64,000 nt of DNA from Candidatus Aminicenantes bacterium. Its GTDB lineage: Bacteria > Acidobacteriota > Aminicenantia > Aminicenantales > UBA8522. This document shows positions 1 through 64,000 of the stretch, piece after piece. The notes under the pieces were generated by a model, which was not told the origin of the DNA, made no database searches, and worked only from the letters and a program-made list of their open reading frames with translations. Position 1 is the stretch's first letter. Each line of letters opens with the position of its first letter. The translations under genes and the position numbers were made by a program. Location of the stretch: NCBI GenBank assembly GCA_963764885.1, contig CAVXUH010000007.1, forward strand, positions 634,764-698,763, given 5' to 3'.

Positions 1-1
1 G

Positions 2-677
2 TGGAGCGACGGGTTCACCCTGGTCAACGGCGGCCTGAGATGCGAGTTCCGGCACCGGCCCTCGGTCGTTGTCCCGTTCATCCTGCCCGATGGGCCGGGG
101 GCCGCCGCCGCGCCGGTCAGGTACGGCCTTGGCCGGAAACCGGTTGTCAAAATCGCTTACTCAGGGACGCTCGACACCGAGCGGGGAGCCGACATTTTCC
201 TCGAAGCCGCGCGACCGGCTCCGGGAGAATCCGCGGCTCCACTTTTTTGTCTCCGGACAGGGACCCCTTCTCGCCCGCGTCCTCGAGCGGGCCGGGCACG
301 GCGGGAACCTCACCTATGCCGGCCTGCTGGGGGCGCGCGAGGTGCAGGCGCACCTCACGGAAATGGACATCCTCGTGAATCCCCAGAAGCTCTCCCATCC
401 GTTCGCCCGCTACTCTTTTCCGTCCAAGGTGATGCGGTATATCCTGCTGAACAAGCCGATCGTCTCCACCGCCTTTCCCGACATCTCGGACGTGCCGGCG
501 CCCGGACTCTATTTCTATGGGAATGACGACCCGGGCGACCTGGCACGCGTTCTGGCCGGGCTGGCGGAGCGGGAGATCGAGGTCGATTACCGGGCGCTTT
601 TCGACAAGTTCTCGGAAACGAGGACGAGAACGGGCCTTCAGGGACTTCTCCTGCGGCTGGCGGCGCCGCGGGCGTAA
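2..677 (+). CDS. GT1/GT4 glycosyltransferase, C-terminal domain (5' partial at window edge; apparent +/-1 frameshift near 205-215)
   Basis: Frame 2 reads VKIAYSGTLDTERGADIFLEAAR (GT4 C-domain start). Frame 0 continues NPRLHFFVSGQGPLLARVLE ... NLTYAGLL ... DILVNPQ, the typical GT1 C-terminal fold. The two halves are in different frames. Confidence 0.6.
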
Positions 678-1462
678 TTACTTCAACGGCTTGCCCGTCA
701 GTTCCTGATAATCGCGGGGTAGCAGCGATGGCCTCTTCCACAAGGGCCCGAGCGCCTTGGCGACCCGGTAGCGCGATAGGACCTTGAACAGCGGCCGCGA
801 TATCTTCTTCCGTGTCAGAAGATGGAACGCCCTGCCGTCGGAATAAAGATTAAGGCCGAGGCGGCGGGCCGCCTCCGCGAGCGCTCCTGACGAAAACAGC
901 GATACGTGCTGGCCGTGTTCGAGCGCGTAATACCACCAGTCACCGGGAGCCGGGGCCGGCGTCGGCAACAGGGCGGTCGAGAAAAGGATGCTGTCGGCGA
1001 GCTTGCAGCAGGACTTCGATCTCCTCCAGGGGCTTGACGAAATGTTCGAACACCTCGAGCGCCGTCACGAGCTCGAACCGGCCGGCCGAGGCGAGGTCGA
1101 CGGCGAACCCGGCGCGCGAACAGGTTCGGGCACTGCCTCTCGTAGAGCCGGAAATCGAAACCAAGGTCTCGCATCGTCCGGACGAACAGCCCGTAGCCGC
1201 CGCCGTAGTCGAGGAACCGGCCTTCGCTCTGGAAAAAGGCGCCGATCACGGCCCGGGACAGGACGGAGAAACCCTGGTTCCTGGCGACCAGGCCGAGGTC
1301 GGTCCGGGTGATCGCCTCCGCGTAGGCCTCGTCCAGCCAGTACGGCTCCTCGGTCTGGACGAACCCGCAGGCCGGGCAGCGGAAGTACTGGACATCGTGC
1401 CTGTCCAGCAATCTCGCCGTTCCGAACGGCGACGAGGGGGAGGCGCAGATCCTGCAGATCAT
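678..1462 (-). CDS. class I SAM-dependent methyltransferase with N-terminal Zn-ribbon (two apparent frameshifts near 1135 and 945)
   Basis: N-terminal CxxC...CPACG, then LDYGGGYGLF (motif I). EVFEHF (motif-post) and the C-terminal ...HVSLFSSGALAEAARRLGLNL lie in two other frames (ORFs 815..1462, 940..1164 and 678..968 joined). Confidence 0.55.
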
Positions 1463-1534
1463 TCCGGCTGATCGTAAATCACGACCCGACGCGAAGTCAA
1501 GGACACGGTCCGGCCGCCGGCAGTCCGACGGGGG

Positions 1535-2677
1535 TCACCGTCGTGACGCCGCTCGGGCGTAGGCACCGAGCAGCCGGGGGATGACGGTCTCCGCCCGGAA
1601 GCCGGCGGCCCGGGCGAGCCCCTGCCGGCGCCTGTCCTCGCGGATCTCGGTGCTGCCCGCGAGCTCCCGCATGGCCGCCGCGATCGACGGAACGTCGGCC
1701 GGGTTGAAGCCGGGGGCGGCGGTGCCGGCGAACTCCGCGACCGGGGGGATCCGCGAAGCGGCCACGGGCAGGCCGCAGGCCATGGCCTCGATCACAGGCA
1801 AGCCCCCGCCCTCGTAGAGCGAGGGAAAGACAAGCGCCGCGGCGGCCGAGTAAAGGAGCGGCAGCTCTTCTCTCTCCACCCGCTCCAGGAAGCGCACGTC
1901 GTTGTGCAGTCCGAGCTCCCGGGCGCGCTCCCGGACCTGACGCTCCGCGCCGCGGTCGTCGCCCCGGAAAACGAGCGGCCAGGCCGGGCCTTCCCGCCTA
2001 AGGGCGGCGTAGGCTTCAAGAAGGCGGAGGTGGTTCTTGTGAGGGTAGAAGTGGGCGACATAAAGCCAGAACCCGCCTGCTAGCCGATAACGCTCACGGA
2101 ACGCGGCGACTTCGCCCGGGTCCGCCGGCCGGAACTCGTCTCCCACGACCGGCGGGATGACGGCCAGGCGGGCCGGGTCGGTTCCCAGGATCCGGATCAG
2201 GTCCGCGGCCGTCGCTTCAGACATGGGGAGAATGACGCGCGCCTGACGAACGGCCTGCATTGTCAGGAACTTGAGGTAGAGGCGTTTGTTCCAGGAGTAC
2301 GGCGAAAGGCGCAGGTACGGCTGCAGGTCGTAGATCGTCACGACCGAAGGCGCCGGGCTGAACACCGCCTGGGTGCCGGCAAACCAGTGCAGGCAGTCCA
2401 GCCGATGCCGGCGGGCAAGGGCGTAGAACGCCGTGTTCTCGTAGGCGATGCGCCAGATCCGGACCGATGAGCGGATGTCGACCCGGACGCGCTCGAAGTT
2501 GGCCTGCGCGGGCACCAGGCTTTCACTCTCGCGGGCGACGAAGGCGATGAACGTGTCGGTGCGGTCGGCCCGGGCCAGGGCCTGAAGCAGTCCCTGGATA
2601 TAGTTCCAGGCGCCGGTGATCTCGGGAAGGGCGGGGAGGAGGTTGAGGCCGATGCGGAGGTTCGAGCTGCTGTTCAT
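1535..2677 (-). CDS. glycosyltransferase family 1 (GT4-like)
   Basis: Intact 380-aa ORF. The C-domain has the conserved E..PSLYEGGGLPVIEAMACGLPV motif of GT1 retaining transferases. Confidence 0.85.
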   Translation of the reverse strand: MNSSSNLRIGLNLLPALPEITGAWNYIQGLLQALARADRTDTFIAFVARESESLVPAQANFERVRVDIRSSVRIWRIAYENTAFYALARRHRLDCLHWFAGTQAVFSPAPSVVTIYDLQPYLRLSPYSWNKRLYLKFLTMQAVRQARVILPMSEATAADLIRILGTDPARLAVIPPVVGDEFRPADPGEVAAFRERYRLAGGFWLYVAHFYPHKNHLRLLEAYAALRREGPAWPLVFRGDDRGAERQVRERARELGLHNDVRFLERVEREELPLLYSAAAALVFPSLYEGGGLPVIEAMACGLPVAASRIPPVAEFAGTAAPGFNPADVPSIAAAMRELAGSTEIREDRRRQGLARAAGFRAETVIPRLLGAYARAASRR

Positions 2678-2681
2678 TCTT

Positions 2682-3821
2682 TCAGCTGTTGTCCTGGATC
2701 ACTGGGGCGGGCGGAGCCCCGCGCTGACCCGCGAAGAGCGGCTCGAGCGCCGCCCGAAAGCGCGAACAGGCCTTGTCCGCGCTGAACTCCTCGACGGCGG
2801 CGCGGCGGGCGTTCGCCCTGAACCTGGACAACTCCGCCGGCCGGTCCGCCATGCCCAGGATCGTCTCGGCGAGCCGGCCGGCATCATCCCAGGGGCAGAC
2901 GGCACCCACGTCGTACTTCGCGATGAGCGCGGCCAGGTCGCTGTCCGGGGAGGTGAGGGCGATGATGGCGCTCCCGGCCGCCAGGCTCGAATAGGCCTTG
3001 CTCGGGAGAGAAAGATGCTCCGTCCCAGGGACCTGGACGACGAGGGCGATATCCCCCGTGGCGAGCGAGAGAGGCAGCGTGTCATAATCCTGGGGGTCGA
3101 GGACGAGGACGTTATTCAACCGCCGCGCCGCGACCTCCCTTTCGAGCCCGGGCCGGCCCAGACCGTCCCCGATGAAGAGGAAACCGATCCGCCCGTCGTG
3201 TCGCAACCGGCCGGCCGCCTCGACCACAGGCGTCAAGGCGTGGGTCGCGCCCATATTGCCCGAGTAGAGGACCGTGATCTTGCCCGCCTGGCCGTGCCGG
3301 ACGGCGAAAGCGTTGCGGGCCTTCGGGACGGGCGCGATGATGTCGGTCTCCTCCCACATCGGCGTCACCTTCAAGCGGTGTTTGAGCGGGGCGGGCCGGG
3401 CTTCGTCGATGAGCCTGCCGGCCATGCGGTCGCTCAACGTCATGACGACATCGGCCCGCCTGAGGGCCGTCCGTCCCAGCGCCCCCCAGGCCTTGACCAT
3501 GGGGTTCCTGGCCCCGAGCCAGCCCATCCTTACCACGTGGTCCGGGTAGATGTCCCAGACGAGAAGCCCGTAGTGGAGGCCACGCAGCGACCTCAAGAGG
3601 AGGGCGATGACCGGCATCGATGGCGGATTGGTCACCGCCAAAAGAAACGGCCGGCCCCGCACCCGCCAGAGCCGCGCCAGCGCGACGATGGAGAACTTCG
3701 CCCAGGACAGCGCCCGGCGCCCCGGCCCGCGGCGGTCGTAGGCCGGCGCCCGCACCACGCACAGGCTGCCGCTTCCCTCCGAATGCGGCATGCCGGTGAG
3801 GAGGAGGCAGGGGCCGAGCAC
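2682..3821 (-). CDS. glycosyltransferase family 1 (WcaI-like GT4); the true start may lie upstream near 3890 at a non-ATG codon
   Basis: 379-aa ORF with VLYSGNMGATHAL ... LSLPSKAYSSLAAGSAIIA (GT4 C-domain). The in-frame N-terminal extension (LTYRWIVANQSESPAFERL...) is also GT-like. Confidence 0.8.
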   Translation of the reverse strand: MLGPCLLLTGMPHSEGSGSLCVVRAPAYDRRGPGRRALSWAKFSIVALARLWRVRGRPFLLAVTNPPSMPVIALLLRSLRGLHYGLLVWDIYPDHVVRMGWLGARNPMVKAWGALGRTALRRADVVMTLSDRMAGRLIDEARPAPLKHRLKVTPMWEETDIIAPVPKARNAFAVRHGQAGKITVLYSGNMGATHALTPVVEAAGRLRHDGRIGFLFIGDGLGRPGLEREVAARRLNNVLVLDPQDYDTLPLSLATGDIALVVQVPGTEHLSLPSKAYSSLAAGSAIIALTSPDSDLAALIAKYDVGAVCPWDDAGRLAETILGMADRPAELSRFRANARRAAVEEFSADKACSRFRAALEPLFAGQRGAPPAPVIQDNS

Positions 3822-4032
3822 CCTCGAGAGCCTGTCGATCAGCCGCTCGAAGGCAGGGCTCTCGGATTGATTGGCGACGATCCAACGGTAAGTTAAGGGT
3901 GATGTTGCTCAATCCGGAATCCTTGCCCGCGCTTGCCCGGCTGGCGCCGGTGTCACGAGGGAACAAATCATAGCACGTTCATGGGAATCGTGCTACGCGG
4001 CTCCGCCGATGCAGTAACGGGAGTCCTTGACC

Positions 4033-5137
4033 CTAGAGGCTCGCGCCGGGGCCGTATTTCTTCAGGTACTCCCTGAAGAAAGCCAGCGGGGTGAAGATGA
4101 GGAGGCCGACGATCCCGGCCACCAGGACGATGAACGGCTTTTTGGGGGAAACGGGATAGACCGAGGGCGTGGGCTCTTTGATGAGCTGGGCGTAATCGAC
4201 CCTGGCCTTCTTTTCTTTATTCAGGCTGATCACGCTCTCCAGGTTCTCGATCTCGCTTTTCAGCCGGTTGATCTGGGTGGCCAACTGCTTTGTCTGTTGC
4301 TCCGCCCTCTTCATGGCCAGCCGGTAATCCTCCTGCGCCATCTTCTCGATGCTCAGCTTTTCGCCCAGCTGGTCATAATAACGCAGGTTCTGTTGGACCT
4401 CGCTCGAGTAAAGAAGAAGCCCGATGGCCGTGGCGCCCTCGGGCTGCGCCTTGAGCACCTCCGTTTGTTGGGCCGTCGAGGGCGTCGACCCGCTTCCTGA
4501 CGGATTTCATCCCTTCGACGATGCCCACGACTTTTTCCTCCGAGATCTTGAGCTTGTTCGCCGCGGACTGCATCTCCTCCAGGTTCTTGACTTTTTCGAT
4601 CTCGAGGGACTGGATGTCCAGGTTCTTCTTGTTGATCTCGTATTCGTTGGTCTTGACATCGGCGTCGATGGACTTGATCTCGACGTCGATCTTCCTGTTG
4701 AAGTCTTTTTCCAGGAGCTTGAAGAGGGCCAGCAGGATGGCGTTTCCCTCGTTGATATCGCCGTCCCGGAGCGACACCCGGATGAGCTGCGTGTCCCTCA
4801 GGTTCTCGGCGCGCAGGCGCGGAAACCCGGCGATGTCGATCTTCAGCATGGTGGCGAGCAGCCGGTCGTACGACTTCTGGTTGATCTGGCCGGCGACCTG
4901 CTTGGGGTCCGAGACCACGACCTCCTGGAAGTTGCCCTGCTGGTTCTCCGCGAAGATCATGCTCGGCCGGATGATGGTGTCGATCTCGTATTTTTTCGGG
5001 ATGGTGAAACTGGCCAGACCCGCCAGCACCGCCAGGGCGAACGACGGCACGAGGATCTGCCACTTTCGTTTCCAGGCGACCAGCAGGAAATCCATCAAGC
5101 CAGGCTCTTGTCCGTTCATGCGGTCCTCACAGATCAC
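4033..5137 (-). CDS. polysaccharide chain-length determinant (Wzz/PCP family) with apparent frameshift near 4460-4500
   Basis: N-terminal TM helix, a long coiled-coil periplasmic region and a C-terminal TM helix (FIVLVAGIVGLLIFTPLAFF), split over ORFs 4373..5137 and 4033..4458. Confidence 0.65.
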
Positions 5138-5206
5138 ACCGGGTTCACATCGCCAGCTATTCTTCCCTTTTTCCCGGCATTTTTCAAGCTCCCGTCGCCC
5201 GTCGCG

Positions 5207-6439
5207 CTATCCCCGGCGCGGGCGGGCGGCCTGGAGGAGGAGCGCCTCGTGCCGGCCGACGAGGGCGGCGCGGGAGTACTTCGCGAGATGGGCGCGGCGG
5301 CCGTTCCCGCCCAGGGCGCGCCTTTCGGCCTCGGGCATCGCCCGGAGCGCCCGGACGGCGCCGGCCAGGGCGGCGGCGTCCTCGGGCGGGCAGGCCACGC
5401 CCGGCCCCCGCCTCCCGGACGATGTCCGCCGCGTCGCCGGCGACCGCGCAGAGGATCGGGCGTCCGCAAGCCAGGTAAGCGTATGTCTTTCCCGGGACGG
5501 TGATCTCGAACAGCGGGTCGCGGCGAAGGTGCATGAAGACGACATCGGCCAGCGCGAAAAACGCCGGCATGAGCGGCTCGGGCTGCCAGCCGAGGAACCT
5601 CACGTTGGCGAGTCCCAGCGCCGCCGCCCGGGCGCGGAGCCGCTTCTCCTCGACGCCCGCGCCGATCAGCACGAACTGCACATCGGGGAGATCGCGGAGC
5701 CGGCCCGCCGCCTCGAGCAGCGTATCCAGGGCTTGGGCCGCGCCGATGTTCCCTCCGTAGATAACGTTGAACCGCCCGGCCAGGCCGTGGCAGACCGCGA
5801 GCTCTTCGTCTTTCGGGACGGGGCGGTAGATCTCCTCGTCCGCCCAGTTCGGGATGAAATGGACCTTGCTCCTCCGGCACGCCTTTCGCTATCAGGAGGC
5901 GCCTGTACCCCGGCGAGACGACGGTGATGGACGGCGCCGACCGGTAGACGAAACGGCCGAGGCGTTCGAGCCAGCGGACGAAGCGCCCGCTTCTCAGGAT
6001 GTCCGTGGCGGCGACCGTCTCCGGCCACATGTCGTGGATGTTGAAGACGAACGGTATGCCGCGCCAGGCCCCCGTCCACCAGGCCGGAATGCCGATCGTC
6101 AGCGGCGCGCGAGTAAACCCACATGGCGTCGGCCGGCCCGCTCAGGAACGGCCCGAGGAGCGAGGCCGAGGCCGCGAAGCTGAGATAATTCAGGGAACGC
6201 CGCACGGCGGAGCGGCTGTGGTCCGGGTAGAGCGGCACCCGGATGACCTCGAGGCCGTCGAGCGACGTCCTCTTCCACGGCCGCTGCCGCCAGCCAGGAT
6301 AGATGCGCCCCTGAGGATAATTAGGGAAACCGGTCAAAACCCGGACTCGGTGCCCGCGGGCCGTCAGGTCGCGGCCCAGGGCATGGATCTTCGGGTCGGG
6401 CTCCGGCGGGTAGTACTGCGAGAGGACGAGGATTCTCAT
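5207..6439 (-). CDS. GT4 glycosyltransferase (WcaI-like) disrupted by at least three frameshifts
   Basis: N-terminus MRILVLSQYYPPEP...RGHRVRVLT (6439 to about 6110). Middle VSPGYRRLLIAKGV and C-domain FNVIYGGNIGAAQALDTLLEAA...ITVPGKTYAYLACGRPIL plus the tail each sit in different frames (ORFs 5666..6439, 5134..6030, 5184..5681, 5207..5545). Confidence 0.6.
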
Positions 6440-6451
6440 GGCCCGCGGCCG

Positions 6452-7558
6452 TCAGGACTTGCTCGATCCCGTCCGGGATGGGCCGCTCAACCCCATGAGG
6501 ATCTTGACGACGATATCGCTCACGTTCGGCGCGAGGTACTCCCGGGGGATGCGCCAGTCCGGCTCCCGGCTGAGCACGGCCTCGACGCACCTCAGGACGG
6601 TCCCGGGGTCGGCGCCGCTCAGGACGCTGCTCCCGCACTCGACGGTCTCCGGCCGCTCGGTGGCGTCCCGCAGGGTGACGTTGGGCACCCGCAAGATGCA
6701 GCACTCCTCCTGGACCGTGCCGCTGTCGCTCAGCACGCAGCGGGCGTTCCCTTCGAGCGCGATGAAATCGAAGAAACCGAACGGCGGCAGGAACCTGATC
6801 TCCTTGTTCCTCACCCGCAGCCCGGACTCCTTGAGTCGCAGGCGGGTCCGGGGATGGGTGCTGACGATGACCGGGACGGCATACTTTTTCTGCACCCGTT
6901 CCAGGGCGCCGAGCAGGGACTTCAGGCGGGCCGGGACGTCCACGTTCTCTTGCCGGTGCATCGTGACCAGGAAATAGCTTTTCGGGCGCAGCCCGAGCGC
7001 GGCCAGGGCCTTGGACTTCGCGATCTTCGGCCGCTGGCTCTCGACGACCTCGTAGATCGGGTTCCCGGTCACGAGGATCCTGTCCCCGGGTATGCCCTCG
7101 CGGAGCAGGTTCAGCCGGGAGCGCTCCGTGTAGGGGAGGAGGACGTCGCTCGAGTGGTCGATGACCCGGCGGTTCACCTCCTCGGGGGCCCTGTCGTCGA
7201 AGCTCCGGTTGCCCGCCTCCATGTGGTAGACGGGGATGTGGAGACGCTTGGCGACGACGGCGGCCAGGCTGCTGTTCGTGTCGCCCAGGACGAGGAAGCG
7301 GTCGGGCATCTCGGCGTTCAGGATGGGCTCGATCTTCGACAGGATCACGGCCAGCTGCTCCCCGAACGTGCCCCGCGCGCCGAGAGAATGGTCGGGAGAC
7401 CGGACGCCCAGCTGTTCGAAAAATATCTCGCTCAAGTTGGCGTCGTAGTTCTGCCCGGTGTGGACGATCACCTGTTGCCCGAGCGCGTCCAGTTTCCCGA
7501 TGATGCGGCTCAGCCGGATGATCTCCGGCCGCGTGCCCAGGATGGTCAGGATCTTCAT
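6452..7558 (-). CDS. wecB: UDP-N-acetylglucosamine 2-epimerase (non-hydrolysing)
   Basis: Intact 368-aa ORF. MKILTILGTRPEIIRL, HTGQNYD and LVLGDTNSSLAAVVA are hallmarks of the WecB/MnaA family. Confidence 0.9.
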   Translation of the reverse strand: MKILTILGTRPEIIRLSRIIGKLDALGQQVIVHTGQNYDANLSEIFFEQLGVRSPDHSLGARGTFGEQLAVILSKIEPILNAEMPDRFLVLGDTNSSLAAVVAKRLHIPVYHMEAGNRSFDDRAPEEVNRRVIDHSSDVLLPYTERSRLNLLREGIPGDRILVTGNPIYEVVESQRPKIAKSKALAALGLRPKSYFLVTMHRQENVDVPARLKSLLGALERVQKKYAVPVIVSTHPRTRLRLKESGLRVRNKEIRFLPPFGFFDFIALEGNARCVLSDSGTVQEECCILRVPNVTLRDATERPETVECGSSVLSGADPGTVLRCVEAVLSREPDWRIPREYLAPNVSDIVVKILMGLSGPSRTGSSKS

Positions 7559-7568
7559 CGGTCTCCCC

Positions 7569-8507
7569 CTAAGCCTCCGAGGCCAGGCTCCCCAGGCGGT
7601 AATCGAAGGCCGCGAGCTCCGCGACCATATCGGCGACGGACGGCGGGGCGGCGTACCCGGCCCCCCGCCACAGCCCGGCGTTGGCTTCGGGGTCCTCCGT
7701 GGCCAGCGTCCGGTCGATGACGGCGCCGGCCTCGCGCGGCTCGATCACGATGTCGGGGCGCCGGAAGTGGGCGGCGAACAAGCCGAGGAGCTCGCGTTTG
7801 GTGACAGAGCCGGCGGGGACGACGTGGCGGAGCCCCGAGATCCGGGAATCCCCCGCGATCAGGCCGCGGCAGATCCTGGCGAAGCTGAGGGTGGTCAGGC
7901 CGTTCCAGCGGTGGTTGACGTAGCCGGGGACCGTGGCGCCCGCCTCCCGGCTCAGGAACCAGCCGAGGAGCGACCGGTGCGGCCGCGGCTCCGGCCCCAC
8001 CAAGGAGCAGCGGAGATGGAGGACGTCGGGGGCTCTGACCTCGCCCAGGCTCTTCGTCTTGCCGTAAACGTCCGTGGGGTCGTGAGCGTCCTTCTCCGTG
8101 TAGCGCCCCTTTTCACCCGAGTAAACGCAGTCGGTCGCGACCTGGATGACCCGGGCGCCCGCCAACCGGGCCCGCTTCGCCAGCTCGTGCGGCCAGAGGG
8201 CGTTGACCCGGATCGCCCTCTCGACTTCCCCGGCGTTGTCGTCGCGGATGAGCGGCTTGACGATGCCAATCGCGTTCACCACCCAGGCCTGGCCCTCGAG
8301 GACCGACGGCCCGTCCGGCGCGGCGGCCTCGACGGCGTCGTAGAGTTCCCACCGGATACCCGGGATCAGGCGCCGGCCCCGGGCGAGGTACTCCGGGCTC
8401 CTGACCGCGGCCGTGAGCTCGAGCCCGGCGTCCCGGGCGAGATAGTCGGCGGCCATCGACCCCAGCATGCCGGAGGCGCCGAGGACGAGGACCCGGGTCG
8501 GGCTCAT
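7569..8507 (-). CDS. dTDP-4-dehydrorhamnose reductase family protein (RmlD-like SDR)
   Basis: N-terminal GxxGxxG (LVLGASGMLG) and ATDCVYSG...DVYGKTKSLGE, matching the RmlD substrate-binding domain pattern STDYVF...YGKTKLAGE. 4-nt overlap with the next gene. Confidence 0.75.
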   Translation of the reverse strand: MSPTRVLVLGASGMLGSMAADYLARDAGLELTAAVRSPEYLARGRRLIPGIRWELYDAVEAAAPDGPSVLEGQAWVVNAIGIVKPLIRDDNAGEVERAIRVNALWPHELAKRARLAGARVIQVATDCVYSGEKGRYTEKDAHDPTDVYGKTKSLGEVRAPDVLHLRCSLVGPEPRPHRSLLGWFLSREAGATVPGYVNHRWNGLTTLSFARICRGLIAGDSRISGLRHVVPAGSVTKRELLGLFAAHFRRPDIVIEPREAGAVIDRTLATEDPEANAGLWRGAGYAAPPSVADMVAELAAFDYRLGSLASEA

Positions 8508-9037
8508 CTCTCCACGACTTTCCAGATGTCCCAGAGGCGGGCGTCGTACCGGATGTCGTCCGCCCGGCTTTCCTCGATTGTCGCCGTCGAGAAAAAGCCG
8601 AGGAGCGTATCGGCCGTGAGCGACATGAACCCGTTGGCATAGCCCGCCGGGATGAAGAGGACGGCCGGCTGGGCCGCGGACAGGACGAACCGGCGGACGG
8701 GCGCCGCCGGCGAGGGACTGTCCCAGTTGTCGATCTTCACCGCGCCGACGACCGCCGCGCCCCGCAGGACCGTGACGTGCTTGGCCTCCCGGCGGTGGGC
8801 GTGCCAGGCCCGGACGCAGCCGGCGGCGTGGTTCGATACCGTGTAGAAACGCTTGACGCCCGCGAACGTGAATTCGTTGACGAACCCGACGGCGCCGCGG
8901 TCGTCCACGGACAGCCCGCCGCTGATCACCCGGGGCTCGGCCGCCGGCTGGCTTTTAGGCATCTCGATCTCCTGTGTGGATTTTCCGGCAACCTCCGGCA
9001 GTGGCAAATTATGTATCGGGGAGGTCTTTTCTGTCAA
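8504..9037 (-). CDS. cupin-fold sugar nucleotide epimerase/3,4-ketoisomerase (RmlC/FdtA/WxcM-like)
   Basis: About 170 aa with the DDRG...RFYTV...GCVRAWHAHRREAKHVTVLRGAAVV cupin signature. Operonic with the RmlD-like gene. Probable start at an internal Met near 8960. Confidence 0.6.
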   Translation of the reverse strand: MTEKTSPIHNLPLPEVAGKSTQEIEMPKSQPAAEPRVISGGLSVDDRGAVGFVNEFTFAGVKRFYTVSNHAAGCVRAWHAHRREAKHVTVLRGAAVVGAVKIDNWDSPSPAAPVRRFVLSAAQPAVLFIPAGYANGFMSLTADTLLGFFSTATIEESRADDIRYDARLWDIWKVVER

Positions 9038-9102
9038 CGCGGCCCGCCTCCCGCGCGCGACGGCCTCGGACTCCGCGGCCGTAACTTCTCTTACAAGGGA
9101 AA

Positions 9103-10412
9103 TGGTATATAATTATGACGCTGAGGCTCATTTGTCCAAAAATCACAGTTGGCTTCTCCCGGCGGCCGCTGCCCTGCTCGCGGTCATCCTGTCTCCCGGC
9201 CTGCGGTCCGCCCAGGAAAAGGAAATGCGCGCGCCCGTCCCGAAGGACGACTCGGACCTGCGGGCGGCCCGGCGCAAGACGCCGCCGCCCGCCAATTGCC
9301 CGCCCGGCTATCGCGGGGTCCTCCTGGCCGACCTCAACCCCAAGAACGCTTACAAGGATGAAGTCGTCGCGGACCTCGGGCCCCTGGGCCTCTGGGTTTA
9401 CGAGCAGATGACCTGGACCCAGATCTCGGGGGTCGATCCCGACTGGGTCATGGCTGCCTCGCTGGGCGGCCCGCCGAAAAAGGAGTTGATCGTCGACCTG
9501 GGCGCCAAAGGCCTCTGGAAATGGTCGCACGACGGCTACCCGGGCGACTGGACCCAGATCTCGGGCGGTGACGCCCGGTGGGCGATCGCCCTGGATGATG
9601 ACAACGACAAGCGGCAGGAGGTCCACGTCGTTTTCGAAAAGCCCCCGGGCGTCTGGCGATATGATGAAGCCGCAGGTAAGCGGGCCTGGAAGCAGATCTC
9701 GCCCTTCAGCCCGTACTCGGGACTGCGGACGGCGATCGAACCGGGCGGTCCGGAAAAAGGGGCCTTTCTTTTCCCGGGCATGGGCGTCTGGACGATTTCC
9801 TTTGCCGGCGGGGAGGTCCAGGCCGAGCGGCTCAGCGGCACGGAGACCGACTCCGACGATTGCGCTTCGGCCAGGTTTCTGGGGGCGGACGCCGAAGACC
9901 TGATCGTTGATTTCGGGGCCAAGGGATTGTGGCTCTGCGAGAACACGAAGCTCGACTGGCACCAGATCGGGAGCCGCAGCCCCGACCGGGTGTTGCCGGC
10001 GCGGTTCGGCCGCGGGGTGGAGCGGCTGCTGATCGACCTTAACGGAGACGAGGGGCTCTATTTTTGGACCTTCAGCGGCTACCCCGGCAGACTGGTGAAG
10101 ATCCACCCCGCCGACCCCGACGCCGGTTTTTGCCAGGCGTTTGAAGCCGACGGCACCGACAGGAAAAACAACGATCAGGAGCTGGCCGTCGATTTCGGGA
10201 AAAGCGGCCTGTGGACCTATGACTATGACCGGAAATCCTGGGCCCTCATCAACACCAAGAACCCCGTCTTCATGGCGGCCGGCGATTACTGGGGCCTGGG
10301 GTTCGATTCGACACTGGCCGTGAGCTTCGGGACAGACGGGCTGTGGCTGTACGAAGCGAAAAGCGGCGGCTGGTACCAGATCTCCGCCAACGCCCCCGAT
10401 TGCGGGCTTTGA
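9103..10412 (+). CDS. secreted beta-propeller repeat protein (41-aa DFGxxGLW...WTQISG blades), paralog A
   Basis: Sec signal (LLPAAAALLAVILSPGL), then repeated blades DLGPLGLWVYEQMTWTQISG, DLGAKGLWKW...WTQISG, DFGAKGLWLC..., DFGKSGLWTY..., SFGTDGLWLY.... Start uncertain (ATG about 9103 or TTG about 9133). Confidence 0.7.
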
Positions 10413-10514
10413 TCCTCAGGACCGCCGGTTTCTTTGGCAGTTGGCCCAAAAAAGAAAGGGCGCCCGGAGCATCATTTCCGGGCGCCCGATCCGCTCGATC
10501 AAAAAGCCTAAAGC

Positions 10515-11792
10515 CTAGTAAAACGCGTAGTCGGGGACGACGGCGGATACTTGGCTCCAGCCGTGCAAGAGGCCGTCATAGATCCAGAGTCCGCTCGCGA
10601 ACGCGACCATCAGCGTCGTGTTCCGGTTGTCCCCGTAATAATCTCCGGCCACCATGAAATAGGGATCCGAACCGCTGAGCTGGGTCCAGGAGTTATTGTT
10701 ATATTCGTACATCCACAGCCCGGTCGCTCCGAAATCGACGGCCAGCTCATCGTCGTTGGTGCCCGCATCAACGGTGTAGTCGAATGGCTCGCAGAAACCG
10801 GAGTTATAGGGATATGTGTCGTGAATGGTCACCCGGTTTCCCGGATAACCGCTGTAGGACCAGTAGGTGAGGCCGGCGCCCGAGTTGGAATCGATCACGA
10901 TGCCGGGATTGCCCGAGCCGAACCGGACAGGCTTGAGCCTCTCGGCCCCGTCCGTCGTTATCTGGTGCCAATCGGTGAGGCTGTTCTGCGGCAGGAGCCA
11001 GATCCCCACGCCGGTTCCAAAGTCCAGGATCAAGTCCTCCGCCGCTCCCCCGGTGAACTTAGCCGAGGCATGATCGTCCTCGGCGTTGATGGTCCCGGTC
11101 AACTGTTGATAAATTCCTGAGTACATCCTATATACGCCGACGCCCGGGAACAGGATGCAGCCCTCTTCGTATCCAGGGGTAAAGGAGTCCATCCTGAGAC
11201 CGTGATAGGCGTTGAGGCCGGAGTATTGCGTCCAGAGAGGACCGTCGCTGTCCCAATGCCAGAGACCCGTCGCCCCGAAATCGACGAAGATCTCCTGGCG
11301 CGTATCGTTGTCGTCATCCGCGGCGAAGGCCCATTCGGCGTTGAGCCCGCTGAGCTGCGTCCAGGTGCCGGGATAAGAACTGTAGGTCCACTCCCACAGG
11401 CCCAGCGCGCCGAAATCGCCGATGATCTCGTCGTTGGCGGTGTCGCCCAGGGTCGCGCCGATGATGAACTCGGGATTTGCCCCGCTGATCTGATACCAGG
11501 GTCCGCTGTCACGGACCCAAACGCCGCTCGACCCGAAGTCGCAGGCGATCTCTTGATTGGCGTCAGCGGAATTAAAATTTCCCATGACGACCCCCCAGTA
11601 GGTGCCCAGGCCGTTGCCCGCCGGGTTGGTCGAATTGAGCGGGTCCAGCTGGTCGCTGTCCGGAATGCCTTGGGGGGCGCTGTCCAGGCCCATGATCTTC
11701 GGGGCGGGTTGCAGAGTCTGTGGCTCGTTCTGAGAGAAAGCCAGGCCCCCAACCGCCAGACACAAAAGCAGCACCAAAATCTCTTTTCTCAT
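10515..11792 (-). CDS. secreted beta-propeller repeat protein, paralog B (convergent with paralog A)
   Basis: Signal peptide MRKEILVLLLCLAVGGLAFSQ. Blades DFGSSGVWV...WYQISG, DFGALGLWEW...WTQLSG, DFGATGLWHW...WTQYSG, etc. The C-terminal half is collinear with the 9103..10412 protein. Confidence 0.7.
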   Translation of the reverse strand: MRKEILVLLLCLAVGGLAFSQNEPQTLQPAPKIMGLDSAPQGIPDSDQLDPLNSTNPAGNGLGTYWGVVMGNFNSADANQEIACDFGSSGVWVRDSGPWYQISGANPEFIIGATLGDTANDEIIGDFGALGLWEWTYSSYPGTWTQLSGLNAEWAFAADDDNDTRQEIFVDFGATGLWHWDSDGPLWTQYSGLNAYHGLRMDSFTPGYEEGCILFPGVGVYRMYSGIYQQLTGTINAEDDHASAKFTGGAAEDLILDFGTGVGIWLLPQNSLTDWHQITTDGAERLKPVRFGSGNPGIVIDSNSGAGLTYWSYSGYPGNRVTIHDTYPYNSGFCEPFDYTVDAGTNDDELAVDFGATGLWMYEYNNNSWTQLSGSDPYFMVAGDYYGDNRNTTLMVAFASGLWIYDGLLHGWSQVSAVVPDYAFY

Positions 11793-12175
11793 TGTCCTCC
11801 TCTTTTTTCGAGATGACGGGAAGTCCGTTGCCATTTATTTAGTCGCGGCCCTCGCTCTTTGGTGAATAGGCCGCCGCCTTGCCGCTTCCCCGATCCTGGA
11901 CTTTAAGACAAGCCTGGCCAGCCTGTCAAGTCAATTATTAAACGGCCCGTTGAGTTATCCGTGATTTGGCCGATCCAGGCCGATCCGGCGGTTAACAGAA
12001 GCTCAGGATGAAGCGCGTTTCCGGGAGGCAGGCCGCCAGGATACCCGGCCCGGACAACAGCACGGAGAGACCAAGAACGCGGAGGCCGCTGCGGGCCGCC
12101 TCGCCCCCGAATCGCGCTCTACAAAGGCGGCGCGATGTTGTAGAATTCCGGCGGAATCCGTCCTGGAGGAAGCTC

Positions 12176-13228
12176 ATGGATCGAAGAGATTTTCTCAAGA
12201 TCGCGGGCGTCAGCGGGGCCGCCGGTCTCGCCGGCGGGCCGGTGGCCGCGATGAACGCCGATCGCGCCGCGGCGGCCGCGCCGCCGCTCAAGCCCAAGCG
12301 CCTCAGCCCCGGCGATACGGTCGCGCTCGTCAGCCCCTCGGGCGCCACGGCGACCCGCTTCGACGCGATGATCGTCAAGGAAAACATGGAAGCCTTGGGG
12401 TTCAAGGTGAAACCCGGGCCGCACCTTCTCGACCGCTACGGCTACCTCGGCGGCCGGGACGCCGACCGGGCGGCGGACCTGATGGCCGCCTTCGCCGACC
12501 CGGACGTCGCCGGCATCGTGGCCATGAAGGGCGGCTGGGGCTGCGCCCGCATCCTCCCGTTCCTCGACTACGATGTCATCCGCAAGAACCCGAAGGTGCT
12601 CGTTGGCTACAGCGACATCACCGCCCTCCTCCTCGGCCTCCACGCCAAAACGGGGCTCGTCACCTTCCACGGCCCGATCGGCCTCGACCCCTGGAACGCC
12701 TTCACCGTGGATTTTTTTCGCAAGATCATCATGGAGGCGGAGCCGGCGACTCTCCGGAACCCCGAGGAGGTGGGCGACCACCTGACGCAGTTGGAGAACC
12801 GCGTCCAAACCATCATCCCAGGCTCGGCGACGGGAATCCTGCGGGGCGGCAATCTGTCCATCATCTCGTCGCTCATCGGCACCGACTTCGTCCCCGGCTG
12901 GGGCGATGCCATTGTGTTCGTCGAGGACATTAACGAGGAGATCTACCGGGTGGACAGGATGATGACCCATCTCGCCCTGGCCGGGGTCCTCCGGCAGGCG
13001 AAAGCGTTCATCTTCGGCCGGTGCACCGATTGCGACCCGGACAAGGGCTACGGCTCGCTGACCCTGGAACAGGTCCTGGATGACCACGTCAAGCCGCTGG
13101 GCATTCCCGCCTGGTACGGCGCGAACTTCGGCCACCTGCCGATGAAGTTCACGATGCCCGTCGGGGTCGCGGCCCGGGTGGACGCGGCCAGGGGGACGAT
13201 CGAGCTCCTCGAGCCCGCCGTCCTCTAG
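12176..13228 (+). CDS. LD-carboxypeptidase (peptidase S66, LdcA-like) with Tat signal
   Basis: MDRRDFLKIAGVSGAAGLAGG twin-arginine signal. S66 fold with nucleophile context GYSDITALL and the conserved His/Glu region. The ORF-track start at 12008 is an upstream in-frame extension. Confidence 0.8.
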   Translation: MDRRDFLKIAGVSGAAGLAGGPVAAMNADRAAAAAPPLKPKRLSPGDTVALVSPSGATATRFDAMIVKENMEALGFKVKPGPHLLDRYGYLGGRDADRAADLMAAFADPDVAGIVAMKGGWGCARILPFLDYDVIRKNPKVLVGYSDITALLLGLHAKTGLVTFHGPIGLDPWNAFTVDFFRKIIMEAEPATLRNPEEVGDHLTQLENRVQTIIPGSATGILRGGNLSIISSLIGTDFVPGWGDAIVFVEDINEEIYRVDRMMTHLALAGVLRQAKAFIFGRCTDCDPDKGYGSLTLEQVLDDHVKPLGIPAWYGANFGHLPMKFTMPVGVAARVDAARGTIELLEPAVL

Positions 13229-13232
13229 GCGA

Positions 13233-14855
13233 TCACTTGTAGGGGTCTTCGGAGGCCGGGGCGATGCCGCTCTGGATCACCTGGAGGAGCAGCCGGTTTT
13301 TCTCGGACCGGGTCTCGCCGACGCTCGTGCAGTAGACCGCCGGGTCGTCCATGACCGGGCACTTGGTCTCGCAGATGCCGCAGCCGATGCAGAGGTCGAG
13401 GTCGATGACCGGCGCGAGCGGCGTCAGCACCGTGCCGTCGGGGAGCTTGGTTTCGGTCTTGATGAGCTTGATCGCCTTGGGCGAGGTCGGGCAGTGCTCC
13501 TCGCAGACGATGCACGGCTTGCCGAGGACGTAGGGGATGCAGCGGCTCTTGTTGACCCAGGCGGTCCCGATCTTGACCTTGGCCTTTTCCTCGATCGTGA
13601 GCTTTTTGATCGCCCCCGTGGTGCAGACCTGGGTGCAGAGCGAGCAGTAGTATTCGCAGTAGCCCGTGCGGGGGACGAGGACGGGCGTCCACAGCCCTTC
13701 CGGGCCGGCCTCGCCGAGCGCCGGCTGAAGCCCGTTCGTCGGGCAGGCCTTCATGCACACGCCGCACTTCACGCACCGGTTCAGGAACTCGGGCTCCGGC
13801 ACCGCTCCGGGCGGGCGGATGAGCTTGGCGGTGGCGCGGCTGCCGGCCGGCGTGATCTTCAGGAACGGCGCGGCGATGAGGCCGACGCCGGTCGTCAGCA
13901 GAAGCTTCCGGCGCGAGAGGTTGACGGACTCGATCTTCTCGGGCGCCGCCTTGACGGGGAAGTGGACCGCCGCCGTCGGGCAGACCGCGGCGCAAGTGTA
14001 GCAATAAACGCACTCCGAGCTTCTCCACTCCTCGTTCGGGTAGGGGTTGGCCTGGGTCTGGCACTGGAGGGTGCAGAGGTTGCACTTGATGCACTTCTCG
14101 GGGTCGATCCGCACCTTGCCGATGTTCCACCGGGACAGCAGGCCGAGCAGCGCGCCGGCCGGGCAGAGGTAGCGGCACCAGAACCGCTCCTTCGAGATGT
14201 TGAGGAGCACGGCCCCGATGAACAGCAGGCTCAGGAAGAAGCCCTGATAAAATGTCGCATTGAGCGACAGCGTGCCGAAGAGCTGGGCCAGGGCGTCGCC
14301 CGCCGAACCCCACCGGACCCCGTAGACAAGCGCGGTGAGCGCCGCGCCCGCCTTCGAGAACCACGGAACGACGCCCGTGGCGAACGAGCGGTAGAGGAAA
14401 GACAGCGGGTCGGCGATCCCGGCGAGGTCGACGGCAAGGATGCTGCCGGCGAGGACGAGGATGAGGATGTAGTATTTCCAGGCCAGCCGGCCGCGGCTCT
14501 TGTCCTCCTTCCGGGGCTTGAGGAGCCGGGCCTTCTTGAAGACGAAGGAAAAGAACTGGTGGACGGAGCCCAACGGGCAGACCCAGCCGCAGACGAACCG
14601 TCCCGCGACGAGCGTCAGCAGCACCGTGATCCCGGCCAGGGCGAAGGCCGCGAAGAAGACCCGGGAGGCGATCGCCGTCGTCAGCGCGAGCAGCGGGTCG
14701 AAGTGAAAGAAAGCGCTGACCGGCGGGGCGATGTAGTCCTGACCGGTGTAGTGCGTCAGGAGCAGCAGGCGGAGGAAGACGACGAAGAAGACGACCTGGC
14801 TGAGGACTCGCAGGAGCTGCAGCGCCCGGTATTTTCTAGACTGTTCTTTTTTCAA
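13233..14855 (-). CDS. membrane-bound polyferredoxin (NapH/MauN-type, multiple 4Fe-4S clusters)
   Basis: N-terminal TM helices containing CxxC pairs (FVCGWVCPLG, FWCRYLCPAG), followed by four CxxCxxCxxxCP ferredoxin motifs. Confidence 0.8.
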   Translation of the reverse strand: MKKEQSRKYRALQLLRVLSQVVFFVVFLRLLLLTHYTGQDYIAPPVSAFFHFDPLLALTTAIASRVFFAAFALAGITVLLTLVAGRFVCGWVCPLGSVHQFFSFVFKKARLLKPRKEDKSRGRLAWKYYILILVLAGSILAVDLAGIADPLSFLYRSFATGVVPWFSKAGAALTALVYGVRWGSAGDALAQLFGTLSLNATFYQGFFLSLLFIGAVLLNISKERFWCRYLCPAGALLGLLSRWNIGKVRIDPEKCIKCNLCTLQCQTQANPYPNEEWRSSECVYCYTCAAVCPTAAVHFPVKAAPEKIESVNLSRRKLLLTTGVGLIAAPFLKITPAGSRATAKLIRPPGAVPEPEFLNRCVKCGVCMKACPTNGLQPALGEAGPEGLWTPVLVPRTGYCEYYCSLCTQVCTTGAIKKLTIEEKAKVKIGTAWVNKSRCIPYVLGKPCIVCEEHCPTSPKAIKLIKTETKLPDGTVLTPLAPVIDLDLCIGCGICETKCPVMDDPAVYCTSVGETRSEKNRLLLQVIQSGIAPASEDPYK

Positions 14856-15723
14856 CGCGGAGCTTCTCCAGGCTGATCTGGCCCAGGCCGCGGGCGTTGG
14901 CGAGCGGGATGTACGCCATCTCCTCGGGCCTCATGTCGAAGAAGCCCGCCCCCACCGCGTCCGCGGCGACCGGGTCGACGCTGACGACGGATGTTTTCTG
15001 GAGCTTGACGTCCGAGGTGCGGCCGCCCTGCGGGCCGTTGCGCAGCAGGACCCGGTAGGCGTCGAGGACGGTGACCGTCGGCTTGAAGAAGGCGGCCAGG
15101 TCGACCATCGCCCGGTCGAGCTCCTGGTGAAGCTGGTTCCGGGCGCCGCCCAGCGCGCCCAGCCAGTTCTTCATGCCGATGCTCAGCCGGGACAGGCTGT
15201 GGTGCTTGGCGACCGGAACGTTGATCAGCTTGTCGGTTTCGACAAAATCCGTATAGACCTCCCAGTCCTTCAGCCACTCGCCGTGGAGGGCCATCTTCTT
15301 GAGCTTGTAGGGATTGACGAACGGAACCTTGGCGCCGGCCGCCTTGGCCGCGTCGGCGATCCCCGAGCGCGCGTAGCACCGCTGGGCCTGGTTGGTGGTG
15401 TTGTCCATCACCGTCACGTCCTTGGCCCCGGCCTCGAAACACAGCTCGATCAGGGTCTTGACCACTTCGGGGTTGGTGCAGGCGCCAAGCTCCGGCACCC
15501 GGTCCCAGCCGATGTTCGGCTTGATCATGACCTTGTCGCCCTTGGAGATGAAGCGCCCGATGCCGCCCATCGCCGTCATCGCCGCCCTGGTGATGGCGGC
15601 CGGCGACTCGCCCGTGACGATCGCCATGTCGGGCTGGCCCTTGGCCTGCGCGAGCAGGTCCGGGCCCAGGCGCAGGAGCATTCCGCCGAGCGCCAGGTCC
15701 TTGATAAAATTCCTGCGGTCCAT
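14836..15723 (-). CDS. Tat-exported DUF362 domain protein
   Basis: MDRRNFIKDLALGG Tat signal. DUF362-like core (KVMIKPNIGWD...NTTNQAQRCY...). 20-nt overlap with the downstream polyferredoxin gene suggests translational coupling. Confidence 0.7.
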   Translation of the reverse strand: MDRRNFIKDLALGGMLLRLGPDLLAQAKGQPDMAIVTGESPAAITRAAMTAMGGIGRFISKGDKVMIKPNIGWDRVPELGACTNPEVVKTLIELCFEAGAKDVTVMDNTTNQAQRCYARSGIADAAKAAGAKVPFVNPYKLKKMALHGEWLKDWEVYTDFVETDKLINVPVAKHHSLSRLSIGMKNWLGALGGARNQLHQELDRAMVDLAAFFKPTVTVLDAYRVLLRNGPQGGRTSDVKLQKTSVVSVDPVAADAVGAGFFDMRPEEMAYIPLANARGLGQISLEKLRVEKRTV

Positions 15724-15734
15724 GTCCTTTATCC

Positions 15735-16982
15735 TTATCCTTTACCGAGCGATCTCATGTACTCGATGATGCCGTCGAAGATGCCCCGGGCGACCTGTTT
15801 CCTGTAGGCCGGGCTGCGGAGCCTCTCCTCCTCCTGGGCGTTGCTCAGGTGGGAGATCTCCACGAGCACGGACGGCATCTCACCGCCGATCAGCACCCAG
15901 AACGGCCCGCCGCGGACGCCGAGGTCCTCGACGGCGCTGTAGTGCTCAGATAACGATTTTACCAGATTTTTCTGGATTTTGTTGGCCAGGTCCCGGGATT
16001 CCAGGATCTTGCTGTTCTGGACGATCTTGCCCAGGGTGTTCTTCATCTGGCCAATCGTCCGGGATGAGGTGGCGTTCTCCCGGGCCGCGACCTCGACGAC
16101 CTGCGGGTCCGGGCTGAAGTTGAGGAAAAAAGTCTGGACGCCCTTGCGCGCCCGCTTGCGGTTGGCGTTGGCGTGGACGGAGACGAAGATATCGGCGGTC
16201 TTCTGGTTGGCGATGACGGTCCGGTTCTCGAGGGGGATGTAGATGTCCGAATCCCTGGTGAGGATGACGTCCAGCCCCTTGCCGACCAGCAGGTCCCGCA
16301 GACCCTGGGCGACGGCCAGGACCACTTCTTTTTCCATTTGGCCCTTGCGGCCGATGGCTCCCGGGTCTTCCCCGCCGTGCCCGGCGTCGATGACCACCGT
16401 CCGGATGCCCAGGCCGAGCTGGCGGGCCATGCTGTAGCCGCCCGGCGTGGGCTCGGCCGGCTGGGGGGTCGGCGGCGCTACCGGCCCGGCCGGCGCGGAG
16501 GCCGAAGCCGGCGGCCTGGACCCCGGAGCCTTCGGGAAGACGTCGAGGACGATCCGGAACGGGTCAAAGAGCGGGAAGACCTGGTAGCGCTCGACGGCCG
16601 CCGGGTTGATCTCGACCACGACGCGGACCGTCGTTTCGTTTTTCTGGGCGATCCGGATCTCCCTGAGATAATCGCAGTTGGTGACGATCGTCTTGCCGTG
16701 GAGGATGGGGTTGAGCTGGGCCTGGTAGACGTCGACGAAGATCCGGTCGGGGGCTTTGAGCTCGGCCGAAGTGAACTCCCTGAGCTTGCCGATATCGATG
16801 ACGATCCTGGTGTGGGTGGGGTGCGTGTAGGACCTGAGGTCGTAGACCTCGACCGTCGCCTCCTGGCCCGCCTGGACGGGAAACAGCGGCGCCAGGCCCA
16901 TGATCAGCGAGCAGACGAAGAAGGCGGCGAGACGGCTTCGGCCGCCGCGTTGGCCCGTCCGTGAAACGCTCAGTTCCGACAA
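15735..16982 (-). CDS. amiC: N-acetylmuramoyl-L-alanine amidase (AmiC-like, AMIN domain plus Amidase_3)
   Basis: N-terminal AMIN-like beta domain, Pro-rich linker and Amidase_3 catalytic motifs (VVIDAGHGGEDPGA ... SVHANA ... E). Confidence 0.8.
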   Translation of the reverse strand: MSELSVSRTGQRGGRSRLAAFFVCSLIMGLAPLFPVQAGQEATVEVYDLRSYTHPTHTRIVIDIGKLREFTSAELKAPDRIFVDVYQAQLNPILHGKTIVTNCDYLREIRIAQKNETTVRVVVEINPAAVERYQVFPLFDPFRIVLDVFPKAPGSRPPASASAPAGPVAPPTPQPAEPTPGGYSMARQLGLGIRTVVIDAGHGGEDPGAIGRKGQMEKEVVLAVAQGLRDLLVGKGLDVILTRDSDIYIPLENRTVIANQKTADIFVSVHANANRKRARKGVQTFFLNFSPDPQVVEVAARENATSSRTIGQMKNTLGKIVQNSKILESRDLANKIQKNLVKSLSEHYSAVEDLGVRGGPFWVLIGGEMPSVLVEISHLSNAQEEERLRSPAYRKQVARGIFDGIIEYMRSLGKG

Positions 16983-17068
16983 TCCTTACTTATAATATAA
17001 GAATACTCGGTTTCGGGCAACCGGGTTTCGCCCTGGGAAGTCCGCCGGGGCTCTCCCGCTTCCGGGCA

Positions 17069-18271
17069 TCAGGCCCCGTACTTCTTCAGCTTGCCGGCGT
17101 GGGCCAGGATCAGCGGCATGGCCTGGACCGCGGGAAACCGGCCCAGAAACCCGCGGCGGCAGGACCTCTCCGAGAAATCGGTCACGTCGTCGGGCATCGC
17201 CGAGGCCGCCACGATCATGAACGGGTTGGGATGCCAGGAGTGGGCTTTCATCGGGCACGGCGTCGAATGGTCGGAGGTCACGACCAGCACGTCGGGATGG
17301 AGAGCTTCGAGCCGCGGGATGAAGGCGTCGATCTCCTCGATGGCCGTCACCTTGGCCTCGTCATTCCCGTCCTCGCCGGCCGCGTCGGTTTTCTTGAAAT
17401 GAACGTAGAAGAAATCGTAGTCGGCGGAGCAGGCCTCGAGCGAATCCAGGAGGTCGGAGGTGGCCGGCCCCGCGTCCTTGACGTCCATCCCAAGGAGCCG
17501 CGCCAGTCCCTTGTACATCGGGTAGTTGGCGATGGCCGCCGCCTTGATCTTGTAGAGCTCGGCGACGCCGGGGAGCGAGGGGAACTTGGAGAACCCGCGG
17601 ACGAGCACGGTGTTGGCCACGGTCCGGTCGCTGAGAACGCGGGTGACGTCGTCCAGGAAGTGATTCACCACCCGGGCCGCCGTCTCGGCGTCGGGCGAGA
17701 GCGCCTGGCTGTAGGCCGGCGGCTTGTTGTCTTTCTGAGGATCGGCGTCGGACAGAGCCTCGGTCAGGCCTTCGCCGCTGAACCTGACCACGAAGCGGTG
17801 CTCTTTTCCGGGGAAGAGCCGGATGGCGATCCCGGGGGGAGGCTGGAGCTCGGCGTTCAGGCGAGCGCAGAGCTTCTCGTTTTCCGCGGTGGGTAGGCGG
17901 CCGGCGCGCCGGTCGACGACCAGCCCGCCCTGGAGAGTGGCGTAATTGCCCCGGGCGACCAGGTCGTTGGGGCCGACCTCGACGCCCGAGCCGAGGGCCT
18001 CGAGGATGCCCCGCCCCAGCTGATAGCGGAGAGGGTCATAGCCGAAGAGCGCCAGGTGGGCCGGCCCGCTGCCCGGAGTGATCCCCGGGAAGATCGGGTC
18101 GGTCAGGCCGCAGGCGGCCTTCTCGGCCAGCCGGTCGAGGTTGGGCTTCCGTGCCCTTTCCAGGGCCGTCAGCCCGCCGGTCGGGAGGTCGCCCATGCCG
18201 TCCATGACGAGCAGGATGATCTTGGACGGCGTGACGACAGACAGTTCTTTAGCGAGTGTTTCCCAATCCAT
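17069..18271 (-). CDS. apgM: 2,3-bisphosphoglycerate-independent phosphoglycerate mutase, archaeal type
   Basis: LVMDGMGD at the N-terminus and VVTSDHSTPC, characteristic of the ApgM family. 400 aa. Confidence 0.8.
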   Translation of the reverse strand: MDWETLAKELSVVTPSKIILLVMDGMGDLPTGGLTALERARKPNLDRLAEKAACGLTDPIFPGITPGSGPAHLALFGYDPLRYQLGRGILEALGSGVEVGPNDLVARGNYATLQGGLVVDRRAGRLPTAENEKLCARLNAELQPPPGIAIRLFPGKEHRFVVRFSGEGLTEALSDADPQKDNKPPAYSQALSPDAETAARVVNHFLDDVTRVLSDRTVANTVLVRGFSKFPSLPGVAELYKIKAAAIANYPMYKGLARLLGMDVKDAGPATSDLLDSLEACSADYDFFYVHFKKTDAAGEDGNDEAKVTAIEEIDAFIPRLEALHPDVLVVTSDHSTPCPMKAHSWHPNPFMIVAASAMPDDVTDFSERSCRRGFLGRFPAVQAMPLILAHAGKLKKYGA

Positions 18272-18345
18272 GATGCCTCACTTTCATAATTCGGGGGATA
18301 GTATACATAATGCGCTCAATTTCACTCAATTCAATTATAGCCTGA

Positions 18346-18452
18346 CAAATTGGTGACAGGTTATCCATTCACCAATTTCCAAGCAAATTGTGTTCAATTA
18401 TTGACAATTTCGGTCAACGAAAAAGGGGAATTGATAACCTGTCACCAATTCG
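18346..18452. repeat. pair of inverted copies of a 19-28 nt motif (AATTGGTGACAGGTTATC / GATAACCTGTCACCAATT) about 68 bp apart in the DUF4855-apgM intergenic region
   Basis: 18348-18365 and 18433-18450 are exact reverse complements. Copy A lies within a 9-bp-stem hairpin AATTGGTGA...TCACCAATT. A TATAAT hexamer (minus strand) sits between the motif and the apgM start. Confidence 0.6.
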
Positions 18453-18467
18453 AAACGGCCATTGGGG

Positions 18468-20558
18468 CTAACGGGGTGCGAGCCAGGCGTCGTGGAGCGT
18501 CACCGGCCCCGTGACGCGGATCGTGTATTCGCCAGGTTTCAAGGGTATCGTTATCCGCCGGGATGAGCCGGCGGCGATCTTCACCACCGTCTTGACCGTC
18601 TCTCTCAGGAGGACCTCCGCCGCGACCTCGGACGTCGCATCCAGAAGGAGCACCAGCTCCCAGCTCCCGGCTACGGGCGGCGCCGACACGCGGAGCGATG
18701 CGCCGGCGGCGCCCACGCGGTGGTTTCGTCCGAACTCGCCGCCGAGACGCCACTTGCCGTCGGGGACGAGGCTTATTCCCGGCTCGTGAAGAGAGGCGTT
18801 CGTGTCGCCGCCCGAGCCTGCCCGGAGATGAAGCGGAGCGTCCAGGGGGAACGCCCAGAGCTCGGCGATTTCGAGCCCCGGGTCGGGCCGGATTTCGATC
18901 CTGCCGTCGCCGTCGGGCTTCGCGATTGTCAACAGGACGTCTTTTCCCCGGCCGGGGCCGATCGCCGCGTGTTTCGTGCGCGCCGGCCCGTCGGATACGG
19001 AGAGGCCGGTCTTTCCGGCGGTCCCGCCGCCTCCCGCCAGCCTGAGCCCGATCACGGTCTCACCGGCGACGTTCGCCAGGAAGGCTGTCGTCCCGTCGAA
19101 TTCGAGCCTCGCTTCCGTTTCCATCGGCTCTTTCCCCTTGACATACCTGAAGACGAAGTCGTCCGGGCGGGCCCACCCTTCCGAAACGGCGCCGCCTCCC
19201 GTCCGCCGCAGCTCGACGATGAGCGGGGTCTTGGGTTTCCAGGTTTTCTGGATGAGGCTCCTCGGCAGCCGGTAACGCTCGAGCCCGACCCCTCCGCTCC
19301 CGCTCCCTCCCGCACCCGCCATCCTTTCTAGCTCCAGCCAGCTCCCCGCAACGAGGGCTTCGAGCTTGGCGCTCTGCGGACCCGCCGTTTTCAAAATCAC
19401 GAGATAGTCCTTGTTCGGGTCGGGCTCGACGAGATAGACCCGGCCGGCCCCCCCCTTTTCGAGCCAGAGCCCGATCTTCGGCTGCGTCGCCGGGTCCTCG
19501 GCGCCTCCCGCCTCGAAGAAAACCGCCGGATAGGTCATGGGTTTGGGCAGGTACGCCTTCCTCGCGAACCAGTAGAGGTCATCGTAAACGGCCCGCTCGA
19601 CCGGGTTCCGGCTCCGCCCGCACTTGATGTATCCCATGTAGCCGTCGTAATACATCAGCGGCCCGTTCCTGTAGCCGTAGACGTCCGCCGACATCAGGTA
19701 ATGGGTGTAGCGGCCGAGCTTCCAGCCCGTGGCGTAAGCGCCGTGGTCGAATTCGACCTCCACGCACGAACCCATGGCCCTGGCGGTCGAGACCGTATCG
19801 TCGAGGTCCTGGGCGGCGTACTTTTCGTTCCGATCGGCCCAAAAGTAGTTCGGCTGCAACCAGACCCCGTCGAACTTGATGTCCCCCGCTTTCCATTTTT
19901 CAAGGTGGGCCCTGTTCTCGTGTCCGACATCGTAGGGGATCCAGTACAGGCGGAGTCCCCGGCGGCTGAGGTCCTCATGGAGGGAATTGACGATGTCCGC
20001 GTTCGTGCCGTCGACGCCTTCGTGAAACCAGTAAAACCCGTCGAGCGCGATCCGGCGGTAGCCTTTATCGCCGAAACGCCGGACGCAGCGGTCGACGAAG
20101 TCCTTGACCACCTTCTCCTGCCCCGCCGCGTCGGCAGCCACCGGCGGCCGGGGAATGGAGATGATCACTTTCCGCGGGGCGGCCGGTCCGAGCCGGACTT
20201 CGAGCTTCCCGGCGTCCCCCTCCAGGGCGTCGAGCTGGCGGTCCGGCTCGAACAGCCTCTCCAGCCACCAGTCCCAGTCCGTCGCGTCCGCCTGGCCATC
20301 CCAGAAATTCCGCTTCGACGGTGTGTTGATGGACAGGAAGAGGAACCCGTCGAACAGCCGGTCCCGCGGCTTCCCATCTTTGTCGATATAGGCCAGGTAA
20401 TAATCGAAGCCGCCGGCCTGCCAATCGCGGCCGGGGTCGGCATAGACGAGGATGGTGTTCGAGAACGGGATCTCAGCGGCGGGCAGCGCGGCCGCCGGCG
20501 TCAGCAACGACCAGGCGAGGAGAGCGAGGAGGAGGGTGCCGTGCATCGGCGCCCTCAC
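18468..20558 (-). CDS. secreted hypothetical protein, glycoside-hydrolase-like TIM barrel (possible DUF4855 family) with C-terminal beta-sandwich domains
   Basis: Signal peptide. DGFYWFHEG...RLYWIPY segment reminiscent of GH-like (DUF4855) barrels. The family assignment is tentative. Confidence 0.45.
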   Translation of the reverse strand: MRAPMHGTLLLALLAWSLLTPAAALPAAEIPFSNTILVYADPGRDWQAGGFDYYLAYIDKDGKPRDRLFDGFLFLSINTPSKRNFWDGQADATDWDWWLERLFEPDRQLDALEGDAGKLEVRLGPAAPRKVIISIPRPPVAADAAGQEKVVKDFVDRCVRRFGDKGYRRIALDGFYWFHEGVDGTNADIVNSLHEDLSRRGLRLYWIPYDVGHENRAHLEKWKAGDIKFDGVWLQPNYFWADRNEKYAAQDLDDTVSTARAMGSCVEVEFDHGAYATGWKLGRYTHYLMSADVYGYRNGPLMYYDGYMGYIKCGRSRNPVERAVYDDLYWFARKAYLPKPMTYPAVFFEAGGAEDPATQPKIGLWLEKGGAGRVYLVEPDPNKDYLVILKTAGPQSAKLEALVAGSWLELERMAGAGGSGSGGVGLERYRLPRSLIQKTWKPKTPLIVELRRTGGGAVSEGWARPDDFVFRYVKGKEPMETEARLEFDGTTAFLANVAGETVIGLRLAGGGGTAGKTGLSVSDGPARTKHAAIGPGRGKDVLLTIAKPDGDGRIEIRPDPGLEIAELWAFPLDAPLHLRAGSGGDTNASLHEPGISLVPDGKWRLGGEFGRNHRVGAAGASLRVSAPPVAGSWELVLLLDATSEVAAEVLLRETVKTVVKIAAGSSRRITIPLKPGEYTIRVTGPVTLHDAWLAPR

Positions 20559-20564
20559 TCGCTT

Positions 20565-22142
20565 TCAGCGGCCCGCGGCCGCCGGCCACATCCGGACGAG
20601 GACGACCCCGTGCCGTCCGACCGCCGCCTCGAACCTCCCGTCGCTCACCCCGACATCCCGCTGCCGCCACAGGTCCCGAACCCGCTGCGGTCCGCGGAGG
20701 CCGAGGTCCTGCCAATCCGCCTTGACCGTTTTGATCCCCTCGCCCCTGTTGAAGAGCCCGACAGCCAGCGACCCGTCCTCCAGCGGCCGGCTCCAGACCT
20801 CCAGGCTCCCATCTTTGGCCGCCCGCCGCCCGGGCCGCCCGAGCGGGTCCTGGTCGACGTCGATGACCTCGTCGTTGGTGAGCAGGCCGAGCGTGAAGCC
20901 GTCCAGACGCGTGATATCGCCGCTCAGGATGAGGGGGGCCGCCACCAGGCACCAGAGCGAGACGTGCGAGTACTGTTCGTTCGGGGTGAGCGGCGTGGGA
21001 ACGGTCGCTCCCTTCCAGTTGCTGAGATAGCCGATGAGGAGATAGTCCGGGTCGTTCCAGCCGCCCGGGCCGCCGTGCTTCTCGAGCGATCTTTCGGCGT
21101 AAAGATCGAACCCGTCCCGGAAGAGCGCCTCGCCGATCTTCTCGAAAGAGCCGCCCAGGTCGCCCGCCGTGCGCCAGCTGTTCCCGCCGACCTCTTTTCC
21201 CCAGTCCCAGACGTCGCCCATCCCGTACTGACAGAGGTTGAGGACGATGTCCCGGGGCTGGCTTTTCAGTATCCCGCTCACGAGACGGTAGGGCTTCTGA
21301 TACTCCGGGAGGCTCTTGTCCTTGGCGATCTTGCCGTATGAGCACCAGTCGTATTTCAGAAAATCGAAACCCCACTCGGCGAACCGCTCGACGTCCTTGG
21401 CCTCGTGCTCCCAAGCCCCCGTATGGCCGGCGCAGGTCAGGGGTCCCGGCGACGTGTAAATCCCGGCCTTGAGGCCCTTGGCGTGGATATAGTCGGTGAG
21501 CGATTTCATGTCGGGGAAGCGGAGGTTGGCGTTGACCCGGCCCGACTTGTCCCGCGGCTCGCCCTGGAGAGTCGGGTCCGTGGAGCCCGGCTTCACCGCC
21601 CAGCAGTCATCGATGTTGACATACATGAACCCGTGGTCGGCCAGGCCGCTCTCGACCATGGCGTCGGCCGCCCCCCGCATGATGGCGTCGGTGACGTTGT
21701 TCTCCCAGACATACCAGCTGTTCCAGCCCAGGTGGGGAGTGAGGGCCAGGGTGTCGCCGCAGACGATCTTGAAGTCCCGGGCGGCCGCGCCCAGGCGGTT
21801 GGCCGCCTTGAGGGTGACGGCAAACGTGCCCCTCTCCGCGAGCGTCCCGGTGATGATCCCGGTGACGCCGTCGAGGGTCAGGCCGGCCGGCAGGTTCTCG
21901 GCGGAAAAGGCAAGCGGCCTTTCGCCGGTCGCCGGGATCCTGAAGAGAAACGGCGAACCCGGCCGGACCCCGAACACGCGCGGGCCGTTGATCCGCGGGG
22001 CCGGCGCGGGGGCGGGCGTCAGGATGATGGCCTCCTCGCTGGCCGGTGCCGCGAGGCCCGGAGACGGAGCGCTCAGCGCGACGCTGACGAAAACCAGGGC
22101 CAAGGCCCCGCCGATGAGGCGGCGTGACGGGATCTCTTTCAT
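20565..22142 (-). CDS. alpha-galactosidase, glycoside hydrolase family 27
   Basis: LTPHLGWNSWY, YVNIDDCW and KYDWCSY are the GH27 (melibiase) catalytic-region motifs. Signal peptide at MKEIPSRRLIGGALALVFVSVALS. The ORF-track start at 22352 is an upstream extension. Confidence 0.8.
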   Translation of the reverse strand: MKEIPSRRLIGGALALVFVSVALSAPSPGLAAPASEEAIILTPAPAPAPRINGPRVFGVRPGSPFLFRIPATGERPLAFSAENLPAGLTLDGVTGIITGTLAERGTFAVTLKAANRLGAAARDFKIVCGDTLALTPHLGWNSWYVWENNVTDAIMRGAADAMVESGLADHGFMYVNIDDCWAVKPGSTDPTLQGEPRDKSGRVNANLRFPDMKSLTDYIHAKGLKAGIYTSPGPLTCAGHTGAWEHEAKDVERFAEWGFDFLKYDWCSYGKIAKDKSLPEYQKPYRLVSGILKSQPRDIVLNLCQYGMGDVWDWGKEVGGNSWRTAGDLGGSFEKIGEALFRDGFDLYAERSLEKHGGPGGWNDPDYLLIGYLSNWKGATVPTPLTPNEQYSHVSLWCLVAAPLILSGDITRLDGFTLGLLTNDEVIDVDQDPLGRPGRRAAKDGSLEVWSRPLEDGSLAVGLFNRGEGIKTVKADWQDLGLRGPQRVRDLWRQRDVGVSDGRFEAAVGRHGVVLVRMWPAAAGR

Positions 22143-22459
22143 GACGGACTCCTTTTCTGTTTCATGTTCTGCGGCTTCTTGACCGGCTTCAGGACGACCT
22201 CGGTCGCGCCCCAGCCGCCGCCGCCCAGGTCGGCCGTCTTGAAGCTCAGGACGCGGGGGTCCTTCGAGAGGAGACTCTGGACGAGGCGGCGAAGCGTCCC
22301 GGTCCCCTTGCCGTGGATGATCCGCAACTCGAGGATGCCCCGCCGCTGGCATTCCTCGAGGTATTCCGGCACCAGGCTCTTGACCTCTTCGGCCCGGAAG
22401 GCGTGAAGGTCCAACACGCCGTCGATCGGAATCGCGAAGGGCTGGTCTTCGTTCATCAT
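22139..22459 (-). CDS. Smr-domain protein
   Basis: DLHAFRAEE...LRIIHGKGTG, the Smr (MutS2-related nuclease) domain. Probable start at MMNEDQ. 4-nt overlap with the GH27 gene. Confidence 0.6.
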   Translation of the reverse strand: MMNEDQPFAIPIDGVLDLHAFRAEEVKSLVPEYLEECQRRGILELRIIHGKGTGTLRRLVQSLLSKDPRVLSFKTADLGGGGWGATEVVLKPVKKPQNMKQKRSPS

Positions 22460-22548
22460 TCGGTTTCGCGGCCTATTGTATGGAAACGCGTGCCGCGACT
22501 CAACCCGCGCGCCTTGAGTCACTTCTTGCGTTCTGTTAAAATCTGTCA

Positions 22549-24081
22549 GTGAGCAAAGTCTTCGTCCTCGATTTCGGGTCCCAGTACACCCAGCTCATCG
22601 CCCGCAAGGTCCGCGAACTGGGCGTCTATTCCGAGATCTTCCCGTTCGATACGCCGGTCGCCCTGATCCAAAAAGAACGGCCGGACGCGTTGATCCTCTC
22701 CGGCGGCCCGCGCAGCGTCTACGAGAAAGGCGCGCCCATGATCCCCGACGAGATCTTCCGCCTCGGCCTGCCCGTCCTGGGCATCTGCTATGGGCTCCAG
22801 CTCATGGCCCACCGCCTGGGCGGCCGCGTCGAGCCCGCCGCCAAGCGGGAGTACGGGTTCGCCCATCTCGAGGTCCTCGACCGGAGCGGCCTGCTCAAGG
22901 GCGTCAAGGACGGCAGCCAGGTCTGGATGAGCCACGGCGACCGCGTCGCCAAGCTCCCGCCCGGGTTTTCGGTCACGGCCAGGACGGTCAACGCCCGCGT
23001 CGCCGCCTTCGAGTCGCCGGGCCAGCGGTTCTTCGGCGTCCAGTTCCATCCCGAAGTCATCCACACGCGCCAGGGCCGGGCGGTCCTCGGGAATTTTCTT
23101 TTCCGGCTGGCGGGCCTCACGCCCGACTGGAGCATGAAGTCGTTCGTCGCCCGCAAAGTCGACGAGATCCGGCGCGCCGTCTGCCGGGAGCAGGTCATCT
23201 GCGGCCTGAGCGGCGGCGTCGACTCGCTCGTCACCTCGCTCATCGTCCATCGCGCCGTCGGCGACCGGCTGACCTGCATTTTCGTGGATAACGGTCTCCT
23301 CCGGACCGGCCAGTACGAACAGCTGATGGAGGGGTTTCGCCGCAAGCTTCACCTCCGGGTCGTGGGCGTCGACGCCGCCGACTACTTCCTCAGCCGCCTG
23401 CGCGGCGTTTCCTCCCCCGAACGGAAGCGGAAGATCATCGGCCGCGCCTTTATCGAGATCTTCGACCGGGAGGCGGGGAAGCTCGGCGGCGCCCGGTTCC
23501 TCGCCCAGGGGACGATCTACCCCGACGTCATCGAGAGCGCCCCGGTCAAGGGGCCGTCCTCGACCATCAAGTCCCACCACAATGTCGGCGGCCTGCCCAA
23601 GGGCCTGAAATTCAGCCTGATCGAGCCGCTCCGCGAGCTGTTCAAGGACGAGGTCCGGGCCCTGGCGGCCGAGCTGGGCGTCGACCGCGAGTTCATCGCC
23701 CAGCACCCTTTCCCCGGGCCGGGGCTGGCCGTCCGCATCCTGGGTGACGTCACGCCCGAGCGCATCTCGATCCTCCGGGAGGCTGACCGGGTCCTTCTCG
23801 AAGAGGTCCGGCGGTACGGTCTCTATCACCGGCTGTGGCAGGCCTTCGCCGTCCTTCTCCCCGTGCGGTCGGTCGGGGTCATGGGGGACCGGCGGACTTA
23901 CCAGCAGGTCGTCGTCCTCCGCCTCGTCCAGAGCGTCGACGGCATGACCGCCAACTGGTATCCGGCCGAGCCGGGTTTCCTGTCCCGCGTCTCGACCCGG
24001 ATCGTCAACGAAGTCGACGGCGTCAACCGCGTCGTCTACGATATCACGACCAAGCCGCCGGCGACGATCGAGTGGGAGTAG
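22549..24081 (+). CDS. guaA: GMP synthase (glutamine-hydrolysing)
   Basis: GATase1 domain (ILSGGPRSVY ... GICYG ... HPE) plus ATP-PPase motif (SGGVDS) and the C-terminal dimerisation domain. GTG start. Confidence 0.95.
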   Translation: MSKVFVLDFGSQYTQLIARKVRELGVYSEIFPFDTPVALIQKERPDALILSGGPRSVYEKGAPMIPDEIFRLGLPVLGICYGLQLMAHRLGGRVEPAAKREYGFAHLEVLDRSGLLKGVKDGSQVWMSHGDRVAKLPPGFSVTARTVNARVAAFESPGQRFFGVQFHPEVIHTRQGRAVLGNFLFRLAGLTPDWSMKSFVARKVDEIRRAVCREQVICGLSGGVDSLVTSLIVHRAVGDRLTCIFVDNGLLRTGQYEQLMEGFRRKLHLRVVGVDAADYFLSRLRGVSSPERKRKIIGRAFIEIFDREAGKLGGARFLAQGTIYPDVIESAPVKGPSSTIKSHHNVGGLPKGLKFSLIEPLRELFKDEVRALAAELGVDREFIAQHPFPGPGLAVRILGDVTPERISILREADRVLLEEVRRYGLYHRLWQAFAVLLPVRSVGVMGDRRTYQQVVVLRLVQSVDGMTANWYPAEPGFLSRVSTRIVNEVDGVNRVVYDITTKPPATIEWE

Positions 24082-24083
24082 CC

Positions 24084-27000
24084 GTGGAGCACTCGTTCAT
24101 CCATCTCCACAACCACTCCGAGTTCAGCGTGCTGGACGGGGCGGTCCGGACCCGCGACCTCGTCGAGGCCGCCTACCAGAACAAGATGCCGGCGGTGGCG
24201 CTGACCGACCACGGCAATGTCTTCGGCGCCGTCACCTTCTTCAAGGAGGCGAAGGCCAGGGACATCAAGCCGATCCTGGGTTGCGAAGTCTACGTCGCGC
24301 CTCGCAGCCGGCTCGACAAATCCGGCGACAGCCGCGACCCCCACCACTTCCATCTCGTTCTCCTGGTCAAGAACGACGCCGGCTACCGCAACCTCTGCTT
24401 CCTTCTCAGCAAGGCCTATCTCGAGGGCTTCTACTACCGGCCTCGTATCGACAAGGAGCTCCTCTCGGGACACGCGGAAGGGCTGATCGGGCTGTCCGCC
24501 TGCCTCAAGGGCGAGGTGGCGTTCTATCTCGACAAGGAGACCGAGGAGGCGGCCGAGCAGGCGGCCCTCGAATACGCCACCTTCTTCGGCCCCGGGAACT
24601 TTTATCTCGAGCTCCAGGACCACGGCCTGCCCCAGCAGAAGGCGGTCAACCCCAAGATCATCGCCCTCGCCCGGCGGCTCGACCTGCCGCTCGTCGCCAC
24701 CAACGACATCCACTATCTCAGGAAAGAGGACGCGGAGAGCCACGACGTCCTCCTCTGCATCCAGACGAACAAAAAGCTGAGTGACCAGGACCGGATCCGG
24801 TTCTCGACGCAGGACTTCTATTTCAAATCGGGGCAGGAGATGGCCGACCTCTTCCCCGAGGCGCCCGAAGCCATCAGCAACACGACCCACATCGCGGCCC
24901 AGTGCAACTTCAACTTCCCCTCGGGCCACCACTTCCTGCCGGTCTTCAAGCCGCCCGACGGGACGTCCCTCCAGGAATTCCTGTCCCGGGTCGCGCGCGA
25001 CGGGTTCCGGGCGCGGCGGGAGGAGCTCGAGGCGAAGCGGGCGAAGGGCGAGCTCCTCCACCCGCTCGAGGACTACGAAGCCCGGCTGGAGCGGGAGCTC
25101 AAGCTCGTCAACCAGATGGGGTTCGAGGGCTATTTTCTCATCGTCTGGGACATGATCCAGACCGCCCGGTCGCGGGACATCCCGGTCGGCCCCGGCCGCG
25201 GCTCGGCCGCCGGCAGCTTCCTGGCCTATTGCCTGGGCATCACCCAGATCGACCCGCTCGAGTACGACCTGCTGTTCGAGCGGTTCCTGAACCCGGAGCG
25301 GATCAGCCTGCCCGACATCGACATCGACCTCTGCGGCCGGCGGCGGCAGGAAATGATCGAGTACATGACGAAAAAGTACGGCCAGGAGAACGTCTCCCAG
25401 ATCATCACCTTCGGCACGATGGCCGCCCGGGCCGCCATCCGGGACGTCGGCCGGGTGCTCGAGGTGCCGCTGCCCGAGGTCGACCGGATCGCCAAGATGA
25501 TCCCGCCCACCGGCCCGGACTCCACGATCCAGGGCGCCCTGGAGAAGATCCCCCAGCTCCGCGAGCTCCGGGACAAGAACGCCAAGATCTCCCACCTCCT
25601 GCGGATCGCCCAGGGCGTCGAGGGGCAGGTGCGGAATCCCTCGATCCACGCCGCCGGCATCGTCATCACGCCCAAGCCGCTCGTCGAGTTCATGCCGCTC
25701 TATCAGTCGGTGAAGGGCGACGTCACCTCCCAGTTCCCGATGCAGGACATCGAGGCGATCGGCCTGCTGAAGATGGACCTCCTCGGCCTCCGGAACCTGA
25801 CGGTCATCCAGGACGCCTGCGCCCTCATCCTGAAGGACCTGGGGGAGCAGGTCGACGTCGCGGCCGTGCCCCTCGATGACCCGGCGACCTTCGCCCTCTT
25901 CCAGGGGGGGAGCACCGACGGCGTTTTCCAGTTCGAGAGCCAGGGCATGAAGGAGCTGCTGCGGAGCTTCAAGCCGGAGAGCTTCCGGGACCTCATCGCC
26001 ATGAACGCCCTCTACCGGCCCGGGCCGCTGAACAGCGGCATGACCGCCGAGTTCGTCAAGCGCAAGCACCACCCCGAGAGCATCGCCTACGAGCTGGCCC
26101 AGCTCGAGCCCATCCTCAAGGAGACACGGGGGATCATCGTCTATCAAGAGCAGGTCATGAAGATCGCGACCGAGCTCGCCGGGTTCAGCCTGGCCGAGGC
26201 CGACATCCTCCGGAAGGCGATGGGCAAGAAGGTCGCGAGCATCATGAAGGCCCAGAAGCAGCGGTTCCTGCAGGGCGCCAAGAAGCGGAGCATCAGCTCG
26301 GCCAAGGCCAACGTCATCTTCGAGCAGATCAAGCACTTCGCCGAGTACGGGTTCAACAAGTCGCACAGCGCCGCCTATGCCTATCTCGCCTACCAGACCG
26401 CCTACCTCAAGGCCCACTACCCGGCCCACTTCATGGCGGCCCTCCTCACCTCGGAAGCCGAGCGGGGGGCGACGCCGCAGGTCGTGAAATACATCAACGA
26501 GTGCCAGGCCATGGGCATCAAGGTCCTGCCGCCGGACATCAATGACAGCGACCTCCGGTTCACCGTCGTGGGCGGCGCGGTCCGGTTCGGGCTGGCGGCG
26601 GTCAAGAACGTCGGCGAGGGGGCGGTCCTCGAGATCCTGGCCCAGAGACAGCGGCGGGGACGGTTTACCAGCCCCTTCGACATCCTGGCCGGCGCCGACC
26701 CGCGGGTCGTCAACAAGAAGGTCCTGGAGAGCCTGATCAAGGCCGGCGCCTTTGACTCGCTGGGCTGGCGCCGCTCCCAGTGTTTCCACCTCATCGATTC
26801 GCTGGTCGACTACGGTCACAACCTCCAGAAGATGAAGGTGACGCCCCAGAGCCTGCTCTTCGGGGGCGGCCTCGAGCCCCCCCAGGTCCCGGCCGAGGTC
26901 CGGGAGATGCGGGAGTGGGACGAATCGCTGCTCCTGTCCTACGAGAAGGACGCGCTGGGCTTCTACATCACCGGCCATCCGCTGGCCCAGTTCGAGAAGC

Positions 27001-27560
27001 GGCTGCGCCTGCTCGTCTCCCACACGCTCAGCCAGCTCGACGAGGAGAAGGACTTCAACAACGAGATCCGGGTGGCCGGGATCATCGGCGCCGTCAAACC
27101 GCTCAAGACCAAAAAAGACGAGCGGTTCATCAGCTTCGTCCTGGAAGACCTGAGCGGCCGGATCGAGGTGGTGGCCTTCCCCGAGAGCTACAAGAAATAC
27201 TACGAGTTTCTCCGGGAGGGAAACCTGGTCTGGCTCAAGGGCCGGTTCATGGGCGAGGGCGAAAACAAGCGGATCAGCCTGACGGATATCATGCCCCTGG
27301 CCGACGCCTTCCAGAAGCAGGCCAAGCGGTTCATCGTCCGGATCTTCCTGCCGGGGCTCGAGGAATCGGTCCTCAAAGATCTCAAAGAGCTGCTGGAGAA
27401 GAGCCCGGGCGAGTGCCCGGTCGTCTTCGAGCTCGAAACGCCGCAGGCCTATCGCGTCATCGCCCAATCGGTCGAGGTCCGGAGCGTGGCCCCGACCGAC
27501 GAGCTCGCCAAGAGCGTCGAGCAGCTCCTGGGCGAGGGCTCCGTCTCCATCCAGTATTGA
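24084..27560 (+). CDS. dnaE: DNA polymerase III alpha subunit
   Basis: PHP domain (FIHLHNHSEFSVLDG), polymerase core (GPGRGSAAGS, the palm) and OB-fold. Starts 2 nt after the guaA stop. The 23835 ORF-track start is an upstream extension. Confidence 0.95.
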   Translation: MEHSFIHLHNHSEFSVLDGAVRTRDLVEAAYQNKMPAVALTDHGNVFGAVTFFKEAKARDIKPILGCEVYVAPRSRLDKSGDSRDPHHFHLVLLVKNDAGYRNLCFLLSKAYLEGFYYRPRIDKELLSGHAEGLIGLSACLKGEVAFYLDKETEEAAEQAALEYATFFGPGNFYLELQDHGLPQQKAVNPKIIALARRLDLPLVATNDIHYLRKEDAESHDVLLCIQTNKKLSDQDRIRFSTQDFYFKSGQEMADLFPEAPEAISNTTHIAAQCNFNFPSGHHFLPVFKPPDGTSLQEFLSRVARDGFRARREELEAKRAKGELLHPLEDYEARLERELKLVNQMGFEGYFLIVWDMIQTARSRDIPVGPGRGSAAGSFLAYCLGITQIDPLEYDLLFERFLNPERISLPDIDIDLCGRRRQEMIEYMTKKYGQENVSQIITFGTMAARAAIRDVGRVLEVPLPEVDRIAKMIPPTGPDSTIQGALEKIPQLRELRDKNAKISHLLRIAQGVEGQVRNPSIHAAGIVITPKPLVEFMPLYQSVKGDVTSQFPMQDIEAIGLLKMDLLGLRNLTVIQDACALILKDLGEQVDVAAVPLDDPATFALFQGGSTDGVFQFESQGMKELLRSFKPESFRDLIAMNALYRPGPLNSGMTAEFVKRKHHPESIAYELAQLEPILKETRGIIVYQEQVMKIATELAGFSLAEADILRKAMGKKVASIMKAQKQRFLQGAKKRSISSAKANVIFEQIKHFAEYGFNKSHSAAYAYLAYQTAYLKAHYPAHFMAALLTSEAERGATPQVVKYINECQAMGIKVLPPDINDSDLRFTVVGGAVRFGLAAVKNVGEGAVLEILAQRQRRGRFTSPFDILAGADPRVVNKKVLESLIKAGAFDSLGWRRSQCFHLIDSLVDYGHNLQKMKVTPQSLLFGGGLEPPQVPAEVREMREWDESLLLSYEKDALGFYITGHPLAQFEKRLRLLVSHTLSQLDEEKDFNNEIRVAGIIGAVKPLKTKKDERFISFVLEDLSGRIEVVAFPESYKKYYEFLREGNLVWLKGRFMGEGENKRISLTDIMPLADAFQKQAKRFIVRIFLPGLEESVLKDLKELLEKSPGECPVVFELETPQAYRVIAQSVEVRSVAPTDELAKSVEQLLGEGSVSIQY

Positions 27561-27633
27561 GGTCAGATGATCCGCCCCGGCGGCCGCGCTCCCATTCAGG
27601 TTCTTAACTCCGTAAAGGCTCGGGGGTGTACTC

Positions 27634-27750
27634 GAGGGCCCGCGAATTTTCCCAGCGCGAAAATTCGCTTAGTCCTCGGCTCGCTCTCCTCTTCGAGGAA
27701 CCGTGCCCGCTCGCCTTCGGCTGACCCTCTTCGCACACACCCCCTCGCCT
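27634..27750 (+). repeat. intergenic repeat copy 1 (about 115 bp, two hairpins), 74 nt after the dnaE stop
   Basis: A 57-bp identical core (aaattcgcttagtcctcggctcgctctcctcttcgaggaaccgtgcccgctcgcct) is shared with 31314-31370. Hairpin gcgaatttt/aaaattcgc (9 bp) and hairpin tcctcg/cgagga. Confidence 0.7.
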
Positions 27751-27947
27751 CTGCCCCTTCACCAGATTAGCTCAATACATACTCGCCGTCCCCAAGGCAG
27801 GATTCCCTCGAAGAATGCCTCGGCGAGGCTGAACCTTCAATGGTCGCTACGGCCGCCGGGGGGGGATCATCTTCCTCATCTGCGGTTGACAGGCCGAGGA
27901 TTATGGGGATAATGAAAATGGTTCATTTCACTGGTTTAAAGGACCGC

Positions 27948-28568
27948 ATGCCCTATAAACTCATCGTCGCCGACGGGAGCCCGCTCGTCCACAAGGTCGT
28001 CCAGATGGCGTTCGGGACGCCGGACTTCGAGGTCCACGCCTACGAGGACGGCCTGGAGGCGCTCCAGGCGCTGGCCCAGGTCAACCCGGACGCGGTGCTC
28101 CTGGGCGTTTCCCTTCCCCGGCGGGACGGCTACGAGGTCGGCCGGTTCCTGCGCAGCCGGGAGGATTTCAAGAAGACCGCGCTCATCCTGATCAGGAACG
28201 GGCTCGAGCCGCTGGACCAGGAAAAAATGCGGGGCCTCGAGTGCGACGAGATCGTCTCCAAGCCGTTCGATTCGGAGAAGCTGGCCCGCTCGGTCCGGGA
28301 GATCATCGACAGGAAGAAAGGGCCGGTCTCCTGTCCCGAGGAATCGCTTCTCGACGAGGCCGCCGGCGCCCGGCCGCTGTTCGACGACACGGATTTCGCC
28401 CCGCCCGAGAACCTGCCCGCCGCCGACGACGGGCTCGAGGACAAGGTCCGCGGGATCATCCGGGGGGAGATCCTGTCCATGGAGCGCGAGCTCGAAAAGA
28501 GGCTCAAAGCCTCCCTCCGGGCCGAGCTCATCCAGACGCTCGAGGCGTCCGGGAAGAAGACCCCCTGA
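27948..28568 (+). CDS. receiver-domain (CheY-like) protein lacking the phosphoacceptor Asp (pseudo-receiver) with acidic C-terminal tail
   Basis: KLIVADGSPLV...PDAVLLGVSLPRRDGYEV aligns to the REC consensus with Gly in place of the beta-3 phospho-accepting Asp. Conserved Lys retained (VSKPF). Start could be at 27903. Confidence 0.6.
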   Translation: MPYKLIVADGSPLVHKVVQMAFGTPDFEVHAYEDGLEALQALAQVNPDAVLLGVSLPRRDGYEVGRFLRSREDFKKTALILIRNGLEPLDQEKMRGLECDEIVSKPFDSEKLARSVREIIDRKKGPVSCPEESLLDEAAGARPLFDDTDFAPPENLPAADDGLEDKVRGIIRGEILSMERELEKRLKASLRAELIQTLEASGKKTP

Positions 28569-28589
28569 ATTTCCGTTAGGAAGAAACCC

Positions 28590-31226
28590 ATGGCCGAGAA
28601 CACCAAAAAAATTCTGGACAAGGCCTACGACCCCGTGCCCGTCGAGGAGAAGTGGGCGAAGTTCTGGCTCGAGGAGAAGATCAACACTCCCGAGCTGCCC
28701 TCCGCCAAGCCGAAATTCTCGGCGGTCCTGCCGCCGCCGAACGTGACGGGCTCGCTCCACATGGGTCACGCCCTGTGCTTCACCCTTCCCGATATCATCG
28801 CCCGCTGGAAGCGGATGAAGGGCTTCAACGTCCTCTGGCTGCCGGGCACCGACCACGCCTCGATCGCCGTCCACAATGTCATCGAGAAGGCCCTCAAGGA
28901 GAAGGGCCTGACCCGGGAGAAGCTCGGCCGCCAGGAATTCCTCAAGATCGCCTGGGATTGGAAGGAGAAATACGGCGGCATCATCACCGGCCAGCTCAAG
29001 AAGCTCGGCTGCTCGGTCGACTGGACGCGCGAGCGGTTCACCATGGACACCGGGTTTTCGAAGGCGGTGCGCCACGTTTTCGTCACGCTCCACCAGGAGG
29101 GGCTGATCTACCGGGATTATTACCTCGTCAACCACTGCCCCCGCTGCGGCACCGTGCTCTCGGATGTCGAGATCCTGCACCAGGAGCTCCAGGGGAAGCT
29201 CTGGTACGTCAAATACCCGTTCGCGGACGGCGACGGGTCGATCACCGTCGCCACCACCCGCCCCGAGACCATGCTGGGCGACACGGCGGTCGCCGTCCAT
29301 CCCGACGACGAGCGCTACACGGCCCTCCACGGCCGGTCCGTCAGCCTGCCGATCCAGAACCGCCCCATCCCGGTGATCACCGACACCCGCGTTGAAAAGG
29401 AGTTCGGCACGGGCGCGGTCAAGGTCACTCCCGCCCACGATCCGGTCGACTTCGAGCTCGGCAAGGAGCACGGGCTCGAGCAGATCATCGTCATCGACGG
29501 CTTGGGCCGCATGACCGAGGCCGCCGGCGCCGAGTTCCAGGGGCTCGACCGGTTCGAGTGCCGGAAGCGGGTCGTGGACAGGCTCCGGGAGCTGGGCCTG
29601 CTCGTCAAGGTCGAGGACTACAGCCACCAGGTCGGCCACTGCTACCGCTGCAAGACGATCATCGAGCCGCACCTGAGCTGGCAGTGGTTCGTCCGGACGG
29701 GCCCGCTGGCCAAGGAGGCCATCCGGGTCGTCGAAGACGGGACGATCGAGTTCATCCCGGCGAACTGGGCGAAGAGCTATTTCGAATGGATGTACAAGAT
29801 CCACGACTGGTGCATCTCGCGCCAGCTGTGGTGGGGCCACCGGATCCCGGCCTGGTATTGCCAGGCCTGCGGCGAGATCACGGTCGCCATGGAGACCCCG
29901 GCGGCCTGCCCGAAGTGCGGCGGCGGGCTTGTCCAGGACGAGGACGTCCTCGACACCTGGTTCAGCTCGGCGCTCTGGCCTTTCGGCACGATGGGCTGGC
30001 CGGACGAGACCGACGACCTCAAGGCCTTCTATCCGACCGACCTGATGGCCACGGCTTTCGACATCATCTTTTTCTGGGTCGCCCGGATGATCATGATGGG
30101 ACTCAAGTTCACGGGCCAGGTCCCCTTCCGCCAGGTCTTCATCAATGGCCTGGTCCGGGATTTCCGGCGCCGGAAGATGAGCAAGTCCGAGGGCAACATC
30201 ATCGACCCGCTGCTGATGATCGAGAAGTACGGCACCGACGCGCTGCGGTTCACCATGGCGGCGCTGGCCATCCCGGGCATGGACCTGTCGCTCTCCGAGG
30301 AGCGGATGGCCGGCTACCGGGCGTTCGTGAACAAGATCTGGAACGCCTCCCGGTTCGTCCTGATGAACCTGGACGAGACCGCGCCCGAGGTCAAGGACAG
30401 CGAGCTCAGCCTGGCCGACCGCTGGATCCGGAGCCGGCTGGCCGAGGTCACGGCGGAGCTCGAATCGGCGCTCGAAAACTACAAGTTCTACGAGGCCGCG
30501 GACACGATCTATCATTTTGTCTGGCACGAGTTCTGTGACTGGTACATCGAGATGGCCAAGCCCGGCCTCCAGGCGGGCAGCGCCACGACCAAAGGGGTCC
30601 TGGCGGGGGCGCTCGACCATATCCTGAGGCTCCTCCATCCGTTCATGCCGTTCGTGACCGAGGAGATCTGGAGCCACCTGCCGGTCCACGGACGATCGCT
30701 GGCTCTGGCCCCGTTCCCGGCGAGTGAAGCCGGGCAGGTCGACCCTCACGCCGCGGCCGAGATGGGGCTTCTCCAGCAGCTCGTCATCGAGGTGCGGACG
30801 GTCCGGGCCGAGAACAGGGTCCCGTCGCACCAGAAAGTCGAGGTCTGGCTGAAGGCGCCCGGCGAAAAAGAGCGGGAGTTCATTCCCGAGATCCGCCACT
30901 ACATCCTGGCCCTCGCCAACGCCTCCGTGGTCAAGCTGGTGGAGGCCTTTCCGGAGGGCCGGAGCCTGCTCAAGGGCGTCGCCGGCTCCTGGGAAGTCGC
31001 CGTGCCGCTCGAGGGCCTGGGCGGGCTGGACGCGGAGAAGGCCCGTCTCGAAAAAGAGATCAAGAAGGTCGACGAGGAGACGAAGAAGCTCGAGGGACGG
31101 CTCGACAAGAAGGACTTCCTCGAGCGCGCGCCCCAGGCCGTCATCGACGAGACCAAGGGGAACCTCGCCGGGCTCCGCGAGAAGAAGGAAAAGCTCGAGG
31201 CCAGCCTCGCCCTGCTCAAAGCATAG
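28590..31226 (+). CDS. valS: valine--tRNA ligase
   Basis: HMGH, KMSKS (KMSKSEGN), the editing domain and the C-terminal coiled coil. 878 aa. Confidence 0.95.
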   Translation: MAENTKKILDKAYDPVPVEEKWAKFWLEEKINTPELPSAKPKFSAVLPPPNVTGSLHMGHALCFTLPDIIARWKRMKGFNVLWLPGTDHASIAVHNVIEKALKEKGLTREKLGRQEFLKIAWDWKEKYGGIITGQLKKLGCSVDWTRERFTMDTGFSKAVRHVFVTLHQEGLIYRDYYLVNHCPRCGTVLSDVEILHQELQGKLWYVKYPFADGDGSITVATTRPETMLGDTAVAVHPDDERYTALHGRSVSLPIQNRPIPVITDTRVEKEFGTGAVKVTPAHDPVDFELGKEHGLEQIIVIDGLGRMTEAAGAEFQGLDRFECRKRVVDRLRELGLLVKVEDYSHQVGHCYRCKTIIEPHLSWQWFVRTGPLAKEAIRVVEDGTIEFIPANWAKSYFEWMYKIHDWCISRQLWWGHRIPAWYCQACGEITVAMETPAACPKCGGGLVQDEDVLDTWFSSALWPFGTMGWPDETDDLKAFYPTDLMATAFDIIFFWVARMIMMGLKFTGQVPFRQVFINGLVRDFRRRKMSKSEGNIIDPLLMIEKYGTDALRFTMAALAIPGMDLSLSEERMAGYRAFVNKIWNASRFVLMNLDETAPEVKDSELSLADRWIRSRLAEVTAELESALENYKFYEAADTIYHFVWHEFCDWYIEMAKPGLQAGSATTKGVLAGALDHILRLLHPFMPFVTEEIWSHLPVHGRSLALAPFPASEAGQVDPHAAAEMGLLQQLVIEVRTVRAENRVPSHQKVEVWLKAPGEKEREFIPEIRHYILALANASVVKLVEAFPEGRSLLKGVAGSWEVAVPLEGLGGLDAEKARLEKEIKKVDEETKKLEGRLDKKDFLERAPQAVIDETKGNLAGLREKKEKLEASLALLKA

Positions 31227-31286
31227 GCAAATGAGCGAACGGGCTTTGTCATGGCGCGTCCCCGTAGAGGCTCACGGCATGGGCTC

Positions 31287-31410
31287 GAAGGCCCGCTCAT
31301 TTCCCCAGCGCGGAAATTCGCTTAGTCCTCGGCTCGCTCTCCTCTTCGAGGAACCGTGCCCGCTCGCCTCCGGATGACCTTCTTCGCCCATATCCCCTCG
31401 CCTCCTCTTA
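31287..31410 (+). repeat. intergenic repeat copy 2, about 60 nt after the valS stop and upstream of birA
   Basis: Same orientation and the same 57-bp core as copy 1. The first hairpin is degenerate, the second is conserved. Confidence 0.7.
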
Positions 31411-31441
31411 TCGGGGACCAGCGCCATGACACCCGTTCGCC

Positions 31442-32209
31442 TTGCTTAAGCACATGATCGGATCAACGATATACCGCCTGGCAACGTGCACGTCGACCAA
31501 TGACGCGGCGAAACGGCTGGCCCTGGAAGGCGCCGAAGACGGGACGGTCGTTGTCGCCGCCGAACAGACCGGCGGCCGGGGGACGAAGGGACGCGGCTGG
31601 TATTCCGCGGCGGGACTGGGCCTCTATGCGTCGCTCATCCTGAGGCCGCGGCGGACGGACATCGCGCTCATCCCCGTCATGGCCGGCGTGGCCGTGGCCG
31701 AGGCCGTCCGGTCCGCCGCCGGGATCACGGCCCGCCTCAAGTGGCCGAACGACATCGCCTGGCGCGGGAAGAAGCTCGGCGGCATCCTGAGCGAGAGCTC
31801 GTTCCACGGCGACGAGGTCAGCCATGTCATCGTCGGCATCGGCCTCAACGTGAACCACGGGCCGGCCGATTTCCCCGCGGACATCCGACGGGCCGCGGCC
31901 TCGCTCCGGCAGGCCTCGAAAAAGCGCGTGGATATGTTCAAGCTCGAGCGGGCGCTCTGGGCGGCCCTGGAGAAATGGCGGGCTGAGCTCGAGCGCGGGA
32001 ATAAGCAGGAGATCGTTCGCGCCTTCGAGTCGCGGCTTGTGCTTCCGCCGGGGTCGAAGGTCCTGGTCGAGCGAGAGGGGGACAGCTTTGCCGGCATCCT
32101 CCGCGGCCTCGACGCCGCGGCCTGCCTCATCGTCGAGAGCGAAGGCCGCTATGATGCGTCTCTCACCTGCCGAGATCGTCGGCATCCGAAAAACAACCGT
32201 TTCTGCTGA
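31442..32209 (+). CDS. birA: biotin--[acetyl-CoA-carboxylase] ligase (group I, no DNA-binding domain)
   Basis: GRGTKGRGW biotin-AMP binding loop and KWPNDI motif. Confidence 0.85.
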   Translation: MLKHMIGSTIYRLATCTSTNDAAKRLALEGAEDGTVVVAAEQTGGRGTKGRGWYSAAGLGLYASLILRPRRTDIALIPVMAGVAVAEAVRSAAGITARLKWPNDIAWRGKKLGGILSESSFHGDEVSHVIVGIGLNVNHGPADFPADIRRAAASLRQASKKRVDMFKLERALWAALEKWRAELERGNKQEIVRAFESRLVLPPGSKVLVEREGDSFAGILRGLDAAACLIVESEGRYDASLTCRDRRHPKNNRFC

Positions 32210-32317
32210 CGGGGTAGGCTAACTGAGGGGTGGCACGGCGTGGGGGCCCCCGCCAGACCGGACCGACTCCTTCTCGGAGGCACTTCCAAAGATCACTTCT
32301 GACATTAACCTCTCCAA

Positions 32318-32340
32318 CCTCTCCTGGGAATCAGGAGAGG
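32318..32340 (+). other. 9-bp-stem hairpin (CCTCTCCTG-ggaat-CAGGAGAGG) between birA and coaX
   Basis: Exact inverted repeat. No T-run follows, so it may be an attenuator or RNA-structure element rather than a classic terminator. Confidence 0.3.
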
Positions 32341-32503
32341 CTTCGAAAACGTCAGTGCCTCCGGTAAAGGTCGGAGCGAGGACTGCCGGGGATCGCCGTG
32401 ACAGGACCCCTGTATTGAAGGATTGACGGCAGAAATCGTGACGCTCATCGCGCGCTCTTACGATTTGACGCGTTAAGTGTTATCATACCCGGAGAAACCG
32501 CCA

Positions 32504-33286
32504 ATGCTCCTCGCCATCGATATCGGGAATACCACTATCGCGCTGGGCGTCTTCGAGGGGAAGCGCCTCGTCAAGGAATGGCGGGCCCGCACCGAGCGCG
32601 AGAAGACGGCCGATGAATACGGCGCCCTCCTCCTCGACCTCCTGCGGCTGTCCGCCATCGAACCCGCCGCGATCGACGGCGTCATCATCTCGAGCGTCGT
32701 CCCGCCGCTCACCCCGGCCTTCCAGGCCCTGACCCTGACCCTCTTCGCCCTCAAGGCGCTTGTCGTCGGCCCGGGGCTCAAGACCGGCCTGCCCATCCTC
32801 TACGACAACCCGGGCGAGGTGGGCGCCGACCGGGTGGTCGCTTCGCTGGCGGCCTTCGAGAAGTACGGCGGGCCCTGCATCATCGTCGATTTCGGGACCG
32901 CCACCACCTTTGACGCGGTGACCGCCAAGGGCGAATATCTGGGCGGCGCGATCGCGCCGGGCATCCGGATCTCCGCCGAGGCCCTGTATCTCCGGACGGC
33001 CAAGCTGCCCCAGATCGAGGTCGTCAAGCCGAAGCGCGTGATCGGCAGGACGACCGTGGCCAGCATGCAGTCGGGGATCTACTTCGGGTACGTCGGGCTG
33101 GTCAATCACCTCATCGCGGAGATCGGCGGGGAGCTGGGCGGCCGGCCGGCCATCGTTGTCACCGGGGGTTTTGGGGAGCAGCTCGGCCCGGAGATCCGCG
33201 GCCCCTATCACTTCGAGCCGCACCTGGTGCTCGAGGGGCTCCGGATCATCTTCGAGCGCAACGCCGGCGAAAAGGCCGCCGATTGA
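32504..33286 (+). CDS. coaX: type III pantothenate kinase
   Basis: MLLAIDIGNT (ASKHA phosphate-1 motif) and IIVDFGTATTFD. Sits next to birA, a common arrangement. Confidence 0.85.
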   Translation: MLLAIDIGNTTIALGVFEGKRLVKEWRARTEREKTADEYGALLLDLLRLSAIEPAAIDGVIISSVVPPLTPAFQALTLTLFALKALVVGPGLKTGLPILYDNPGEVGADRVVASLAAFEKYGGPCIIVDFGTATTFDAVTAKGEYLGGAIAPGIRISAEALYLRTAKLPQIEVVKPKRVIGRTTVASMQSGIYFGYVGLVNHLIAEIGGELGGRPAIVVTGGFGEQLGPEIRGPYHFEPHLVLEGLRIIFERNAGEKAAD

Positions 33287-33302
33287 TACCGGAGGCGCGG
33301 CG

Positions 33303-33956
33303 ATGGCCGGGAAGAAGAAATCTCTGGACGCCCAGCGAAGCCGGTACTTCCAGGATATCGCGACCGCCTTCTTCCGCCTGCGCGGGGCGCCCTTTGTTCT
33401 TTCGTCGGGGGACATGGTGACCATCGCGGGCTGGGAACAGGCCGGCATTCCGCTCGGCGTCGTCGAGGAGGGCCTCCGCAGGGCCCACGAGAATTCGCGG
33501 CGGGCGCGGCCCGTCCCCGGCCGGTTGTCATCGCTCTCTTTCTGCGACCGCGAGGTGAAGCGGGCCTTCCAGGAGCACCGGGACAGGCGGGTCGGCCGGG
33601 ACGCGACGCCGGTCGCCCGCTCGCACAAGGCCGGCCAGGCCCGGGAGGCCGTGCGGGCCTTCCTGGAAACCGCCGCCGCCGATGCCGGTGAACTGCGCGA
33701 TGTCTACAGCCGGGCGCTGGCGCTCCTGTCCCGGAAGACCATCCGCGAGGAGGACCTCGAGAAGCTCGAGGCGGAAACGGAGAGGCTGATCCTCGAGCAC
33801 GCCGGGAGCGCGGAGAGGGTGGAAGCCGCGAATCGGGCGCGGGCCGAATTCGCGGGCCAATCCCCCGCCCAATGCGACGAGATCGCGGCGGTCGAGCTCG
33901 TCCGCAGGGCACGGGAAAAATACGGCATCCCGCATCTTTGCCTTTTTTATTATTGA
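33303..33956 (+). CDS. hypothetical protein (about 217 aa, charged helical C-terminus)
   Basis: ATG at 33303 with an ORF to 33956. No motif I can assign with confidence. Confidence 0.45.
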   Translation: MAGKKKSLDAQRSRYFQDIATAFFRLRGAPFVLSSGDMVTIAGWEQAGIPLGVVEEGLRRAHENSRRARPVPGRLSSLSFCDREVKRAFQEHRDRRVGRDATPVARSHKAGQAREAVRAFLETAAADAGELRDVYSRALALLSRKTIREEDLEKLEAETERLILEHAGSAERVEAANRARAEFAGQSPAQCDEIAAVELVRRAREKYGIPHLCLFYY

Positions 33957-33970
33957 CCGGGACGGGACTC

Positions 33971-36025
33971 ATGGAAGAACAAATCCTCGCTCTCCTCAAG
34001 CCGAAAAAGAAGGGGCTGGCCTTTCACCAGATCGCCGGCGCCCTGCGGGTCCACGGCCGGGACCAGACGAAGCTGCGGCGGGTCCTCAAGACCATGGAGT
34101 CGCGCGGGACCCTGCTCAAGACCAAAGACGCCTACTCCGCCCCCCGGGACAAGGCGGTCATCCGGGGCGAGTTCATGCCCAGCTCCCGAGGTTTCGGGTT
34201 TGTCAGGCGGTCGGGCGGCGAGGGCGAGGACGTCTTCGTGCCCGCGCGGTACACCCTGGGCGCCCTGGCCGGAGACACCGTCGAGCTCCTCGTCAAGGAG
34301 AAGGGGAAGATCGGCAAGCCGGAGGGGCGCGTCGTCCGCATCACCAAGAAAGTCCGGGAAACGCTGCTCGGCGTTTACCAGGAACACTACGGCCGGCCGG
34401 TGATCCTGCCTTTCGACTCGGTCTCGCCCGAGGGCCTGCTCCTCGCCTCGCGCGGGGCCGGGAAGATCTCTCCGGGCATGATTATCGAGGCCGAGCGCGA
34501 CACCCTGGCGATCAGGAATGTCTTCGGGTTTCCCGAAGAGCCGGGCGTCGATATCCAGGTGGTCGTCAGGCGCTACAATCTGGCCACCAAGTTCTCCGAG
34601 GACGCTCAGGCCGAGGCCGCCCGCGTCTCGGGGCGGATCACCGCCAAGGACAGGGAGGGCCGGAAGGATTTCCGGCGATGGACGACCGTCACCATCGACG
34701 GCGAGTCCGCCCAGGATTTCGATGACGCCGCGAGCATCCGGCGGCTGCCCTCGGGGAATTTCCTGCTGGGCGTGCACATCGCCGACGTCTCCCACTACGT
34801 CCGGCCCGGCTCGGCGCTCGACAAGGACGCCCTGGCGCGGGCGACGAGCGTCTATCTCCCCGAGTTCACGATCCCCATGCTCCCCGAGGAGCTCTCGAAC
34901 GAGATCTGCAGCCTGCGCGGCCGGCAGGTGCGGCTGACCGTCTCCGTCCTGCTCGAGATCGACCCCCAAGGCCGGGTGGTGAAGGCCGAGTTCCATCCCT
35001 CGCTGATCAAGACCGCCGAGAGGATGACGTACACCTCGGTCTTCAAGATCTTCCAGGGTGACGAGGCCGAGACGGCGCGCTATCGGAAGCTTATCCCCGA
35101 CTTCCTGCTCATGCGCCAGCTCGCCGCCATTCTCCGGCGGCGGCGGGAGGCGGAGGGCAGCCTCAATTTCGACCTGCTCGAGCCCGAGCTCATCTACCAG
35201 GAGGGGACGCTCCACCGGGTGGCGGCCTTCGAGGCTAACGAGGCGCACCATCTGATCGAGGAGTTCATGGTGCTGGCCAACGAGGTGGTCGCCGATCATC
35301 TGAGCCGGAAGGGCGTCCCCGCGCTGTACCGCGTTCATCCGCCGCCGGCCCTGGCCGACATCGCGGAGCTCAAGGAGCTTCTCGAGAACTTCGGCGTCCG
35401 GCTGCCCAAGGCGGAAAAGGTGACCTCTCGCGACCTGCAGCGCGTGATCAAGGAAGTCGAGGGCAAGCCCGACGAGAAGGTCATCCAGTCGCGGGTCCTC
35501 CGGGCCCTGCGGCTGGCCGTCTACTCGGCCGAGAATACGGGGCACTACGGGCTCGCCAAAAAAGACTACACCCATTTCACATCGCCCATCCGGCGCTATC
35601 CCGACCTCATCGTCCACCGCGCCCTCAAGGCGTCGCTCGCCCGGGAAAAGTGGAAGGACCCCGGGCTCGAGGAGCTCGCCCTTCACTGTTCGGACCTGGA
35701 GCGAAAGGCCGACGGCGCGGAGAAGGAGCTCGTCGAGTGGCGCATCTTCCGGCTGCTCAAGACCCGGCTGGGCGACGAGTTCGAGGGCGTCATCGTGGAC
35801 ATCACCAAGGCCGGCGTCCTGGTGGAGCTTGACGACTATTTCGTCGACGGGCTGATCGCCTACGCGGACCTCGGCGGCGATTACTACCGGCAGAAGTCGG
35901 CGCGGACCCTGGTCGGCCGGCGGTCGGGCCGCACCTACGAGCTCGGCCAGAAGATCACGGTCATGCTGGCGGCGGTCGACCCGCTGGCGAGACGGATGAC
36001 GCTCCTCCCGGTGTCCCATCGATGA
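33971..36025 (+). CDS. rnr: ribonuclease R (RNB family, C-terminal S1 domain)
   Basis: Cold-shock/OB N-terminal domains, the RNB catalytic domain (DFDDAASI...HYGL...YTHFTSPIRRYPD) and a C-terminal S1 domain. Confidence 0.9.
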   Translation: MEEQILALLKPKKKGLAFHQIAGALRVHGRDQTKLRRVLKTMESRGTLLKTKDAYSAPRDKAVIRGEFMPSSRGFGFVRRSGGEGEDVFVPARYTLGALAGDTVELLVKEKGKIGKPEGRVVRITKKVRETLLGVYQEHYGRPVILPFDSVSPEGLLLASRGAGKISPGMIIEAERDTLAIRNVFGFPEEPGVDIQVVVRRYNLATKFSEDAQAEAARVSGRITAKDREGRKDFRRWTTVTIDGESAQDFDDAASIRRLPSGNFLLGVHIADVSHYVRPGSALDKDALARATSVYLPEFTIPMLPEELSNEICSLRGRQVRLTVSVLLEIDPQGRVVKAEFHPSLIKTAERMTYTSVFKIFQGDEAETARYRKLIPDFLLMRQLAAILRRRREAEGSLNFDLLEPELIYQEGTLHRVAAFEANEAHHLIEEFMVLANEVVADHLSRKGVPALYRVHPPPALADIAELKELLENFGVRLPKAEKVTSRDLQRVIKEVEGKPDEKVIQSRVLRALRLAVYSAENTGHYGLAKKDYTHFTSPIRRYPDLIVHRALKASLAREKWKDPGLEELALHCSDLERKADGAEKELVEWRIFRLLKTRLGDEFEGVIVDITKAGVLVELDDYFVDGLIAYADLGGDYYRQKSARTLVGRRSGRTYELGQKITVMLAAVDPLARRMTLLPVSHR

Positions 36026-36858
36026 GGAAAGAAAAAGTGATTCGAAAGGGGCCGGCAGTCTCGCGGCGCCGGGAAAAAACGCCCGCTCCGCCGGCGGGCA
36101 GCGACAAGGAAAAGCTGGCGGCTATCTGCCGGGCCCGGGGGATCCGGGGGGTGAGCGAGCGGGACCTGCCGGACCTCGCCTATGTCAGCGAAGAGAAGCT
36201 CGGGCGCCTGAGCGAGGAGCTCGAGGCGGAGGGGACGGTCAAGATCCTGTCGTTTTCGCCGCTGTTCCTGATCTCGCCGGAGAGCTTCGACTATCTCTGT
36301 GAGAAGCTCGTGGCCTATCTCGAGGAGTTCCACAAGGGCCATCCGGCGCTCAAGGGGGTCACGGCCGACAAGGTCAAGGAGCGGTTCGGCATCTCCCAGA
36401 TGGTTTTGTTCCTGGCCGTCAAAACCCTGGAAAAAGCCGGCAAGGTAAGGACGGAGCGGGACCGGCTGATGATCGCGTCCCACGCCGAGGAGCTGTCGCC
36501 TCAGGAGGAGGCGATCCTTAAGCGTCTGGAGGACCTCTACTACCGAGGGGAGTTCCGTTCGGTCTCGCTGGATGAGATCCGGCGGGAGTTCCGGCTGACG
36601 GAAGGCCGGCTGGACCGGCTGGTGAGCATCCTGATGGAACGGAAAAAGATCTTCCAGGGGCCCGAGGGTCTGTTCATCCATTCGCACTGGCTCGACGAAG
36701 TCGTCGCCAAGGTCCGGGCCTCGGGGAAGAAAGAGCTGACCGTCGGGGAATTCAAGAACATGACCGGCCTGAGCCGGAAATATGCCATCCCACTCCTCGA
36801 GCTCCTCGACCAGATGGGGATTACGCAACGCAAGGGGTCAGTCCGGCAGATTTTATAG
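36022..36858 (+). CDS. stand-alone SelB C-terminal winged-helix (SelB-wing) domain protein, no GTPase domain
   Basis: C-terminus VGEFKNMTGLSRKYAIPLLELLDQMGITQRKGSVR closely matches the SECIS-binding WH4 of SelB (E. coli ...[27 protein letters not shown]). Upstream WH repeats are present. 4-nt ATGA overlap with rnr. Confidence 0.6.
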   Translation: MRKEKVIRKGPAVSRRREKTPAPPAGSDKEKLAAICRARGIRGVSERDLPDLAYVSEEKLGRLSEELEAEGTVKILSFSPLFLISPESFDYLCEKLVAYLEEFHKGHPALKGVTADKVKERFGISQMVLFLAVKTLEKAGKVRTERDRLMIASHAEELSPQEEAILKRLEDLYYRGEFRSVSLDEIRREFRLTEGRLDRLVSILMERKKIFQGPEGLFIHSHWLDEVVAKVRASGKKELTVGEFKNMTGLSRKYAIPLLELLDQMGITQRKGSVRQIL

Positions 36859-37043
36859 GCGGGCTCGGGGACCACGCCCGCTCGGGCCCTCATACGGCCC
36901 TCCTCCTGACGCCGGTCCTCGCCCCCCGCTCAATATTATAGAGGGCATCTTGACAGGCTATAAAGGGGCAGCTTGCCGGCATCGGTCTTCGGCGAGATCT
37001 TGGGGAAGCTCCAGGCTCTTCTCCAAAAGGCCCGGTCCGCGGC

Positions 37044-39224
37044 TCAGGCCCCGTTGCGGGGAGCAACGGCCTTGGCCGTCTTGTTGACGTACATTCTCTC
37101 GTCGGCTTCCCGGAGGACCTGCGTCACGGGCGTGCCCGGCCGGCGCGTGGCCATCCCGAGCGACCACCGGAGGGGCTGGTCGGGATAGCTCTGATTGTGC
37201 TCTTCCAGGCGGTTCCGCAGCCTTTCCACCACGCCGCGGGCGGCGGCTTCGTCCGCCCCGGGGAGGAGAATGGCGAATTCGTCGCCCCCGATCCGGGCGG
37301 CCACGTCCTCTGGCCGGAAGGCCACCCGGAGGACCTCGGCGACCCTTCGCAGGAGCTTGTCACCTTCGGCGTGGCCGAGGGTGTCGTTGACCTTCTTCAA
37401 CCCGTCGACGTCCAGCATCAGGATGGTCAGGACGGGGTTGCGGGCGCCGGCGGCCCGTTCCAGCTCTTCCTCGAAAAACCTTCGGTTGTAAAGCTGGGTG
37501 AGGCCGTCGTGCTGGCTGATGTCCCTGAGCTTCCCTTCGACCTCTTTCTGCTCGGTGATGTCGAGGCAGGTGCCGACGAACCCGGCGAATTTGCCCTCCA
37601 GGTCAAAAAAGGGCCGGCCGCTGCTGAGCACCTGGCGGTAGATGCCGTCGTAGCGCCTCAGCCGGAATTCCATTTCAAAGGATTTCCTGGCCAGAAAGGC
37701 GCTCTCGAAAGTCCGTCGGGTCCGCTTGGCATCTTCCGGGTGGACGCATTCCGCCCAGCCGCTGCCCAGCTCCTGCTGGAGCGAACGCCCCGTGAACCCC
37801 AGCCAGGTCTTGTTGAAATAGTCGAACCGTCCGTCGATTCCCGACCGCCAGATGAGCGTCGGGAACTCCTCGAGGATGGTGATGTAGAAGTCCCGCGCCT
37901 TGACGATGGCCTCGTCGGCCCAGCGGCGCTCGAGGGAAACGGCATAGGCGGAGGCCAGGCTGGAGATCGTGGCCAGGTCGAGCTCCGTGTAATCGCGGCT
38001 CGAGTTGGCCACGGCGATCTGTCCCACGAGCCTGTCGCCGAGCAGGACGGGCGCGGACAGCAGCCGGTCGATGGCCAGCGGCTGCTCTTCCGTTTCGTCG
38101 GGGCGGCGGTCGGCGCGGGGGTCGTCGCTCCCGGAATTCGTCATCAGGGGCCGCTTGGTCTCCAGGGGCCATTTCCAGAGTCCGGTGATCTTGCCGGACA
38201 GGTCCGCCCCCTCGGCGATCTCGAAATGCTCGGTCATCTCCCGGGTCGCGGCCGCGCACACGTGGTGCCCGGTGAGCGGGTCCATGTAGCTCACATAGCC
38301 CAGCCGGCTCCCCGTCAGGGCCTTGGCCTTCTCCAGGACGAGCTGGGCGATGGATTCGATCGAGCCGGGGGCCAGCAGGGTCTTGGACAGCTCGGCGATG
38401 ACCGAGTTGGCCATCAGCATCCGCCGGAACTGCTCCTCCGTCTTCTTCCGCTCGCTGATGTTCTGGAGGCTCCCCTCGTAGTAGAGGGTCTTGCCCCGGG
38501 AATCCCGGATGGCCTGCGAGTTGTCCTCGAGCCAGATGGAAGCGCCGTCGAACCGGACGGCCTCCACCTCATAGCTGTTGACCGTGCCCTTCTGCTCCAT
38601 CAGGTCTTTCCAGAGGCTCCTGTCGGCGGCGTCCTCGTAGAAGTCCAGGGCGTTCATCCTCAGGATCGTTTCCCGGTCGGGGACCCCGAGCATCTTGATG
38701 AGGGCGGGGTTGGCGTCGATGAACTGACCGTCGGGGGCCGTCCGGTAAAGCCCGATCGGCGTGTTCTCGAAAAGGGCCTGGTAACGGGCCTGGGTCTCGG
38801 TCAGGGCCTTGACCGCCCACTGCTTCTCCTCCATGAGATTTCTCTCCGAGAGGATCCGCTCGATGACGCGGGGGAGAAGCCCGAGGTAGCGGCCGTCTTC
38901 GTCCTTGACGATGTAGTCCTTGGCCCCGAGCTTCATGGCCTCGACGGCGATGCGCTCGTCGCCCCTGCCGGTCACCATGACGATGGGCGGGAAGATCCCC
39001 TTGGACCCCAGGATCCGGATGACCTCGAGGCCGTTGGCCCCGGGCAGGGAATAGTCGACCGCCAGGATGTCGTACTTTTCGGAGATGGCCTTGGCAATGC
39101 CTTCTTCGCTGTCCCGGACAAAATCCACCGAATAACCCGCCTTCTCGAGCTTCTCCTTGAGGAGGCGGGCCGTCACGAGTTCGTCCTCAATCAGGAGGAT
39201 GCGGACGGGCTGGGTTTCACTCAT
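37044..39224 (-). CDS. response regulator receiver - PAS - GAF - PAS - GGDEF diguanylate cyclase
   Basis: REC with intact DYSLPGANG...KLGAKDYIVK, PAS segments, a GAF domain and GGDEF (RIGGDEFAILLP) with the RxxD I-site context. Confidence 0.85.
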   Translation of the reverse strand: MSETQPVRILLIEDELVTARLLKEKLEKAGYSVDFVRDSEEGIAKAISEKYDILAVDYSLPGANGLEVIRILGSKGIFPPIVMVTGRGDERIAVEAMKLGAKDYIVKDEDGRYLGLLPRVIERILSERNLMEEKQWAVKALTETQARYQALFENTPIGLYRTAPDGQFIDANPALIKMLGVPDRETILRMNALDFYEDAADRSLWKDLMEQKGTVNSYEVEAVRFDGASIWLEDNSQAIRDSRGKTLYYEGSLQNISERKKTEEQFRRMLMANSVIAELSKTLLAPGSIESIAQLVLEKAKALTGSRLGYVSYMDPLTGHHVCAAATREMTEHFEIAEGADLSGKITGLWKWPLETKRPLMTNSGSDDPRADRRPDETEEQPLAIDRLLSAPVLLGDRLVGQIAVANSSRDYTELDLATISSLASAYAVSLERRWADEAIVKARDFYITILEEFPTLIWRSGIDGRFDYFNKTWLGFTGRSLQQELGSGWAECVHPEDAKRTRRTFESAFLARKSFEMEFRLRRYDGIYRQVLSSGRPFFDLEGKFAGFVGTCLDITEQKEVEGKLRDISQHDGLTQLYNRRFFEEELERAAGARNPVLTILMLDVDGLKKVNDTLGHAEGDKLLRRVAEVLRVAFRPEDVAARIGGDEFAILLPGADEAAARGVVERLRNRLEEHNQSYPDQPLRWSLGMATRRPGTPVTQVLREADERMYVNKTAKAVAPRNGA

Positions 39225-39412
39225 CGGTCATGCTCCGTTATCGGTATCGTCAAATGACTGCCGCCGGCGTCCCTGGCCGGCCGCCGCCCTTCCCTGAGAG
39301 AATATATCGTCGGCCCGCGCCGCTTGTCAAGAAATGAGCGGAGCGCGCCGGCCAGCGGATAGGATATAATAACGCCGGACGATCTTTCACCCCGCTGCCA
39401 GGAGGAACAGGC

Positions 39413-41570
39413 ATGCTCCGGAAAACCGCCTCGATGATCCTGTGGCTCCTTTTACTCATCGGCTTCCTGCGGGCGCCGGCCGCCGCCGACGAGGGGATGT
39501 ACCCCATCAGCGATATCCGCAAGCTCGACCTCAAGTCGAAGGGGCTGGTCCTCGACCCCGCCGAGATCACCTCGACAGACAAAAGCCTCATCTTCGCCAT
39601 CGTCAGCGTCGGCGCAACGGGCTCGTTTGTCTCTCCCCAGGGCCTGTTCATCACCAACCATCATGTCGCCTTCGGCGCCGTCCAGGCCGCGAGCACGACA
39701 GACAGAGACTACCTGCGCGACGGGTTCCTGGCACCTACTCCGGCTGACGAGATCCAGGCGCGCGGCATGACGGCCCGGATTACCGAGTCGTTCACGGACG
39801 TCTCGGCCGAGGTGCTGGGCGCGGTCACCCCCGACATGGAGACGACGTCCAGGACCAAGGCCATCGAGAAGCGCACCAAGGAGATCGTCGCCCGTGCCGA
39901 GAAGTCGAACCCCGGCCAGCGCGCCGAGGTGGCGGAGATGTTCATCGGCCGGAGCTACATCCTCTTCATCTATACTTATCTCAAGGACATCCGCCTGGTC
40001 TATGTGCCGCCCCGCGCCATCGGCGAGTTCGGCGGCGAGGACGACAATTGGATGTGGCCGCGTCACACGGGTGATTTCTCGTTCTTGCGCGCCTACGTCG
40101 CCCCGGACGGCACGCCCGCCGACTACGCGCCGCAGAACGTCCCCTTCCGGCCCAAGCGCTTCCTCAGGATCCAGCCCAGGGGCGCCGTCGAGGGCGATTT
40201 CGTTTTCCTCCTGGGCTATCCGGGCCGGACCTACCGGCATTACCCCGCGAGCTACCTGGCCTACGACGAGGAAGTGCGCATGCCCTACATCGCGGACTGG
40301 TATGCCTGGCAGATCGACCTCATGGAGAAGATGGGCGCCGCCGACCGCGGCGTCGCTCTCCTCCACGCCTCGCGCATCAAGGGCCTGGCGAACACGATGA
40401 AGAACTACCGGGGCAAGCTCAAGGGGATGGGGCGCCTCGGCCTGGTCGAGCGGCGGCGCCGGCAGGAAGCCGCGCTCCGGGAATTCATCGACGCCGATGA
40501 GGGGCGGCGCGCCCGCTACGGGAGCGTCCTGGCGGACATCGGTATGATCTATGATGAGACGCGCGCCGCGTTCGCATCCGACATGCTCCTTGACTATCTT
40601 CGCGGCTCCGTGAACCTGCTGAGCTGTGCTTCGACCGTCACCGAAGCATCGCTCGAGCGAGGGAAGCCGGACCTCGACCGCGAGTCGCGGTTCATGGACC
40701 GGAACTACCCGCAGACAAAGCAGCGGCTTCTGCTCGGCCTCCGCAATTATTATGAGCCTACAGACAAGGCGGTCCTGAAGGAGCTCCTCCTCCGGGCCTC
40801 GCGGCTTAAGGAGCCGAACCGGATCAAGGCCCTGGACGAGGTCTTCAAGGGCGATTTTGGGGAGACCGCCATCGACGCCTTTATCCAAAACGCGTACACC
40901 GCCTCAAAATTGGGCGACGTCCGGTACGTCGAGAGCCTGCTCGCCATGACCCCGGACCGGGTGAGCGCCGTGAGCGACCCGTTCCTCGACCTGGCCAAGG
41001 CCCTCCAGCCGGCCGTCGAGGCCAACCGCGAGAGACAGAAGGCGCGGCGGGGCGAGCTCGACCCTCTGTTCGCCCGGCTGAACGAAGTCGAGGAGGCCCA
41101 TCAGGGGAAGAATTTCATTCCCGATGCCAACAGCACGCTGCGGCTGACCTACGGCCGGGTCAAAGGCTATGAGCCGGCGGATGCCGTTTCCTTAAAGCCG
41201 TTCACGACGCTCCGCGGAGTCCTCGAGAAGACGACCGGCCGGGAGCCCTACAATACGCCGGCGGCGCTCCTCGACTTGGCGCGGGCGCGCGACTTCGGCG
41301 GCTTCGAGCACCCGGCCCTTCACGACGTCCCGGTCTGCCTGCTCTACGATGCCGACACGACGGGCGGCAACTCGGGGAGCCCGGTGCTCAACGCCCGGGG
41401 CGAGCTGATCGGCGTGAATTTCGACCGGACCTACGAGGCCACGGTCAACGATTACGCCTGGAGCGAGGACTACCAGCCGGTCGATCGGCGTCGACATCCG
41501 CTACGTGCTCTGGGTCGCCCAGAAATTCGGGAAGGCGGATTTGCTGCTCAAGGAGATCGGGGCGGATTAA
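39413..41570 (+). CDS. S46 family serine peptidase (DPP7/DPP11-like) with apparent frameshift near 41470-41480
   Basis: Signal peptide. Catalytic His (FITNHHVA), Asp and Ser (TTGGNSGSPV). The conserved C-terminal tail ...IGVDIRYVLWVAQKFGKADLLLKEIGAD continues in the +1 frame to a stop at 41570. The ORF-track call (to 41608) ends in the wrong frame. Confidence 0.8.
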
Positions 41571-41604
41571 GCTCGCCCATCGAAGATCCCCGCCCCAAGC
41601 CGGG

Positions 41605-42609
41605 CTAATCCGATTTCAGCCGGGAAATCCTCCGGACATCCAGGGCACATTCCGCTGCGCAGATCACGGCCGCGATGAGGAGAGTCGCGGCTACGCTGAT
41701 GTTGATCCATTTTTCGAGGGCCGCGATCCCCGTGGCCCCGGTTTTCGCCACCGTGAGCTGAGCCCACTGCGCCTTGACCTCGGCCCAGTGCGCCGCAACC
41801 ACGACGGCGAGGATCCCGGCGCTGGCCGCATTGACCGCCGCCCGGATGCCCAGCCGGAGACGCGTCCAGTAGGGCCGAATGAAGTTGACGACGGAGAGGG
41901 CGACGCTCACAAGAGCCAGGGCCGCGATCGGGGCATAATAGCCCTGGCGGAAGCTCTGCCACACGGCGCCGAGGGTCAACCGCCCGGGGGTTGCCCCCGA
42001 GATGACGACCTCCGGAAAACGAAGCGCGCCCTGCCAGAACAACAGAAAGAGCAGGCCGAAGACGATCTCCCCGATCGAAGAGCTTCGGGGTATCCGTCGC
42101 AGATCGCGCACTCGCGGCAGCCGACGCGGGTCCCACTTGTCTTGATCAGCGAACCGCTGCCGGACCCTGTCCGCGATGGCAAACCCAATCGTGATCGTGG
42201 CAAACGTATAGAGCGCAATGCTCCAGAGCGTCCCCAGGGTCTCGAACAACTCGAACCCGGGATGCTGGGCGCGGTAGGAGGGGACGAAGATGACGAGAAC
42301 GGTCCAGACAACCGCCCACGGCACGAGATAGAAAAGCGCGACGAGCTTCAGGACAAAAAGATAAATGGGGAAGAGGGCCGGGCCGATCAGGTGTTGCTGC
42401 GGGAGGTAGCGTTGCGCCACGATGAACGGGCTGCCCCGCCGCTTGAGGATCGCCGCCAGCTCATCGTCGTTGAGCTTGCGGCCCAGCGCGCCTTCCTTTT
42501 CTTCGGCCTCGGAGCGGATGTCTTCGGACAGCTCGGCGACGATGTCCTTTTTCTGGGCCTTGGGAAGCCAGAACCTGACCGCGTGGAGGTATCGGTCGAG
42601 AAGCTCCAT
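41605..42609 (-). CDS. membrane protein with N-terminal HAAS/DUF1700-like signalling domain (PadR partner)
   Basis: MELLDRYLHAVRFWLP...KDIVAELSEDI is the HAAS N-terminal motif. Multiple TM helices follow. Sits immediately downstream of the PadR gene. Confidence 0.65.
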   Translation of the reverse strand: MELLDRYLHAVRFWLPKAQKKDIVAELSEDIRSEAEEKEGALGRKLNDDELAAILKRRGSPFIVAQRYLPQQHLIGPALFPIYLFVLKLVALFYLVPWAVVWTVLVIFVPSYRAQHPGFELFETLGTLWSIALYTFATITIGFAIADRVRQRFADQDKWDPRRLPRVRDLRRIPRSSSIGEIVFGLLFLLFWQGALRFPEVVISGATPGRLTLGAVWQSFRQGYYAPIAALALVSVALSVVNFIRPYWTRLRLGIRAAVNAASAGILAVVVAAHWAEVKAQWAQLTVAKTGATGIAALEKWINISVAATLLIAAVICAAECALDVRRISRLKSD

Positions 42610-42610
42610 G

Positions 42611-42943
42611 TCATGTCTCCTGGAAGATGGCGTTGAGGGAATCGTTGATGCTCCGCCACTCGGCGAGCAGACGCCCGAGGATCGTCTCGCCGTCCGCCGA
42701 CAGGCGGTAGAAGCGTTTGTTGCGCTTGTCCGCTTCGCGCCACTCGCTGATCAGCAAGCCCTGCGTTTCCAGGCGGCGGAGGAGAGGGTAGAGCGTACCC
42801 TCATCGATGGCCAGGCCTTGGTCGGCCAAGCTCTTGCGGAGGGTGTAGCCATACCGCTCGGTGCGCAGCGCCGCGAGGACGGCCAGGATGACGCTCCCCC
42901 GACGCAGCTCGAGACGAAGGTTTTCAAACAGCTCATCGCTCAT
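42611..42943 (-). CDS. PadR family transcriptional regulator
   Basis: ILAVLAALRTERYGYTLRKSL...EGTLYPLLRRLETQGLL, the PadR winged helix. Confidence 0.85.
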   Translation of the reverse strand: MSDELFENLRLELRRGSVILAVLAALRTERYGYTLRKSLADQGLAIDEGTLYPLLRRLETQGLLISEWREADKRNKRFYRLSADGETILGRLLAEWRSINDSLNAIFQET

Positions 42944-42960
42944 TGCAGATTACCTTGTCA

Positions 42961-42998
42961 AACATAGGATGTAAAACATAGTATATGTCGCATGGTAT
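42961..42998. promoter_or_regulatory. AT-rich region with ATGT/ACAT palindromic elements immediately upstream of the PadR gene (candidate autoregulatory operator)
   Basis: atgtaaaacat (42969-42979) and acatagtatatgt (42976-42988), plus the direct repeat aacatag x2. PadR regulators typically bind ATGT-N-ACAT inverted repeats. Confidence 0.3.
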
Positions 42999-43057
42999 TA
43001 AAGTCAAGCACTTCTTTTAGAAGTTTTTTCAGAAAACCTGGCGTTCGGGCGGTATCT

Positions 43058-44602
43058 CTATTCGGGGTCGAGCCCGCTGATCTGGGCCCAGGCGCCGTCG
43101 TTCCAGAGCCAGAGACCGACCGGCCCGAAGTCGACAGCGACCTCGTCCTGGTTGTCGTCGTCGAAATCGCCGGCGATCATGTATTCCGGATTCAGACCGC
43201 TGAGCTGTGTCCAGGCGCCGCCGTCGGCGAGCCACAGCCCGACGGCGCCGAAGTCGCCGACGATGGCATCATCGCCGTCACCGTCGTGGTCGGCCTTGAT
43301 CACGAACTCCGCGGACAAACCGCTGAGCTGGGTCCAGCTAAGACCGTCGTACGACCAGAGACCGATCAGGCCGAAGGCGCCCACGAGCTCATCCTGTCCG
43401 TCCGCGTTGAGGTCGGCAGTCATCAGATAGGCCGCGTTCACCCCGGAGAGCTGTGTCCAGGCGCCGCTTTTCCATTGCCAGAGGCCGGTCGCCCCGAAAT
43501 CGCCGACGAGGTAATGTCCTCCTGTCCAGGCGCCGGACGCCACATACTCGGCGTTCACGCCGCTGAGCTGGCTCCATGAGCCGCCGCTCCACATCCAGAG
43601 CCCGACGGCGCCGAAATCCCCGATGATCTCGTCCCCGCCCATGCCATCGACGTTTGCCGCCGTTACGTACTCGACGTTCACGCCGCTGATCTGGGTCCAG
43701 GCGCCTCCGTTATTAAGCCAGAGCCCGAGGGCCCCGAAATCGCCGACGATCTCGGCCGCTCCGTCAGCGTCGACATCCCCGGCCGCCAGGCCGTCGGCGT
43801 TGACGGCGCTCAACGTATTCCAGGCGCCCGCGTTCCAGAGCCACAGCCCGGCGGTGCCCAGGTCGGCGAGGATCTCGTCGATGCTGTCTCCGTCGACGTC
43901 GGCGGCGGCCAGGCTCTCGGGATTGCTCGGCGCGAGCTGCGCCCAAGAGCTCTGATCAAAGAGCCAGATGCCAGTCGACCCGAAATCCACGGCCAGCTCG
44001 GCGGCCCCGTCGGCGTCAAAATCCCCGACGGCCTGCCTCTGCCGCCAGACCGGGTCCTCGCCGAGCTTGACCAGATAAGCGCAGGTCAGACCCGAATAGG
44101 CACGGATCGGCGTACCCCAGGTTTCCTCGCTCGTGCCCGTCACGAAGACGCCGCCGGCGCCGTCCGCGGCGATGCCCAAGCCCCAATAGTTGATCGCGAG
44201 ATCGGTGCTCCGCATGAAAGCGTGCCAGGCGAGCGCGCCGCCGGTATCGAGCTTGGCCGCAAAGACGTCCGGGCCGTCAAGGCCGTAAAAAGGAAACACC
44301 GGGGTGCCCCATTCCCAGTAGCTGTAGCCGCCGACGAAGACATTGCCGCTCGGGTCGACGGCGATCGACTCGGCCATGTCGAGGTCCCCGCCCCCGAGGA
44401 ACGTGTTCCACTGAAGGACGCCGGCAGAATTCGGGAAAGCAGCATGACCATGAGCCCTCCTCCCGGTTTTCCCCGGAACGTTCCGAATCCGAAGCCAGGA
44501 GTACGGCCATTTCGGGATAACCGGCGCTCTGCTATTGATGTGACTGCAGGATATTAAACGTCCGGGGGCGATGTCAAGCGGTCGACCTAGCCGGTCAAAC
44601 AC
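43058..44602 (-). pseudogene. N-terminally degraded paralog of the SBBP plus 41-aa-blade propeller protein (about 80 percent identical to 51007-52500)
   Basis: C-terminal 450 aa collinear with the 51007..53037 product. No signal peptide. Upstream SBBP-like fragments lie in other frames (ORFs 44140..44451 and 44277..44510). Confidence 0.55.
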
Positions 44603-44789
44603 GACGTCGGCAAGTGGCGTCGCTGGCGGCTCGAATTGGCCGAGGTAGATTCCCGTGGGAGCGCCGAGGCCGCGGTCGATGATTAGACCCGGAGCGAGAG
44701 CGATAGCCGGTTGATCGTTGCGGATAAAAAAAGGGGACGGTTTCCGATCGGAAACCGTCCCCTTGAGATTCTGCGGGGATAATTATGCG

Positions 44790-47700
44790 CTACTGGAGGT
44801 TCATGGCGTTAATCTGGACCGCCGCGGCGTTATTCCACATCCAGGTCCCGAGGCCGGGGAAGCTCATGAGGATTTCGTCGGCGCTGTCGCCGTCCACGTC
44901 CGCGGCCAGCATGATCTCGGGATTCCTGACGTCGATCTGGTTGAACACTCCGGCGGTCTGGAGCCAGACGCCCAGAGCGGCAAAGTCTCCGGCGATCTCA
45001 TCGATGCCGTCGCCGTTGACGTCGCAGCGGATCACCGAATCCACATTAACGCCGCTCAACTGCGTCCAGACATTGGCCTCCCAGGTGAACAGGCCGGTGG
45101 GGCCGAAATCGCCGATGATCTCATCCACCTGGTTCCCGTTCGTGTTCGCGGTGATAATGCTTTCAACGTTCACTCCGCTCAGCTGCGTCCAAGCGGCGTC
45201 CCACCTCCAGAGGCCGACCGCGCCGAAGTCACCCGCCACGTACCCGCCCACGGCCTTCCGGCCGAGGGCCATCGTTTCCACGTTCACGCCGGTCAGGATG
45301 TGCCAGTTGCCGGCGCTCCAGTACCACAAGCCGACGGCGCCGAAATCGCCCACGATCTCAGCCGCGGTCGTTCCGGTGATATCTCCGACCATGACCTGGT
45401 CGGCGTTGACGCCGCTGAGCTGCGTCCAACTGGTCCCGTTGAGCAGCCACAAGCCGACCGCCCCGAAATCCGCCACCAGCTCTTGACTGGCGTCGGCATC
45501 CACGTTGCCCGCGGCCAGGGACTGGACATCGAAACCGCTCAGCTGCGTCCAGACCGTCCCGTCCCGGTGCCACAAGCCGACTATGCCGAAGTCGGCGATG
45601 ATCTCGTCCCGTCCGTCGCCGTTGAGGTCAACCGAGACCAGGGTTTCGGGGTTGAAGGCGGATAGCTGCGACCAGGCGCCGTCGCTGTACAGCCAGAGCC
45701 CGTTCGCCCCGAAATCGACCGCCAGGTCCTTGAGCCCGTCGCCGTCAAAGTCACCCGAGGCGTGCTGGCCGGTCCCGGCGTTGCCCGAGATGACGCTGCC
45801 GGTGGCGATCGTCGCGGCGTTGGAATAAGCGGAGGCGACCGCTTTCGTGGGGAAGCCGATCGACGGTGCCGGGTAGACCGTGGTATCGCCGATCACATTC
45901 GTTCCATACACCCTGTAGTGGTAGGTTGTGGCTCCCTGGACCGTGGTGTCGGAGAAAGTCGTGGCGTCAGCGGCGGCCGCAAACGTCGCGAAGTTAGCCG
46001 TGAAGCCGGCATCCGTGGCCCGTTCGATGGTGAAGGAGGTTTCTGTCAGCGAGTTGTCGGTCCAGGTCAGGTTCACCGCGTTGGCGCCCAATGCCGCTTG
46101 CAGGTTGGACGGCGCTTCGGGGGGGAGCCCCAGGGCGACCGCATGCATCATGTCGTTTTCTTCATGCGCCAGCAGATGGCAGTGCCAGACGTATTCCCAG
46201 CCGAAATTGACCGGATGGTTGACGACCGTCACGGGATTCCCGGCCGGGTCGGCCAGCGCCGGGACGGCATCGAGCACGGTCCCCAGCGGTTCACTCGGGG
46301 CCAAAGGCCGGACTGAGTTGGGAATTTTGAACGGCAAAACAGGAGCGATCGGCCGCAGGGCGACGATCGTGTCCTGAAGCGGGTTGATCTTGATGGTATC
46401 CTTCCAGCCGAGCTCATTGGCGTCGGGTTTCCGGACATTGTTGTCCCAGGCCACCCGGTTGATCAGCTGGACTTCGAAAATGTGGAAGTGGACCGCGTGA
46501 GTGTCGACACCATTCTGGGCGATCTTCCAGAGCTGGGTGCCGTCGCCCAGCACGCCGATGGGCGACCCGTAGATCGAGGGCGTGATGAGCTCCACAGGAG
46601 GATGGACATAATCATAGAGCAGGAAGGTCTGCGCGTTGCCGACGCTCAGAGGCAGATGGAGCCCCAATTTAGCGGCCATCCGTCCGTACTGAGGATCGAA
46701 GACGCCCCCCATCTCATCATGAATGGCCTTCGGTTCGAGCGGCAGCGTCACGGGCGCGGCCGCGCCGATGGGCGTGAAGGTCATCGTGGTGTCCCCGATA
46801 TGGACATACGAGTTTGATGGGAAAATCATGTTGTAGGCGGAATTGTAGACCGCATTCGGGACGACGATCTGATGCTGCGAGGCGGCGAAGGCGCCCGGTG
46901 TCGTGCCGGTCGTGGCGAACGCCGCCTGCAGGGCTGTCAGATTGTACGGGGCCGCGGGGACGCCGGCGGCCACCCGGATCTGCATGATGGTCCGCGTGTT
47001 GGGCCCGAAGCCCGCCACCGTCGAGGGCGCGCCCCCGACATCCGTCAGGTCTTCATTATTGGTGTAATAATCATAGCGCGGGTCCGAAGCCGGAACGGCC
47101 GCCGGCGAGTCGTTGTAGAGGATGAGCGTTTTCCCGGCGTACTGGGAGAAGTCGACGATGACGTCCGCCCTTTCCGCGCTGCCGAGAAAAAGCGAATAGG
47201 TGTTGACATTGCCGAAATCAAATGTCCCCATGTCGCGGTTCCAGTCGACCGGCTGGTTGGGGATGACAACGGGCGCGGGCAGGAAGCCGCCCTCGTGGCC
47301 GATCTGGATCCAGGAGGGGCCCTGGGTGGCCGGATCGGGCACTCCGCCATCCCGGCCGTCGGTCGGCCAGGTCGGCGGGTAGGCGGCGGTCGGGACCGCC
47401 GGGACCATCTTGACTTCGGTGTTGGTCCGGCCGTCGAAAGTCGTCACGGCGGGGTCGGCGATATACATCTGCAGGTTAAAGAACCTGTCGTTGGCGGCGT
47501 TCAGGATGCGGAGGCGGTAGGACTTGGGCTGAACGACGACGTAGGGATAGGCCGTGCCGTTGATGACCGGAGTATCCATGAACCCTTCAGCCACAACTGA
47601 CGGGTTGGGGGTTGAGGGGATGACAGCCGGTTCCAACGGCGCATTGATCGGGTCGTAATAAGGATTGGCGGGAAGCGGATGGTACGGCATGAAGGGGGGG

Positions 47701-49028
47701 AAGAACCAGGCGCTGTAGTGCCACCGGCCCAGGGCGTTTACCCCGTGTTCGTCGGCTGGATTCTGGTAGGGCATGTAAACGTGCGGATACCAGAGTTCCC
47801 CGAACCCGCCGTATCTTGCGGAATCCCAGGTGGGATCCTGGGATTGGAGTTGGGAGGCGAAGGTCCCGAGGCGGTTCGTGACGGGCAGCGTGTTGTCCGG
47901 AACAAAGGTCTTGTCCTGGAGGACCAGCGGGATCTGATCGGCGGGAATGATCCCGGAAGCGACCAGGTCCTGCTCGACGGGATCCTGCAGCAGGTAGGCG
48001 GCGGCCTCGCCGACGTAAACGTTGAGGCGCGTGATCCCGAAAGCATGGTCGTGATAGAACATCAGCCGGGCGCTCTGCTGGTTGGAGTAAAAGAACGTCT
48101 GCGCGCCGGGGCCGGGGTCCGGCATGTCGGGGACATTCCGGACGCTCACGCCTTTGGGATAAGAGGTGCTCTCACCGGCGGGAGTGATCCACTGGTGGGG
48201 CGTTCCGTCGCTGATCCAGGGCGTGTTGCCGCCGTGCAGATGAATGGTGGCCCGATTCTGGGTATACATCTCGGTGCCGCCATTGGGGCCCGTCCCCGCG
48301 CCCATGATGGTCGTATCCACGGGGATGAACAAATTGCCGCCGGCGCCCGTCGCGAGTCTGTTGGTGAACTTGACGCGCACGGGCCGGTCCTTCTGGGCGA
48401 TGATCAGGGGTCCCAGGTAATGCGGCGAACCGACCGGGACGCCGCTATTTTCCTGCACATAGCCCCGCATCTTGACGCCCGCGGCCGGGAGGTCCGAGTG
48501 CATCCGCGCCCGATATTCAACGAGCGCGATCTCGTAATAGTCCGAGCCCGGAAAGGCGGTGGTGTTCGGGGTGGCTATTTGGATATACTGACCGAGGTTA
48601 TTCGCCCCCGCGGGCCCGAGGCCCGCCAGCGAATCGACGAACTTGCGCATTCCGCCGGCGATGGCGGTGATGGCACCCGTCGCGTCCCTGGTGACCCTGG
48701 GGAGCGGGCTGTTGGCGTAGTTCGAGTAGATGCCGAAATAGTCCGGCGTTCCGCCGACCGGCGGGACCACATTGGCGATGGATTTGTTCGCCGAAGCCGA
48801 ATCCCTTGCTGCCTTGGCTCGGGCCGCCGCAGCCTTCAGCTCGGCGAGGGTCGGGCGCTTCATCTTGTTGTTCGCGGCGGTGGCTCGGTACGTCGCCTGC
48901 GCGCCGGCGTCCGACGCCGAAGTCATGGTCGGGGCCGCCTGCGACGGGGCGGGACCCTTATCGAACGCCCCGAGCGCGATAAACGCGAACACCAGGGCGA
49001 CTAATACGATTCTTTTTGATTTGGACAT
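44790..49028 (-). CDS. secreted large multicopper oxidase fused to an FN3 domain and a C-terminal 41-aa-blade beta-propeller
   Basis: Sec signal. Copper-ligand motifs HLHGGNTPW, FYHDHAFG, HAVHFHIFE and HCHLLAHEENDMM. FN3-like segment (NLTWTDNSLTETSF...YHYRVYG). Seven or more DFGxxGLW...WTQLSG blades. GGAGG RBS 8 nt upstream of the ATG. Confidence 0.85.
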   Translation of the reverse strand: MSKSKRIVLVALVFAFIALGAFDKGPAPSQAAPTMTSASDAGAQATYRATAANNKMKRPTLAELKAAAARAKAARDSASANKSIANVVPPVGGTPDYFGIYSNYANSPLPRVTRDATGAITAIAGGMRKFVDSLAGLGPAGANNLGQYIQIATPNTTAFPGSDYYEIALVEYRARMHSDLPAAGVKMRGYVQENSGVPVGSPHYLGPLIIAQKDRPVRVKFTNRLATGAGGNLFIPVDTTIMGAGTGPNGGTEMYTQNRATIHLHGGNTPWISDGTPHQWITPAGESTSYPKGVSVRNVPDMPDPGPGAQTFFYSNQQSARLMFYHDHAFGITRLNVYVGEAAAYLLQDPVEQDLVASGIIPADQIPLVLQDKTFVPDNTLPVTNRLGTFASQLQSQDPTWDSARYGGFGELWYPHVYMPYQNPADEHGVNALGRWHYSAWFFPPFMPYHPLPANPYYDPINAPLEPAVIPSTPNPSVVAEGFMDTPVINGTAYPYVVVQPKSYRLRILNAANDRFFNLQMYIADPAVTTFDGRTNTEVKMVPAVPTAAYPPTWPTDGRDGGVPDPATQGPSWIQIGHEGGFLPAPVVIPNQPVDWNRDMGTFDFGNVNTYSLFLGSAERADVIVDFSQYAGKTLILYNDSPAAVPASDPRYDYYTNNEDLTDVGGAPSTVAGFGPNTRTIMQIRVAAGVPAAPYNLTALQAAFATTGTTPGAFAASQHQIVVPNAVYNSAYNMIFPSNSYVHIGDTTMTFTPIGAAAPVTLPLEPKAIHDEMGGVFDPQYGRMAAKLGLHLPLSVGNAQTFLLYDYVHPPVELITPSIYGSPIGVLGDGTQLWKIAQNGVDTHAVHFHIFEVQLINRVAWDNNVRKPDANELGWKDTIKINPLQDTIVALRPIAPVLPFKIPNSVRPLAPSEPLGTVLDAVPALADPAGNPVTVVNHPVNFGWEYVWHCHLLAHEENDMMHAVALGLPPEAPSNLQAALGANAVNLTWTDNSLTETSFTIERATDAGFTANFATFAAAADATTFSDTTVQGATTYHYRVYGTNVIGDTTVYPAPSIGFPTKAVASAYSNAATIATGSVISGNAGTGQHASGDFDGDGLKDLAVDFGANGLWLYSDGAWSQLSAFNPETLVSVDLNGDGRDEIIADFGIVGLWHRDGTVWTQLSGFDVQSLAAGNVDADASQELVADFGAVGLWLLNGTSWTQLSGVNADQVMVGDITGTTAAEIVGDFGAVGLWYWSAGNWHILTGVNVETMALGRKAVGGYVAGDFGAVGLWRWDAAWTQLSGVNVESIITANTNGNQVDEIIGDFGPTGLFTWEANVWTQLSGVNVDSVIRCDVNGDGIDEIAGDFAALGVWLQTAGVFNQIDVRNPEIMLAADVDGDSADEILMSFPGLGTWMWNNAAAVQINAMNLQ

Positions 49029-49528
49029 GTCTCATTCCTCCTTGATTCCTAAACCCGAAGACAATTCATCGAACTGTCCCCATGCTATAGATTCCTGTGT
49101 AGCCCCTATGGTAGACCCATTATCCTCCTTATTTTCCGGCCTGATTGACAACCGTCGCTTCCTCTTGTAGTTAGTCCTAGCAAAAATCGTGCCAGACCGG
49201 ACATCTCTCTATGTCACATCCTCAAGAACCCGCTCCCCGAGGGATGGGAAAGAATCGCCCGTCCATATAAACCTATTGAGCGAGAGGCACATTCGGGCAT
49301 TTTGGGGCCCCGGGCCATGAAAATCCTTCTCCCGGCCGAGAATCCAGTCAGCCGGGCCTGCCGACGCCGGCCGCGCCCGGCCGCCGGCGCCCCGTCGGCC
49401 ATCAGCCGGGCCGTCACGCTGGCGCTTGTCTTGGGGGATAGGACGTTTCCTGAATGGAAGGACTGCCCGCGCGGCCGCCGGCCGCCCCGTCAGCGGGCCG
49501 GATGGCTGCCGCAAACTTGGCATAGAGA

Positions 49529-50914
49529 TTGCATTCCCAACGAGAGTCTGGGAAAATATCGCCTGTGAAAAGAATTATCTACGCCGGGGTGGCCGTGCTG
49601 CTGATCGTGGCCGGGTTTATCGTCGGCGCTTGGATCACCCGCCGCAATATCACAGGTGGGATGCCAGCCGCCAAGTCCGGCGCGGGCCTCGTCGCCGGTG
49701 AACCCGGTGACGGCGAGGCGGGTGAATTTTCTCCCGGCGCGGTGAATATCAACCCCCGCAAACAGCAGCTCACCGGCATCCGCGTCGCCGAGGTCAAGAA
49801 AGAGACGGCGAACCATTCCCTCCGCGTGCTCGGCCGCGTGGCGGTCGACAACACTCGGCTCTACATCGTGAACGCGACGACGAGAGGCTGGTTCCTGTCT
49901 CTCGCCCCTGTTACACCCGGCGCCATGGTCAAAAAGGGCGAGGTCCTGGGTTCGTTCTACGCGCCGGAGCTGTTGAGAACCGTCCAGACCTATCTCAGCG
50001 ACACTTTCACCCTCGACAGGTTGAAGGGTAACCCGGAAGCGCCCGCTTTCAAGTCGGCCCAGTTTTCCGTCGCCCAGGACAGGGATCTCCTCATCAGCAT
50101 GGGCATGGGCGAGAGGCAGCTCCAGGAGATCGCCAGGACCAGGGAATGGGACCCGCACGTCGACCTCGTCTCGCCCACGACCGGGATCGTCATCGCCTGG
50201 AACGTCTTTCCGGCATTGAAATTCGCCGAGGGCACGGAGTTCTTCCGGATCGCCGACCTGAGCCGCGTCTGGATCCTGCTCGACGTCTTCGAGAACGAAA
50301 CCAAATACCTTAGACCGGGTGTGAAATCGAGTGTGTCGCTGGCCGGCCAGCCGGTCACCTTCGAAGCGGTCGTCAGCAACGTCCTGCCGCTCTTTGACCC
50401 GGTCAGCCGGACGATGAAGGTCCGGCTTGAGGCGAACAACCCGGGGTATGTCCTCCGGCCCGACATGTTTGTGGACGTCGAGCTGCCGCTTCGGCTGCCG
50501 GAGTCGATCGCCGTGCCGGCGGACGCCGTGCTCGACTCGGGCCTTAAAAAGACCGTCTTCGTCGAGCGCAGCGAGGGTTACTTCGAGCCGAGGGAAGTCC
50601 AGACCGGCTGGAAGCTGGGCAACCAGGTCGAGATCGTCAAGGGGCTCGAGCCCGGGGAGCGGATCGTCGTTTCGGGCACTTTTCTGATCGATTCCGAGAG
50701 CCGGATGGAGACGGCCGTCGCCGGGATGCAGGAAAGCCTGGCCCGGGACCCGGTCTGCGGGGTTCCCGTTTCCGTCAAGAAGGCCGAAGACGCCGGCCGG
50801 AAGAGCACGCGCTCGGGGAAAACCTATTATTTTTGTTCCGCTGAGTGCAAGGCCAAGTTCGACGAAAATCCTGAGAAATACGCTGAACTTCCGGCCAATC
50901 CGGCCCCGAAGTGA
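49529..50914 (+). CDS. efflux membrane-fusion protein (CusB/HlyD-like periplasmic adaptor) with C-terminal YHS/TRASH copper-binding domain
   Basis: N-terminal TM anchor, then MFP beta-barrel/lipoyl/alpha-hairpin regions. C-terminal DPVCGVPV...YYFCSAECKAKF (YHS). Start may instead be the GTG near 49565. Confidence 0.8.
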   Translation: MHSQRESGKISPVKRIIYAGVAVLLIVAGFIVGAWITRRNITGGMPAAKSGAGLVAGEPGDGEAGEFSPGAVNINPRKQQLTGIRVAEVKKETANHSLRVLGRVAVDNTRLYIVNATTRGWFLSLAPVTPGAMVKKGEVLGSFYAPELLRTVQTYLSDTFTLDRLKGNPEAPAFKSAQFSVAQDRDLLISMGMGERQLQEIARTREWDPHVDLVSPTTGIVIAWNVFPALKFAEGTEFFRIADLSRVWILLDVFENETKYLRPGVKSSVSLAGQPVTFEAVVSNVLPLFDPVSRTMKVRLEANNPGYVLRPDMFVDVELPLRLPESIAVPADAVLDSGLKKTVFVERSEGYFEPREVQTGWKLGNQVEIVKGLEPGERIVVSGTFLIDSESRMETAVAGMQESLARDPVCGVPVSVKKAEDAGRKSTRSGKTYYFCSAECKAKFDENPEKYAELPANPAPK

Positions 50915-51006
50915 TAATGAACTGCATCAAAGACCTGCCGTTGAGCAGCAGGGTGCATTAGCCGGAGTCCGTTTCGAAAAGTCCAAATAACCATGCACGG
51001 GGCGGG

Positions 51007-53402
51007 CTAATCCGGATTCAGACTGCTGATCTGGGACCAGGCGCCGTCGTTCAAGAGCCAGAGGCCGAGGGAACCGAAGTCGGCAGCGATTTCGTCTTTG
51101 TTGTCCCCGTCCACATCGCCGGCCATCATATAGTCGGGGTTCACGCCGCTGATTTGGGTCCAAGCACCGCCGTCGACCAGCCACAGCCCGGTGCCCCCGA
51201 AATCGCCGACGATGGCGTGATCTCCGTCGCCGTCGGTGTCGGCCTTGATCAGGTACTCCGCGGCCAGGCCGCTGAGCTGCGTCCAGCTAAAACCATCGAA
51301 AGACCAGAGGCCGGTCAGGCCGAAGGCCCCCACGAGCTCATCCTCGCCGTTCCCGTTGAGGTCGGCCGTCATCACGTAGGAGGCGTTGACCCCGGAGAGC
51401 TGCGTCCAGGCGCCGCCCTGCCACAGCCATAGGCCGAGCGCCCCGAAATCGCCGACGAGGTACGTTCCCCCGGCCCAGTCGCCGGATGTCATGTAATCGG
51501 CGTTCACCCCGCTGAGCTGGGTCCAGGCGCCGCCGTTCCACAGCCACAGCCCGACGGCGCCGAAGTCGCCGATGATCTCGTCCCCGTCCAAGCCGTTGAC
51601 GTTGGCGACGGTCACTTGTTCAACATTGACGCCGCTGAGCTGGGTCCAGGCGCCGCCGTTATTGAGCCAGAGGCCGACGGCGCCGAAGTCGCCGACGACC
51701 TCGTCCGCGCCGTCGACATCGACATCCCCGGCCGCCAGGCTGTCGACGTTGACGCCGCTCAACTGATTCCAGGCGCCCGCGTTCCACAGCCACAGCCCTC
51801 CGCCGCCGAGGTCGGCGAGGATCTCGTCGACGCTGTCGCCGTCGACGTCGGCGGCGACCAGGCTCTCGGGGTTGGCCGCCGTGAGCTGCGACCAGGAGCC
51901 GCCGTTATACAGCCAGGCGCCCGTCGCCCCGAAGTCCACGGCGAGCTCGGCGGCCCCGTCGCCGTCAAAATCTCCCACGGTATGCCGCCGCCGCCACACC
52001 GGGTCCTCGCCGAGCTTAACCAGGTAGGCATCGTAGAGGCCAGAAAAGGCGCGGATCGGGGTGCCGAAGGATCCCTCGCTTGTCCCCGTCACGAAGGTGC
52101 CGCCCGCCCCGTCCACGGCAATGCCCATGCCCCAGTAGTTGATCGCCCAATCGGTGCTCGGCAAAAAGGTGTTCCAAGCCAGGGTGCCGCCGCCGTCGAG
52201 CTTGGCCGCGAAGATGTCCGGGCCGTCGAGCCCATAGTAGGGGTTCGCTGGAGTCCCCCAACCCGCGTAGCTGTAGCCGCCCACAAAGACGTTGCCGCTG
52301 CCGTCCACGGCGATCGCCTCGGCCATGTCCATGTCGGCGCCCCCGAGGAAAGAGTTCCACAGGAGGCCGCCGCCCGCGCTGAGCTTGGCAGCGAAACCGT
52401 CCATGGATCCTGCAAAGGGATTGACCGGCGAGCCCCAGGAATCGTTGCTCAGGCCGGCGATATAGATATCCCCCTTGACGTCGGTCTCGATGCGATAGGC
52501 GACGACATTGTTGCCCGGGGAGCCCAGGAAGGTGTTCCACACCGGCGCGCCTCCGCCGTCGAACTTGGCGACGAACGCGTCCGAATTGCCCGTAAAGGGA
52601 CGGATGGGCGAGCCCCAGGACGAGTCGCTCGTGCCCGTGACGAAAGCGCCGCCGCTCTCGTCCGCCGCCACATCCCAGGCGGTAGCGCCTTCCGAGCCTC
52701 CGAAAAACGTGTTCCACTGGAGCGCGCCGGCGCCGTTGAGCCTGGCCAGGAAACTATCGTAATCGGAGAACGGCGCGACCGGCGTCCCCCAGGTGGCCAC
52801 GCTTTCCCCGCAGACATAGATGTTCCCTGAGCCATCAACGGCGATCGCCCCGGGCGTATCGCTCTGGTCGCCCCCGAGGAAGGTGCTCCATTGCAGGCCG
52901 CCGTTGGCGTCGAGCTTGGCGGCCCAGATATCATGCATCCCTCCCTGGAAGGCCCGGACCGGGGAGCCCCAAGTGAGGTTGGCCGTGCCGGCGACATAGA
53001 CGTTGCCGGCCGGATCGAGGGCGATCGAGTGGGACATGTCGTCGCCGTCCCCCCCAGGAACGTGTTCCAGAGCAGGGCGCCGCCCGGGCTCAGCTTGGCG
53101 ACGAAGGCGTCAAAATTGGCGCCGGAGTAAGCGCGGACCGGCGTGCCCCAGGAATAATTGCTGATGCCGACAACGTAGATATTCTTGTTGGCATCCAGGA
53201 CGACGGCGTGGCCATGGCTTTCGATCGCCCCGCCCAGGAACGTATTCCAGATGAGGAATGGGCCGGCCGCCGGCAAGGGGTTGGCCGCCGCCCCGCTGAC
53301 TTGGGCGGCCGAGAGAGTTCCCCCGGTCGGCATGATCATGTCATGGATGGGAAACAGGCACAGAGCGATGCCGATGATGATAGTCCTGGAAAGCGCCTTT
53401 GT
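51007..53402 (-). CDS. secreted SBBP-repeat plus 41-aa-blade beta-propeller protein (1-nt deletion in a C7/G7 run near 53049-53055 splits the reading frame)
   Basis: Signal peptide MTKALSRTIIIGIALCLF. SBBP repeats (WNTFLGG...DxSGNxYVxGxS...WGxP...DAFVAKL) x5, then 10 or more propeller blades. ORFs 52449..53714 and 51007..53037 join if the homopolymer is 8 nt. Confidence 0.7.
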
Positions 53403-53757
53403 CATGATCCCCTCCTCTCCCTCGGCACCTCGCGAGTGCCTTGAACGAAACCGGGCGGCCGCGATGCCGCAGATGACCTCGGTCTTCTGCAAATGGGCAA
53501 TGGCAGAATATAAATCCCTGAGGCGGATGTCAATATGCCTTCCCTGGCAACAGCATCGTGCCGGCTGGGCCGGTCGAAGAGATGGGCGTGATCCGTGTGG
53601 GGACCGAAATTTGCCGATAGAAAAATGCCAACACGATCGAAGCGTGGTGATCTCAACAACCGACAATGAGATGGCCACGTCCCCGTGGGAGACTCGCAAT
53701 GACATATAAGTCAACGACTTCTGTTTCTATCGGCAATCTTGGGCGGGGAGGGGGCGA

Positions 53758-53786
53758 TTGACAAACGGTTTTTCCCGCCCTATTCT
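53758..53786 (+). promoter_or_regulatory. candidate sigma70 promoter (TTGACA-17-TATTCT) upstream of the 53930 gene
   Basis: ttgaca at 53758-53763, a 17-nt spacer and tattct at 53781-53786. Confidence 0.35.
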
Positions 53787-53929
53787 CTGGGCATCCGCCG
53801 CGGCATATAACGGCGCCCCACACGTCCCGATAACTTTGCCGATGCCGCAGAGAAAGCCTGCCTTCGGCGGCGCCGCGGTGTTATGAAATGACCGTTGACC
53901 GTCATCCTTGGAGACACTGAAGACAGAAG

Positions 53930-54403
53930 ATGAACTCTCAGCGCCTTCTTTGCGGCATAGTCATGATTGCCCTGGCCGGCGCGGGGAGGGCGGCGGCCGG
54001 CCCTCCGGACTTCTCGGGCACCTGGGCCCTGAACGCCTACCGGAGCGAGCTCGCCGGCGAGCGGCCGCCCCAGAGCAAGGTGCAGCGGGTCGAGCACAAA
54101 GGGACCGAACTTGTCGTTACGATCGATGAGATCAACGAGCGGGGGACGGTACACGGTGTTGCCCGCTACACGACCGACGGTCAGGATGCCGTCAACGATG
54201 TGCTGGGCAACCCGATGACCTCGGCCATCAGCTGGGATGGCGCAGTCATGGTCATGCGGACGTGGGGCAAGTTCGGCAACACGGACATTATGCTCATCGA
54301 CAAGTGGGCGCTTTCCCCCGATGGCAAGACGCTGACCATCGCCCGCCAGTTCCAGGGTCAGGGGCGGGCCGTCGACCAGACGCTTGTTTTTGACCGCCAG
54401 TGA
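53930..54403 (+). CDS. small secreted hypothetical protein
   Basis: Signal peptide (LLCGIVMIALAGAGRAAAG). 157 aa, beta-rich. A sigma70-like promoter candidate lies upstream. Confidence 0.5.
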   Translation: MNSQRLLCGIVMIALAGAGRAAAGPPDFSGTWALNAYRSELAGERPPQSKVQRVEHKGTELVVTIDEINERGTVHGVARYTTDGQDAVNDVLGNPMTSAISWDGAVMVMRTWGKFGNTDIMLIDKWALSPDGKTLTIARQFQGQGRAVDQTLVFDRQ

Positions 54404-54504
54404 ACGGGCCGGCGCGACTTATTCCCTTGCCCCGCTGAAGTGATCACCGTTCGCCGCCGTGAAAACGGCCGTGCTGAAGCCTGTCTCGGGGAATAAAAAG
54501 AATT

Positions 54505-54532
54505 GGGGAATTGATATCCTGTCACCAATTGA
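54505..54532. repeat. third copy of the motif GGGGAATTGATA(A/T)CCTGTCACCAATT, abutting the stop codon of the SSS transporter gene
   Basis: ggggaattgatatcctgtcaccaattga versus 18425-18452 ggggaattgataacctgtcaccaattcg. On the minus strand it is followed by a T-run (CCCCAATTCTTTTTATT). Confidence 0.6.
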
Positions 54533-56158
54533 TCAGCGCATCCACCAGTAGATGCCGATGGTGATGAGACTGAGGACGGCGAGCTGAAGCCGCCAATCTT
54601 TCCAGCCCTCGAACGACTCCCATTTGGCCTTCCAGTTGAAAGTTGTCGTCTCGAGCTTCTCGGGCGGCGATTTTTTGGTGAACGCCGAAACCAGGAACAG
54701 CACGGCGATGATGATGAGCGTCCCCCACACGCCGCGCCAGGTGTAATTCTCGGTCATTGTGTAGTGCAGGAATGGGAAGGCGGCTTTCGCCGCCGCGGGC
54801 CCGCTGATCATGCCGATGATCTGGTCGGTGACGTAGAGAGCGGCCACGCCGAACCCGGCCACGAACGAGGCCATCGCGCCCGCCACGGTCACCCTTTTGC
54901 TCGTGACGCCGAAGAAAATGCCGGGGAAGAGCGGCATGACGAGGAACATCGACATGGCCTGGAGGTACTTATACAGGCCTTCCTGGTTCTTGTAGACGAG
55001 ATAGGCGGCGCTGATGCCCAGGCAGGTGATAACGGCGATCGCCACCCGGCCCCAGAAGACCTGGGCTTTCTCCGATGTCTTCGGCCGCGACCGCACGATG
55101 AAGTCCTTGACCACAAGGGTCGAGGTCGAGTTCATGACCGAAAGGATCGACGAGATGAGGGCCGCCAGGAGCGCCGCCAGGACCATCCCCCGCAGGCCGG
55201 ACGGCAGGATGTTGTTGAGAAAGGTGATGAAGGTCGTCTTGGGCTCCTGGCCCGGATAGAGCGCCGCGCAGATCACGCCGGGCATGGCGAAGATGAACAC
55301 CGGCAGGAGCTTGAGCAGGGTCGAGAACATCGCCCCCCAGCGGGCCTGCCTGAGGTTCGGGGCGCCCAGCAGCCGTTGGACGTTCACTTGGTCCATACCC
55401 CAATAAAAAGTGCCGGCGGCGAACGAGGTGATGATGACGCCCCAGAACGGGAAATTCGGGTCGGTCACCGGCTTGGCGATGTGCATCATCTCCGGGACTT
55501 TAGCCTGGAGGCCCGCCCAGCCGCCGGCCTTGACCAGGCCGATGACGAACCCGGCGCCCGATCCGACGACCATGATCAGCGTCTGGATGGAATCGGTGTA
55601 GGCCACGGCGGCGAACCCGCCGATGATGGTGACCACGGCGCAGATGATCCCCAGGCCGATGACGACCTTCATGACCCCCCAGCCGACCAGGCTGTTGAGG
55701 ACGAGCGCCCCTGCGAAAAGGCAGAAGGCCATCTTGGTCATGATCGAGATAACGAGCATCAGCCCCGAAAAAAACGAGCGGGCCGCGCGGTTGAACCGGA
55801 GCTCAAGGAACCCCGGAATGGTGAAGACCTTGTTTTTTATGTACTGGGGAAGGAGGAAGGCGCAGGTCATCCCGAGCGTGATGGCCGTCGTCAGCTCGAC
55901 CGACGAGGCGCTGATGCCGTAGCGGTAGGCATCCCCGGAGAGGCCGACCAGGTGCTCGGCGCCGATGTTCGTCGCGAACAGCGACGCCCCGACGATCGGC
56001 CAGGCCAGGCGGCGGCCCGCCAGGAAAAACGAGCTCGAATCGGCCGACGACCGCATCCGGGCCGAGATGTAGAGACCGGCGGCGAGGCTGATGGCGATCA
56101 GGGCGATGCAGATCGCCCAGTCCCAGCCGGTCAGTGAGAGGCGGGCGCTGAAATCCAT
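54533..56158 (-). CDS. sodium:solute symporter family (SSS/SLC5) transporter
   Basis: 13-14 TM helices. SSS signature region FFLAGRRLAWPIVGASLFATNIGAEHLVGLSG. Confidence 0.85.
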   Translation of the reverse strand: MDFSARLSLTGWDWAICIALIAISLAAGLYISARMRSSADSSSFFLAGRRLAWPIVGASLFATNIGAEHLVGLSGDAYRYGISASSVELTTAITLGMTCAFLLPQYIKNKVFTIPGFLELRFNRAARSFFSGLMLVISIMTKMAFCLFAGALVLNSLVGWGVMKVVIGLGIICAVVTIIGGFAAVAYTDSIQTLIMVVGSGAGFVIGLVKAGGWAGLQAKVPEMMHIAKPVTDPNFPFWGVIITSFAAGTFYWGMDQVNVQRLLGAPNLRQARWGAMFSTLLKLLPVFIFAMPGVICAALYPGQEPKTTFITFLNNILPSGLRGMVLAALLAALISSILSVMNSTSTLVVKDFIVRSRPKTSEKAQVFWGRVAIAVITCLGISAAYLVYKNQEGLYKYLQAMSMFLVMPLFPGIFFGVTSKRVTVAGAMASFVAGFGVAALYVTDQIIGMISGPAAAKAAFPFLHYTMTENYTWRGVWGTLIIIAVLFLVSAFTKKSPPEKLETTTFNWKAKWESFEGWKDWRLQLAVLSLITIGIYWWMR

Positions 56159-56329
56159 CTCGTTTCCTCCGAGCCGGCCATTATAGCAAATACTTTACGC
56201 AACAATAGCAGTTATTATTAGATAACGATAGCACCTCTTTTTATGTGAGAATAAGTTCGATAAAAAGAGATATACCCTGAGATGAATCGGGCGAGTCAGG
56301 CGGTATCCGGCCTGGCGTCCTGCGGCGGC

Positions 56330-57512
56330 CTAAACCCCCATCTCCTCGAGCCGCTGCCAGCAGTACCACTGCATCCGCGGCAGGTGGAAGAAGCCCTTCC
56401 ACATGTTGCCCTTGAGGGTCGTCGAGACGCTGCCGTCGCGGTGCAGGTAGCCGAACCATTCGCCGTGGATGGGATCGGGGAAATGCGCATGCGCCCAGTC
56501 GTGGACGGCCTGGTGCCAGCGGGCGTACTTCTCGTCGCCCGTGAGCTGGTAGGCCAGGAGCGAGCCGATGATCGCCTCGTTGTGCGGCCACCAGAACTTC
56601 ATGTCGTGCCAGTACTCGGTCGCGGGCCGCCCTTTCGCGTCGCGGAAGTAGAAGAGACCGCCGCACTCGCGGTCCCAGCCGAGCTCCATCGACCAGTCGA
56701 TGATCTTCGTGCCGATGTCGATCAGGCGGCGGTTGCCGTTCCGGAGGCGCGCCTCCTCGAGGATGAACCAGCCGACCTCGATGGCGTGGCCCGGCAGCAC
56801 GAGGCGGCCGTCGAAGTTGTCCAGGAACTCGCCCTTGGGGCCCGACAGTCTCGAGGACGCACTTGAACTCGGGCTTCATGAAGTCGCGCTCGACCTCGGC
56901 GATGTTGCGGTCGATGACCTCGTCGAGGAGGGGGTCGGGAACGGCTTTCCGGAGCTCCTGGGCCGTCACGAGCAGGCACATCGGGATCGACAGGCCCTTC
57001 ATCGGCCGGACCTCGGGGTTGGTCTTCGGCGGGAGGGCGCCCGGGGTTTCGAGGTAGTTGAGGACGCGCTTGAAGAGGTCGAGCGCCTCTTTTTTCGCGC
57101 CGTCGTCCCGGGCGGCCTGCCCGTAGGCGGCCAGGGCGATGATGGCGAAGATCTCGGAGAAAATATAGCGGCGCTTGCGGAGCGGCCGGCCCTCGCGGGT
57201 CAGGCTGAAGAACATCCGGCCGTCCGTGTCGAAGCACCGCTCGTGGAGGAAATCGACGCCGTGGCGGGCGAGGCTGAGCCACTCCTCTTTGCGCTCCACG
57301 GTGTTGTAGAGGGTGGCCAGCATCCAGGTGAAGCGCCCCTGGAACCAGACGGACTTGTCGGTCTGGAGGAGGGAGCCGTCGCGGTCGAAGCAGGTCAGGA
57401 ACCCGCCGTGCTCCTCGTCCACCGAGCGCGGGAACCAGAAGGGGATGGTGTCGCGAAGCAACCCGTCACGATAGACATCGCGCAGCCGTTTTCGTTCCTC
57501 GGGCGTCCTCAT
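56330..57512 (-). CDS. N-acylglucosamine 2-epimerase (AGE) family sugar epimerase/isomerase (frameshift in a G4/C4 run near 56836)
   Basis: (alpha/alpha)6-barrel AGE motifs. N-terminal part (ORF 56241..57512 up to ...FMKPEFKCVLETVGPQG) and C-terminal part (ORF 56330..56800, GEFLDNFDGRLVLPGHAIEVGWF...) join if one C is removed from cccc. Confidence 0.75.
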
Positions 57513-58980
57513 CTCTTACCCCCTTGCTCGAGCCAGTGCCGCTCGATCTCCTCCAGGCTCCGGCCCTTGGTCTCGGGGACCATCCGCCAGAAGAAGATCG
57601 TGGCCACGAGGCAGAGGGCCGAGAACGTAAAGAACCCGATGTCCATTCCGAACCGGTTCACGAACCAGGGGAACAGGAAGGCGATGACGGCGTTCGTCGC
57701 CCAAACGGCGAATACGGTGATCGACATCGCCCGCCCCCGGACGCGGTTGGGAAAGATCTCGGGCAGGATCACCCAGATGACGCCGCAGATCGAGACCGAG
57801 ACGCAGGCCATGAACGCTCCGAGCGCCACGACCAGCCAAATCCCCGAGGCGAGGTCCAGGGTGAAAAGCAGGGCGATGATCCCGAGAGTCAGCGTGACCC
57901 CGGCCATGCCCCGGATGAGAAGCGGCCGCCGGCCCCAAGTGTCGACCTTCCAGATCGCGACCAGGGTGAAGATGAGGTTGCTGAACCCGAGCGCGACCTG
58001 GTACTGGAGCGCCCCGCCGACCTTGAGGCCCGCCTTTTCGAGGATCGTCGGTCCGTAATAGACGACCGTGTTGACGCCGGTGAGCTGGCTGAAGATGGCC
58101 ACGCCCAACCCGGCGATGAGAGCCAGGCGAAGCCCGGGCTTGAGGAGCTCGCGGAGAGAACCCTCCTCGCACTCCGCCGCGCCCTGGATCTCCTTCATCT
58201 CCGCCCGGGCCGTCTCGCGGCCGCCCACCCGCGCCAGGATCAGGAATCCCCGCTTGAGCCGGCCGTTCTCGATCAGCCAGCGGGGGCTTTCCGGGACGAA
58301 GAGCAGAAGCAGGATGAAGAGGATGTTCGGGATCATGAGCATGGCGAACATGCCCCGCCAGACTTCGCTGACGAGGATGCGGTGGAGGAAGCCCGCGCCG
58401 CCGAAGGCCGCCTGATGGGTCTCGGAAAACCTGACGACCGCCCAGTTCGACGTGTAGGCGAGGAGTATGCCGATGACGATCGAGAGCTGGAAAAGCGCCG
58501 CCAGCCGGCCGCGGATCTTGGGCGGGGCGAACTCCGAGATGTAGATGGGCGCGAGGACCGAGGCGACGCCGACGCCGATCCCGCCCACGATCCGGGCGGC
58601 GATCAGCATGGAGAAGGTGTCTCGGGATGGTCGTGTACAGTGCGGAGAAGAGGAACGTCGCGCCGCCCGCGATGAGCACCGGCCGCCGGCCGAACCTGTC
58701 GCCCAGCCAGCCGGCGACCATGGCGCCCAGGATGCAGCCCACCAGGGCGGCGCTCCCGAACCAGCCGAGGGCGAACTTGCTCAGGCCGAACTGTTTCTCG
58801 ACAAAACCGAAGGTCCCCGAGATGACCGCCGTGTCGAACCCGAACAGGAACCCTCCGAGCGACGCCACGAGACAAACGGAGGCGAGGAAGAACCCCGAGC
58901 CGCGAGCGGGGGCATCGGCATCCGACCAGTTGTCGGCGGCGCTGTCAGCAGCGATGACGGCTTTTTCTGGCGAGGACATC
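57509..58980 (-). CDS. MFS transporter, sugar porter family (frameshift near 58610-58630)
   Basis: GFLFGFDTAVISG, GRRP and PESPRWL...PETKGRSLEEIE are SP-family signatures. The N-terminus lies in the frame of ORF 57516..59021, the rest in ORF 57509..58609. 4-nt overlap with the AGE gene. Confidence 0.75.
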
Positions 58981-59231
58981 GGGCGTTTCTCCTTCGTTCT
59001 CTGAACAGGCCTTCCGGCCACGGCGGCCAGAATATGGCCTCGCGCCCAGCGCTGTCAAGTTGAATCGAGGGCAATCTCTTTTCAGGTGATGCCAGCGAGA
59101 ACAAAGTGGGGTGGCGCGGCGCCAGCCCCTGCGCGCCCGGAGCCCCCGAGAAGGGCCGGATGGGGATAGCGCCCCGAAGCCCCCCGTAGCGGAGGGGGAC
59201 CGGCGGGAAGCGGAGTCTTCGGAGCGACTAT

Positions 59232-59269
59232 CAGAATAGCGGCGGAGCAACTCGGAGCCGCTATTCTGC
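59232..59269. promoter_or_regulatory. perfect 12-bp inverted repeat (CAGAATAGCGGC-N14-GCCGCTATTCTG) in the divergent intergenic region between the MFS porter and the sugar-binding lipoprotein
   Basis: Read directly from the sequence. No ORF terminates here, so it is a candidate operator or RNA structure rather than a terminator. Confidence 0.4.
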
Positions 59270-59456
59270 GAAATCTCTAAGAAAACTCTTGGCTACCAGT
59301 TCGCCTTGGCGCCGGGGGGATAGGGCGCATTGCCGTCCGGCACTTCGAGATTGTGATCGTACGGCGGGGACGGTCCATGACAGCCGGGATCGGGTTTTTG
59401 ACAGGGCGGCGGGGTTTTGTTAGATTCGGGAGGAATTCAAGCCGAGAGTGACCATC

Positions 59457-60479
59457 ATGAAACTCAGATCGATCCGTCGCGTTTCTTATCCTGCAGCCTG
59501 GGCTCTTGTCCCGGTTTTATCGCTTCTGATCCTGGCCCTCATCCCGGCCGCCTGCTCGTCAGGCAAGGAGGCCGGATCGCCCAAGACGCTCAAGATCGCC
59601 GTCATCCCCAAGGGCATGACCCATGAGTTCTGGAACGCCATCCATGCCGGCGCCGTCAAGGCCGGCGGCGAGCTGGGCGTCGAGGTCATCTGGAAAGGGG
59701 CCAACAAGGAAGACGACCGCGCCGGCCAGATCAGCGTCGTCGAGGACATGATCAACCGCGGCGTGGACGGCATCGTGCTGGCGCCGCTCGACAACAAGGC
59801 CCTCGTCCGGCCGGTCGAGGAGGCGGGCCAGGAAAATATCCCCGTCGTGATCATCGATTCGCCGCTCCTCGGCGGCGGCTACGTCAGCTATATCGCGACC
59901 GACAACTACAAGGGCGGCGTCCTGGGCGCCGAACGGCTCGGCCAACTTCTCGGCGGGAAGGGGAAGATCTTCCTCATCCGCTGCCTCGAGGGATCGGAGA
60001 GCTCCACCCTCCGCGAAGATGGTTTCCTGGAGACGATGCAGAAGGACTTTCCGGCCGTCGAGTTCCTGACCAAAGATCTCTACGCCGGCGTCACGGTCGA
60101 ATCCGCGTACCAGACGCTCGAGAACCTGCTCAACCGGTTCCCCGATGTCGAGGGGATCTTCTGTCCCAACGAGTCCACGAGTTTCGGGACGCTGCGCGCC
60201 CTGGAGAGCAAGGGGCTGGCGGGCAAGATCAAGTTCGTCGGTTTCGACAGCTCGCAGAAGCTGGTCGACGGGATGCGCAGCGGCTACATCCACGGCCTGG
60301 TCGTCCAGAATCCGTTCGCCATGGGCTACCTGGGCGTCAAGGCGATCGTCGCCCACCGGAAGGGCGAACCCGTCGAACCCAAGGTCGACACGGGCGAAAC
60401 CCTGGTCACGCCGGAGAACCTCGACCGGCCCGAGATCCAGGCGCTTCTTTTCCCCGACGTCAAAACTTATCTCCACTAG
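59457..60479 (+). CDS. periplasmic sugar-binding lipoprotein (ABC transporter substrate-binding, PBP1/RbsB-like), orphan
   Basis: Lipoprotein signal ...LILALIPAAC. PBP type-1 fold motifs (KIAVIPKGMTHEFWN ... VDGIVLAP ... IPVVIID). Confidence 0.8.
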   Translation: MKLRSIRRVSYPAAWALVPVLSLLILALIPAACSSGKEAGSPKTLKIAVIPKGMTHEFWNAIHAGAVKAGGELGVEVIWKGANKEDDRAGQISVVEDMINRGVDGIVLAPLDNKALVRPVEEAGQENIPVVIIDSPLLGGGYVSYIATDNYKGGVLGAERLGQLLGGKGKIFLIRCLEGSESSTLREDGFLETMQKDFPAVEFLTKDLYAGVTVESAYQTLENLLNRFPDVEGIFCPNESTSFGTLRALESKGLAGKIKFVGFDSSQKLVDGMRSGYIHGLVVQNPFAMGYLGVKAIVAHRKGEPVEPKVDTGETLVTPENLDRPEIQALLFPDVKTYLH

Positions 60480-60576
60480 GCCAGGCCGCCCGTTCTCGGG
60501 GACATGGTCGCGGAGATCCTTTCGTTTCGATTTGAGATATATAGTCTAATAGACTATGGTATACTTGGAGGTAGCG

Positions 60577-60852
60577 ATGCGCAACGTTTATACGATCACC
60601 GAGGCCAAGGCGAGATTATCGGAGCTCGTCGCTCGTCTGATTCATAAAAGGGACACCATCGTGCTGACCAGAAAAGGAAAGGAGGTCGCCGTCATCATGC
60701 CCTTCGAGGAATATCAGGAACTGGGAAAAAAGGACCGGGGGTTGATCTTGGCGCGCGGGGCGCTGGCCGGCCTGGACCGGGAAATCGACGACATGTGCCG
60801 GGCGATCTATGAAGAGAGAGAGAAGGAAGAAAGTCGAGAGGTCCACCTCTGA
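60577..60852 (+). CDS. Phd/YefM family antitoxin
   Basis: YTITEAKARLSELVARL...VVLTRKGKEVAVIMP pattern. 1-nt overlap with the downstream PIN toxin gene. Confidence 0.8.
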   Translation: MRNVYTITEAKARLSELVARLIHKRDTIVLTRKGKEVAVIMPFEEYQELGKKDRGLILARGALAGLDREIDDMCRAIYEEREKEESREVHL

Positions 60853-61253
60853 TGTATCTTTTCGATACCGACATCCTGAGCAATATCGTCAAGGCGGCGC
60901 CCTCCTCCCGACTTCTGGCGAAGCTCGCTGCGGCGCCCCCCGACCTCCAGTTCACGACAGCCGTCAACATCGGCGAGATCTATTACGGGGCGTCCCGATC
61001 GCCGCACCGGGAGCGGATCATCCAAGCCTTTGAAGCCAGGGTCTTTCCCCAGCTCGAGATCCTGCCTTTCGATGAAGGCAGCGGCAAGGTTTTTGGGGTC
61101 ATGAAGGCCGCTCTGGAAAAGAAAGGGCGGAGCGTCGGCGAGCCGGATCTCCGGATCGCCGCGATCGCCCTCCAGCACAAGCTGATCCTGATCACGGGCA
61201 ATGAAAAGCACTACAAAAACATTCCCCGGCTCGTGGTCGAAAACTGGCTTTAG
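60852..61253 (+). CDS. vapC: PIN-domain toxin (VapC family)
   Basis: MYLFDTDILS (first acidic residue), further acidic residues and the ITGNEKHY tail. 133 aa. Confidence 0.85.
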   Translation: MYLFDTDILSNIVKAAPSSRLLAKLAAAPPDLQFTTAVNIGEIYYGASRSPHRERIIQAFEARVFPQLEILPFDEGSGKVFGVMKAALEKKGRSVGEPDLRIAAIALQHKLILITGNEKHYKNIPRLVVENWL

Positions 61254-61320
61254 CGCTTCCTCTCCCTCCGCCCTCACTTCCGTCCTCAAGGGAGGATGAG
61301 CATTTTGGGGGAGAGTCCGA

Positions 61321-64000
61321 TCAACGGACTGTCCCGGGCAGCAGGCGGACGTTGTCGGGAGGTTGAATATCCGCCCCGGCCGTGCCCGTGTACTGATACT
61401 CACCCGAGGGCAGCCGCTCGAGGCGGCCGATCGCGTCCACCCGGAACTTGTCACCCTGCTGGATATCGATATAGTGGAAGACCTCGCCGGGCTTGAACAC
61501 GGACGCAGCCTCGACCTCGAGCTCGAGCGTCTTTCCCGGCGTGGCGCGAAGGATCTTCGTCTCGGCGCCCGACGCGGACAGAATGCGTTTGCCCCGGAAG
61601 AATCCCGATTCCTGCCGGTATACGGACCGCGCGTACTCATGGGGGATGCGGCTGACCAGCGTTTTCTGCCCCTTGACCTCGGTCGCTTCGCCCTTGCCGA
61701 GAACGACCGTCTCGTCGAGGAGGATCCTGGTCCGGCCGGCCTCTTTTGTGATCTTGGCGATGCGGTAGGACGTCGCTCTTGAGTAGCCGGGGTTCGAGAA
61801 AATGATCATGGCGCCGTCGAGGCGGCCGTCGTCGGGGAGGTCCGCGGAGGTCGTCAGGGCGCTTCCCGCGATATCCACGCTTTCGACGTCGCTGTCCCAG
61901 CCGGCCGTCCCGGGCTTGACCGTCCAGCCGAAACCCTGGAACTCCTGAGCGCCGATAAGATAGAGCGCCTCGAGCGCGCCGTCTTTCACGCGGGCCAGGA
62001 CGAACCTGCCGCCGAACGACAGGCTACCGCCAGTCCTTGTTCCGTCGTCGAGGGCGCTGTAAAGATAGTCCTTCGTTCCGTCCGAGCGGCTGATGACAAG
62101 GGCACGGGCCGCGATCCGGTCCGGTTCGCCCGACAACGGCACGTCTTCAACACCCTGGACCGACGGGCTTTCCACGAACGGCTCGACGACCGAGGCGAAC
62201 GAGCTCGAAAGATTCTTGCCTCTCCGGCGGGCGATGACGAAATCGGCCCGGGGAAAGATGGGTTTGATGCCGGGCGCATCCGCCGCGACGATCTCGGTCT
62301 GCGGGCCGGGGGCCAGGATCATCCGGACGTGCGCGTCCTTATCCACCTGCCACTCGGCGCTCACGGCGCCGTTCATCTTGCCACGGCGCGGATGGACGAG
62401 GAACCCGTAGCCGTTCCCCGGCGGCGGGTTCCAGTAGTATTGCTGGGGATGGCCTTCCATGTCGCCGTCGTTGAGCTGCCGGCTTCCCCAGGCGAATTCG
62501 GGGCCGGCCAGCGAGCCGCGGTCCGCCCGGCCGAGCGCCACCCCGGCCAGGTTCCCGAGCCCGCCCCGGAAATGGGTGAGATAGTCGTGACGGCTGCCGC
62601 CCTTGACGCGTAAGATGTCGACCAGGAACGCGCCCGGCCCTTCGCCGACGAGGGCCATTGTCCGGCGGTAGAGGGAAACACCCTTCCCGGCGTACGAGTT
62701 TTCCGATGAGGCCTCGATGACTTTGACTCCCGGGAAGTCGGCGAAAAGGTGCAGGCTCCCCCCCGTTAGACCCTGCTGCGATGTCTCGTCGACGACGACC
62801 AGGTTGTGGCTCGTAGTCTGCTTGGCGAACCCGACTTCCGTGTGGGTGTTGGCGTACTCGTAGCCCAGGTCGTAAGTGAGCTCATAGCCGAGCCCAAACA
62901 GATTATAGCCGAGGTCGTCGTAGTGGCCGTGGTTGAGGGACGGTCCGAACCGGAGGAGGAGTGCGGTCTCGGCGCGCTTGCCTGTCCGCAGGAGCCCGAG
63001 GCCTTCCTGGCCGAGAAAGTGCGTGCCGGTGATCCGGCGCTCGAGCTCGGCCGGAAGCGGCGGGACCTGCGCCGGCAGCTCGGTCTGGTGGAAAAGCAGC
63101 CAGTTGGGGTCGCCCGCCTCGCCCTGTGGCTTGCCCGCGGGGCTGTCGGCCAGATAATACCGCAGCGCCGCCGCCCTGGTCTTTTCGGGGCTGTCGGGGG
63201 TTCGCTCGTAGAGCCTCCTGGCGGCCATCAGGTCGCTCGTGTTCTCCGGCGTCGGCCCCGGGTCGAGGCGCGAGAGGTCGGGCATGGTGTCGCCGTAGGG
63301 CGGGAGATGCCCGGCGCCGGCGATCGACAGGTTGAGCAGGGTCAGGGCCGCCCGCATTTTCGGATGCGCGTAGAGGTCGAGGCCGTTCGGGTAGGGCTCC
63401 CGGCGGCAGTTGAGGAGCGGCTCGGCGTAGGTCACGTAGAGGTTCCGGGCGTGGTCGGAGTAGAGGGGCGAGGACTCGTAGTACTGGCCGTCCCGGCTGA
63501 TGTTGTTCTCGAGGAGCGAATAGATGCCGTAGGGACCGTCGACCGCCCAGCTGATGTACTCCGGGATATCGAGCAGGATGCCGGCGGCGAGGGTGCCGCG
63601 GATGTAATCGGCCTCGCCGTTGTTGAGGCCGCCGGCCTGGGACTGCTCGTAGCAGTAGGCGGCGCCGTTCCGGAGCATGTTGGTCTCGATGTTCTGCCGC
63701 CGGGTCAATCCCGCCGTCAGCGACGGCTGATCGAGGGAAGAGCTGTTGTAGATCTGGTCGTAGTGGTCGATGAGGCGGACGAGGACGCGAGAGACCTGGT
63801 ACCAGGGCCGGTCGAGCCGTCCGCTCGGCGGGGTCGAGGGGTAATCCCATGACCCCTTGTCGCATGAGGGGTAGATCGAGGCGACGGCGTCGAGGATGAG
63901 CGCCGCCTTGGCCGCGCAGCGGTCGTCGCCGGTCAGGGAATAAGCGTAGGCCAGATTCTCGGCGGCGGTGAGCGTGAGCTTCTCGATCACCCAGGCGTTG
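61321..64000 (-). CDS. heparinase II/III-like polysaccharide lyase family protein (N-terminus beyond window end)
   Basis: HGHYDDLGYNLFGLGYELTYDLGY and the surrounding (alpha/alpha) toroid plus a C-terminal beta-sandwich match the heparinase II/III / alginate-lyase superfamily. The ORF is still open at 63990. Confidence 0.7.
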   Translation of the reverse strand, partial: NAWVIEKLTLTAAENLAYAYSLTGDDRCAAKAALILDAVASIYPSCDKGSWDYPSTPPSGRLDRPWYQVSRVLVRLIDHYDQIYNSSSLDQPSLTAGLTRRQNIETNMLRNGAAYCYEQSQAGGLNNGEADYIRGTLAAGILLDIPEYISWAVDGPYGIYSLLENNISRDGQYYESSPLYSDHARNLYVTYAEPLLNCRREPYPNGLDLYAHPKMRAALTLLNLSIAGAGHLPPYGDTMPDLSRLDPGPTPENTSDLMAARRLYERTPDSPEKTRAAALRYYLADSPAGKPQGEAGDPNWLLFHQTELPAQVPPLPAELERRITGTHFLGQEGLGLLRTGKRAETALLLRFGPSLNHGHYDDLGYNLFGLGYELTYDLGYEYANTHTEVGFAKQTTSHNLVVVDETSQQGLTGGSLHLFADFPGVKVIEASSENSYAGKGVSLYRRTMALVGEGPGAFLVDILRVKGGSRHDYLTHFRGGLGNLAGVALGRADRGSLAGPEFAWGSRQLNDGDMEGHPQQYYWNPPPGNGYGFLVHPRRGKMNGAVSAEWQVDKDAHVRMILAPGPQTEIVAADAPGIKPIFPRADFVIARRRGKNLSSSFASVVEPFVESPSVQGVEDVPLSGEPDRIAARALVISRSDGTKDYLYSALDDGTRTGGSLSFGGRFVLARVKDGALEALYLIGAQEFQGFGWTVKPGTAGWDSDVESVDIAGSALTTSADLPDDGRLDGAMIIFSNPGYSRATSYRIAKITKEAGRTRILLDETVVLGKGEATEVKGQKTLVSRIPHEYARSVYRQESGFFRGKRILSASGAETKILRATPGKTLELEVEAASVFKPGEVFHYIDIQQGDKFRVDAIGRLERLPSGEYQYTGTAGADIQPPDNVRLLPGTVR

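Follow-up and report, generated by a model that had tools for sequence, protein, structure and literature searches.

In Escherichia coli, the periplasmic cuprous oxidase CueO and the copper/silver efflux system CusCFBA are induced together by copper. The respective genes are unlinked, are controlled by CueR and CusRS and have sigma-70 promoters; CueO itself is small, Tat-exported and carries a methionine-rich loop. CusB, the adaptor of the efflux system, binds Cu(I) by an N-terminal methionine cluster. Large extracellular or outer-surface multicopper oxidases (MCOs) are represented by OmpB and OmpC of Geobacter sulfurreducens and by MofA of Leptothrix discophora. Genes for an FKBP, for SCO1/SenC and for MofC-like proteins are neighbours in the published ompB/mofA clusters (PMC5566968), and we found the same arrangement at a Geobacteraceae oxidase locus (L041).

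An oxidase, probably of the OmpB/MofA family, and a copper-efflux component, possibly joined in one response as in E. coli, stand side by side in the stretch of DNA analysed here, a window of 64 kb from the long-read MAG assembly of an uncultured Candidatus Aminicenantes bacterium. The gene order is a truncated propeller gene (minus strand, here called copy A), an MCO gene with a propeller tail (minus), a gene for a membrane fusion protein (MFP) with a YHS domain (plus) and an SBBP-propeller gene (minus, copy B). This order and the domain calls had been given correctly in a first-pass annotation (Table 1). The conserved core and functional unit is the divergent MCO-MFP pair, not the bracket of propeller paralogs around it. 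Our best explanation of the locus, to which we assign a probability of about one half, combines this conserved pair with an unlinked sigma-54 activator and copper handling, and leaves copy A outside the system.

Table 1. Features of the MCO-MFP locus and its surroundings (positions in the 64-kb window)
Feature	Position	Strand	Evidence or remarks
Lineage-specific insertion, 3.16 kb (HAAS, PadR, copy A)	41565..44721	.	Absent from relatives
HAAS membrane protein	41605-42609	-	Pfam/NCBIfam
PadR regulator	42611-42943	-	Pfam/NCBIfam
Copy A, SBBP/FG-GAP two-propeller gene, internally deleted, probably dead	43058..44451	-	blastn, leader match to orthologs
Leader of copy A with sigma-70-like promoter, right end of the 3.16-kb insertion	44452..44721	-	
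Intrinsic terminator just past the MCO stop, 15-bp stem, then T7	44731..44764	-	Conserved, with compensatory changes, in L002 and L007
Multicopper oxidase, probable OmpB/MofA family, 1412 aa	44790..49028	-	Sec-type signal peptide, MCO core, FN3-like segment, eight 41-aa FG-GAP-like repeats
Predicted sigma-54 -24/-12 site TGGCACGATTTTTGCT, facing MCO	49179..49194	-	Equivalents in L001, L002, L086 and L165
Predicted sigma-54 -24/-12 site TGGCATAGAGATTGCA, facing MFP	49518..49533	+	Conserved in all five aligned loci, two spacer positions vary
Membrane-anchored CusB/CzcB-type periplasmic adaptor (MFP), 449 aa, C-terminal YHS	49565..50914	+	HlyD_D23 2.3e-47, YHS 3.1e-14
Copy B, SBBP (7 blades) and FG-GAP-like (8 blades) two-propeller secreted protein	51007..53405	-	Frame broken in G7 run 53049-53055

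The oxidase shares with OmpB, OmpC and MofA a length of more than 1000 aa, secretion and copper motifs of the CotA-like kind, to which a candidate FN3-type segment may be added. Its motifs HLHGG, YHDHA, HAVHFH and WHCHLLAHEENDMM contain the four elements by which an MCO core was defined (HxH, HxH, HxxHxH and HCHxxxHxxxxM). As all four align with the corresponding motifs of the CotA-like oxidase 7z5p, the enzyme looks catalytically intact, judged by sequence. Residues ~94–1050 are 44–48% identical over ~950 residues to proteins from Geobacteraceae MAGs. Many relatives carry PF00041; in the protein of the window there is no fn3 match at E ≤ 0.01, although residues ~970–1060 read as FN3-like. In contrast to the OmpB/MofA clusters, mofB (PPIase), mofC (cytochrome) and SCO1/SenC are all missing from the 64-kb window, and the partner is a YHS-tailed efflux adaptor instead. 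Further differences are the 8-blade FG-GAP-like propeller, which forms the C-terminal tail, and the host, an Aminicenantes bacterium. More than 6000 relatives of the large OmpB/MofA-type oxidase were found, widespread in anaerobic bacteria and archaea. It should also be mentioned that an O2-dependent oxidase has no obvious substrate in a presumed anaerobe, which counts against our best explanation.

The adaptor passes the TIGR01730 model with 96.2 bits (cutoff 94.9); among specific models, CzcB/NccB and CusB score best. Its barrel-sandwich architecture (HlyD_D23) is that of CusB and CzcB-type proteins, and like these it has a metal-binding extension. Its start had been placed at TTG 49529, a codon that lies within the predicted sigma-54 site, and was corrected to GTG 49565. 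Unlike that of CusB, the adaptor gene has no cusA, cusC or cusF next to it, but a predicted sigma-54 site and a divergent oxidase gene. The protein also lacks the CusB-like N-terminal methionine cluster with its methionine triad (its N-terminal segment in the periplasm has only one Met), and presumably binds copper via the C-terminal YHS domain. In one relative (L001) the middle cysteine of this domain is replaced by serine; since the L001 assembly is error-prone, this substitution may not be real.

Neither an RND pump (ACR_tran) nor an outer-membrane factor was found among the ORFs scanned in the 64-kb window. Homologues of the adaptor at four more distant loci (L037, L069, L072 and L076) do have an RND pump adjacent, and in all four cases a large oxidase of the same family is located inside or beside this operon of YHS adaptor and RND genes. 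Two of these are Cus-like operons in MAGs of Acidobacteriota (L037) and Syntrophobacteraceae (L076), whose adaptors belong to the same YHS family (43–58% identity). They differ from the window in that all genes are on one strand, together with the RND pump and a second, small oxidase (in L037 also an FKBP isomerase), whereas in the window the pair is divergent and a pump is lacking. Altogether, a YHS-tailed adaptor was located within 10 kb of the oxidase in only 4 of ~150 more distant oxidase loci, which, like the missing methionine cluster, speaks against our best explanation. Literature searches combining YHS with membrane fusion protein, or Aminicenantes with multicopper oxidase, found nothing.

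The divergent MCO-MFP pair with its common regulatory region, as proposed before, is kept in relatives. We found it in five of them (L001/L009, L002, L086, L165 and the P0002 contig), one of which, L086, was the sole new close relative gained in a metagenome scan with the oxidase as query. Both genes are under purifying selection, with dN/dS values of 0.16–0.26 for the MCO and 0.18 for the MFP. In L007/L008 both have decayed together, and in L004–6 both are missing. The pair has copy B as a constant neighbour. The bracket, however, does not belong to the conserved arrangement: copy A lies within a 3.16-kb insertion that is missing from all four relatives which could be compared here (L001, L002, L007/L008 and L165), and a metagenome scan with copy A as query gave no matches.

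The region between the MCO and MFP genes is indeed richer in AT, but by a slight margin (58% GC versus ~64%). We found no control of the CueR/CsoR type suspected there; what stands out clearly are two predicted sigma-54 sites. Searching for -24/-12 elements of the TGGCAC-N5-TTGC type upstream of the genes and on the correct strand, we obtained two exact matches to TGGCAYR-N4-TTGCW, each of them facing its gene. These are the only two in 64 kb, where 0.03 would be expected by chance. A scan of positions 41000–54600 against Rfam returned sub-threshold noise alone.

From the predicted sigma-54 site facing each gene we infer one common, unlinked enhancer-binding activator, which would switch on both genes together. 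As no Sigma54_activat protein, RND pump or outer-membrane factor is encoded among the ORFs scanned in the 64-kb window, the inducing signal and the partner of the adaptor, too, are what we infer. The signal would most likely be copper or a related envelope signal. The adaptor, anchored in the inner membrane, may bind Cu(I) in the periplasm and work with an RND pump and an outer-membrane channel encoded elsewhere, while at the cell surface the oxidase would act on copper or some other reduced metal. The pair might then be a reduced version of the operons in other phyla which combine a large oxidase, YHS-tailed adaptors and an RND pump. That large OmpB/MofA-type oxidases belong to envelope copper handling is a testable lead, as they recur beside YHS adaptors in several phyla, have predicted sigma-54 sites at both genes here and are lost jointly with the adaptor. 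It differs from the view of these oxidases as purely iron/manganese redox enzymes.

Another possibility is that the orphan adaptor was repurposed, its YHS tail collecting periplasmic Cu(I) and handing it to the Sec-exported apo-oxidase, as has been proposed for SCO1/SenC in the Geobacter ompB clusters. We consider this rather unlikely, although several observations would fit. The signal of the oxidase is of the Sec and not the Tat type, so copper loading must take place outside the cytoplasm, and Geobacter-type clusters hold a copper chaperone at the equivalent place (PMC5566968). The adaptor, with its low dN/dS, is intact without an adjoining pump in at least three species (in two more an incomplete gene stands beside the oxidase), but its pump may be encoded elsewhere in the genome. 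Joint loss with the oxidase and the predicted sigma-54 site for both genes are also in line with such a role. On the other hand, all more distant adaptor homologues examined adjoin an RND pump, which suggests ordinary efflux, and no precedent for an adaptor acting as chaperone was found in the literature. In its most far-reaching form, the pump-less adaptor would be the dedicated copper supplier or partner, via its YHS tail, of a giant surface oxidase of the OmpB/MofA type, with one sigma-54 activator for both. This is an unlikely proposal; if true, the two genes would form an extracellular oxidase module of a kind not described before, in the uncultured phylum Aminicenantes.

The preferred reading, a copper-handling pair under sigma-54 control, leaves the two propeller genes to be explained. 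Copies A and B are identical in 81.5% of the positions over 1366 nt (43058–44423 versus 51007–52372, blastn, no gaps), in agreement with the ~80% over ~1.4 kb estimated initially, and the similarity begins exactly at both stop codons. When the internal 123-nt repeats are matched out of register, the identity reaches 62–75% at most; therefore, A and B are true paralogs and not merely similar through their repeats. The distance of copy A to B (81.5% identity) equals that to B orthologs from other species (81–85%; identities are 80–85% altogether), and B is equally far from these orthologs, hence A is old. The assumption of an old tandem or segmental duplication thus held with regard to age and to the exclusion of a repeat artefact, but A is not a tandem duplicate of B. 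A neighbour-joining tree puts copy A close to P0121/P0122, but the support is weak (57% of the bootstraps, taken together), and we do not claim a specific donor lineage.

What remains of copy A is a promoter, an RBS, an ATG at 44451 and ~9 codons, from where the sequence jumps to blade 6 of 7. The promoter is sigma-70-like (TTGACA at 44577, an 18-nt spacer and TATCCT), and the leader, aligned with the 5' ends of the genes for P0122 and P0121, scores 54 and 33, compared to a maximum of 24 in shuffled sequences. The 5' part, from the leader through RBS and ATG to the first codons, agrees with full-length orthologs, and its junction to SBBP blades 6–7 and the 8-blade FG-GAP-like propeller is out of frame; copy A is therefore a deletion derivative. 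The 455-codon propeller ORF has no usable start, as its own RBS and ATG are in another frame, and the open frame extends up to GTG 44602 by chance. We conclude from these sequence features that copy A is probably dead, a recently disabled paralog which has lost its signal peptide and blades 1–5 within a stretch of ~1.1 kb. That the disabling was recent follows from the branch dN/dS values, 0.27 for A and 0.23 for B.

Could copy A still be a working gene? The out-of-frame junction might be a base-calling error, or translation might start or shift elsewhere, yielding a signal-less product of two SBBP blades and the 8-blade propeller. The 455-codon frame is entirely open, promoter and RBS are kept, the branch dN/dS resembles that of B, and there are other indels in the assembly. 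Yet even a product with restored frame would have no signal peptide and only two of the seven blades in its first propeller. When the first 119 residues of the A frame were used as protein query, nothing like the truncated form was detected in a database of 5.8 billion sequences, and a database that contains the MCO and B proteins of this very contig gave no entry identical to A. Therefore, a functional copy A appears very unlikely.

The insertion that carries copy A sits between the oxidase terminator and an S46 peptidase gene, with ATCCGC at both junctions. Judged from this comparison of loci, copy A arrived by insertion together with the PadR/HAAS pair and is not part of the MCO-MFP system. 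Homologues of PadR and HAAS were sought as a source of the insertion in all 165 loci collected, and there were none. A mobile element as its origin was rejected, since the flanking ORFs scanned include no integrase or transposase.

The first-pass annotation had gone further and seen in MCO and MFP a cassette, bracketed by direct-repeat paralogs that drive its excision or amplification, and in the three propeller proteins one extracellular oxidase system with a common target. It is true that genuine direct repeats stand on either side of 6.4 kb, that the presence of MCO and MFP varies between relatives and that B constantly adjoins the pair. But near-identical repeats fit for homologous recombination are not available, as the longest identical run within the 81.5% similarity measures 24 nt; copy A is a frame-broken remnant confined to this lineage, and mobility genes are not found among the ORFs scanned nearby. 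A recombined or amplified state was not seen in the relatives either: the deletions in L007/L008 end inside MCO and MFP and not in the repeats, and L001, L002 and L165 are without copy A. A common target is not indicated, because the same module of eight 41-aa blades occurs across the phylum in fusions with many unrelated N-terminal domains (two further genes of the window carry it) and the closely related L086 oxidase has a different propeller type. The shared propeller is a widely reused tail module. Such a cassette is thus highly improbable, and the repeat bracket reflects ordinary gene-family turnover of little wider significance.

The chance that the region is a chimeric mis-assembly of propeller sequences is close to negligible: many internal 123-nt and ~180-nt repeats and the indel errors of a long-read MAG assembly could invite one, but the copies differ at 253 of 1366 positions, which excludes that reads from a single locus were collapsed or duplicated, four independent assemblies are collinear with the flanks, the insertion junctions lie in unique sequence between terminator and stop codon, and the deletion junction in A falls out of register with all repeats.

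Copy B, the two-propeller gene of the pair's other flank, is a member of a family expanded in this lineage. It had been described as full-length, which does not hold for the sequence as assembled (Table 1). With one additional G in the G7 run it encodes 799 aa, the length of its ortholog P0123; the frameshift in B is probably a sequencing error, and that in A could be one as well. An indel is also present in the S46 peptidase gene of the window. Signal peptide, seven SBBP blades and eight 41-aa FG-GAP-like blades are all present in B and its orthologs. The first propeller is a 7-blade SBBP propeller as in the LipL53-type SBBP lipoproteins of Leptospira (the NCBIfam LipL53 match is sub-threshold). 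Its top structural match in B and the orthologs is the beta-propeller domain of CylK (PDB 7fh6, E 3e-24), which at 24% identity over ~445 alignment columns carries no information on a common activity; compared with CylK, B has the second, 8-blade FG-GAP-like propeller in addition. The AlphaFold model of the B ortholog P0121 has a mean pLDDT of 84.

According to the best-supported reading, the conserved pair at this locus consists of an OmpB/MofA-type multicopper oxidase (MCO) gene and an orphan copper adaptor (MFP) gene, each faced by a predicted sigma-54 promoter site. On one side the pair is flanked by its constant neighbour, a two-propeller gene (copy B), and on the other by a lineage-specific insertion with a broken paralog (copy A). 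The four genes and their order, as described in the first-pass annotation, were confirmed by ORF listing and Pfam (Table).

Table. Features of the MCO/MFP locus and its flanks
Feature	Position	Strand	Description	Source
PadR and HAAS genes	41605–42943	-	PadR-family regulator (110 aa), then HAAS-domain multi-pass membrane protein (334 aa)	
Copy A	43058–44602	-	propeller ORF	ORF listing + Pfam
MCO	44790–49028	-	1412 aa, eight C-terminal 41-aa FG-GAP-like repeats	ORF listing + Pfam
Predicted sigma-54 site	49179–49194	-	TGGCACGATTTTTGCT, facing MCO gene	
Predicted sigma-54 site	49518–49533	+	TGGCATAGAGATTGCA, facing MFP gene	
MFP	GTG 49565, end 50914	+	periplasmic adaptor, HlyD_D23 and YHS domains	ORF listing + Pfam
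Copy B	51007–53405 (end at 51007)	-	SBBP/FG-GAP protein	ORF listing + Pfam

All four copper motifs of the MCO align to a CotA-like oxidase. Its family is very large (more than 6000 matches); anaerobes, both bacterial and archaeal, contribute many of the members, and FN3 domains are present in many. Homologues from Geobacteraceae are 44–48% identical over ~950 residues. Ahead of one of these (locus L041) lie genes for an FKBP isomerase, SCO1/SenC and a MofC-like protein, which is the layout that the literature gives for ompB/mofA clusters (PMC5566968). The MFP scores above the cutoff of the RND adaptor model and most resembles CzcB and CusB. YHS domains, like TRASH domains, serve copper-trafficking proteins as metal-binding modules (PMC5328820). 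None of the scanned ORFs of the window encodes an RND pump. At more distant loci homologous YHS-tailed adaptors adjoin RND pumps with large MCOs embedded among them, and therefore the Aminicenantes pair looks like a reduced form of an oxidase-containing copper-efflux operon. The order is small MCO, MFP-YHS, RND pump, large MCO in a Syntrophobacteraceae MAG (L076) and small MCO, MFP, large MCO with FN3, MFP, RND pump, FKBP isomerase in an Acidobacteriota MAG (L037); at loci L072 and L069 an MFP-YHS and an RND pump lie within 10 kb of the oxidase. The cus-like operons of L037 (2100–19800) and L076 (2000–12800) combine the large OmpB/MofA-type oxidase with a small one, with the pump and with one or two adaptors that carry HMBD and several YHS domains. 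Judged from gene context, the pair might couple a surface oxidase to the efflux or the supply of copper.

The divergent pair is present in the related loci L001/L009 (MCO identity 77%), L002 (74%), L086 (82% in the core) and L165, and on the contig carrying protein P0002 (84%). Both genes are under purifying selection (dN/dS 0.16–0.26 for MCO, 0.18 for MFP), and the copy B gene is found past MFP in every relative whose contig extends that far. The block with copy A is missing in L001, L002, L007/L008 and L165. Both MCO and MFP are absent from L004–L006. Deletions in L007/L008 have removed the initial 2.3 kb of MCO, the intergenic region and parts of MFP, and the B ortholog is intact; the remnants are two MCO ORFs and an 85-aa YHS piece of MFP (L007, 12088–14721). 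As the same decayed locus occurs in two independent metagenomes, loss of the pair appears fixed in this lineage. It had been proposed that the direct repeats formed by copies A and B could drive excision or amplification of the pair. This idea is not supported, since A and B share no identical run longer than 24 nt and no junction falls inside these repeats in any variant locus.

The paralogy itself was borne out by blastn: 43058–44423 and 51007–52372 are 81.5% identical over 1366 nt without gaps, and out-of-register matches of the internal 123-nt repeats reach at most 62–75%, so the relationship is real. The similarity sets in exactly at both stop codons, and the proteins share 76% identity (dN/dS 0.25). 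Copy A shows 81–85% identity to B as well as to the orthologs of B in three other species (L001, L004, L007), which among themselves are 80–85% identical; in a neighbour-joining tree it groups weakly with the full-length B-type orthologs P0121/P0122. Copy A lacks a signal peptide. In its leader (44424–44721) a sigma-70-like promoter, the ribosome-binding site GGAGG, ATG 44451 and ~9 codons are retained, and these align to the 5' ends of the P0122 and P0121 genes (scores 54 and 33, shuffle maximum 24). From there the sequence skips, out of frame, to SBBP blade 6 of 7. Copy A therefore is a derivative lacking ~1.1 kb, namely the signal peptide and blades 1–5. Branch-specific dN/dS values of 0.27 (A) and 0.23 (B) indicate that it was functional over most of its past and has been disabled recently.

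Copy A lies in a block (41565–44721) together with the HAAS and PadR genes, and this pair travelled together with it. Both junctions carry the hexamer ATCCGC. In L002, L007/L008 and L165 the S46 peptidase stop codon directly abuts the MCO terminator, a perfect hairpin immediately 3' of the MCO stop that is kept with compensatory changes in relatives; L001 lacks the peptidase gene as well as the block. No homologue of the PadR/HAAS pair was found among any of the fetched loci. The pair has its own sigma-70-like promoter (43007–42980).

An alignment of five loci revealed two conserved intergenic blocks, both fitting the sigma-54 -24/-12 consensus. TGGCAYR-N4-TTGCW matches only these two sites in the 64-kb window, with 0.03 expected by chance. 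Because the MFP-side site overlaps TTG 49529, the MFP start has to be GTG 49565, the codon aligned with the start of the L001 gene. Between the two promoters a third conserved block, GGAAARCGTCC ... GACAAT, is a candidate activator site. The window ORFs scanned include neither a sigma-54 activator nor CueR or CsoR, and Rfam gave no match in the region. Compared with L001, L086 and L165, the window is rearranged at 49200–49515, which includes a GC-rich stretch with abundant GCCGGC repeats; ~80 nt are missing between the MFP-side site and the MFP start, and the MCO-side site is ~100 nt nearer its gene.

Shared propellers had also been taken to suggest a common extracellular target or scaffold. 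The 8x41-aa module is attached to N-terminal parts that are unrelated to each other, among them a C1 peptidase and autotransporter-type repeats, and the close L086 oxidase ends in a different propeller type (repeats TWDGQGVFYRDS...-like, about 45 aa, at 4400–5394), so the C-terminal propeller has been swapped between close relatives. This makes the module a reusable tail, perhaps serving surface attachment, and no evidence for a common target. Two further ORFs, 8853–10412 (+) and 10515–11834 (-), without Pfam match, carry it at 27–36% identity to that of B, giving five copies in 64 kb.

The frame of copy B breaks within a run of seven G (53049–53055); one additional G yields 799 aa, the length of its ortholog P0123. 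In the AlphaFold model of P0121 (mean pLDDT 84) a signal helix and a disordered linker are followed by two propellers, an SBBP one with 7 blades and a second one with 8. Among PDB structures, the CylK propeller matches this model best. A conserved cysteine closes the signal-peptide hydrophobic core in B (53330–53405) and its orthologs (IALC, VVTC, AVLC); these proteins may be lipoproteins whose lipobox is atypical. Copy B also gave a sub-threshold match to the Leptospira LipL53 SBBP lipoprotein model.

The S46 peptidase gene (39413–41608) has one extra C compared with L007 (GACTACCAGCC versus GACTACAGCC, region 41470–41610), probably an assembly indel, which puts the final ~35 codons out of frame; read correctly, the gene would stop near 41570, matching its relatives (717 aa). 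Another assembly frameshift probably accounts for the short sugar transporter ORF at 57509–59021 (366 aa), which covers only positions 104–452 of the Sugar_tr profile, its orthologs having 489–503 aa.

Follow-up and report, generated by a model that had tools for sequence, protein, structure and literature searches.

The window, by which we mean the whole stretch of 64,000 nucleotides of DNA that was analysed, contains a large multicopper oxidase (MCO) gene on the minus strand (44790–49028), whose open reading frame translates into 1412 amino acids (aa) from an ATG at 49028. A preliminary description had placed a secreted 1412-aa product at 44790–49028, which was borne out; the strand, not given there, is the minus strand. 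A Shine-Dalgarno-like AAGGAGG can be read from the sequence on this strand at 49037–49043, 8 nt 5' of the ATG, and an intrinsic-terminator-like hairpin with a T-run (44731–44764, minus strand; 15 pairs, nine of them GC, tail TTTTTATCCG) lies directly 3' of the stop codon. The GC3 value of 0.83 is as in the real genes of the window. GC3, ribosome-binding site and terminator thus all fit, and the MCO gene is real. The NCBI/ENA databases hold an identical protein of 1412 aa (P0001), and identity to a full-length orthologue is 84%.

The product encoded at 44790–49028 (minus strand) begins with a signal peptide and an N-terminal extension, continues with the MCO core and ends in an FN3 domain and a propeller. 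The N-terminus starts with MSKSKR, continues with a hydrophobic run of 16 residues and then ...SQA/AP, and forms a helix at residues 3–18 in the predicted model. This segment (aa 1 to ~31; 48936–49028, minus strand) is a putative Sec-type signal peptide or N-terminal anchor, with a cleavage site probably near aa 31; neither a twin-arginine motif nor a lipobox can be read in it. The N-terminal Sec-type signal is the only visible evidence of secretion of the MCO, and export to the outer surface, for which Geobacter uses the T2SS, is putative.

Divergent from the MCO gene, the plus strand encodes a CusB/CzcB-like membrane-fusion protein (MFP) with a C-terminal YHS domain (49529–50914; Pfam HlyD_D23, 2e-47, and YHS, 3e-14; NCBIfam CzcB and CusB matches below cutoff). 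No RND partner adjoins this gene, and no CusA was found in the window. The gene of an SBBP-repeat protein (51007–53405, minus strand) ends in a 41-aa-repeat propeller with 55% identity to that of the MCO. A frameshift of apparently 1 nt interrupts it near 53050–53072; intact, it would encode 799 aa, and the P0002 contig holds an SBBP gene of 799 aa at the matching position, the same length as the repaired gene. At 43058–44602 (minus strand) lies a 5'-truncated duplicate of the SBBP-propeller gene, which is 76% identical to its aa 214–676 and has no signal peptide.

Copper sites and fold of the oxidase core

By phmmer, AlphaFold and Foldseek, the MCO core (46131–48653, minus strand; aa 126–966) is CotA-like with three domains. 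Its copper motifs are HLHGG (263–267), FYHDH (324–328), HAVHFH (844–849) and HCHLLAHEENDMM (949–961), in which the class motifs HxHG, HxH, HxxHxH and HCHxxxHxxxxM fall at 263–266, 326–328, 844–849 and 949–960. They supply ten His, one Cys and an axial Met (H263, H265, H326, H328, H844, H847, H849, H949, C950, H951, H955, M960), the full ligand set of a three-domain MCO. This set shows a complete putative type-1 copper site (H844, C950, H955 and axial M960) and a complete putative trinuclear cluster (H263, H265, H326, H328, H847, H849, H949, H951). In a phmmer alignment of five collinear pieces (E 1e-35; 7z5p/9bd5/1gsk) the motifs match the copper ligands of CotA-type laccases residue for residue, and are therefore not chance matches; D274 and E956 align with the proton-relay residues of CotA, which we take to be Asp116 and Glu498. 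Across 72 homologues the His and Cys ligands do not vary, and neither do D274 and E956. Among 267 long homologues, 255 retained all four copper motifs, and the axial position was Met in 247.

Foldseek matches of the AlphaFold model (pLDDT 80, pTM 0.84) to CotA, BOD and PhsA covered whole CotA chains (TM-target 0.77–0.80, E ~1e-35; for CotA E 4e-36, TM-target 0.80). As modelled, the core is a single three-cupredoxin-domain fold of the CotA/bilirubin-oxidase type, enlarged by the N-terminal extension and by four insertions (~385–471, 522–607, 644–827 and 868–927). Extension and insertions make up the ~430 extra residues, which are conserved throughout the MCO family of bacteria and archaea. Pfam cupredoxin scores for the MCO are weak.

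Several earlier claims bear on this core. All four copper clusters are present, as had been proposed, and their alignment to the CotA ligands means that they are not spurious; the cupredoxin folds, on which the proposal hinged, appeared in the AlphaFold and Foldseek analysis as a predicted three-domain CotA fold (TM-target 0.80). The protein, to all appearances a functional secreted MCO, is also far larger than CotA or CueO and continues into an FN3 domain and then a Ca-loop propeller, as described. The clusters had been said to spread over about 950 residues; the motifs span residues 263–961, in a conserved core of ~95 to 975. The comparison with MnxG was not supported: the size does not stem from a multi-domain arrangement of the MnxG type, and one three-domain CotA fold with insertions makes up the core.

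The FN3-propeller tail and the family

The FN3 domain (45795–46124, minus strand; aa ~969–1078) is a seven-strand sandwich in both predicted models; Foldseek matched the region to FN3 receptors, and PF00041 is annotated in homologues at the region aligned to it. It is followed by a beta-propeller of ~41-aa FG-GAP-like repeats (44793–45755, minus strand; aa 1092–1412), which begin at aa 1105, 1146, 1187, 1228, 1267, 1307, 1348 and 1389; they recur every 39–41 aa and share a mean pairwise identity of 41%. The predicted model (pLDDT ~90) has eight four-stranded blades, the last of which is closed by the N-terminal strand 'DFDGDGLKDLAV'. The repeat forming the predicted blades is of the FG-GAP/VCBS type, FG...GD(x)DGDG(x)D; PF01839 scored 25.6 bits on the MCO (cutoff 22.1), and PF13517 scored 21.6 bits, below its cutoff of 26.9. 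With a unit of 41 aa, not ~60, the repeats are a compact subtype of FG-GAP/VCBS repeats. Seven or more blades with Ca-binding-like loops had been expected: the blades number eight, but intact DxDGDGxDE-type loops are confined to units 1, 6 and 7 and the closure strand and are degenerate in the other units. Propellers of this 41-aa type are widespread as C-terminal modules, and the closest structural counterpart among bacterial proteins is Bap1, a matrix protein of Vibrio. An anchoring role of the propeller draws on a fold analogy at 15% identity.

The family of the MCO comprises more than 6000 protein clusters from bacteria and archaea with 50–65% identity over aa ~95–975. Members are found in Aminicenantes, Chloroflexota, Actinomycetota, Bacillota and Geobacteraceae and, among archaea, in Bathyarchaeota, Methanomassiliicoccales, Methanoperedens and Methanoregula. 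The hosts live in sediment and soil, and many belong to lineages usually described as strict anaerobes, which sit awkwardly with an O2-dependent enzyme. In 180 of the 267 long homologues an FN3 domain follows ~22 aa past motif 4, and this MCO-FN3 order is the family default.

The preliminary description had regarded the MCO-FN3-propeller architecture as unknown among characterised multicopper oxidases. It remains true that none with the full architecture has been characterised biochemically, but the architecture is not unusual. MCO-FN3, the default in a family of more than 6000 clusters, had been reported earlier for Geobacter OmpB, an MCO with an FN3 domain that has been studied genetically (PMC5566968, PMC6013743). 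Nor is the fusion to a propeller rare, since MCOs with FG-GAP/VCBS propellers are common in Geobacteraceae and other Desulfobacterota and occur in dozens of homologues there, including the cultured Pelotalea chapellei. Of the two neighbour relations suggested as constant, linkage to propeller paralogues was found in the closest relatives but not elsewhere, and an MFP-YHS gene adjoins the MCO in just 7 of 81 loci, four of which then continue with CusA/CzcA (TIGR00914, 1027 bits). These seven loci belong to Acidobacteriota and to Myxococcota or other 'delta' lineages; the other 74 have no MFP. Two-component regulators are frequent neighbours of the family's loci. As no gene is a universal neighbour, genomic context says little about the substrate. 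Within this very large family, little studied and biochemically uncharacterised, the MCO is rather unexceptional.

The ompB/mofA clusters contain a gene set of mofB, mofC and copper chaperone (PMC5566968), in which mofB encodes an FKBP isomerase and mofC a cytochrome c with a periplasmic-binding domain. Geobacteraceae members of the family share 47–53% identity with the MCO studied here, and one of them, P0191 of P. chapellei, adjoins two FKBP isomerases and SCO1/SenC, beside a protein of 561 aa that has a signal peptide, a single CxxCH and a Peripla_BP_6 domain. These neighbours correspond to a mofB/mofC/SCO1-type set and so tie the family to OmpB/MofA by synteny. Neighbours of this type were also found in other Geobacteraceae and in locus L050, an FKBP gene directly upstream of the MCO in four loci (L056, L082, L083, L084), and T2SS genes and NosL near the MCO in L086. 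Within the window, no FKBP (mofB), MofC-like or SCO1/SenC gene was found near the MCO, and EXXE, a low-information motif reported for OmpB as putatively Fe(III)-binding, is absent from all 1412 aa. OmpB, OmpC and MofA themselves were not among the proteins returned by the homology searches and the genome scan. By synteny and shared MCO-FN3 architecture, and not by direct alignment, the MCO probably belongs to the family of OmpB/OmpC (Geobacter) and MofA (Leptothrix), extracellular proteins of metal cycling.

Proposed function and comparison with known systems

The reading that we prefer, tentatively and with a probability of about 0.45, is a Sec-exported copper oxidase of the OmpB/MofA family with a propeller as anchor and, likely, a reduced metal ion as electron donor. 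According to established MCO chemistry, the enzyme would take single electrons from its substrate at the type-1 copper, and the trinuclear cluster would reduce O2 to water. Catalysis would not involve the FN3 linker or the eight-bladed Ca-loop propeller; by analogy with the Bap1 propeller and propeller lectins, this tail may fix the enzyme to a ligand, probably a glycan, of the cell surface or matrix. As the MCO and the two neighbouring SBBP proteins have the propeller module in common, the three products would be co-localised. The substrate, which is the least certain step, would be a one-electron donor encountered beyond the cytoplasm, with reduced metal ions such as Fe(II), Mn(II) or Cu(I) the most likely candidates, and the adjacent CusB-like YHS protein may handle copper for the MCO, in supply or detoxification. 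A more far-reaching version strikes us as quite unlikely: a conserved, horizontally spread surface oxidase with which sediment organisms consume traces of O2, the donor being Fe(II), Mn(II) or Cu(I), and which here forms one surface assembly with the two SBBP proteins, with CusB-YHS delivering copper to the exported apo-enzyme.

The divergent CusB/CzcB-like MFP with its copper-associated YHS domain could also point to a periplasmic cuprous oxidase, an analogue of CueO or PcoA that oxidises Cu(I) to Cu(II) in concert with Cus-type Cu(I)/Ag(I) efflux, the MFP-YHS gene being a remnant. The seven loci with MFP-YHS beside a large MCO, four of them with CusA/CzcA, and the frequent two-component regulators are consistent with this, but we consider it unlikely. 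No segment enriched in Met, as in the Cu(I)-binding segments near the T1 site of CueO/PcoA, was found in the MCO sequence, and the CueO equivalog model NF008205 reached 56.6 bits (cutoff 525); an MFP is missing from 74 of the 81 loci and CusA from the window. Moreover, the FN3/propeller tail and the FKBP, SCO1 and NosL of Geobacteraceae fit a displayed, copper-supplied cuproenzyme better than a detoxifier. It is likewise doubtful that the protein is a laccase-type oxidase that acts extracellularly on pigments or on phenolic, humic or lignin-derived compounds, with propeller and FN3 binding the polymer. CotA laccases, bilirubin oxidases and phenoxazinone synthase are the closest solved structures, the hosts come from sediment and soil, and the best NCBIfam match is PhsA (o-aminophenol oxidase); its 104.8 bits, however, are far under the cutoff of 950, no aromatic-degradation genes were found nearby, and what genetic data exist for the presumed family (OmpB/OmpC, MofA) all deal with metal oxides.

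Another reading, as proposed for Geobacter OmpB, is extracellular electron transfer free of O2: insoluble Fe(III)/Mn(IV) oxides would exchange electrons with the copper centres in either direction, or the protein would chiefly mediate attachment to minerals. In its favour, the family is common in lineages usually called anaerobic, including methanogens and Methanoperedens, and the tail of the MCO resembles an adhesion module. That the trinuclear site for O2 reduction and the residues of the proton relay are strictly conserved nevertheless argues for selection on oxidase chemistry, the MCO has no EXXE, and neither multihaem cytochrome nor porin-cytochrome genes were found in the window, so that we give this explanation little credence. 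Two damaged propeller genes next to the MCO, one frameshifted and one 5'-truncated, and the weak Pfam cupredoxin scores could even suggest a decayed or non-catalytic adhesin, in which a surface protein retains the MCO scaffold only as a structural passenger. Against this stand an intact frame of 1412 aa with an identical database protein and 84% identity to a full-length orthologue, as well as invariant His/Cys copper ligands and catalytic acids, and we regard it as extremely improbable.

Among known systems, the Mn(II) oxidase MnxG of Bacillus and Pseudomonas is likewise an MCO and similar in overall size. MnxG is a six-domain, ceruloplasmin-like MCO, its six cupredoxin domains being a duplicated three-domain unit. 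An MnxG-type six-domain arrangement was rejected for the protein described here, which has a single set of four motifs and whose whole core is accounted for by one unit of CotA length. With CotA laccase and bilirubin oxidase (Bacillus; 1gsk, 9bd5, 7z5p) it has in common the predicted three-cupredoxin fold (TM-target 0.80) and an identical pattern of copper ligands, with the axial Met and equivalents of Asp116 and Glu498, at ~21% identity. Its core of ~840 aa is larger than the 513 aa of CotA because of the four insertions, and unlike CotA it also has an N-terminal extension, FN3 and a propeller.

For the tail, the Vibrio cholerae biofilm matrix protein Bap1 (6mlt) and the propeller lectins PLL and PVL show 12–17% identity to the propeller, which has no beta-prism insertion. 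The Desulfobacterota proteins combining MCO and FG-GAP/VCBS, such as P0191, annotated as FG-GAP-like repeat-containing protein, have the same MCO core and a C-terminal FG-GAP-type propeller. Their propellers consist of canonical FG-GAP/VCBS repeats of ~60 aa, often with FN3 absent, in contrast to the 41-aa repeats and FN3 found here, and similarity to the 41-aa module is weak (BLAST E 1e-4 to 1e-6, or no match).

OmpB and OmpC of Geobacter sulfurreducens (GSU1394, GSU2657) and MofA of Leptothrix discophora differ from the MCO in their hosts, its own being probably an Aminicenantes-like acidobacterium; unlike them, it ends in a propeller of 41-aa repeats, has no mofB, mofC or SCO1 neighbours in the window and lacks the EXXE of OmpB. 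Like them, it exceeds 1000 aa and carries an export signal, and it shares with OmpB a single set of the four MCO copper motifs with FN3 behind it (PMC5566968, PMC6013743).

Copper site and fold of the oxidase core

The large multicopper oxidase (MCO) is encoded by a single ORF on the minus strand (44790..49028), and its 1412-aa product is an exact match to a database protein (P0001, NCBI/ENA). The codon-position GC of the gene (0.61/0.47/0.83; window GC 64%) was in line with the other real genes of the window. An AAGGAGG box was found 8 nt 5' of the ATG, and a strong hairpin with a T-run follows directly 3' of the stop codon. All four copper motifs claimed in the preliminary description were found, HLHGG at aa 263, FYHDH at aa 324, HAVHFH at aa 844 and HCHLLAHEENDMM at aa 949, and their ligands pair with those of CotA, the Bacillus laccase. 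The target is an exported protein with a complete, conserved MCO active site and an adhesion-like tail.

Pfam gave weak cupredoxin signals (Cu-oxidase_2 at 27.7 bits, two other models at E 0.1), and the NCBIfam matches to PhsA, CueO and FtsP were all sub-threshold. Among solved structures, the matches were to CotA-type laccases and to bilirubin oxidases (E 1e-33 to 1e-35) and fell into five collinear segments; residues 158-384, 472-521, 608-643, 828-867 and 928-963 pair with CotA 21-207, 218-267, 287-322, 404-442 and 470-505, respectively. Every copper ligand has a CotA counterpart in the structure-database alignment, and D274 and E956 also align with acidic proton-relay residues of CotA, which we take to be Asp116 and Glu498. 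An AlphaFold model of residues 1-1075, calculated with 72 homologues as input, reached a pLDDT of 80 and a pTM of 0.84, and compared with whole CotA chains the modelled core gave TM-target values of 0.77-0.80. Cupredoxin folds, checked by Pfam, structure prediction and fold comparison, were thus borne out as a predicted CotA-like fold with motifs aligning to CotA.

The core is therefore a single three-domain MCO. Its extra size consists of an N-terminal extension of about 125 aa plus insertions at about 385-471, 522-607, 644-827 and 868-927. A MnxG-like six-domain enzyme was ruled out, since one CotA-length unit with four insertions accounts for the size; the earlier likening to MnxG-type metal oxidases on grounds of length gives way to one enlarged CotA-like unit.

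The FN3-propeller tail and the flanking propeller genes

The C-terminal third of the target carries eight repeat units of 39-41 aa each, with a mean pairwise identity of 41%, which form a predicted FG-GAP-like propeller of 41-aa repeats (44793-45776, minus strand). The structure predicted for aa 960-1412 (pLDDT 85, rising to about 90 in the repeats) has an FN3 sandwich and, after it, eight blades of four strands, each corresponding to one 41-aa unit and the last closed by the first strand; the FN3 domain and the seven or more blades described previously are thus both present in it. The Ca-binding-like loops attributed to the propeller hold for part of it: the acidic loop, D-x-D/N-G-D-G-x-D-E, is preserved in units 1, 6 and 7, as well as in the strand preceding unit 1. 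The compact repeat was weakly detected by the Pfam copy used; PF26696 occurs as a precomputed annotation on some distant relatives of the propeller.

When the propeller by itself was searched exhaustively with HMMER, 2345 representative clusters matched, of which 334 reached E <= 1e-30. The carrier proteins range from 400 to 4600 aa, and the module lies nearly always at their extreme C-terminus. When ten carriers were scanned for domains, SBBP repeats were found upstream in six, three of which also contained DUF7948, while the other four had CarboxypepD_reg, PPC or InlB B-repeat domains, or no domain that could be recognised. Because of this spread and its terminal position, the 41-aa propeller is a C-terminal domain in general use among extracellular proteins, most of them of the DUF7948/SBBP kind, and we infer that it may serve in anchoring or ligand binding.

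Both minus-strand genes flanking the MCO end in the same propeller. The gene at 51007-53037 (-), 55% identical to the MCO propeller, extends 5' in another frame as far as an ATG at 53405; this upstream piece encodes the signal peptide and the initial SBBP repeats. As reading continues in this other frame, a 1-nt frameshift is apparent near 53050-53072. Once repaired, the gene (51007-53405) would encode 799 aa, as does the SBBP gene in the equivalent place on the contig of P0002, a full-length orthologue of the target with 84% identity; the split marks either a pseudogene or a mistake in the assembly. The gene at 43058-44602 (-), next to the MCO on its 3' side, is a 5'-truncated copy of the 51007 gene (76% identical over 463 aa, aa 214-676), whose product has no signal peptide and begins with about 51 unrelated residues. 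A promoter-like site was seen at 44577-44548. At DNA level, tandem repeats with a 123-bp period were detected in the neighbouring SBBP gene alone; since this period is absent from the MCO gene, the MCO blades are old and not a recent expansion.

Family distribution and genomic neighbourhood

The initial homology search gave more than 6000 clusters, a lower bound; its best 120 share 53-84% identity with the target along some 70% of the query. Family members that carry a name in their source have a generic one, mostly 'FtsP/CotA-like multicopper oxidase with cupredoxin domain'. The whole region of about 95-975 was conserved in a 72-sequence alignment, in which all His/Cys copper ligands, D274 and E956 were invariant. 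Among 267 long homologues (>= 1000 aa), all four motifs were kept in 255, the axial position was Met in 247, and an FN3-like domain was present in 180, starting at a median of 22 residues past motif 4. The C-termini beyond FN3 were variable and included further FN3/Ig domains, ASH ('choice-of-anchor D') repeats and FG-GAP/VCBS propellers; the combination of MCO and FG-GAP was very common among matches to Geobacteraceae queries, as in a 1280-aa 'FG-GAP-like repeat-containing protein' of Pelotalea chapellei. Given this FN3 majority and the common MCO/FG-GAP fusions, the MCO-FN3-propeller architecture, at first regarded as unusual, is normal variation inside the family. The target is a regular member, which in its lineage bears the compact 41-aa-repeat propeller common to the neighbouring genes.

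A genome scan with one genome per species found relatives 47-77% identical in Aminicenantes (best match, 77%), other Acidobacteriota, Chloroflexota, Actinomycetota/Coriobacteriia, Planctomycetota, Omnitrophota, Bacillota (Neobacillus, Clostridium malenominatum) and Desulfobacterota including Geomonas, and, among archaea, in Bathyarchaeota, Methanomassiliicoccales, Methanoperedens, Methanoregula and Methanospirillum. Homologues of 50-60% identity were seen both in many bacterial phyla and in Bathyarchaeota, Methanoperedens and methanogen lineages (Methanoregula, Methanospirillum, Methanomassiliicoccales). Many of the host lineages, methanogens among them, are usually described as (strict) anaerobes, and the spread across domains suggests that such lineages have exchanged an O2-reducing enzyme between bacteria and archaea. 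The family is large, phylogenetically very broad and known mainly through OmpB/OmpC/MofA genetics; our literature search on Aminicenantes, Methanoperedens and archaea generally found nothing specific on it.

Divergent from the MCO lies a gene for a CusB/CzcB-like membrane-fusion protein with a C-terminal YHS domain (MFP-YHS, 49529-50914, plus strand). The arrangement of MCO, MFP-YHS and SBBP genes recurs on the P0002 contig and in an Aminicenantes MAG (locus L002, the closest genome at 77% identity) that is otherwise syntenic with the window. At L002 7992-11647 the orthologous MCO is split into two ORFs, of 298 and 893 aa, and keeps only the first ~108 propeller residues; this copy is probably frameshifted or decayed. 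A constant linkage with MFP-YHS was not seen, as the gene stood beside the large MCO in 7 of 81 loci. In four of these seven (L050, L071, L078, L079) a CusA/CzcA pump follows the membrane-fusion protein and adjoins the large MCO (1027 bits vs a cutoff of 701); no RND pump was found beside MFP-YHS in the window or in L002. ORF clustering across the 81 loci gave no universal neighbour (ABC ATPase in 16, FtsX-type permease in 10, response regulators and sensor kinases in 5-13 each), and a Pfam census of 113 immediate neighbours gave no dominant family, so that a universally conserved operon partner is not supported.

The remaining window genes are housekeeping and sugar-uptake genes. A 278-aa ORF (36022-36858, plus strand) matches only the C-terminal winged-helix domains of SelB, the selenocysteine elongation factor, without the GTPase part, and shares 4 nt with the end of the RNase R gene (33872-36025). 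Two further genes, unrelated to the MCO, encode an S46 (DPP7/DPP11-type) dipeptidyl peptidase (39413-41608, plus strand) and a heparinase II/III-like protein (61321-63990, minus strand); they would fit an organism that degrades proteins and polysaccharides.

Probable kinship with OmpB and MofA, and candidate substrates

OmpB of Geobacter sulfurreducens is set apart from other MCOs by an FN3 domain (PMC5566968, PMC6013743) and by EXXE motifs, and has been reported to be homologous to Leptothrix MofA. Neither protein was among the matches listed for the genome scan or for searches that took proteins of Geomonas and Geobacter sp. DSM 9736 as queries, and the motif-4 peptide had no match in a full-text literature search. 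Geobacteraceae members are 47-53% identical to the target across the whole core. An FKBP isomerase gene lies immediately 5' of the MCO in Geomonas paludis, a Geobacteraceae MAG, Geobacter sp. DSM 9736 and Geomobilimonas luticola, the last three of which also have a small secreted ORF 5' of the MCO. The P. chapellei member (P0191) is preceded by a second, smaller MCO, two FKBP genes, a SCO1/SenC gene and a 561-aa protein with a signal peptide, one CxxCH and a Peripla_BP_6 domain, which is the published mofB/mofC/chaperone set of ompB/mofA clusters (PMC5566968). At another Geobacteraceae locus, NosL and type II secretion genes were found near the MCO. Based on the synteny and architecture of the Geobacteraceae members, and not on alignment, we consider the target family to be the OmpB/MofA family with a probability of roughly three in four.

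The small secreted Geobacteraceae ORFs (L082 7689-7940, L083 7733-7966, L084 7524-7937, L085 7469-7867 and L086 7627-7932) encode 77-137 aa, fall into two sequence families and lie 34-133 nt 5' of the large MCO, usually after the FKBP gene; the window holds no counterpart. A fusion of such an ORF as the K/A/R-rich N-terminal helix of the target was rejected (BLAST E > 0.05).

In the mechanism we propose, a one-electron donor outside the cell would reduce the T1 copper, and O2 would be reduced at the trinuclear cluster; the tail would fix the oxidase at the surface beside the SBBP proteins, and the CusB-YHS protein may function in copper supply or detoxification. The OmpB/MofA link would favour a metal as the substrate. 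Laccase-type oxidation of phenolics, with which the similarity to CotA, BOD and PhsA would agree, seems unlikely to us, and we are similarly doubtful of Cu(I) oxidation in copper tolerance: the Cus-type context at some loci fits it, but the target has no Met-rich segment and scores poorly with CueO models. An O2-independent role in electron transfer or adhesion, as proposed for OmpB, is hard to reconcile with the strictly conserved O2-reducing site and appears quite improbable.

To our knowledge, no family member has been biochemically characterised and no substrate biochemically defined. The family is notable for its more than 6000 sequence clusters, for its unusual conservation between bacteria and archaea, for a complete O2-reducing copper site kept even in hosts of lineages usually called strict anaerobes, and for having no full-length Pfam or NCBIfam model. 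Given this size and the missing models and substrate, biochemistry on any one member would therefore provide annotation for thousands of genes. The target gene itself adds little, as one more member of an abundant family already tied to metal cycling through OmpB/OmpC and MofA genetics; characterising any member would also clarify the role of OmpB-type proteins in iron and manganese cycling.
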